Part shown: one piece after another, positions 1 to 20,000 of the stretch
Numbering within the stretch: the stretch's first letter is position 1
Layout of the letters: each line of letters starts with the position of its first letter
Position numbers and translations under genes: made by a program
Notes under the pieces: generated by a model
Databases searched by the model: none
What the model was told of the DNA's origin: nothing
What the model saw: the letters and a program-made list of their open reading frames with translations, nothing else
Virus record (IMG/VR): IMGVR_UViG_3300011438_000001
Direction: 5' to 3' (one strand)
Length of the DNA stretch: 20,000 bases
Source of the DNA: an uncultured virus (IMG/VR IMGVR_UViG_3300011438_000001)
Lineage: Duplodnaviria > Heunggongvirae > Uroviricota > Caudoviricetes

Positions 1-385
1 TCCGTTTCTTTCCTCCTACACCACTAAGAAATTTCTATCTCCAGTGGGACTGGCCGATTGGATCGCCACAAAATTCTGCCTGCGGGGCGGGCCGATCACG
101 ACAGTCGATGGAAGCCCCATTGGAAAGACATGGCTCTATGCGGTCGCCTGGGCCGGCAGCTTTGCCAATGGTCCATCGGCCCGCCCGACGGTTGTTGCCC
201 TGCGATCGTTCATCAACACGGCCCAGACTTCTCTAAAGGACTCCTGGCCATTCCGCCTCATCAACCTTCCAAAGAGCGAAACTTTCTCGCTCAAGGTCTC
301 CAACGGGCGGGTTGCCAAGGCATGGTGGAAGATGACGACAGAGGTGAAGGTCTGGTTCAATCCCTGGGGCAGAGGGGGGAGCTAG
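1..385 (+). CDS. C-terminal part of a gene entering from upstream; probable phage tail/virion structural protein
   Basis: The frame of the 44..385 ORF has no stop back to position 2 (PFLSSYTTKKFLSPVGLADW...), so the gene starts before the window. It is beta-rich and lies just upstream of fibre-like genes, where podoviral tail nozzle/stabilisation genes often sit. Function is a positional inference. Confidence 0.5.
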   Translation, partial: PFLSSYTTKKFLSPVGLADWIATKFCLRGGPITTVDGSPIGKTWLYAVAWAGSFANGPSARPTVVALRSFINTAQTSLKDSWPFRLINLPKSETFSLKVSNGRVAKAWWKMTTEVKVWFNPWGRGGS

Positions 386-391
386 AAACCA

Positions 392-958
392 ATGCCAGTT
401 CTTGACCTAGCCCGCGAGATTCGGCAGCTGGCGGTTGATCCGGGGGCTGGCGAGCCCCGCGGCAATGTGGATGGCCTGGGCAATGGCAACGGCCGGCAGG
501 GTCCACGTCCCCCTGCCGGCAACGGAGCATCTAATGGCCCCCCTGCCGGGCAGCGCCACGCCAACGATCCCAACTCGGTTCGCATCCTGCTCTTTCAAGC
601 CCTGCGCAAGATGCAAGCCTGGGCGAATGCTCCAGAGGCTGTTGTCGCAGCAACAACCGCAACTGCCGCCCCAACTCCATCCACCGTCCAAGTCGTCCAG
701 GACGTCTTCCTGGTTGCCTCAACCCTCACCACGGTCGTGCCGGCCGCAGCCGCAACCGAAGGCGCATCCCTTGATGTCTTTGTACGCCAGCCCCTGACCG
801 GCACCCCAGGATCGGTGGCGTTTAATAGTGGATTTAGATTGACGCCATCCAACATTGCGCAGACCTTGGGAAGCTGGAGCGTCTTCAGCTTTGTCGGCAA
901 GGCAGATGGGAAGTGGTGGCTGAGGACCAACATCCGGACGGGAGTTTTTTATTCATGA
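392..958 (+). CDS. Putative small tail-fibre/virion accessory protein (188 aa)
   Basis: ATG lies 6 nt after the previous stop, with GGGGGAG upstream. A G/N/P-rich N-terminal linker leads to a C-terminal domain (LDVFVRQPLTGTPGSVAFNSGF...WSVFSFVGKADGKWW) resembling the 'IxQDxTGxRTxxW...DxxxF...GxxW' module of phage fibre proteins. The stop overlaps the next start (ATGA). Confidence 0.6.
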   Translation: MPVLDLAREIRQLAVDPGAGEPRGNVDGLGNGNGRQGPRPPAGNGASNGPPAGQRHANDPNSVRILLFQALRKMQAWANAPEAVVAATTATAAPTPSTVQVVQDVFLVASTLTTVVPAAAATEGASLDVFVRQPLTGTPGSVAFNSGFRLTPSNIAQTLGSWSVFSFVGKADGKWWLRTNIRTGVFYS

Positions 959-3900
959 TCTTACGACTTCTGCTTGCATTGTCCATAGTGTTTGTCATTC
1001 AAGCGCAAACGGACTTGATCGCCCCCGTCACCGTGCATGCCCCAGCTGGTGATGCATCTTCCATCATCAACTCTCGTTATGAAATCAAGGATAAGGACGG
1101 CGGGGCTCTCAAATGGGTCATGGAAGGAACATTAGGCGACCCAACGACCGGCACCACTCGTCTTTATTTTCAAGATTCCACCCCAGCCAAAATCTTACAG
1201 TTTGAACGTAAAGACACCGGCGTTTTAACGAACCGTGCCGTGCTCGACATGCACTGGATCCCGGCGATCACCGCCACCTACGACCTTGGCAAATTAACCG
1301 AAGTCTGGAACCACGCCTACATCGCCGAGACCCACACGACCAGCCTGCGCCCGATCATCGGATCGGATATTGAGGTTAGGGGGAATCTAATTTCTCCAGT
1401 CCTACTGAACCTTGGCAATGCAACCACCGGCCGGTGGGACACTCTTTACGTTACGAATATCGACTGCACGGGGATTTGCGGCAGCAGCTACTGGTCTAGG
1501 GATGCTTCTGGATTTATTTTCCCAACGACAACCGATGACGACGTGCGGGTCCAGAAATTGCAGCTGACCGACGACACGCTGCTCCCGTCGGTGTTCTTCA
1601 TGGACATCCGCGCAGAAATAACCACGATCTCCCCTGGCGTGCGGTTCATGGAATTTAGGGACAACGCCGGCGGGATAATGCTCAGGCTCCAGCGCCAGAA
1701 CGCCAGTGCCGTTGCCAACTACGCCATCTTCGACATGGACCTTCGTCCCCGCGTGGACGACAGTTACGACATTGGATCGGCAATCGGCGCCGTTACGACG
1801 CAACGCTGGCGGAATGCGCATCTCTCGGGCGATCTCTTCGCGGATGAACTAGGCTCAAGCGCAGATAGGATCTCCAAACTCTGGGTGACCGACATCGATT
1901 GCTCCGGTGTCTGCCCCACGGGTTATTGGGGCCGCGATTCCGGCGCCGGTTTTATCTATCCATTAACCACTACCGACGATGTGCGGATGGAGAAGTTGGT
2001 CCTCATGGACGACAATCTCCTGCCATCAACTTTGCTCTTTGATATTCGAGCTTCTATCTCTGTCATCTCCCCGGGCGAGCGTTACTTAGCCTTTAGAGAC
2101 AACGCTGGAGCTGAGATGTTGCGGTTGCAACGACAGATGGCAGGGGCGGTCGCCAACTACGCTTTGTTTGATATGGACCTTCGTCCCCTTGTCGATGATT
2201 CCTACGATATTGGATCGGCAATTGGTGCTGCAACAACCCAGCGCTGGCGCAACGCACATTTTTCTGGCGACATCTTCGCCAATGAACTAGGCTCAAGTGC
2301 CGACCGCATTTCAAAACTGTGGGTCACCGACATCGACTGCACAGGGGCGTGCGGCTTCTGGTCCCGCAATTCCGGCAGCGGCTATATCTACCCGACCACT
2401 ACGACCGATGACGTTCGAATGGAAAAGCTCGTCCTGATGGATGACAATGCTTTGCCATCTGTCCTGACCTTCGACATTCGCGCTTCAATCTCCACGATTT
2501 CTCCAGGCGTGCGTTATATGGCCTTCAGGGACAACGCTGGTGCGGAGATGCTTCGCCTCCAGCGGCAAGAGGCGGGGGCAACCGCCAACTACGCCATCTT
2601 CTCCATGGATCTCCGTCCCGACACCGATGATGCTCAGGACATCAGCTCAGTAGTTGGAGCCGCCTCCCTCAAGCGGTGGCGCAACGCGCAGTTCTCTGGG
2701 GCCATATCAATCTCCGACGCTACCCCAACCGTGCGCACCTCCATCACAACCGCCTCGACAACCTGGAGTGATAACGGCGGCACTTTGCAAGCCTCGGTCA
2801 ACACCACGAGTGGGGCAATCACCGGAAAGGGCGGATTCTACGCCGGCCCCAGCGTGGTGCAAGTGGTTGATGCAAATGCGCGATGGGTCGGCGCTGATAT
2901 CTTCTTCGCTGCTGACAATACTTACAACATCGGCGATGGCGGCACCGGCTCGCGTCCAGCGAACATCGGCGCTGGTTCCACGATCAATCTCTACAATGGC
3001 GCCACCGCAACGGTTCGCACGGCAATCACGACGGCATCAACGGTTTGGAATGATGCTTCTGGAGCTTTGAAGGCTTCAGTGAACACTGCTTCGGGCGCCC
3101 TATTTGGTGAAGGTGGAATCTACGTTGGATCTGGTGTGACCAACGTCATCAACTCATCTGCCCAATGGGTGGGGCATCTCTCATCTAATGTCACCAGCAC
3201 CGCAGATCTTGGGGCTGGCGGCATCTACTGGCGAGATGCTTACTTTGCTGGGACCGTCTTCGCCGCTAACCTTGGAAACTCTGGCGCTCGCATCACCAAG
3301 CTCTGGGTTACGGATATTGACTGCTCCGGGGTTTGTCCAGGTGGCGGGCTCCCCGTAGTTGACACCACCAGCATTGTCTCGGGATCGGCTGATGGGACTA
3401 AGCTCATGCGCTTTGAAGTAGATGGGGTCTCGGCATCGACCACTCGCGTGATGACCATTCCCAACACCGACCAGATCCTGGCCGGCCGGGATGTAGACAA
3501 TTCATTCTCGGCTGCACAATCCTTTGGCAGCACGATCGGCGTCACAGGCGCGGCAACCCTGAGCAGCACGCTTGGCGTCACAGGCGCCACCACCCTCAGC
3601 AGCACGTTGAGCGTAGGCGGCAATCTCACTTTCTCGGCTGACAACACCTACAACATCGGCACGACTTCCAGCGGGCGCCCCGCCAACATCGGCGCCGTCT
3701 CGACTATCGTCCTCTACCACACCACCAGCTCTTCAACTGCTCGTATCTACATGGACACGACCGGCCAGACCTGGAATAACAGTTCTGGAACTCCAAAGGC
3801 TTCCATCACCAACGCCACCGGGGCAATCGTCGGCGAAGGCGGTTATTCCACGGCTGCTGGAGTTTTTGTCGACTCCAACAGCCGATGGGCCACCAACCTT

Positions 3901-4233
3901 GACTTCTCAAGCGACAACGTCTACAACATTGGTGGCACTTCATCCAACCGCCCCGCCAACGTCAACGTCGTCTCGTCCATCAACCTCTACCACACGACCA
4001 GTTCATCAACCCTGCGCACTGCGATCACCACGGCATCAACCACCTGGAATAATTCATCCGGCACAATCATGGCTTCTGTGAACACATCGTCTGGCTCGAT
4101 CTCGGGGTCTGGGTTCTTCGTTGGGAGCATAGGCAGCGGGTTTGCCACCGGCCTGACGGGCACCTTTACTTCCTCCACGGCTTCCTGCACGGTTACGTTC
4201 ACCGGCGGGATCGCAGTTTCGAAAACATGCTGA
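955..4233 (+). CDS. Large modular tail-fibre/adhesin-like repeat protein (1092 aa) with N-terminal signal-peptide-like sequence
   Basis: Start reassigned from 913 to ATG 955 (ATGA overlap with upstream stop, GGAG at 941-944). It has recurrent D-x-x-Y-[DN]-[IL]-G...R-W fibre-type motifs, three ~145-aa repeats, four ~90-aa repeats and 12-aa shaft repeats. The C-terminal TGTFT...CTVTFTGGIAV resembles phage fibre/spike ends. Confidence 0.75.
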   Translation: MILRLLLALSIVFVIQAQTDLIAPVTVHAPAGDASSIINSRYEIKDKDGGALKWVMEGTLGDPTTGTTRLYFQDSTPAKILQFERKDTGVLTNRAVLDMHWIPAITATYDLGKLTEVWNHAYIAETHTTSLRPIIGSDIEVRGNLISPVLLNLGNATTGRWDTLYVTNIDCTGICGSSYWSRDASGFIFPTTTDDDVRVQKLQLTDDTLLPSVFFMDIRAEITTISPGVRFMEFRDNAGGIMLRLQRQNASAVANYAIFDMDLRPRVDDSYDIGSAIGAVTTQRWRNAHLSGDLFADELGSSADRISKLWVTDIDCSGVCPTGYWGRDSGAGFIYPLTTTDDVRMEKLVLMDDNLLPSTLLFDIRASISVISPGERYLAFRDNAGAEMLRLQRQMAGAVANYALFDMDLRPLVDDSYDIGSAIGAATTQRWRNAHFSGDIFANELGSSADRISKLWVTDIDCTGACGFWSRNSGSGYIYPTTTTDDVRMEKLVLMDDNALPSVLTFDIRASISTISPGVRYMAFRDNAGAEMLRLQRQEAGATANYAIFSMDLRPDTDDAQDISSVVGAASLKRWRNAQFSGAISISDATPTVRTSITTASTTWSDNGGTLQASVNTTSGAITGKGGFYAGPSVVQVVDANARWVGADIFFAADNTYNIGDGGTGSRPANIGAGSTINLYNGATATVRTAITTASTVWNDASGALKASVNTASGALFGEGGIYVGSGVTNVINSSAQWVGHLSSNVTSTADLGAGGIYWRDAYFAGTVFAANLGNSGARITKLWVTDIDCSGVCPGGGLPVVDTTSIVSGSADGTKLMRFEVDGVSASTTRVMTIPNTDQILAGRDVDNSFSAAQSFGSTIGVTGAATLSSTLGVTGATTLSSTLSVGGNLTFSADNTYNIGTTSSGRPANIGAVSTIVLYHTTSSSTARIYMDTTGQTWNNSSGTPKASITNATGAIVGEGGYSTAAGVFVDSNSRWATNLDFSSDNVYNIGGTSSNRPANVNVVSSINLYHTTSSSTLRTAITTASTTWNNSSGTIMASVNTSSGSISGSGFFVGSIGSGFATGLTGTFTSSTASCTVTFTGGIAVSKTC
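1456..2700 (+). repeat. Three tandem ~435-438 bp (145-146 aa) intragenic repeats
   Basis: Units begin at [ND]IDC codons at 1456, 1891 and 2329. Each contains WxRxxxxGFIYPTTTxDDVR, FRDNAGxxMLRLQRQ, ANYAxFxMDLRP and RWRNA. Confidence 0.95.
2704..4120 (+). repeat. Second repeat family (~90 aa; one partial and three full copies) plus 12-aa shaft repeats
   Basis: DNxYNIG...RPAN...IxLY...WN..SG...AS units have their DN codons at 2914, 3640 and 3913 (last two 273 bp apart), with a partial copy from ~2704. GVTGA[AT]TLSSTL occurs twice (36-bp unit) at ~3538-3609. Confidence 0.9.
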
Positions 4234-4259
4234 TTGGATTTCTTGTGCAAAATCAGCGC

Positions 4260-4288
4260 TTGCATGATCTGACAAGATCTGGTAAGCT
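4260..4288 (+). promoter_or_regulatory. Sigma70-type promoter, probably producing a leaderless mRNA
   Basis: TTGCAT (4260-4265), a 17-bp spacer, then TAAGCT (4283-4288) with an extended -10 TG. ATG 4296 follows after 7 nt, with no Shine-Dalgarno sequence. Confidence 0.6.
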
Positions 4289-4295
4289 CCATTCC

Positions 4296-4757
4296 ATGAG
4301 GAACCTAATCTCAACCGTGCTGCTCTCAGCAGCATTGCTCTCGCCTTTGCTCTCGCCCTTGTCCTTGCCCCAAGCCCAAGCCCAGGGGTTCATCACGTCA
4401 TCCACATCCGGCATTTTCAAGCTGACCATCCAGCAATATGCTTTGCCCCAAAGCATCATGCAGTTCATCCCACCCCAGCATCTTCCAACACCTGCCGACA
4501 AACGCGAGGGAGTCATCGTCTATGTTTTTGCCGCGGATGAATCGACGCCGGCCGACATGGTTGAGATCACGGTCACTTATTGGCAGGCGGGCAAGCAGTG
4601 GACGAGGATCCAGCAAGGGAGCTTTAATAAAGGCGGATGCTGGCCGGCACCTTGCAGGTCTGGAGGATCGGTCTTCTTTATTGGAGCGGTCGATCTCAAA
4701 GACGTGAAGGTCGAGGTGAAGCCGGTGGTCTGGGAGAGCAGGGAGGTTGGGGAATGA
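4296..4757 (+). CDS. Secreted hypothetical protein (153 aa)
   Basis: Start reassigned to ATG 4296. MRNLISTVLLSAALLSPLLSPLSLPQAQA|Q looks like a Sec signal peptide. The mature part is beta-rich with a CWPAPC cysteine pair. The stop overlaps the next start (ATGA). Confidence 0.7.
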   Translation: MRNLISTVLLSAALLSPLLSPLSLPQAQAQGFITSSTSGIFKLTIQQYALPQSIMQFIPPQHLPTPADKREGVIVYVFAADESTPADMVEITVTYWQAGKQWTRIQQGSFNKGGCWPAPCRSGGSVFFIGAVDLKDVKVEVKPVVWESREVGE

Positions 4758-5362
4758 TTGAAGTGAAGAACCCCCTGAGGTTTGAAATCCTCTTGGGCAT
4801 GAGCATTGGCTTCTTCTCTGGCTTTGCTGGCGGCAACTTTATTGGCCGTTCACAAGGCTATGCTTCTGCCCTCAAGGAGGTCAAGCAAGAAGTCGACAAG
4901 CGGTTGGATGAGCTGGCCCCTGGATCAATCCCCATCCCCAAGAACTTCAAGGGGGAGGTCACCGTCGGCGGCAAAGCCAAGCCCAAATACAAATGGGATC
5001 TCAAATCCGTTCGATGCGAAGATGACGGGAAGGCAGTCAAGCAGGTCAACACTTTTGACCTGGGCTCCACTTCCCAGCCCTCCTGGACCTTGCACCGGGA
5101 CAATAGCAATGCCCCAGCAACATACTCCCTTGACTTGGACTTCAACACTTTTGACCCGGGTTCCGCGCCCCTGTCCGTCAACGAGAACAACTTCGTTGAC
5201 ATCAGGGGGCTCGAATCCGTGTTGGATAACGAACCCAGCGTCAAAAATATCCAGATCAACAAACCAAAGGGAAAAGAATGCAAACAACTCATGATTGCCT
5301 TTCGAGGCTTGATTATTCACGGCGTGGCGAGTGGAGAAACCGGATGCATATTCTCGTTTTAG
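4754..5362 (+). CDS. Membrane-anchored hypothetical protein (202 aa)
   Basis: Start ATG 4754 with GGAGG at 4742-4746 and an ATGA overlap. One N-terminal hydrophobic/Gly-rich helix (ILLGMSIGFFSGFAGGNFIG) precedes a short coiled coil and a soluble domain with three Cys. Confidence 0.7.
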   Translation: MIEVKNPLRFEILLGMSIGFFSGFAGGNFIGRSQGYASALKEVKQEVDKRLDELAPGSIPIPKNFKGEVTVGGKAKPKYKWDLKSVRCEDDGKAVKQVNTFDLGSTSQPSWTLHRDNSNAPATYSLDLDFNTFDPGSAPLSVNENNFVDIRGLESVLDNEPSVKNIQINKPKGKECKQLMIAFRGLIIHGVASGETGCIFSF

Positions 5363-5838
5363 TTCTTAGCCTGCTTGTCATACTTGCCCCGATGGCATCC
5401 TTGCTTGTGCCAACGGCAATGGCCGAGACTCCGACTCCTGCTCCTCCGCCAGCCACCAAGGTCGTCACGACGCCAGTCTCCACCTCCATCCCCCTCACTT
5501 CGGACCAACGTCTCGCCTATCTCGAAAAAGCTCTGGCGGCATCCAACGCCAAGCTGGAGCTTTTCTCTTTAGAAATCCGCCTCTTCCGCCTGCGGGACCA
5601 ATCGCAACAAGCAATTGAACGCTCCAGGCAGGCTGAGCAATTAGTTCAAGAGAAGCAAGACGCCAGCTTCCGCGAAGCTTATAAACCTGCCGAAGCCACC
5701 TTCCGCCAATCTGACGCAGAGTTGCAAGCCGCCACCACTGCAGCCAAGACGGCCCTCAAAGTGCCAGACGGTTGGGTGGTGTCTGCGGATGGCAAGGAGT
5801 TTAAACCGCCACCCCCACCCGCACCGCCCAAGAATTGA
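5344..5838 (+). CDS. Signal-peptide-bearing coiled-coil protein (164 aa)
   Basis: Start ATG 5344 with GGAG upstream. MHILVLVLSLLVILAPMASLLVPTAMA|E is followed by a Pro/Thr linker, a long coiled coil and a WVVSADGKEF + poly-Pro tail. Confidence 0.7.
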   Translation: MHILVLVLSLLVILAPMASLLVPTAMAETPTPAPPPATKVVTTPVSTSIPLTSDQRLAYLEKALAASNAKLELFSLEIRLFRLRDQSQQAIERSRQAEQLVQEKQDASFREAYKPAEATFRQSDAELQAATTAAKTALKVPDGWVVSADGKEFKPPPPPAPPKN

Positions 5839-5877
5839 TTTCCTCCCGAAACGAAAGGATTTAGAATCTAAACCACA

Positions 5878-6981
5878 ATGCCTCGCCAAACCATTGTTCC
5901 ACCGCTCCCCTCTAGTGGAATCGCCAACCCCAAAGATCTCTACAACGGCGATCACGAGACCCACCAAACTTCCCCACTCGCCTGGGCGAATCCGGAATTC
6001 CACGACCGCCATGCGTGGGCTTATGAAACCCTCGCCGGCGGGCAATCGACTCTCGGCCCCAACGCGCTCGTCGTCAAGGCCACGACGATCGGCTGGAATT
6101 CGGAAGAATCCGCTTCTCCCGGCGCCGCTCCTCACCGCGGCGACACCTTTGCCAAGGTCGAGATCGAAGGGACCAACGACACCGTTGGAGTCGACGGCAA
6201 CCCGCCCCGCGAGATCCGTGCCTACAGCTTCGACATCATGGTCAACCCTGACTACGTCGTCAACGATCTCTATTTTGAAAAGACCGGCAAGAAGGTTCAG
6301 TCTCCAAAATACCCTGGCTACGACGCCCGCAATCCTGCTGGCGGTCTTTCCCCGATCGGCCTCCCCTATCCCAACCATCCATGGGCGACGATCGACGGCG
6401 TTCCGTCCGACCGCTATTTCTGGCATGCCAAGACTGAGCCACTAGGTGGACCCGGTGGGCCGACCTATGAAGTCGGCGCAATCTTCGAAGCCCCTGAAGG
6501 GAACTATCAAAAGATCCGGCTGATCAAGACTCCCGGCTATGTCGAGGTCGGCGTCGGCTGGATCCCCGCGACGATGGAGGATTCCTGGGAACTGGTCTGG
6601 GTCCGGTCTGCCGGTCAATCGACGCCGTCCATGGTCACCAATCCCACGCAGGTCTTTGTCTCTGCCCCAACTCCGGTCCCGGGCGTGGACGTGACAAAGG
6701 CGAACCCGCCGGCTCCGCACGTCAGCGAGTATGACCAGATTCGATTGCTGAGGGAGAAGCTGGAAGCCATGATGGCGGAGTTGGCCAAGCGCGAGGAGGA
6801 GCTTGCCAAAAAGACGCCATCGCCGTTGCTGGACCCCAACACGGGAAAGCCCTTGGGTGCAGCTCCACTCCCTTTGGCGCCGGCGTCATCGACGTCACCA
6901 GCGCCGGTGTCACCAGCATCATCACTCCCTTTAGCCCCAGCCCTGCCATCGCCGACGATCAAAGAAGTTCGCAAGAAATAG
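5878..6981 (+). CDS. Hypothetical protein (367 aa), aromatic/Pro-rich N-terminal domain, short coiled coil, Pro/Ser/Ala tail
   Basis: Long ORF colinear with the operon, with AAAGGA upstream. No recognisable family. Confidence 0.7.
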   Translation: MPRQTIVPPLPSSGIANPKDLYNGDHETHQTSPLAWANPEFHDRHAWAYETLAGGQSTLGPNALVVKATTIGWNSEESASPGAAPHRGDTFAKVEIEGTNDTVGVDGNPPREIRAYSFDIMVNPDYVVNDLYFEKTGKKVQSPKYPGYDARNPAGGLSPIGLPYPNHPWATIDGVPSDRYFWHAKTEPLGGPGGPTYEVGAIFEAPEGNYQKIRLIKTPGYVEVGVGWIPATMEDSWELVWVRSAGQSTPSMVTNPTQVFVSAPTPVPGVDVTKANPPAPHVSEYDQIRLLREKLEAMMAELAKREEELAKKTPSPLLDPNTGKPLGAAPLPLAPASSTSPAPVSPASSLPLAPALPSPTIKEVRKK

Positions 6982-7014
6982 CCTTGGCTGCTGCGATAAC
7001 CACTGCATATGAAA

Positions 7015-7047
7015 GGCTGGCGCGGGTATTGGGTGCTCGCGCCAGCC
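7015..7047. other. GC-rich intergenic hairpin (possible - strand terminator or RNA processing/stability element)
   Basis: GGCTGGCGCG (7015-7024) pairs perfectly with CGCGCCAGCC (7038-7047). The stem extends to 14 bp with G-U pairs around a 5-nt loop. There is no U-tract on +; TTTCAT follows on -. Confidence 0.55.
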
Positions 7048-7079
7048 AACTTGCTGCCTCATCGAAAGGATCCACATCA

Positions 7080-7418
7080 ATGCCTGAAGCCCCCCTCGGC
7101 GGTATCCCGGGCTCGCAGATCACCGCTGCTCCCCTAACCTCCTTCCTCCAACGTTTGGGCCTGGATCTTAACGTCTCGGGAACGGCGCCGTTTGAAGTCG
7201 TCATCGGCAAAATCGTCGACTATTTCTCCAAGAAGCGCGAGACGATGAGCATTTCAACACGGGACCGTTGGGACAATTTGGAGCTGACGATCGTCGAGAA
7301 TTGGCATGATGGGATCGTGGATTTGGTGAACAAGGGCGGGGCGAATTTTCGCAAAGTGAAAGAAGATCGACTCATCAAAGATCAAGTAGAGAAACGAGAT
7401 GTTGCGAAATCGAGTTGA
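7080..7418 (+). CDS. Hypothetical protein (112 aa)
   Basis: ATG 7080 has AAAGGA at 7065-7070 and is preferred over the TTG at 6984, which lacks an RBS and would run through the hairpin. Confidence 0.6.
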   Translation: MPEAPLGGIPGSQITAAPLTSFLQRLGLDLNVSGTAPFEVVIGKIVDYFSKKRETMSISTRDRWDNLELTIVENWHDGIVDLVNKGGANFRKVKEDRLIKDQVEKRDVAKSS

Positions 7419-7467
7419 TGCGTGACATAATCTATCGCAGAATCTACCAGGCGAGGTTTTCTGCTTA

Positions 7468-7854
7468 ATGAGAGACTTCATTGCTGACTTCACGCTCCTT
7501 ATCCAGGCGACTGCCGCCAGTGGCCAGGGGCTTATCATGGCCCTTTCCAACTGGCTGCACTGGACGGCCGAAGCTCAAGCCGTTGCCCATGTGGGGTTGG
7601 GCATCATGTCGATGTGGCAGGCGATGATCGCCAAGTCGCATATGCCCAAGGAGCAGCAGGTGCAGGCTGCTGAGTTGAGTGAGCTGCTGGCCGCATATAG
7701 AAAGAATCAAGGCCTGTCGCCGGCGCCGACCGTCACAGTTACGGTGGACGAAACGCCACCAGCCTCGCCATCTACCTCACTATCAACTTCGCCAACTTCC
7801 CCAACTTCCCCAACTTCACCACCTTCACCCCCCAAATCTCCCCCGCAAATATAA
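7468..7854 (+). CDS. Possible holin-like membrane protein with Ser/Pro/Thr-rich tail (128 aa)
   Basis: GAGG lies upstream. Two moderately hydrophobic segments occupy the N-terminal 55 aa. The C-terminal (SPT)n tract is encoded by a 9-bp CCAACTTCC-type repeat at ~7783-7820. Confidence 0.5.
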   Translation: MRDFIADFTLLIQATAASGQGLIMALSNWLHWTAEAQAVAHVGLGIMSMWQAMIAKSHMPKEQQVQAAELSELLAAYRKNQGLSPAPTVTVTVDETPPASPSTSLSTSPTSPTSPTSPPSPPKSPPQI

Positions 7855-7864
7855 GGAGCCTCAA

Positions 7865-8035
7865 ATGCTTGGCACACCATTAGGACCGATCGACCTCGTC
7901 AAGCTTGCCACAGGTAAGGTGGTAAAGCTCGACCTCAAGGGCGCCGACATGACCATTGGCGATGTCGCGATCAAGGGGGATGCGCATATCGAACTGCAGA
8001 TCACCGATGTTGATTCTGCCAAGAAGGAAGGCTGA
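7865..8035 (+). CDS. Small hypothetical protein (56 aa)
   Basis: Strong AAGGAG at 7853-7858 precedes ATG 7865 (MLGTPLGPIDLVKLATGK...). The ORF fills the gap between its neighbours. Confidence 0.7.
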   Translation: MLGTPLGPIDLVKLATGKVVKLDLKGADMTIGDVAIKGDAHIELQITDVDSAKKEG

Positions 8036-8043
8036 GAAATTCA

Positions 8044-8244
8044 ATGCACCCACATCCACTCGTCGTCTGGATCGGCGTTGCGCTCATCGCTGCTCTTGCC
8101 ATTTGGCTTCTGCAGCAACTCCCCCTTGACCCGTCGATCGTCCGTATAATCCGCGCCGTCATCATCTTCGTCGTGGCGGCTTGGCTCATCTCGGCGATCT
8201 GGGCCATGCTGTTTGGGGCTCCACTCCTCCCAATGCTTCGTTGA
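8044..8244 (+). CDS. Small two-TM membrane protein resembling Thivi_2564-family proteins (66 aa)
   Basis: Two hydrophobic helices are joined by QQLPLDPSIVRII, matching the recalled 'W....P...P...I...V' pattern of that family. AAGGAAGG lies upstream. Confidence 0.65.
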   Translation: MHPHPLVVWIGVALIAALAIWLLQQLPLDPSIVRIIRAVIIFVVAAWLISAIWAMLFGAPLLPMLR

Positions 8245-8261
8245 CCCAGTAAACCCCGACA

Positions 8262-8933
8262 ATGAGAATTGCTTGGTATGTCTCCCTCGTAGCCCAGGCG
8301 ATTCTAGCCCTGACCCTTTGGGAGCCCAATCGCCGCAACTGGTTCGTTCGCTATCTCGTCATTGCCCTCGCCGTCTCCATGATCCGGATTCAATTCTCCG
8401 GAGGCGCCCGCTATTTCTCCGACCACGACTATTGGTATGCGTGGACGGCTACTGAGCCCCTGCTCCTTGGCCTGCAATTCCTAGCCGTCGAGCAAGCCAC
8501 CCGCGGGACCACCCGCGATTTGTTCCACATCGCCATCATCATGGCGATCTCCTTCACGCTCTGGGCGATCCTTCTAACCGGCGACAACTGGTCGATTCTG
8601 CGCCGCGCCGCCCTCCTGCTCAAGCAAGCCGGCACCTTTGGCTGCTTCTCCTGCCTCTTCATCCCAGCCGTTATGCCGGCCGTCCTGCGCAACCTCTCGA
8701 TCGCCCGACTTACTATCCCGGCCCGCACCGACCTTTGGATGCTTTCTTATTTCACTCTCAACGGCCTCTCGCTAGTCGCCGCCCAGGTCACCATCACCCA
8801 GCCAGCCATTCAAGCCGTTTCCACAGTTCATCTCGTCCTAATCACCTGCCTGTTCATGACCTGGACCGTCTCCACGGTTTGGCAGCAGTTTCGTGTAGGG
8901 GTTCCTGCCTATGTCCGAAGTCCTGATCGATAG
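8262..8933 (+). CDS. Polytopic (~6-7 TM) membrane protein of unknown function (223 aa)
   Basis: Serial hydrophobic segments with no soluble domain. The motifs WFxxYL and YWYAWTATEPL resemble an uncharacterised 7TM family I associate with Acidobacteriota (recalled, not verified). Confidence 0.75.
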   Translation: MRIAWYVSLVAQAILALTLWEPNRRNWFVRYLVIALAVSMIRIQFSGGARYFSDHDYWYAWTATEPLLLGLQFLAVEQATRGTTRDLFHIAIIMAISFTLWAILLTGDNWSILRRAALLLKQAGTFGCFSCLFIPAVMPAVLRNLSIARLTIPARTDLWMLSYFTLNGLSLVAAQVTITQPAIQAVSTVHLVLITCLFMTWTVSTVWQQFRVGVPAYVRSPDR

Positions 8934-9198
8934 AGAAACACCAAATATGCCACCAGCATCGCTTCATGAAATAAGCAGATCTCTTGCGCTGTTGCACCAG
9001 CGGATCGAGCATAGCGAGGACCGGCAGGCCGGCAAGTGGGAAGTCTACAACGATCGCCAGGATCGTATTGACAAGCATTTAGAATCCACCGACTGTGATG
9101 TTGGCGAGTTGCGCAAGTTCATGATCCAGCTGAAGACGATTGGAGTTATTATCGGGATTGTCTGGCCGCTGGTGGTTAAGTATCTGCTGCCGAAATAA
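8911..9198 (+). CDS. Holin-like protein: coiled coil plus single C-terminal TM helix (XhlA-type architecture; 95 aa)
   Basis: A charged heptad region is followed by TIGVIIGIVWPLVVKYLLPK. An alternative start exists at ATG 8947. Confidence 0.6.
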   Translation: MSEVLIDRETPNMPPASLHEISRSLALLHQRIEHSEDRQAGKWEVYNDRQDRIDKHLESTDCDVGELRKFMIQLKTIGVIIGIVWPLVVKYLLPK

Positions 9199-9237
9199 TT
9201 TTGCAAAGAAACGAAAGAGGGAAAGGACAAAGCAACC

Positions 9238-9438
9238 ATGAAAGCACACTTCAAGAAATATCGAGACGGCTTCACCTTGCGGGTCTCTGGCCTGAGCAAG
9301 ACCCAGATACTCAAGGCAATCAGCGCCATCAAAGGTGATCTGGTCGCCGCTCAGGGGTTGGGGCAAGAGCGAGTGACCATGGCGGCTTTCGATGATCCAC
9401 TTCCTTCATGTGCGCCGGATGAGCCCCGCTGCTCTTGA
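9238..9438 (+). CDS. Small protein (66 aa), candidate peptide precursor ending in FDDPLPSCAPDEPRCS
   Basis: A purine-rich leader with GAGG/AAAGGA precedes ATG 9238. The N-terminal part is basic/amphipathic and the C-terminal 16-mer is acidic and Pro-rich with two Cys. Confidence 0.65.
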   Translation: MKAHFKKYRDGFTLRVSGLSKTQILKAISAIKGDLVAAQGLGQERVTMAAFDDPLPSCAPDEPRCS

Positions 9439-9478
9439 ATCCTGGCACCAAATCTGGCTCGTAACTTCTAGCCACGCA

Positions 9479-9503
9479 TGGTAAACTTGCCCTGATAAAG
9501 GAG
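9479..9503 (+). promoter_or_regulatory. Candidate extended -10 promoter and RBS for the ejection-protein genes
   Basis: TG-G-TAAACT at 9479-9487 with a poor -35 match; AAGGAG at 9498-9503. Confidence 0.4.
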
Positions 9504-9514
9504 ATCTTCATCTC

Positions 9515-11380
9515 ATGGGTGGATATGTTCAGCCGATGGGTGGTGGTGGACGGGGCGGCGGGCGGTTCAACCCGGGGCTTCCCCAACGGCGCATGTCGCT
9601 GATGAATGAAGGCGGCAGCGGTGGCGGGGGCAGCTACGCTGATCCTTATGGCGAAGGGCTCTCAGCCCCTCCCGGCTATGGCCTCGACGCCGGCGGGATG
9701 GCCCCAATGTCTGGTGGTGGCTCCGGTGGTCCACCTCCTGACGCCGTTGGCGGCGGGTTCAACGGCGGCGCCTACCGCCCAGCTCAAGCTCCCGGCCCCA
9801 TCCGCGGCTCCACTCCCTACCGCCCGGCCAACGGTCTCTCCTCTATGGAGAACTGGTCCAATGAACAAGACCGTGCAGCCGGCGGTGCGGATGTTCTAGA
9901 CCAAGGGATCAGGGATTTTTATAATCAAGCCCAAGAACAAGCCGCCCGTTACGGTGGGCAGGCTGATGAATACTTCGCCCAGCTGATGCAAAACGCGGGC
10001 TATTCTCCACAAGAAGCCCAGCAGATCATGCGCGAGTCCGAGACCAACGGGCTCAAGATGGGCGATGAGGAATTTAATTCAAGGTTCCAAACCGAAGGTG
10101 AGCGTGGAGAAATCCGCGGCAATCCTTATGGGGCAAGGGATTCATTTGCCCGGGATAGTGGGACAACAAGAGACACCTTCTACGACAACAACAACAAGGT
10201 CTCGCAAACCGTCAACGCGGCTGCTGATGATGTTCTTGGCTCCACCAATGCCTATAGAAAGTCTCTGGGCGACACCGCGAATCGCTACAACGGCGCCGTT
10301 GACCAAGCGAACTTTGATGTGGATCCTGCATATTCCGGCAGAGTCTCAAGTCTCGATTCTGAAGCCGGCCGGGATCTTTCTCTCTCCGATCGCTACATGG
10401 AGAAGCGGGGCTGGTCTGAAGGGGATCTTGATAAAGTTTCTGGACGAGCTGCCCGGCAAGTCGGTGGTGCTTACGCATCCGAAGTCGATGCGATCAACCG
10501 CCAAGCTGCTGCCAGTGGCAACACCAACCCGATGGCTCTTGCCGCCGCTCGCCTGCGTGCTGCGCGATCCGGTGCAGTAGACCAAGGGGACGCGATCGCC
10601 AACGCAGAAGCCGCCGGCCTCAACACGGCCAAGCTTGCAGAGCAGGATATCGAAGGGACCAGACTTGGTGCGGCAGGGCAGCGGATCCAAACCCGCGCTG
10701 GTCTTGCCTCCGACGTCGAAGATCGCCGGTTCCGCGGGGAAGAGGCCGGGATGGGCGCAAGATTCCATGCGGCTGATGCCACCACGGCGGCGGAACGTGC
10801 TGCCAACGACGCTGGATTTGCCGGCGCCCGCTACACCGGGGATCTCCGGACTGGTGCTGCAGAGCGCACTCGAGAAGCAGCCACCGGCCTTGATGAACGC
10901 ACCGCTAAGACCCAGGCTGATTACGAACGCGCCGGTGAGCAAGCAGCATCCGATCGCGGAACCCACCTTGCCGACACCCGCGCCACCATCGCCGCCAACA
11001 CCGGCCAGGAGCGATTCTCCCGGGGCGCCTACGCCAACGATGCATCGTCTGGCCGCGCAAGAACTGTTGCAGATGCCCGTCGTGCTGACGAGACGGCCGG
11101 CCGTGGTTACTACGCCGGGCAGGCTGGCGACTGGGCCAACCGCGGGCAGACTGCACTGGGTCAACGCACATCCGCTTATAGTGCAGGAACCGCAGCGACC
11201 CAAGGTGCAGCTCGAGGTTATGGAAATGCTTATGAGGCCAAGCAGCAACGGCCTGGAACGTTTGGCAAAATTCTAGGTGCTGCAACCGGGATTCTTGGCG
11301 GGCTTAATCCCACTGGAACTCTAGGCAGAGTAGCCGGTGCTGCGGCCGGTGGTGCTCGCGGCATGGGCAGAGGTTACTAA
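9515..11380 (+). CDS. Putative internal virion/DNA-ejection (pilot-like) protein (621 aa)
   Basis: Gly/Ala/Arg/Gln-rich and apparently helical, with a Gly/Pro/Met-rich N-terminus and C-terminal glycine-zipper amphipathic segments (GTFGKILGAATGILGG...GRVAGAAAGGARG). It is the first of three large genes in the arrangement typical of P22 gp7/gp20/gp16 or T7 gp14-16 (analogy only). Confidence 0.6.
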   Translation: MGGYVQPMGGGGRGGGRFNPGLPQRRMSLMNEGGSGGGGSYADPYGEGLSAPPGYGLDAGGMAPMSGGGSGGPPPDAVGGGFNGGAYRPAQAPGPIRGSTPYRPANGLSSMENWSNEQDRAAGGADVLDQGIRDFYNQAQEQAARYGGQADEYFAQLMQNAGYSPQEAQQIMRESETNGLKMGDEEFNSRFQTEGERGEIRGNPYGARDSFARDSGTTRDTFYDNNNKVSQTVNAAADDVLGSTNAYRKSLGDTANRYNGAVDQANFDVDPAYSGRVSSLDSEAGRDLSLSDRYMEKRGWSEGDLDKVSGRAARQVGGAYASEVDAINRQAAASGNTNPMALAAARLRAARSGAVDQGDAIANAEAAGLNTAKLAEQDIEGTRLGAAGQRIQTRAGLASDVEDRRFRGEEAGMGARFHAADATTAAERAANDAGFAGARYTGDLRTGAAERTREAATGLDERTAKTQADYERAGEQAASDRGTHLADTRATIAANTGQERFSRGAYANDASSGRARTVADARRADETAGRGYYAGQAGDWANRGQTALGQRTSAYSAGTAATQGAARGYGNAYEAKQQRPGTFGKILGAATGILGGLNPTGTLGRVAGAAAGGARGMGRGY

Positions 11381-11384
11381 CGAA

Positions 11385-13265
11385 ATGGGAATCTTCGACG
11401 TTCTGCGCGGCAATAGTAGGACATCCTTCCGGACGCCTCCTTTCATCAATCCTGGAATGCGACCTCGCCCAACCGACATGGATGCCGATGACATGGGCGG
11501 CAGGACTGATTCCGACATGGATGACGCCGGCATGGGCAGCAGGTATGGCGGGACTCCAGCTTATCAACAGCAGCGGGCTGAAGAGGATCTGTCGTCTATG
11601 ACGAATCAGGATCATGCATATCCCGCGGCGCAAACCCATCAACCTACTCCACCTCCTGCCTATAATCCACCGCCACCGGATGCTGATGGCGGGGCTGGTG
11701 CATCAGCAGGTGGAGGCTCAGGCGCCCTGGGCTCCCTCCGCACCGCTGCCCGCCCCCGCCGGTCCTACGACCCCAACGACCTCCCGCGCCTGCCCTCCCC
11801 AGCCCAGGACGACTATGATCAATTCCTCCTGCGCCAAGCGCAATCCCGCCCAGGGGATGACGATTCCCCCGTGGCTAAGTCGCCATCCATCTGGCGGCGG
11901 ATCGGCGCCATGGCCCTCGGCGGGGCAGCGGGATATGCGAGCAACACTCCAAACGCCGTCTCGCCATATGCACTAGACCGGGCAGAGGAAGGAATCCTTT
12001 ATGGTGGCAGTGGCGAGCCCGAAAGATTGCAGCAGATCGCCCTCACCAAAGCTTCTCTTGCTGAACGCGCCACCCGCGAGAATGCCTCGCTCGACGACAG
12101 AATGAAATTGCAGCAGCATCAAAACCAAATGGAGCACTGGGATGCTCTCGCCGAGAACGCCCGCGAGATGACGGCCGCTTCCGCTGATGCCCGTGCCGCG
12201 GCTACTGAGGCTCGCAATATCGCCACCAAAGAACGTGAGCAGCGCGATCGCCAGACTGCGATGAATTCTCAAAACGCTCTGCAATATCAAATCGGCAAGG
12301 GCGATATGATTCCTGCGGGGCAGATTCCAACCCACCAAATGGATCTGGGGATGCCCCCTGGCGGATGGCAAGGCCCGGTGGACGACAACGGGCAATCGAG
12401 TGGTCCATTATCCGCCCCTCCATCTGTGCCTTCTCTTCCTCCAGGAATCTCCAGCTCCATTCCGATCAACGTGCAGGAGCCGGGCTGGAATAAATTCACC
12501 ATGCAACAGTTGAATCCGGATGGTTCTTATAAGCCCCTCGAGATGGCGGCACCGTCTGCAGAACGACGTGCGAAGAATGCCGGCGACATGGCTGAGGCGA
12601 AGAACGAAGTGGATGTTCCGGCGAATCAACGGGCGATGTTCGGCGGCGCAGCCAAGGTCGACAAGCGAATCTACGACGCCACCTTGAAACGTGATTCATC
12701 GGCGGCACGGGATGCAATCAATAAAGAAATCCAGCAAGGCCACGACCAAGCCAGCCGGGCTAGGTCTGGTGTCATGCTGCAAGCAGCGCAGCTCCGCACC
12801 ACCATCGGCGGGGCCAAAGCCATGAACCCTGCCCAAATCCAATCCTCCCTGAACGCCATTGCCCGCATGAAGAACAGCTCGGTCGGCGCGGAAGCAATTG
12901 CCCGCAGGACTGCCGCCACCGCGCATGCCCGTCTTGCCTCCACCCAATACCAAATGTCGCCTGAGGAATATACTACGACCAAAACGGCAATTGATAACGC
13001 CGAAAAGTCTGCGGTGGAAGAAGCGAATAAGATGCAGCAATACTTCGACACCATGGAGCAGGAGGTTCGGGCGAAGGCTGTGGCTGCGGCCAATCCCAAT
13101 CCAGCATCGCCTGCCCCCGGGGCTGCGCCTGGAGCTGAAGATCCAAACGCCATTCGCAACCGGCTGAAGCTTCCACCTGCGGGGAACCAGCCCAACCCGG
13201 GGCTCAACCCGCCGCCCGGTGGTGGCGCAGGATTGCAAGGCAACCGCAGCATCTTTGGCCGTTAG
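11385..13265 (+). CDS. Putative internal virion/DNA-ejection protein (626 aa)
   Basis: Start reassigned to ATG 11385 (GAGG at 11370-11373). Low-complexity Pro/Gly regions alternate with Ala/Gln/Glu coiled coils, with one amphipathic motif PSIWRRIGAMALGGAAGY. Confidence 0.6.
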   Translation: MGIFDVLRGNSRTSFRTPPFINPGMRPRPTDMDADDMGGRTDSDMDDAGMGSRYGGTPAYQQQRAEEDLSSMTNQDHAYPAAQTHQPTPPPAYNPPPPDADGGAGASAGGGSGALGSLRTAARPRRSYDPNDLPRLPSPAQDDYDQFLLRQAQSRPGDDDSPVAKSPSIWRRIGAMALGGAAGYASNTPNAVSPYALDRAEEGILYGGSGEPERLQQIALTKASLAERATRENASLDDRMKLQQHQNQMEHWDALAENAREMTAASADARAAATEARNIATKEREQRDRQTAMNSQNALQYQIGKGDMIPAGQIPTHQMDLGMPPGGWQGPVDDNGQSSGPLSAPPSVPSLPPGISSSIPINVQEPGWNKFTMQQLNPDGSYKPLEMAAPSAERRAKNAGDMAEAKNEVDVPANQRAMFGGAAKVDKRIYDATLKRDSSAARDAINKEIQQGHDQASRARSGVMLQAAQLRTTIGGAKAMNPAQIQSSLNAIARMKNSSVGAEAIARRTAATAHARLASTQYQMSPEEYTTTKTAIDNAEKSAVEEANKMQQYFDTMEQEVRAKAVAAANPNPASPAPGAAPGAEDPNAIRNRLKLPPAGNQPNPGLNPPPGGGAGLQGNRSIFGR

Positions 13266-13291
13266 AATCTGGCTCGATTTTTTGAAAAACA

Positions 13292-16200
13292 ATGTCAGCC
13301 TTCCCTTTTCCCCTTGGCCCACCGCGATCCACCTCCATGAGCGCCCGCCGCTCGATCCGCGACCTGGGCCGGGAGACCCGCAGCAAATTCCCTGGCCAGT
13401 TCGACGACATCCCCGACGATGCGGCATTGGGAAGGGCGACTAAGGAGACTTATCCGGATCAGCATGCCGATGTTGTGGATGATGATCCATTTCCGGATTT
13501 TAGTGGACCTTCCCAACCCAACGCCCCGCCAGCCTTTCGTCCTCCACCTACTCAAGGCAACGTTCTATCCTTTGGTCCACCTTCCCCGCAGCAGGTGCAA
13601 TATGCTCGTGCAACAACCCCCAAGCGTGAGCCTTTTCGATCTACTGGCGCTGACTCTGCTTTGCCTCTTGGTCCACCGCCCCGCTCGCCAGGGCAGGTAG
13701 ACCCGGTTCGCAGTCGTCCTGGCGATGATCCTTATGCCGCGGCGCGGCTCAACATCGGCGCTGATGAAGCATTAGGCGCACGGGAAGCTCCAGGTCTCGC
13801 CGGCGCCTACGAAAAGCACCAGATCCGCGAGGTCGGCGCCGGTGCTTATCAAACCCTGACCGGGACCGACCCAGACGCTCCATGGAATGCGCCTTCCAGC
13901 CCGGTCGATTCAAGATTTGGTGGACTGAACCGGGCTGCGGTTGGGCTGGGGATGGCCTTTGCCCCAGTTGCCCTTCCACTTGCCGCTGGAGCTGCACCTG
14001 CCGCCACTGCTGCGGGCGCGATTGCCGGCATGCCAATCCAGGCTGGTGTCGAGCATGGCCTGCGATATGCCGGCGCTGGGCCTGGGGTCTCTGCGGCCGC
14101 TGGGACACTGGCTGGCGGATGGGCTGGGGCAAGAGCCGGCAGATGGGCAGCTGGCCGATTTGGTGGAGGCGTAGAACCACCACCGCCTGTTGACGACGGC
14201 AGTGGCGTCCATGTGGATCCTACCCGGCCGCGCCCGACCGGCCCGCACCATGAGCCTACGCCTGTAAGTCAGGCAAGAGCCGACGATATCGAAGGTTCGT
14301 ACTACATGATGGCGCAGCCGATGGGCGACCGGCCACCATATTCATTCCAGGAAATTCCGTCGCTGCCAACGCAATCGCGAGCAACCCGGCCACCAGGGTT
14401 TCAACGACTGCCGCCACGCCAAGCTCCTGGGGCTGGCCCTGGTCCCGCGGCGGTCCCATCTGCCGTCCCCAACGAGACCGCTGGCGTTGCAGGCGCCACT
14501 GCTCCAACTGGCATCCCCCTAGAACTCGCAGCCCCTCCTCCTTATCGTCCAGGGCTGCAACCGCGCCAATCCGCCTCGACCATCATTCCACCGTCTCGTC
14601 AACTTGGTCCAGCTCCAATCCCAACCCTCCCGATCCAAGGCGCCGGCCCGGTTCAAGGATCCCTGCTCCGCGCCCCCGTGACCTACGATCCCCTGGGCAC
14701 CTCCCAGATCCCAGGCTCGCCCCCTGGCGCCCGCCCCCCGATCTTCCCCTACGATCCTTATGATCCAATCCAAGGTCCAACGCCTCGTCCACCTACTGTG
14801 CTGCCGCGCAATGCGCAAGGGCAACCGATCTGGTCCGAGAATCCAACGACCACCCAGCAGATCAATCTGCCGGAACCTATGGGTCCAGCCGCACAAGGCG
14901 GCGGCGGGCTTCCCAGGCCTGCACCGCTAGCTCCACCTGGGGCGACGGCGTTTTTAGAATCGCCTAATCCTAACCCCCTCTCGCCATCCGGTCTCCCGGG
15001 CTGGGATCTCCGACGCAACCGCATGATGGCCGGCGATGTTGCGGCAGATCCACGATCTCAATTGTCGCAACCCGGGATTGCCAAGCCTCCATCGCCTGCT
15101 CCACTGGCCCCGCCGGCGATCGGTGCTTCTCCACTCCCCCCGCCACCGGCCGTTCCCAAGGCTCCACTGGCGCCAACGACCCCTCCTCCCCGTCCGGTCT
15201 CCGCCCTGGATCTCGAGAGGCTGGGCATGGAACCTGCGCCTCCAACTCAAGCTCCACCATCTGGAGTCCTGCAACTAGACCCAGCTCGACGTGCCAAGAC
15301 CCTGGCAGAGCTGATCGCCTTCCGCGACGGCAAGAAGGGCTATGTCGGCGGCGGTCCCGGCGGGCAGAAGGCTCCGACGAAATTCGAGGATCTCCCATCG
15401 GAATCCAAACTGGCAATCCATCGCCAGATTGATCAGCTCAAAGCTGCCGATCCTTCCTACGTGGCGCCCAAGCCTTCAGTTCCTGCATTTGCCGCGGCCA
15501 AAGCGCGGGGCCTCCGCGATCCAACTCCTTCTCCTTCTGCTGCGCAGATTGCTAATCCCGTAACGGCTCCTGCCACAACAATGACCAACGGGATGAAGAC
15601 CGGCATCCTCACCCGGCTAGGTGATCTTGCCGCCAGTGTCAAGAACGTTGCCGTTAGAAACTTCTCCAACCTGGAGAGGTATGGACGGGAGCCTTCGGCT
15701 AAGGCAACAGAGGCTATGGGCGATAACCCCGCCGGCGCCAAGACGGCTTATGCGATCGCGCAAGGGATCGGTGCTGCACGCACGGCCGCTAAAGTCCGGA
15801 TGGCCACCTGGATTACTGACGCAAATAAAGCCGCCGGCCATGATGCAAATGCTGCCGTCAATGCATCTCCTGTTCAACCTGCACTGGACGCAATGACCTA
15901 TTCCAGGATCGTCGGCAAGGGCAATCAATATGAGCGGCTCGCCAACGTGATCGAGCAATCCTCCGACCCCGATCTTCGCACGGCAAATGAAACTTGGCTC
16001 TCCGACATCCTGGGCGCCGTTGATTCGGTCGCCTACGATTCGCCTTCCGGCACCTACGGATCCGGCATGCGCGGCAAGGTTGCAGAAATGATGGCGGAAG
16101 GGAAGCTTGATGATGCCCGCGCTTACGTCTCTAACGCATTTCGTGGACTCGCGGCAACCGTTAGAGAAAGGCAGCTGCCAAAGTTCCACGACGCCATGGT

Positions 16201-18412
16201 CGAGAAGCACGGCAAGACTTTCCAGGAGATCATCGCCGATCCTCAAGTCGCCGCAGCAATCGAATCCTGGAAGGGGCCGAATGGACCTGGATCGGCATTC
16301 GCCAAGTTCCATTCCCTCAACGACGGGTTCTTGTCTGAAGACATGGGCCCGTTGAACGCCTACATCCCCATGGTGAATGCGACGGAAGCTTCCAAGATGG
16401 CAGCGAAGACCGGGCTGGCTTCGCTCTCCACTATGGATGATTTGATCCCGCCCAACCCTACAAATAATTTCATGACCGGTCTCGGCACCTATGAAGCGAC
16501 CGTTAATGAGATTCGCCAGAAGCTTGGTGGCGCTATTGCCGCCAATTCCAAGGGCGGGTTGATGAAAGAATTGCGAGCCCTTGGTCTTTCCAAGCCAGTC
16601 GCCATGGAGAAGGCTCTTGCCGCTGCTGATGCGCCTCCTGGTGCAGCTCCAGGCGCCGGCACGGTCATCACCTACATCCCGCCTCCAGGTTCTAAGGGCG
16701 CCTCCTCCCAGCCTAGATCCTGGTCTGGCAACGACCTCGTGACCGTCGAGATCGACCCCACCAACCCCAAGATCAAAGAGACGATGCCCAATTGGCTCTG
16801 GAAGGAGATCGAGCCTCTCTATAAGAAGAGCGATTTCGGCACCCGCGCCACCCGCTCGGTCAATCCCGTGACCTTCGAAGAAGAAGTCCATTGGAAGAAC
16901 CTTGGGGATAAGATTGCCAATGCGGCGTTGGCCACAGAACTTTACGGCCCCATCGACAATGCATATCACGCTGCCAACGTGGTCGGCGGATTTCTATTCT
17001 CCGTTCCCAAGATCGCGCAAGGCCCGATGGGGAGACTCATCGCTAATTCCCCCGCGACCAAGAAACTTTCCCTTGGCCTGCAAGTTGCCAGCGACGTGAT
17101 CGACACCGCTCGCGGCAAGGGCGGGACGCTGGATCCAAAGAATTCCATGGATCTAAACGCGATGGCGGAACTTGGTCTTCTCCCTTCCAAATATCTATCC
17201 TCCACCACCAACAAAGGGACTGGAGCTGCGTTGCAAATTCCATCTGGACGGACCCCTGGCCGCGCCATAGAAGCCGCGATGTATGGGCCGGATGGGCTCG
17301 ACGCCAGACTCCGCCTCCGCGCTTACCGCGCCCTCAAGGCAATGACCCCGGATGGCCGCACCGACACGCCTGAATTCCACAAGGCCTTCGAAGGGCTGTT
17401 GATCTACAATCAAACGGCGCAATCTCGCATTGAAAGGGCTTTGAAAGGATCCGCCGCCGGGCAATTAATGGCCCCGTTCGTCACCGCGGGATTTGGATTT
17501 CTAAAGACCGGCACCAAGGCGGTCACTGGCCAGAACGCCATGCCTTATCGGTTTGAGCATTCTGCGATGCTTGGACCAAAATATGGTGCGCAGGACGTGC
17601 CCTATCCGCAATACATGATGGACAAACTCGAGGCCCAATGGTCTGGTGGAGTGCTCGGCGCCACGATCATGTGGATGGGCATGCACAAAGCGGTGACCGG
17701 GAAAGATCCCTGGGATGATCCATCTGCCCGGCTCTTTGAAGTTCCTGTTCCCGACTCCATTCGAAAGTCCCCGCAGGGCAAATGGTATTGGGGCGATAAT
17801 CCCAAGACGCAATATATGTCGATGCGCTTCCAGACCATGGCGCCGGTGCGCGGGGCTCAAGCAACCGGGGTCAAGGGGTTTGTGGACACGCGCATGATCG
17901 GCGGGACGCCTACGCAAGCCGTTGAATCCGGCGCCAAGGACATGATCAATGCGATCGCGCATCCCCTTCTTGGTGGCCCCCTTCCATCAACCGCCATTCC
18001 CATGATCCTTGGGAACCATGCGTATCTACAATCGTTGCGTGACGCCAACGGCCGGCCGCAGCCGCAGTTCCTCTCCACCCTTCCCACCTACGAATCCCTG
18101 CCGAAGAACATCCTGGCCCGGGGCGGTCGTGGACTGGCCGGCGTGAATCCATTGATTGAAGATGCAGAATCTGGATTGATGGCGGCTTACCCAGAGTTCT
18201 TTGGCCAGATCCCGGGTTTCGAGGGGGCGCCGGATCGCTACGATGAAGGGCAGAAGGCTTTAAGAACGATGATGGATTATGTCTTCGCCGGCCATGCAGG
18301 CAAGTCGCGGCATCTGCCAGCTGAGCAGCAGAGGATCATCAAGCAGCAGATTGGGATGAAGAAGGGCGAGGCCAAGCAGACGAATCAGAAGCGGCTGCTG
18401 GGCGCCCGATAA
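13292..18412 (+). CDS. Large putative internal virion/ejection protein (1706 aa)
   Basis: The N-terminal 'RSKFPGQFDDIPDDAALGRATKETYPDQ' resembles the KYPxYxDxxDxEL motif recalled from large phage internal proteins. A Gly/Ala hydrophobic segment and a very long Pro-rich region precede a helical C-terminal ~900 aa. It is the last gene of the virion operon. Confidence 0.65.
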   Translation: MSAFPFPLGPPRSTSMSARRSIRDLGRETRSKFPGQFDDIPDDAALGRATKETYPDQHADVVDDDPFPDFSGPSQPNAPPAFRPPPTQGNVLSFGPPSPQQVQYARATTPKREPFRSTGADSALPLGPPPRSPGQVDPVRSRPGDDPYAAARLNIGADEALGAREAPGLAGAYEKHQIREVGAGAYQTLTGTDPDAPWNAPSSPVDSRFGGLNRAAVGLGMAFAPVALPLAAGAAPAATAAGAIAGMPIQAGVEHGLRYAGAGPGVSAAAGTLAGGWAGARAGRWAAGRFGGGVEPPPPVDDGSGVHVDPTRPRPTGPHHEPTPVSQARADDIEGSYYMMAQPMGDRPPYSFQEIPSLPTQSRATRPPGFQRLPPRQAPGAGPGPAAVPSAVPNETAGVAGATAPTGIPLELAAPPPYRPGLQPRQSASTIIPPSRQLGPAPIPTLPIQGAGPVQGSLLRAPVTYDPLGTSQIPGSPPGARPPIFPYDPYDPIQGPTPRPPTVLPRNAQGQPIWSENPTTTQQINLPEPMGPAAQGGGGLPRPAPLAPPGATAFLESPNPNPLSPSGLPGWDLRRNRMMAGDVAADPRSQLSQPGIAKPPSPAPLAPPAIGASPLPPPPAVPKAPLAPTTPPPRPVSALDLERLGMEPAPPTQAPPSGVLQLDPARRAKTLAELIAFRDGKKGYVGGGPGGQKAPTKFEDLPSESKLAIHRQIDQLKAADPSYVAPKPSVPAFAAAKARGLRDPTPSPSAAQIANPVTAPATTMTNGMKTGILTRLGDLAASVKNVAVRNFSNLERYGREPSAKATEAMGDNPAGAKTAYAIAQGIGAARTAAKVRMATWITDANKAAGHDANAAVNASPVQPALDAMTYSRIVGKGNQYERLANVIEQSSDPDLRTANETWLSDILGAVDSVAYDSPSGTYGSGMRGKVAEMMAEGKLDDARAYVSNAFRGLAATVRERQLPKFHDAMVEKHGKTFQEIIADPQVAAAIESWKGPNGPGSAFAKFHSLNDGFLSEDMGPLNAYIPMVNATEASKMAAKTGLASLSTMDDLIPPNPTNNFMTGLGTYEATVNEIRQKLGGAIAANSKGGLMKELRALGLSKPVAMEKALAAADAPPGAAPGAGTVITYIPPPGSKGASSQPRSWSGNDLVTVEIDPTNPKIKETMPNWLWKEIEPLYKKSDFGTRATRSVNPVTFEEEVHWKNLGDKIANAALATELYGPIDNAYHAANVVGGFLFSVPKIAQGPMGRLIANSPATKKLSLGLQVASDVIDTARGKGGTLDPKNSMDLNAMAELGLLPSKYLSSTTNKGTGAALQIPSGRTPGRAIEAAMYGPDGLDARLRLRAYRALKAMTPDGRTDTPEFHKAFEGLLIYNQTAQSRIERALKGSAAGQLMAPFVTAGFGFLKTGTKAVTGQNAMPYRFEHSAMLGPKYGAQDVPYPQYMMDKLEAQWSGGVLGATIMWMGMHKAVTGKDPWDDPSARLFEVPVPDSIRKSPQGKWYWGDNPKTQYMSMRFQTMAPVRGAQATGVKGFVDTRMIGGTPTQAVESGAKDMINAIAHPLLGGPLPSTAIPMILGNHAYLQSLRDANGRPQPQFLSTLPTYESLPKNILARGGRGLAGVNPLIEDAESGLMAAYPEFFGQIPGFEGAPDRYDEGQKALRTMMDYVFAGHAGKSRHLPAEQQRIIKQQIGMKKGEAKQTNQKRLLGAR

Positions 18413-18597
18413 GCCGACTTGCCTAAGCGGATCGACTTATGAACGGACTTGCCGGCCACCAACACTTCCAACTCACCTTCTTTGATTTGAAGTTCCAGCC
18501 CATCTGGTTTTGACCACATCAACCATTTGAGCCGATTGATCCAGCTATCGACTGCAGTCTTGTTTGGAATCCTATTTGGAGTTGGCGTTGTTGGCAT
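18385..18597 (-). CDS. Small hypothetical protein (70 aa)
   Basis: ATG lies 1 nt after the stop of 18599..19216, with GAGGA upstream. Its 3' end overlaps the 1706-aa gene by 28 bp. Confidence 0.55.
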   Translation of the reverse strand: MPTTPTPNRIPNKTAVDSWINRLKWLMWSKPDGLELQIKEGELEVLVAGKSVHKSIRLGKSAYRAPSSRF

Positions 18598-18598
18598 T

Positions 18599-19216
18599 TT
18601 ATTTCCTCAGCAAATCCGCCCAGGCCTTCCCAAACTTCTCGCCATACTCAACGGTCCAGCTCATCTCGGCGCCGCCCTCCCCGCCGTTCCAGGCCCGGGC
18701 GATCCGCGCCACCGGAACCGCACCAGCCATCCGCTTGGAGAACCGATTCCACAACCGGTCGAGTTCTAAACAGACCCACTTCTTTGCTTCAAGCTCTTCC
18801 CACAATCTGCAAGGATGGTCTTTAAACCCACGATCGGCCGCGGTGTGGAACAAAATCTGCCATGGGGAATAGCTTCCTGCAGTAGCAATAGCATTCCCCA
18901 TGGTGCAGCCAGCCATCGGCCCAGCGGGATCGAATTCCTGATCGGCGATCTGGGGCAAGGAGAATTTATTCCAGCGGGTCGAGACGATCTCATTGAAGCT
19001 GGCGCCGGTCCCGGTTAGGACTCGCCCCTGCACCGTCACGCTGAAACCTTTGGGCATGTAGGCGGGTTCAAACCTGGGCAGGTTGTTCTCGCCGCGCCTC
19101 GACTCCACCAACGCGATCGCCTTTAGAAAGAGGTTCAGCAGGGGCGCTGACTCAACCGCCGATGGCAGATGGGAAAACAGAGCAACAGTGGGGTCAGCGG
19201 GGATCGGCATTGGCAT
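18599..19216 (-). CDS. Lytic transglycosylase (SLT/lysozyme-like fold), probable endolysin (205 aa)
   Basis: Motif I AIALVES carries the catalytic Glu and is followed by RFEPAY. Motif II variant SYSPWQI...TA...GF and motif III ARAWNGG with a downstream Y are present. AAGGAG/AAGG lies upstream. Confidence 0.8.
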   Translation of the reverse strand: MPMPIPADPTVALFSHLPSAVESAPLLNLFLKAIALVESRRGENNLPRFEPAYMPKGFSVTVQGRVLTGTGASFNEIVSTRWNKFSLPQIADQEFDPAGPMAGCTMGNAIATAGSYSPWQILFHTAADRGFKDHPCRLWEELEAKKWVCLELDRLWNRFSKRMAGAVPVARIARAWNGGEGGAEMSWTVEYGEKFGKAWADLLRK

Positions 19217-19466
19217 CAGCCTTCTTCTCCTTTGTGCTTGAATCCTTTATGTGCGAACAGATCGGGCAGCACTTCCCACAGAATATCTCAACCGTGATCT
19301 GCCTGCCATGCCTCCCCTGCACCGGCTTGCTCACATAATGCGCGGGGTTGTTGGGATCCCCCGCCGGGATCCGCCGGCTAAACGCATCAGGATGAACCAC
19401 AGAGGCGTCTCCAGTGCAGAACACGCCTAGCGGATGCGGCATGTAGGTCGTGCAGGTTGCGATCAT
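19194..19466 (-). CDS. Small Cys-rich putative zinc-binding protein (90 aa)
   Basis: N-terminal C...C and C-terminal CGKCCPIC. The start overlaps the upstream stop (ATGA at 19463-19466). Confidence 0.55.
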   Translation of the reverse strand: MIATCTTYMPHPLGVFCTGDASVVHPDAFSRRIPAGDPNNPAHYVSKPVQGRHGRQITVEIFCGKCCPICSHIKDSSTKEKKADANADPR

Positions 19467-19894
19467 TTGGCGGTCTCCAAGAATCTAACCAGCTTGTGTT
19501 GACCATGTGCATACTGCACCTCGCGAAAGGTGCTCTCGCCGATATACCCACCAACGTTGAGCACCAGGACTTCGTCGGCCATATCAATCTTCTGGCAGTG
19601 GAGGATGTCGAGCTTTTCCTTTTCGGCTTCTGTTGCTCCCACCCCTTCGCCATGGACATTCGCCGAATGTGGATAAAACCCGACCGACAAAACGATCTTC
19701 CCGGCCATTGTCTCGCGGTAGTTGGCTTCCTGGAAGGCATCGTAAAATCGAGTGCTGCCACAAAGGCAAACGATCTTGGGTTTGGTGGCGTATCTAACCT
19801 GCGAGGGAAGATGACAGCCTTCTATGTCCCCGCACGCGGCACATGGTGCATTGGGATGCATTGAATGTTTCCCCTGCCATTTCATGGGCATCAT
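19463..19894 (-). CDS. Nucleoside 2-deoxyribosyltransferase-like (flavodoxin-fold) phage protein (143 aa)
   Basis: Contains KIVCLCGSTRF...LH.QKIDMADEVLVLNVGGYIGESTFREVQYA...K.VRFLE, the signature of a widespread phage NDT-like family including the conserved Glu. It has an extra N-terminal CAAC...CH segment. Confidence 0.75.
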   Translation of the reverse strand: MMPMKWQGKHSMHPNAPCAACGDIEGCHLPSQVRYATKPKIVCLCGSTRFYDAFQEANYRETMAGKIVLSVGFYPHSANVHGEGVGATEAEKEKLDILHCQKIDMADEVLVLNVGGYIGESTFREVQYAHGQHKLVRFLETAK

Positions 19895-20000
19895 CAGCTC
19901 GGCCTCTCTTTCTTTTCATTCTCCACCAAGCTTCCTGCCCGGTGGATCGTCACCAGATACTCAACGTCCTGGGGCGGCTGATCCGCCCGGGGCATCGTCA
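19894..20000 (-). CDS. 3' end of a gene entering from beyond the window
   Basis: The frame is open from the window edge (...TMPRADQPPQDVEYLVTIHRAGSLVENEKKERPS*). Its TGA overlaps the next ATG (TGATG). Confidence 0.45.
   Translation of the reverse strand, partial: TMPRADQPPQDVEYLVTIHRAGSLVENEKKERPS

Follow-up and report, generated by a model that had tools for sequence, protein, structure and literature searches.

The large fibre gene in a 20,000-nucleotide stretch of DNA from an uncultured tailed virus (Caudoviricetes; IMG/VR record IMGVR_UViG_3300011438_000001), hereafter called the window, encodes a protein (P0001) whose hydrophobic N-terminus is very probably a genuine leader that would direct its export, as judged from sequence comparisons. 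An earlier note on this DNA had read a Sec-type signal peptide on a tail-fibre-like protein and had offered two fates for the product, attachment to the particle at or after lysis or a role as secreted adhesin or decoy. All tests that we ran supported its reading of a genuine Sec leader, through the build of the leader, its recurrence in relatives, the style of the cleavage site and the paired cysteines. Between the two fates the evidence leans toward late attachment, given a conserved C-terminal domain on the leaderless, putative tail protein encoded upstream, a conserved motif at the N-terminus that cleavage would create, and the leader-bearing structural proteins of Cellulophaga phage phi18:3, which are annotated from MS/MS data.

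Organization of the fibre gene and its leader

The start codon of the fibre gene (Table 1) shares bases with the TGA (956-958) that ends the upstream ORF (392-958). Together with the ribosome-binding site, this ATGA overlap had led the earlier note to the start at 955, with which an independent public gene call agrees: it yields the identical 1092-amino-acid protein from the same start. In translation, the N-terminus reads MILRLLLALSIVFVIQA|QTDLIAPV. As read from the sequence, the leader comprises an n-region (MILR) with a charge of +1, an 11-residue h-region (LLLALSIVFVI) and a c-region with A at -1 and I at -3; it contains neither a cysteine, and hence no lipobox, nor a twin arginine. Its hydrophobic run of about 14 residues is not long enough to serve as a transmembrane anchor. 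The earlier note was also correct that no lipobox (sequence) and no autotransporter barrel (Pfam search) are present, and Pfam gave no match to Peptidase_S74 or to a C-terminal outer-membrane anchor in the fibre.

Table 1. Features of the fibre locus (positions in the window).
Feature	Position	Strand	Remarks
P0002	392..958	+	188 amino acids, no leader, 0 Cys; stop overlaps fibre ATG; candidate adaptor with socket domain
Socket domain	728..922	+	about 65 amino acids, P0002 residues ~113-177; common to C-termini of post-tape-measure tail-tip proteins encoded ahead of leader-bearing fibres
Shine-Dalgarno-like GGGAG	940..944	+	10 nt 5' of ATG 955
Fibre ORF	955..4233	+	1092 amino acids in translation, built of repeats; coordinates borne out
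Leader, residues 1-17	955..1005	+	MILRLLLALSIVFVIQA; predicted signal-peptidase-I site A17|Q18
Mature N-terminus	1006..1044	+	QTDLIAPVTVHAP; APVTV (1021-1035) matches the 'plug' motif
Four modules of ~145 amino acids	1006..2790	+	N 18-175, A 176-320, B 321-466, C 467-612
Two modules of ~95 amino acids	2791..3348	+	'ITTASTxW...NTYNIG'; fourth pair, DIDCSGVC (Cys 790/794)
Hinge module	3349..3534	+	LPVVDTTSIVSGSADGTKLMRFEVDG...; part commonest to other fibres
Two more distal modules	3592..4233	+	C-terminal loop C1078...C1092 (4186-4230), stop
Small leader-bearing protein	4296..4757	+	..SLPQAQA|QGF; candidate periplasmic fibre accessory or tip protein
Protein with N-terminal leader or anchor	5344..5838	+	..PTAMA|ETP; spanin-like build

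Leaders recur among relatives of the fibre

The earlier note had proposed checking whether homologues carry signal peptides, and many do: a leader was present in 66 of 153 relatives (63 were leaderless and 24 ambiguous), the classes being assigned by our own hydropathy rule and not by SignalP. This set includes the query, P0008 and P0157 and excludes P0002, P0009, P0004 and P0011. The predicted leaders measure 13-25 residues and end in [AGSC]|Q in 61/66 cases, as against 9/63 leaderless controls treated by the identical rule (Fisher 7e-21); across a 28-sequence alignment, Q18 is nearly invariant (at least 90%). The recurrence of the leader among relatives is more than chance. Close relatives keep their mature parts while their leaders diverge, as in P0010 (59% identity; MRPLLILIPSLLFA) and P0003 (MRIAPILIASIAFA), and several unrelated mature N-termini are preceded by such leaders, which thus appear portable. 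A sequence that varies while its build is kept favours a genuine leader.

A wrong start codon, or a chance hydrophobic N-terminus without a role, is very improbable. The start is a predicted one, with GTG 913 as the sole longer alternative and the next Met only at residue 56, but against an artefact stand the identical public start, the 66 leader-bearing relatives, the recurrence of the ATGA overlap in a second phage (L110), and the locus of P0004, whose gene call lacks a leader and which reaches one when extended upstream (P0008). Starting at GTG 913 would lengthen the protein by an acidic stretch of 14 residues (VAEDQHPDGSFLF), which is absent from every relative compared.

The style of the cleavage site also favours a genuine leader, since it is that of the host for which a Bryobacteraceae metagenome-assembled genome (G001, Acidobacteriota) served as stand-in. 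This genome holds a related phage-like locus, although it may not be that of the host of the query phage. Leaders end in |Q in 30/30 of its CarboxypepD_reg proteins and in 5/5 of its OmpA-family proteins with type-I leaders (eight matches, of which two lipoprotein-like and one anchor-type protein were set aside), that is, in all 35 secreted proteins checked. Relatives in other phyla differ at this site, with AFA|G in Omnitrophota and VHA|T in Limisphaerales. P0001 matched only one of the 401 Acidobacteriota genomes searched; such host evidence as lies nearest indicates Acidobacteriota rather than Bacteroidota.

Fibre modules and paired cysteines

Module N directly abuts the leader, so that a separate anchor domain of the canonical kind is lacking. 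Modules N, A and B close with (W/Y)VT(D/N)IDCxGxC, which places cysteines at 171/175, 316/320 and 462/466. Most of the 150 phmmer matches listed align to query residues ~790-870. The claim of the earlier note that the protein is built from fibre-type modules holds, partly through indirect links. Direct PHROG matches are weak (tail fibre phrog_1348, 3e-4; phrog_13925, 2.7e-4), the C-terminal 300 amino acids match the fibre gene in the Bryobacteraceae phage-like locus (E 3.4e-9), and a profile of the subfamily to which that locus belongs (A3) matches gp28, a cyanophage P-SCSP1u virion fibre of solved structure (8i4m; E 4.3e-10).

Cysteine content follows the leader, a coupling that again favours a genuine one. 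Leader-bearing relatives carry on average 1.21 Cys per 100 amino acids, leaderless ones 0.47 (Mann-Whitney 1.4e-11), and none of the 66 lacks Cys altogether, as against 15/63. An even number of Cys was found in 61/66 leader-bearing proteins but in only 25 of the 48 leaderless proteins with Cys (parity Fisher 1.2e-6). Just 5' of the hinge, at the homologous spot, a CxxC/CxxxC pair is present in 29/48 leader-bearing versus 2/26 leaderless proteins (6.6e-6), and a C-terminal Cx(8-16)C in 28/66 versus 9/63.

A socket domain upstream and a plug motif on the fibre

Over its full length, P0002 retrieved one of 716 candidates, namely itself, and is thus an orphan by sequence; the nearest Atlas clusters are viral (0.93). 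As leads only, T4_gp9_10_N occurs in 23% of one cluster, and a structural comparison returned a phage tail-fibre C-terminal domain (TM 0.54). Its socket domain resembles the 537-amino-acid tip protein of another locus, L070 (BLASTP: 41% over 68 amino acids, E 7e-7; pairwise comparison of P0002: 37.4 bits, E 9e-10). An HMM of the socket, built with P0002 included, matched 28 ORFs in 97 sources; every one of these ORFs stops within 0-55 nt of where a leader-bearing fibre gene begins. The domain lies upstream in 23/33 leader-bearing fibre loci and in 0/26 leaderless ones (8.9e-9), counts in which many loci are near-duplicates; after dereplication it remains in 9/19 versus 0/26, with 10/19 leader-bearing loci lacking it, and in an independent metagenome set it was found in 3/18 versus 0/11. 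The plug motif, defined post hoc after inspection of the sequences, is present in 7/9 dereplicated leader-bearing fibres with an upstream socket and in 0/10 without one. Because the siphovirus-type loci come from phages related to one another, shared ancestry could also yield this co-occurrence. Whether the fibre would dock on the P0002 domain is, on this comparative evidence, evenly balanced.

The socket might alternatively be read without any export, the hydrophobic N-terminus serving as a docking helix that is caught co-translationally in the cytoplasm by the C-terminal domain of the upstream protein; tail assembly would then be ordinary and the resemblance to a leader coincidental or tolerated. 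The cytoplasm is the textbook site of tail assembly, the overlapping stop and start codons (window, L110) and close spacing suit co-translational contact, the socket co-occurs with leader-bearing fibres, and export of the fibre is a prediction from sequence. We nevertheless consider a docking helix distinctly unlikely: among close relatives the socket is conserved but the leader sequence is not, and such leaders precede unrelated mature domains as well as fibres in the socket-free loci, a cellular relative and the small downstream protein. Moreover, the small residue before Q is conserved as in the host cleavage style, gain and even parity of Cys accompany the leader, and the conserved motif follows the predicted cut, outside the hydrophobic stretch.

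Genomic context and downstream genes

The statement of the earlier note that the gene lies among virion genes found, in the window itself, only indirect support. Atlas clusters nearest to a 1706-amino-acid neighbour and to P0002 are viral; on the other hand, Pfam gave no match for 19 window ORFs and PHROGs no virion call for any ORF neighbouring the fibre, the only other PHROG match in the window being a weak membrane-protein one (7468-7854). Relatives fill this gap in part: leader-bearing genes occupy the fibre position on siphovirus- and podovirus-type contigs. L001, whose flanks have no BLASTP similarity to those of the window, has the order SU10-type capsid (1e-26), adaptor, 696-amino-acid protein, 221-amino-acid protein and fibre, whereas L003, L039, L050, L057 and L070 have a tape measure, a tip protein of 537-623 amino acids, the leader-bearing fibre and, where seen, lysis genes. 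In L110 a tape-measure-like 5'-open ORF is followed by a 547-amino-acid tip protein, the fibre, a small leader-bearing protein and lysozyme.

This last small protein is the counterpart of the window product of 4296-4757 (55% identity, E 1e-43), lies just 3' of the fibre and has a different leader (..AFSANA|E); the family has only these two members in a search of 5.8 billion proteins. That the next downstream gene is also leader-bearing, and is conserved with the distal part of the fibre in a second phage, further favours a genuine leader. The enclosing window ORF (4227-4757) has two Cys in translation. The protein of 5344-5838 has, after its leader or anchor, a coiled-coil-like stretch (read by eye) and Pro-rich ends, and similarly built proteins come after the fibre in L001, L003, L039 and L110.

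We regard the fibre as probably a virion component. It is rather unlikely that the exported fibre is instead a non-virion protein, such as a periplasmic or surface adhesin, a receptor mask or decoy, or an egress or depolymerase factor, although the evidence for a genuine leader fits this equally. The gene sits at the tail/lysis border, a frequent site of accessory genes; in siphovirus-type loci the tip protein could be the receptor binder; a leader-bearing cellular relative (L005, Omnitrophota) directly follows a PilM/N/O-secretin-PilC-PilB-pilin (type IV pilus/T2SS-like) cluster; and behind the L045 fibre comes a Laminin_G_3 protein whose N-terminus resembles a leader and which weakly matches, below the cut-off, an outer-membrane beta-barrel. 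Against a non-virion role, the socket on the upstream tail protein is found only beside leader-bearing fibres, whose start codon often overlaps the preceding stop; this would be hard to explain if the products never met. L003 and L039 have no other fibre-like gene between tape measure and lysis genes, and the fibre itself lacks a C-terminal outer-membrane anchor or Peptidase_S74 by Pfam.

Comparison with known systems

The long tail fibres of T4 and the P22 tailspike (which joins tail-less heads in vitro) are assembled separately and attach late and spontaneously, so that a finished particle can gain its receptor-binding part last, even outside the cell. In these phages the two partners are both cytoplasmic products and normally join in that compartment; unlike in the route proposed for the query fibre, no membrane is crossed. 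In the literature searched, we found no description of a tailed-phage component that is routed through Sec.

The cultured Cellulophaga phage phi18:3 (NC_021794.1, Pachyviridae) has three adjacent large leader-bearing proteins, gp085, gp086 and gp087, whose leaders, like that of the query fibre, end in |Q (..SFGYS|QV, ..SGVSA|QT and ..IGLNA|QT, respectively) and whose genes are separated by a few others from that of the endolysin (gp092) further downstream. In the record they are labelled structural or tail proteins 'based on experimental MS/MS proteomics analysis', with no statement on removal of the leader; the nine further proteins with this annotation that we translated have no leader. By analogy, these proteins are the only experimental hint of leader-bearing proteins in tailed-phage particles, and as such speak against a non-virion role of the query fibre. 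They have no sequence similarity to the query family at E <= 0.01, contain few Cys (0, 1 and 3) and come from a phage of a Bacteroidota host; no discussion of their leaders was found in the literature searched.

Links to virion fibres come from gp28, in which the A3 profile covers residues 705-1036, comprising the post-leader module of the A3 relatives and a '...YxLGxSSxRWxxVYTxDLN' fibre repeat; the modules are thus true virion-fibre modules. Within gp28 this module occupies part of the distal third of the fibre, but it comes directly after the leader in A3 relatives, and the link is indirect because P0001 alone and the closer alignment A2 found no match in the PDB.

Precedent for a non-virion adhesin is provided by the mosaic adhesive trimers (MATs) of Bdellovibrio bacteriovorus, in which a leader is directly succeeded by a conserved beta-rich N-terminal domain and then by a phage-like fibre with swappable tips (PMC10769870). 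Like the proposed query fibre they are exported and act outside the cytoplasm, but they are cellular genes of the predator, act on its surface, and 13/21 carry a Peptidase_S74 chaperone (PMC10769870); genes of the query family belong to phage tail modules, where the gene ahead of them encodes a leaderless tail protein, and no S74 was found. Phages of Porphyromonas gingivalis likewise copy the leader style of their host: leader-bearing proteins with no assigned role obey the Bacteroidetes Q-rule (PMC10367356), by which a Gln is exposed after leader cleavage (PMC5837995, PMC10653852). The authors who described these proteins interpret them as altering the host surface (PMC10367356), whereas the query protein is a fibre encoded at the position of a tail fibre. 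The P. gingivalis phages infect Bacteroidota, while the query's nearest host evidence is from Acidobacteriota.

A proposed route to the particle

ORF 955-4233 would encode the precursor of a receptor-binding tail fibre with a Sec/signal-peptidase-I leader. The nascent fibre would be exported via Sec, as the build and recurrence of the leader suggest, and would be cut at A17|Q18, in keeping with the conserved [AG]|Q and the match to host style, to expose QTDLIAPVTV. Five short-range Cys pairs may then close during folding in the oxidising periplasm, as the parity and position of Cys indicate, possibly assisted by the leader-bearing 4296-4757 product. After lysis, or already when the holin breaches the inner membrane, the new N-terminus would dock on the C-terminal domain of leaderless P0002, which would sit on an otherwise finished particle, a step proposed from comparative genomics only. 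The complete chain of export, cleavage, disulfide bonding and plugging into the tail at lysis might equally well hold or fail, and this route requires that fibres encounter particles in a brief interval at lysis. The leader on this fibre and on dozens of relatives suggests that the host-recognition part of these phages acquires its fold outside the cytoplasm and is added to the particle only late.

ORF 955-4233 Encodes a Fibre With a Predicted Sec-Type Leader

The ATG of the gene for the 1092-aa fibre P0001 overlaps the stop codon of the preceding ORF as ATGA, and the sequence GGGAG lies 10 nt upstream, so that the start at 955 assigned in the earlier note, with its gene overlap and Shine-Dalgarno-like site, is borne out. 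The identical protein is present, letter for letter, in a public gene call, on contigs of up to 76 kb. Translation of this open reading frame yields the N-terminus MILRLLLALSIVFVIQA↓QTDLIAPV (↓, predicted leader cut). Its first 17 residues have the build of a type I signal peptide, with MILR as the n-region, the 11 residues LLLALSIVFVI as the h-region and a c-region ending in (I)QA; the residue at −1 is Ala, and that at −3 is Ile, which is tolerated there without being the commonest residue. This segment contains a single Arg and no Cys, and it is too short for a membrane anchor. Tat export is ruled out by the missing twin arginine and a leader of only 17 residues, and a lipoprotein by the absence of a lipobox; for an autotransporter or trimeric autotransporter, neither a barrel nor a YadA-type anchor is present, and P0001 is without a Pfam hit. 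The reading of a Sec-type leader from the DNA is supported, and the remark that neither barrel nor lipobox is visible is correct.

The mature part consists of a series of modules (Table), the last of which belongs to the fibre type and closes with a Cx13C loop that phage fibres also have, and its ten cysteines fall by position into five short-range pairs. A canonical N-terminal particle-binding domain was not seen in P0001, and because the first repeat module directly abuts the leader, there is no separate canonical anchor domain. Judged from its sequence, we propose APVTV as a short candidate docking motif. P0001 shows no enrichment of D[ST][AILVMT], the O-glycosylation sequon of the Bacteroidota type (5 observed vs. 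7.6 +/- 2.6 in 2000 shuffles). A filamentous-phage pIII-like protein was also rejected, given the contigs of up to 76 kb carrying the same protein and the relatives found beside HK97/SU10-type capsid and tape-measure genes.

That the protein is built from fibre-type modules, as the earlier note had stated, was confirmed indirectly. The C-terminal 300 aa of P0001 match the fibre of a locus (L003) in G001, a Bryobacteraceae (Acidobacteriota) metagenome-assembled genome (MAG), with an E-value of 3.4e-9, and a profile of the subfamily of this G001 fibre matches gp28, the virion fibre of cyanophage P-SCSP1u (PDB entry 8i4m; E 4.3e-10); the link from gp28 to P0001 is thus an indirect one. P0001 itself matches a PHROG tail fibre weakly (3e-4), and searches of PDB sequences with P0001 and with A2, an alignment of relatives, gave no match.

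Coordinates of features in the window, in the fibre P0001 and in related loci
Source	Position	Strand	Feature
Window	392-958		P0002, 188 aa, leaderless
Window	955-4233	+	P0001, fibre, 1092 aa
P0001	residues 1-17		Predicted leader
P0001	residues 18-175, 176-320, 321-466, 467-612		Four ~145-aa modules after the leader; first three end ..VT(D/N)IDCxGxC
P0001	3' of the four ~145-aa modules		Two ~95-aa modules and a fourth DIDCSGVC
P0001	residues about 799-860		Hinge LPVVDTTSIV...RFEVDG
P0001	after the hinge		Two further distal modules, then C-terminal loop C1078...C1092
Window	4296-4757		Next gene after the fibre; N-terminus ..SLPQAQA↓QGF; no family match
Window	5344-5838		Small protein 3' of the fibre gene; N-terminal leader or anchor, then coiled-coil-like stretch by eye
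L001	12184-12573		Counterpart of window 5344-5838
L003	10958-11227		Counterpart of window 5344-5838
L039	11870-12142		Counterpart of window 5344-5838
L110	5680-5985		Counterpart of window 5344-5838
Window	8262-8933		223 aa; at least three hydrophobic segments; no family match
Window	8911-9198		95 aa; C-terminal hydrophobic segment; end overlaps 8262-8933; no family match
Window	9515-11380		621 aa, large, Cys-free
Window	11337-13265		642 aa, large, Cys-free
Window	13292-18412		1706 aa, large, Cys-free
Window	18599-19894	−	Three ORFs, 205, 90 and 143 aa; the two shorter with 6 Cys each; no family match
L045 (contig also L119)	6353-13731		Leader-bearing 1884-aa fibre with pectate-lyase-like domain
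L066	8837-11281		Large leader-bearing fibre or lectin-type gene
L066	11634-15305		Second such gene, with discoidin-type domain
L005	693-13812		Omnitrophota MAG; fibre-like protein >1368 aa, leader AFA↓G, shared hinge module

Leaders Recur Among Relatives of the Fibre

A word-indexed search recovered five relatives of P0001, four of which have a leader at their start; for the fifth, P0004, the corresponding locus on a viral contig (L001) runs further upstream, to MDNAIVSRLHAYAIVVPVVLALLVTNSLA↓AQG. An exhaustive phmmer search with P0001 then gave 736 proteins at E ≤ 1e-3, 150 of which were listed. After removal of four proteins (two from flanks and two whose starts had been mis-called), 153 were classified by a hydropathy rule of our own, under which the best 10-residue Kyte-Doolittle window of a leader falls in the first ~26 residues, scores 2.0 or more and has no acidic residue ahead of it. 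Among the matches listed, 66 of the 153 relatives bear a leader by this rule, 63 are leaderless and 24 are ambiguous, the proteins compared being representatives of 50%-identity clusters and not independent lineages; homologues with predicted signal peptides, a point raised in the earlier note, are frequent. An [AGSC]↓Q ending was found, among the matches listed, in 61 of the 66 leader-bearing relatives vs. 9 of the 63 leaderless controls (p = 7e-21). Again among the matches listed, the 66 leaders are 13-25 residues long, and in the 61 relatives position −1 is Ala in 40 and Gly in 19, while −3 is Ala in 24, Leu in 21 and Val in 7. The leader sequences of P0010 and P0003 vary freely, with mature parts that are 45-59% identical. 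In the relatives without a leader, the N-terminus is that of an ordinary fibre, of the MADKxIxDL type.

When 50,697 GenBank phages were searched by tblastn, neither the fibre nor the 1706-aa neighbour found a match, and the relative P0157 gave two weak partial matches only, one of which was inspected in its annotated region without further gain. A search of viral contigs for an exact 42-base stretch, meant to recover the contig of the window itself, gave no match. P0001 alone as the query retrieved no related loci among viral or metagenome contigs; alignments of relatives were required.

Relatives of the Fibre Gene Are Found Among Virion Genes

The gene had been described as lying among virion genes. 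This is correct for the related loci L001, L003, L039, L050, L057, L070 and L110, while the neighbours in the window itself are without family hits: its 19 ORFs have no Pfam match and weak PHROG matches only, and what the neighbours offer is viral nearest clusters and the homology of P0002 described below. The podovirus-type locus L001 encodes an SU10-type capsid protein (1e-26), a protein with a weak adaptor match, 696-aa and 221-aa proteins and then the fibre, which is followed by a small leader-bearing coiled-coil-like protein and by proteins 540, 665 and >1853 aa long. In the siphovirus-type loci L003, L039, L050, L057 and L070, a TMP_3 tape measure is followed by a leaderless tip protein of 537-623 aa and then by the leader-bearing fibre; where Pfam detected head or tail-tube genes, these lie upstream. 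The fibre genes of L003 and L039 are succeeded by small genes for leader-bearing proteins and by an endolysin gene. On viral contigs, 59 related loci were found, and 33 of their fibres received a leader flag, doubtful in 2-4 cases, as against 26 without one; in the metagenome set of 30 loci the numbers are 18 and 11 (4 of the latter cut at the 5' end), with one fibre lacking a start.

BLASTP of the window flanks vs. those of L001 detected no similarity. The 621-, 642- and 1706-aa proteins of the window, two of which have Gly/Pro-rich low-complexity stretches, nevertheless share order and similar sizes with the 540-, 665- and >1853-aa proteins of L001. The 1706-aa protein has viral nearest Atlas clusters (0.95) and the polyvalent-protein domain leads LPD38, LPD3 and MuF_C, one cluster (0.93) having LPD38 in 88%; the three large window proteins are likely internal or ejected virion proteins. 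The 223- and 95-aa products are possibly holin-type or other membrane proteins, and with the ORFs on the minus strand a module of another orientation probably begins. Promoter and terminator scans of the window did not rise above shuffles (5 vs. 3.9 expected; 7 vs. 8.7), and no tRNA was found in it.

A Leader-Bearing Partner Gene and Other Leader-Bearing Neighbours

The product of the gene next after the fibre has a single relative in a search of 5.8 billion proteins, and this relative is encoded just 3' of P0010, the closest fibre relative of P0001, in locus L110. The two products are 55% identical (E 1e-43), with a different leader in L110 (..AFSANA↓E). L110 belongs to an otherwise different, siphovirus-type phage with a tape-measure-like ORF, a 547-aa tip protein, a fibre gene with the same ATGA overlap, and a lysozyme. 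The conserved partner may be a periplasmic fibre chaperone or a tip protein.

Genes of the type of window 5344-5838 look like spanin-type lysis genes, a resemblance seen in their sequences; in L003 and L039, the spanin-like gene precedes a second small leader-bearing Cys protein and the endolysin. In L045, two genes come after that of the fibre: one for a Laminin_G_3 protein whose N-terminus is leader-like, the other for a 272-aa protein that weakly matches an outer-membrane beta-barrel (PF13505, 26.0 bits; cut-off 28.7). This phage may thus export a second set of proteins. In L061 and L066, two large leader-bearing genes of the fibre or lectin type stand in a row, a hint that host-recognition proteins are routed alike as entire sets.

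The Cut-Site Style Resembles That of an Acidobacteriota Genome

A related fibre gene was traced to one named genome, G001, which was also the only one of 401 Acidobacteriota genomes to match P0001. Its leaders end in [AGS]↓Q in 30 of the 30 CarboxypepD_reg proteins fetched, which are paralogues; among eight OmpA-family matches, the five type-I leaders all end in ↓Q, the others being two lipoprotein-like proteins and one of the anchor type. Taken together (L008-L037, L098-L105), 35/35 type-I leaders of G001 have Gln at +1, a Q-rule-like style in a small sample rich in paralogues. Relatives from other phyla end differently (Omnitrophota, AFA↓G; Limisphaerales, VHA↓T). The glutaminyl cyclase PF05096 was not found in G001, an incomplete MAG.

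The Q-rule, Gln at +1 after the leader, has been described as specific to Bacteroidetes, in a paper of which the text searched makes no mention of Acidobacteria (PMC5837995). Substrates of the rule combine this Gln with a Bacteroidota host that has a glutaminyl cyclase; P0001 has Gln at +1 of its predicted cut. Bacteroidota seldom use Shine-Dalgarno sites, and the Shine-Dalgarno-like sites preceding several genes of the window therefore argue against a Bacteroidota host. On the basis of G001 (35/35), we read the Gln after the predicted cut as the leader style of the host.

Cysteine Content and Parity Follow the Leader

Among the matches listed, none of the 66 leader-bearing proteins is Cys-free, vs. 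15 of the 63 leaderless ones, and the mean number of Cys per 100 aa is 1.21 vs. 0.47 (Mann-Whitney 1.4e-11), a contrast in frequency that host phylum may confound. Parity is hardly affected by this: among the matches listed, an even Cys count in the mature part was observed in 61/66 leader-bearing vs. 25/48 leaderless proteins having any Cys (Fisher 1.2e-6; binomial 2.6e-13 vs. 0.89). A CxxC/CxxxC pair just 5' of the hinge is present in 29/48 leader-bearing vs. 2/26 leaderless proteins (p = 6.6e-6; among the matches listed). Folding in an oxidising compartment predicts such a pattern of abundance and parity.

The canonical build, the drift of the leader sequence, the host cut-site style, the portability across unrelated mature domains and the coupling to paired Cys make us confident that the leader of P0001 is genuine; that it is an artefact is scarcely credible. 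Tailed phages, by textbook account, assemble wholly in the cytoplasm, and the hydrophobic N-terminus of P0001 could in that setting be a cytoplasmic docking helix, an improbable reading when held against the drift of the leader sequence and the paired cysteines.

A Putative Socket and Plug May Connect Tail and Fibre

P0002, the product of the ORF overlapping the fibre start, is an orphan in the 5.8-billion-protein search. Its residues ~113-177 match, however, the ends of siphovirus tip proteins over their last ~65 residues, in L070 (41% identity, E 7e-7; pairwise 37.4 bits, E 9e-10), L057 (E 2.9e-6), L050 (E 6.5e-6) and, at about E 6e-5, L039 and L003. A profile of this domain, termed socket here and built from six C-termini with P0002 included, was run on all ORFs of 97 sources and matched 28. 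In each of the 28, the distance between the end of the ORF and the start codon of a leader-bearing fibre is 0-55 nt. On the viral contigs, a socket lies 5' of 23/33 leader-bearing vs. 0/26 leaderless fibres (8.9e-9), or 9/19 vs. 0/26 after dereplication; in the metagenome set, the counts are 3/18 vs. 0/11. With a relaxed profile, the best sub-threshold match is the 221-aa protein upstream of the L001 fibre (E 0.042), which is suggestive only.

Fibres preceded by a socket carry TPLTV, TPFTV, TPVTV or TPFKV within their first 16 mature residues, and the window has APVTV. This plug motif, defined after viewing the sequences, occurs in 7/9 dereplicated fibres with a socket upstream vs. 0/10 without. 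Because the siphovirus-type loci are kin, shared ancestry could yield the co-occurrence of socket and plug. In L043, with a small socket ORF of ~200 aa, and in the window, socket and plug are likewise paired although the genes are arranged differently, and this is the strongest hint that the two sequence elements may form a functional pair.

Comparison With Known Systems

A likeness to our reading is offered by three proteins of the cultured Cellulophaga phage phi18:3, which are not homologous to the P0001 family. The N-termini of these, gp085, gp086 and gp087, read MKNKITIIMILMSISFGYS↓QV, MKKTIYILSILLLTISGVSA↓QT and MKHTFSIVLFFILSIGLNA↓QT, and the record, which cites "experimental MS/MS proteomics analysis" as its basis, calls them structural or tail proteins; none of nine other MS/MS-annotated phi18:3 proteins that we translated has a leader. 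The endolysin gene lies a few genes 3' of gp085-087. In the literature searched, no paper linked these three proteins to leaders or described a membrane-crossing route for exported tail fibres.

Gene position, the socket on a leaderless tail protein and the phi18:3 analogue lead us to regard it as probable, from these comparisons, that the P0001 fibre ends up on the particle. It might instead be exported without joining the virion, as an adhesin or mask like the MAT proteins of Bdellovibrio, which provide a precedent of an exported surface fibre (PMC10769870). The Omnitrophota relative in L005 points the same way, its gene lying directly 3' of a type IV pilus-like cluster (ParA-like/PilM-PilN/PilO/secretin/PilC/PilB/pilin); this is a cellular, pilus-associated use of the modules of the fibre family. 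MAT, compared by description only, differs in being encoded by cellular genes, in its conserved ~130-aa N-terminal domain and in the S74 chaperone-protease domain of its S74 subfamily, whereas the close P0001 relatives surveyed lie in phage contexts and P0001 has no Peptidase_S74 or other Pfam match. We consider a non-virion adhesin unlikely.

Fibres can attach late and spontaneously in vitro, as those of T4 and the P22 tailspike do. Late attachment is thus known in principle, and a particle-bound P0001 would add the crossing of a membrane. P0001 would be exported via Sec and its leader cut at A17↓Q18; the mature protein would fold oxidatively in the periplasm, with formation of its disulfides, and its new N-terminus would dock on the P0002-type domain after the holin has made the compartments continuous. 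Tentatively, we picture for this group of tailed phages a particle made in two compartments: head and tail would be cytoplasmic, and the receptor-binding fibre, like its small partner, would be Sec-routed and disulfide-bonded, with a newly exposed N-terminus, Q-x(1-4)-[TA]P-x-[TK]-[VI], that might click into the tail socket at holin opening. The cut by signal peptidase would be the licensing step that creates the docking end, and infectivity would be gained in the last seconds of the cycle.

Implications for Phage Biology

The tail fibre is a known kind of part; its proposed biogenesis through Sec would be a route undescribed in the literature searched. New here are the case of an Acidobacteriota-style leader and the Cys contrasts inside one protein family, together with the co-conserved leader-bearing partner gene and the putative socket-and-plug pair, a concrete, testable interface. 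Leader-bearing fibres are widespread, with 66/153 relatives among the matches listed and 33/59 loci on viral contigs, and are not the oddity of one contig; at present their genes are readily set aside as "morons" or wrongly annotated as coding for surface proteins. If the fibre is Sec-routed, receptor-binding proteins could exploit disulfides and other periplasmic maturation steps, particles would be infectious only from lysis on, host secretion and signal peptidase would be phage dependency factors, and leader-bearing fibre genes would count as host-range determinants in metagenome host prediction.

Follow-up and report, generated by a model that had tools for sequence, protein, structure and literature searches.

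Within a stretch of 20,000 nucleotides from an uncultured virus of the Caudoviricetes (hereafter the window), the gene for a 223-aa protein with seven predicted transmembrane helices (7TM) is accompanied by an ORF for a 66-aa protein that ends in an acidic tail with Cys and Pro residues. The 223-aa protein is the founding member of a family without a name. As modelled, it is a receptor-like seven-helix bundle with its N-terminus outside and its C-terminus inside the cytoplasm (N-out/C-in). The same two genes recur in the same order in a second viral contig. They and the small membrane protein gene between them are tentatively read as a conserved module of tailed phages, whose most likely role would be accessory control of lysis, with the small protein remaining in the cytoplasm. 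The 7TM protein and the small protein probably cooperate at the host membrane late in infection, because their genes adjoin in two otherwise unrelated contigs and an endolysin gene lies beside one of the pairs.

Layout of the locus

The three ORFs described in an earlier sequence-only reading of this DNA (223, 95 and 66 aa) were all found where it had placed them, on the plus strand. The 7TM gene (8262..8933) is directly preceded by another plus-strand ORF of 66 aa (8044..8244), whose product has two predicted TM segments (residues 5-23 and 39-57). It is followed by the 95-aa ORF (8911..9198), with which it overlaps by 23 nt (8911-8933). The small protein with the acidic tail is encoded at 9238..9438. 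It has a basic N-terminal half containing VSGLSK, and its last 16 residues (9388..9435) are FDDPLPSCAPDEPRCS, the ending that had been given for it. A putative purine-rich ribosome-binding stretch, read from the sequence (9213..9227, plus strand), ends 10 nt before the ATG at 9238. The stretch contains GAGGG (9217-9221) and AAGGA (9223-9227), which bears out the description of this ORF as one with a good ribosome-binding site. Codon scores are highest in frame both for this ORF (+0.12 versus -0.46 and -0.40 out of frame) and for the two-TM ORF (+0.18 versus -0.64 and -0.27).

The product of the 95-aa ORF is a C-anchored protein. About 70 soluble, helix-prone residues lead to its one TM segment, which lies right at the C-terminus (71-94), and KYLLPK alone follows or ends this segment. 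Gene callers chose a later ATG, which gives an 83-aa version (P0010). The sole homologue (P0011; 83 aa, 54% identity, E 3e-19) has an identical C-terminal anchor, and it supports the upstream start because it begins with MSEILVDR where the window has MSEVLIDR. The sequence-only reading had the 7TM gene overlap a holin-like gene. The overlap stands, whereas 'holin-like' is a description and not a finding: searches of Pfam, PHROGs and NCBIfam gave the 95-aa protein no family at E<=0.1, holins included. Holins are short proteins that cross the membrane one to four times and end in a short, charged tail. The 95-aa ORF is not recognisable as a holin, for it lacks a family match, and a lone TM segment far at the C-terminus after a soluble part is unlike holin architecture. 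Judged by architecture only, the two-TM ORF is the strongest holin candidate in this region; its matches are sub-threshold (PHROG 23151, E 0.01; NCBIfam Thivi_2564, E 0.0026, under the cut-off).

Megablast of the whole window against GenBank phages gave no match, and a 40-mer taken from its start has no exact counterpart in IMG/VR. The 1706-aa protein of the window had no match by tblastn against the same phages and no relative in the scan of viral contigs. Searches of 18-19 window proteins against Pfam, PHROGs and NCBIfam yielded sub-threshold matches only, among them a weak match of a 1106-aa repeat protein to a tail-fibre PHROG. None of these three libraries recognised an endolysin, a holin or a spanin in the window, and Pfam and NCBIfam showed no sensor kinase or response regulator. 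A minus-strand ORF of 205 aa (18599..19216) was considered as an endolysin and rejected, as it matches no family. Fragments identical to the window are present in three further sediment runs (no variants were listed). In one metatranscriptome run, a 260-nt contig spans 8118..8377, which is no proof of transcription.

The 7TM protein and its family

The 223-aa protein had been described as all-membrane, with about seven TM segments and no output domain, and a hydrophobicity scan and a structure model agree on this. The Kyte-Doolittle scan showed 6-7 hydrophobic segments. The AlphaFold2 model, based on an alignment of 43 sequences, has seven helices (residues 2-19, 27-46, 54-79, 85-105, 112-143, 158-176 and 180-219) with a pLDDT of 91.4 and a pTM of 0.87. 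An earlier model from 8 sequences was poor (pLDDT 57.6) and was set aside. The N-out/C-in topology is predicted from the distribution of Lys and Arg across the 43 sequences, with 6.5 per sequence in the cytoplasmic loops and tail versus 0.26 on the other side. In its seven TM helices and this topology, the predicted protein is comparable to a GPCR-type fold such as that of adhesion and secretin class receptors; stand-alone 7TM receptors of bacteria are a further comparison. The C-terminal tail, at about 17 aa, leaves the protein without an output domain, and none is present in any of the 33 representatives of the family.

These representatives (128-256 aa) were found at E<=0.001 among 1.84 billion sequences, and the family is known from metagenome contigs alone. 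The longest contigs with a member measure 76,180, 62,691, 61,968, 54,213 and 44,729 bp, others have 37,356, 21,890, 20,049, 18,342 and 11,489 bp, and seven close homologues lie on short contigs (980-5128 bp). No known enzyme or transporter family is matched: none of the 43 members matches any family in Pfam, AgrB and peptidases included (isolated chance-level matches aside), and a PDB sequence search with the 7TM protein gave no match. The 7TM proteins of both loci found nothing by tblastn against GenBank phages. Atlas neighbours of the 7TM protein were unnamed clusters with scores of 0.87 or lower, below the level to trust. One Atlas cluster near it has 10% HisKA_7TM members, at a score of 0.80 that is also below this level.

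The alignment of 43 sequences has no invariant column. Only W5, L15, L32, W61 and Y163 are nearly invariant, so the family has no conserved, possibly catalytic His, Cys, Glu or Asp. A set of polar and aromatic residues that are conserved (Y57, W61, T64, W110, P111, R114 and R115) clusters at the side that is periplasmic in the predicted topology.

A second locus and the small protein

Scans of viral contigs recovered one relative contig, L003, which is the only distant relative locus read and brings the independent loci to two. L003 derives from a tailed phage, with a tape measure protein (E 3e-63), a major tail protein, Neck1 and a beta-helix tailspike. At 26.7 kb its estimated completeness is 38%, and this size and the long contigs of the family fit a phage genome. 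Its gene order is that of the window, from 7TM protein to C-anchored small protein to a small protein of about 58-60 aa. The 7TM homologue has 193 aa (28% identity, E 5e-24), and the small-protein homologue (60 aa; 6771..6953) is 35% identical over its whole length (E 2e-7). Between them, a 59-aa C-anchored ORF takes the position of the 95-aa ORF and has no sequence similarity to it. This ORF shares an ATGA stop/start overlap with the small ORF, and GGAGG lies upstream. BLASTP of all ORFs of the window against those of L003 found the 7TM protein and the small protein to be the only shared proteins; in both loci the pair has the same order and orientation and lies within 1.2 kb. The linkage of the 7TM protein to a short protein with a Cys/Pro tail, as seen in the window, thus recurs at the single distant locus read (1/1).

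A Peptidase_M15_3 endolysin is encoded two genes 5' of the 7TM gene of L003 (Pfam E 4e-11; PHROG 894, E 2e-24). It is followed by a protein with an N-terminal TM segment and a coiled coil. The lysis setting proposed in the sequence-only reading is therefore supported in L003 and not in the window, where no endolysin was recognised, and the lysis context rests on this one relative.

Two further loci from the metagenome scan were rejected as chance pattern matches, within a 1861-aa protease-like and an MFS-like protein. Pattern searches in 185,579 species genomes (two scans) gave no relative, and the pairing of 7TM proteins with short precursors that had been ascribed to Acidobacteriota was not found in these genomes.

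With a whole-length homologue at the same relative position in L003, the 66-aa ORF is, by sequence comparison, more than a chance ORF. VSGLSK and FD[DE]PxPxC..AP..PxC are common to the two small proteins, and alignment of their tails gives the shared motif FD[DE]PxPxC(x0-1)APx[DE]P(x0-1)C. In six-frame searches, the window and L003 each contain this motif a single time, and it is absent from L006 and L007. Several conserved codons of the two small ORFs differ at synonymous sites only, which argues for selection on the protein. A variant with one substitution (P0012) also has the C-terminal motif; a word-based search of 5.8 billion proteins with the 66-aa ORF found itself and the near-identical P0012 alone. 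Both Cys residues are kept in 2/2 divergent copies along with VSGLSK, so conservation is not limited to the N-terminal part, an outcome that would have counted against the earlier proposal of a peptide signal. Since VSGLSK in the N-terminal part is conserved too, the product resembles a small protein more than a precursor made of leader and core.

The tail of the 66-aa protein is net acidic. As had been said of it, the protein has no classical signal peptide; it lacks any hydrophobic or TM segment, lipobox or Tat-like motif. A scan for lipobox ORFs at all plus-strand starts (window 6900-9600; L003 4900-7100) found none that is genuine, and its only matches were two internal starts within the endolysin gene of L003. 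A PDB sequence search with the 66-aa protein was empty. Its Atlas model is of low confidence (pLDDT 0.46) and resembles small alpha/beta domains. Atlas look-alikes are unnamed small proteins with scores of 0.90-0.91, to be taken as leads only.

Possible roles of the module

The usual parts list of a phage lysis cassette is short: a holin, an antiholin, an endolysin and spanins. Under the reading preferred here, the module would be expressed with the late genes for tail and lysis, and the 7TM protein, the C-anchored protein and the soluble small protein would probably act jointly at the host inner membrane. Their role would most likely be that of an antiholin-like factor or a holin partner. The small protein would stay in the cytoplasm, where its acidic tail could dock on the 7TM protein, whose cytoplasmic face is strongly basic, or else on the part of the anchored protein that lies in the cytoplasm. 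We infer the mutual binding of the trio, the place of the small protein in the cell and any influence on when lysis occurs. The gene overlaps within the module, of 23 nt in the window and ATGA in L003, point to coupled expression. A cytoplasmic small protein is supported by the absence of an export signal and by the charge of its tail, which is opposite to that of the Lys- and Arg-rich cytoplasmic face of the 7TM protein. A role in lysis is weakened by the fact that morons and exclusion genes, too, gather in lysis cassettes and tail-fibre regions. Against docking in the cytoplasm, the conserved residues of the 7TM protein are periplasmic in the predicted topology, and an outward-facing site would fit them better. 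Against a module as such, the word-based search gave no homologue of the 66-aa ORF beside the seven close 7TM homologues on their short contigs.

There are precedents for such a control. LysA of phage P2 is a multi-TM antiholin with four TM domains that is encoded by a separate gene and delays lysis (PMC3091744). Like LysA, the 7TM protein is a polytopic membrane protein with its own gene in or near a lysis cassette, two genes after the endolysin in L003. It differs in having seven helices instead of three or four and two extra small partners, and it matches no PHROG lysis family. In T4 lysis inhibition, the holin T is tuned by small accessory proteins from either side of the membrane, the antiholin RI in the periplasm and RIII in the cytoplasm. 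RIII is a small cytoplasmic antiholin co-factor (PMC8385771). The small protein of the window is likewise predicted to be cytoplasmic. The two systems are unrelated in sequence, however; no T-type holin is present here, and T4 has no counterpart of the central 7TM protein. A parallel from the same kind of cassette is offered by Rz1-type o-spanins, which are small proline-rich proteins with a functionally important Cys encoded in lysis cassettes. Unlike these, the 66-aa protein has no lipoprotein signal or lipobox, and its Pro/Cys part is just the last 16 residues. Literature searches on phage lysis cassettes, holins and GPCR-like or 7TM proteins found no description of such a module.

Several other readings of the locus were weighed. 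A cassette for superinfection exclusion or another modification of the host membrane, placed in the late region and without a role in lysis, is unlikely, even though membrane exclusion proteins are often encoded near tail genes. The module indeed lies among tail-fibre- or tailspike-like genes in both loci (the 1106-aa protein; the beta-helix tailspike of L003), and it moves between otherwise unrelated gene sets as accessory cassettes do. Known exclusion proteins, however, are usually single small membrane proteins or lipoproteins and not a translationally coupled set of three genes. None of the 12 proteins tested matches a PADLOC family, and the adjacent endolysin in L003 also weighs against exclusion. 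An independent small phage protein next to an unrelated membrane moron, as mere neighbours, is highly improbable, since the pair is all that the two loci share, with order and orientation kept and within 1.2 kb, and start and stop codons overlap inside the module. In favour of mere neighbours are the number of loci read (two), the middle gene, whose sequence is not conserved between them, and the small ORF, undetected beside the close 7TM homologues. An unrelated 7-TM moron lies next to int in mycobacteriophages (PMC5679791).

The sequence-only reading had proposed a peptide communication module, in which the acidic Cys/Pro peptide would end up in the periplasm or the medium and be sensed there by the 7TM protein as a receptor, thereby setting lysis timing, and had likened the pair to arbitrium. 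The likeness is a short phage ORF with its presumed active part at the C-terminal end. In arbitrium, AimP is made with a signal peptide, and its receptor AimR is a cytoplasmic TPR protein. The 66-aa protein, by contrast, lacks a signal peptide, none of 18 window proteins matches a TPR or AimR family, and the candidate receptor is a membrane protein. This proposal is considered quite unlikely, as the small protein lacks any signal peptide, lipobox, TM segment or Tat-like motif for export, no peptidase or exporter is recognisable in the window or the L003 locus, and the 7TM protein has neither an output domain nor a visible downstream regulator. The conserved N-terminal part and the low-confidence alpha/beta-like model also speak against it. 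It would nonetheless account for the co-conservation of the pair at 28% and 35% identity, for the retention of both Cys and the FD[DE]PxPxC motif, and for the endolysin near the pair in L003. Furthermore, R114 and R115 lie on the predicted periplasmic side, counter to the positive-inside trend, and with the aromatic residues of that side they could pair with an acidic peptide. In a very unlikely variant, the leaderless small protein would be released, for instance through holin lesions or when infected neighbour cells lyse, its acidic tail, closed by a disulfide, would be read at the periplasmic face of the GPCR-fold 7TM protein by the Arg-Arg pair, and the C-anchored partner would relay the signal to the holin. 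If this were true, the lysis timing of tailed phages in freshwater sediment would depend on the number of nearby burst cells. Least credible, and barely so, is an AgrB-like 7TM enzyme that would process or export an AgrD-like small protein to give a modified peptide. AgrD has an amphipathic head and an acidic tail, a layout comparable to that of the small protein. Here, a multi-TM protein of about 190-220 aa accompanies a short precursor without a leader, whose head is basic and amphipathic and whose tail is acidic and contains Pro. AgrB has a conserved catalytic His and Cys. The 7TM family, in contrast, has no match to AgrB or peptidase families in Pfam (0/43) and no conserved His, Cys, Glu or Asp for catalysis in the alignment of 43 sequences. 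The Cys residues of the small protein also lie downstream of the F-D junction and not upstream, and no AgrC or AgrA, that is, no sensor kinase or response regulator, was found in the window.

To conclude, a confidently folded, receptor-shaped 7TM family that is nameless in all libraries has been tied to a protein with an acidic Cys/Pro tail. Accessory lysis control remains the preferred reading. The module would be either a lysis regulator of a new kind or, with lower probability, a phage signalling device at the level of the membrane. The trio spans only about 1.2 kb, and a clear result either way would give a function to a dark phage family. The module also bears on whether GPCR-like folds act as sensors in bacterial viruses.

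The module in the window

Plus-strand ORFs are densely packed from position 1 of the window to about 18.4 kb. The window holds no tRNA, and its proteins gave almost no family matches in Pfam, PHROGs or NCBIfam. The 7TM protein (223 aa) is encoded at 8262..8933 (+) and its ORF overlaps by 23 nt that of a 95-aa middle protein at 8911..9198 (+). The small 66-aa ORF follows at 9238..9438 (+), with GAGGG/AAGGA upstream and a C-terminal end reading FDDPLPSCAPDEPRCS. Just upstream of the 7TM gene, another 66-aa ORF (8044..8244, +) encodes two hydrophobic helices. A codon-usage score, trained on five of the window's long genes, preferred the annotated frame for all four of these ORFs. The small ORF scored +0.12 in frame versus -0.46 and -0.40 in the other two frames. 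For comparison, 66-codon segments drawn at random from the training genes averaged +0.40 in frame and -0.49 out of frame. The observation made in the sequence-only reading, a polytopic membrane protein followed by a short Cys/Pro-tailed ORF, was confirmed and strengthened: all ORFs of the module are real at these coordinates.

Before the module lie a 128-aa protein gene (7468..7854, +), whose product has a Ser/Pro/Thr-rich tail and a weak match to PHROG 22388 'membrane protein' (E 4e-4), and a 54-aa ORF (7871..8035, +) whose codon score (+0.52) is the highest in the region. A longer overlapping ORF at 7679..8035 scored poorly (-0.03) and is probably not a real gene. Further upstream, a 1106-aa protein (913..4233, +) is hydrophobic at its N-terminus and contains several long repeats within its sequence, e.g. 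...RWRNAH.SGD.FA.ELGSSADRISKLWVTDIDC.G.C...; it is probably a tail fibre, and its only PHROG matches are weak (tail fibre, E 3e-4; phrog_13925, E 2.7e-4). After the module come three very large, Gly/Ala/Pro/Gln-rich orphan proteins of 621, 642 and 1706 aa (9515..11380, 11337..13265 and 13292..18412, all +), which matched nothing in families, phage-database records or IMG/VR relatives. Between the first and second of these genes there is a 44-nt overlap, and the third product contains a hydrophobic stretch, rich in Gly and Ala, around residue 200. Coding moves to the minus strand near 18.5 kb, where two ORFs without family matches follow (205 aa, 18599..19216; 143 aa, 19463..19894). The former was suspected to be a lysozyme or endolysin; family searches gave no support.

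Nothing similar to the window was found among GenBank phages, and an exact-match search with a 40-mer from its start found nothing in IMG/VR. Its proteins are recorded from three metagenome contigs, the longest of 76,180 bp, and the stretch is present in freshwater-sediment and groundwater metagenome runs; three more runs from sediment (X3, X4, X5) contain identical fragments. One sediment metatranscriptome library has a 260-nt contig identical to 8118..8377, where the two-helix ORF ends and the 7TM gene begins; this contig may reflect DNA carry-over and is not proof of transcription.

The 7TM family

A word-based search returned seven homologues of the 7TM protein, each of 209-212 aa and encoded on a short contig, with 61-71% identity to it (alignment A1). 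When 1.84 billion representatives were searched with a profile, 33 proteins reached E<=0.001; 18 of these were at or below 1e-10, and 4 at or below 1e-30. Because all 33 measure 128-256 aa, no member carries an extra domain. The sources are Logan, ENA, JGI and NCBI metagenome records, and the longest contigs (62,691, 61,968, 54,213, 44,729 and 37,356 bp) have lengths expected of phage genomes rather than of chromosomes. No relative turned up in two pattern scans covering 185,579 species genomes. The absence of a known enzyme family, on which the sequence-only reading depended, was borne out: beyond scattered chance-level hits, 0 of 43 family members match a Pfam family, and the family profile matches no PDB sequence.

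A structure model built from eight sequences was poor (pLDDT 57.6); the model from 43 sequences was confident (pLDDT 91.4, pTM 0.87) and shows seven helices. No column of the 43-sequence alignment is invariant, and only W5, L15, L32, W61 and Y163 reach 90%. Lys and Arg together average 6.5 per protein in loops 1-2, 3-4 and 5-6 plus the C-terminal tail, and 0.26 on the other side, a distribution that predicts an outside N-terminus and an inside C-terminus. A conserved WPxxRRA, located where helix 5 begins on the outer side, runs contrary to this trend, and Y57, W61, T64 and W110, aromatic or polar residues that are likewise conserved, also lie in the outer half. The window's protein has an 11-residue insertion in cytoplasmic loop 5-6 (residues ~142-152, window 8685..8717), absent from all seven close homologues. 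The middle protein has a 12-residue insertion (residues ~36-47, window 9016..9051) relative to P0011, its one homologue (54% identity). Both insertions are placed on the cytoplasmic side by prediction.

A distant relative in a tailed phage

One IMG/VR contig, L003 (26.7 kb), was found with sub-alignment A3 of the 7TM family. It is a tailed phage, with a tape measure (E 3e-63), a major tail protein, Neck1, a beta-helix tailspike, and exonuclease VIII and SbcC-like genes; its completeness is estimated at 38%. Its 7TM homologue (5998..6579; 193 aa, 28% identity, E 5e-24) is followed by a 59-aa protein with a C-terminal TM helix (6601..6780) and a small ORF (6771..6953). The latter most likely starts at the ATG at 6777, which has GGAGG upstream and an ATGA overlap with the preceding gene's stop. 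The two small proteins align over their whole length (35% identity, E 2e-7), sharing VSGLSK, the FD[DE]PxPxC core and both Cys. Their conserved codons differ at synonymous positions, and therefore constraint acts on the protein. All-ORF BLASTP found only the 7TM and small proteins, plus their antisense shadow, in common between window and L003. The proposed linkage and the tail motif both hold in the two independent loci read. The tail motif occurs once per locus. The C-anchored middle proteins occupy the same place and have no sequence similarity. The longest contigs of P0011 and of P0003, a 7TM homologue, both measure 5128 bp, which hints that these two may lie together there as well. Directly after the small ORF stop of L003, a GC-rich inverted repeat without a T run (6954..7000; GGGGCCG...CCGGCCCC) may mark the end of the module transcript; no such hairpin was seen after the window's small ORF.

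The lysis setting was recovered at one locus, L003, where a 133-aa Peptidase_M15_3 endolysin (5216..5617; Pfam E 4e-11, PHROG 894 E 2e-24) lies two genes before the 7TM gene. Directly between them, a 107-aa protein (5647..5970, +) has a TM helix at its N-terminus, a coiled coil or long helical region, and no family match; it is a holin or i-spanin candidate. No endolysin was recognised in the window, the minus-strand 205-aa ORF included, and no lipoprotein-type o-spanin ORF near the module in window or L003. PADLOC gave no family match for any of 12 proteins.

Readings of the module

The sequence-only reading proposed that the small protein may be a signal and the 7TM protein its receptor, together setting lysis timing. 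In favour of this are the GPCR-like topology of the 7TM protein and its conserved Arg pair, which faces outward, but the model comes without an export route, a processing enzyme or an output. Linkage, motif conservation, the lack of a known enzyme family and the relative's lysis setting stood; secretion, sensing and timing did not, and the model is now improbable. AgrB-like processing by the 7TM protein is hardly credible, and mere adjacency of the two genes is only slightly less remote. Superinfection exclusion by the module is a somewhat better prospect, still unlikely.

The reading that we tentatively favour, as possible if far from assured, is that the module is an accessory to the lysis machinery and that its small protein works on the cytoplasmic side. 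A cytoplasmic location is suggested because scans for hydrophobic segments and lipoboxes found no export signal in the small protein, and because the 7TM protein has a strongly basic inner face. There are precedents for both parts: P2 LysA, a polytopic antiholin on a separate gene (PMC3091744), is likened to the 7TM protein, and T4 RIII, a cytoplasmic antiholin helper (PMC8385771), to the small protein. Neither the family libraries nor the literature searched describe the 7TM family or the module. As a unit of two to three genes, the module moves between otherwise unrelated phage late regions; it encodes a receptor-shaped 7TM protein, a small protein anchored by its tail, and a soluble small protein whose head is basic and whose acidic Cys/Pro tail is conserved.
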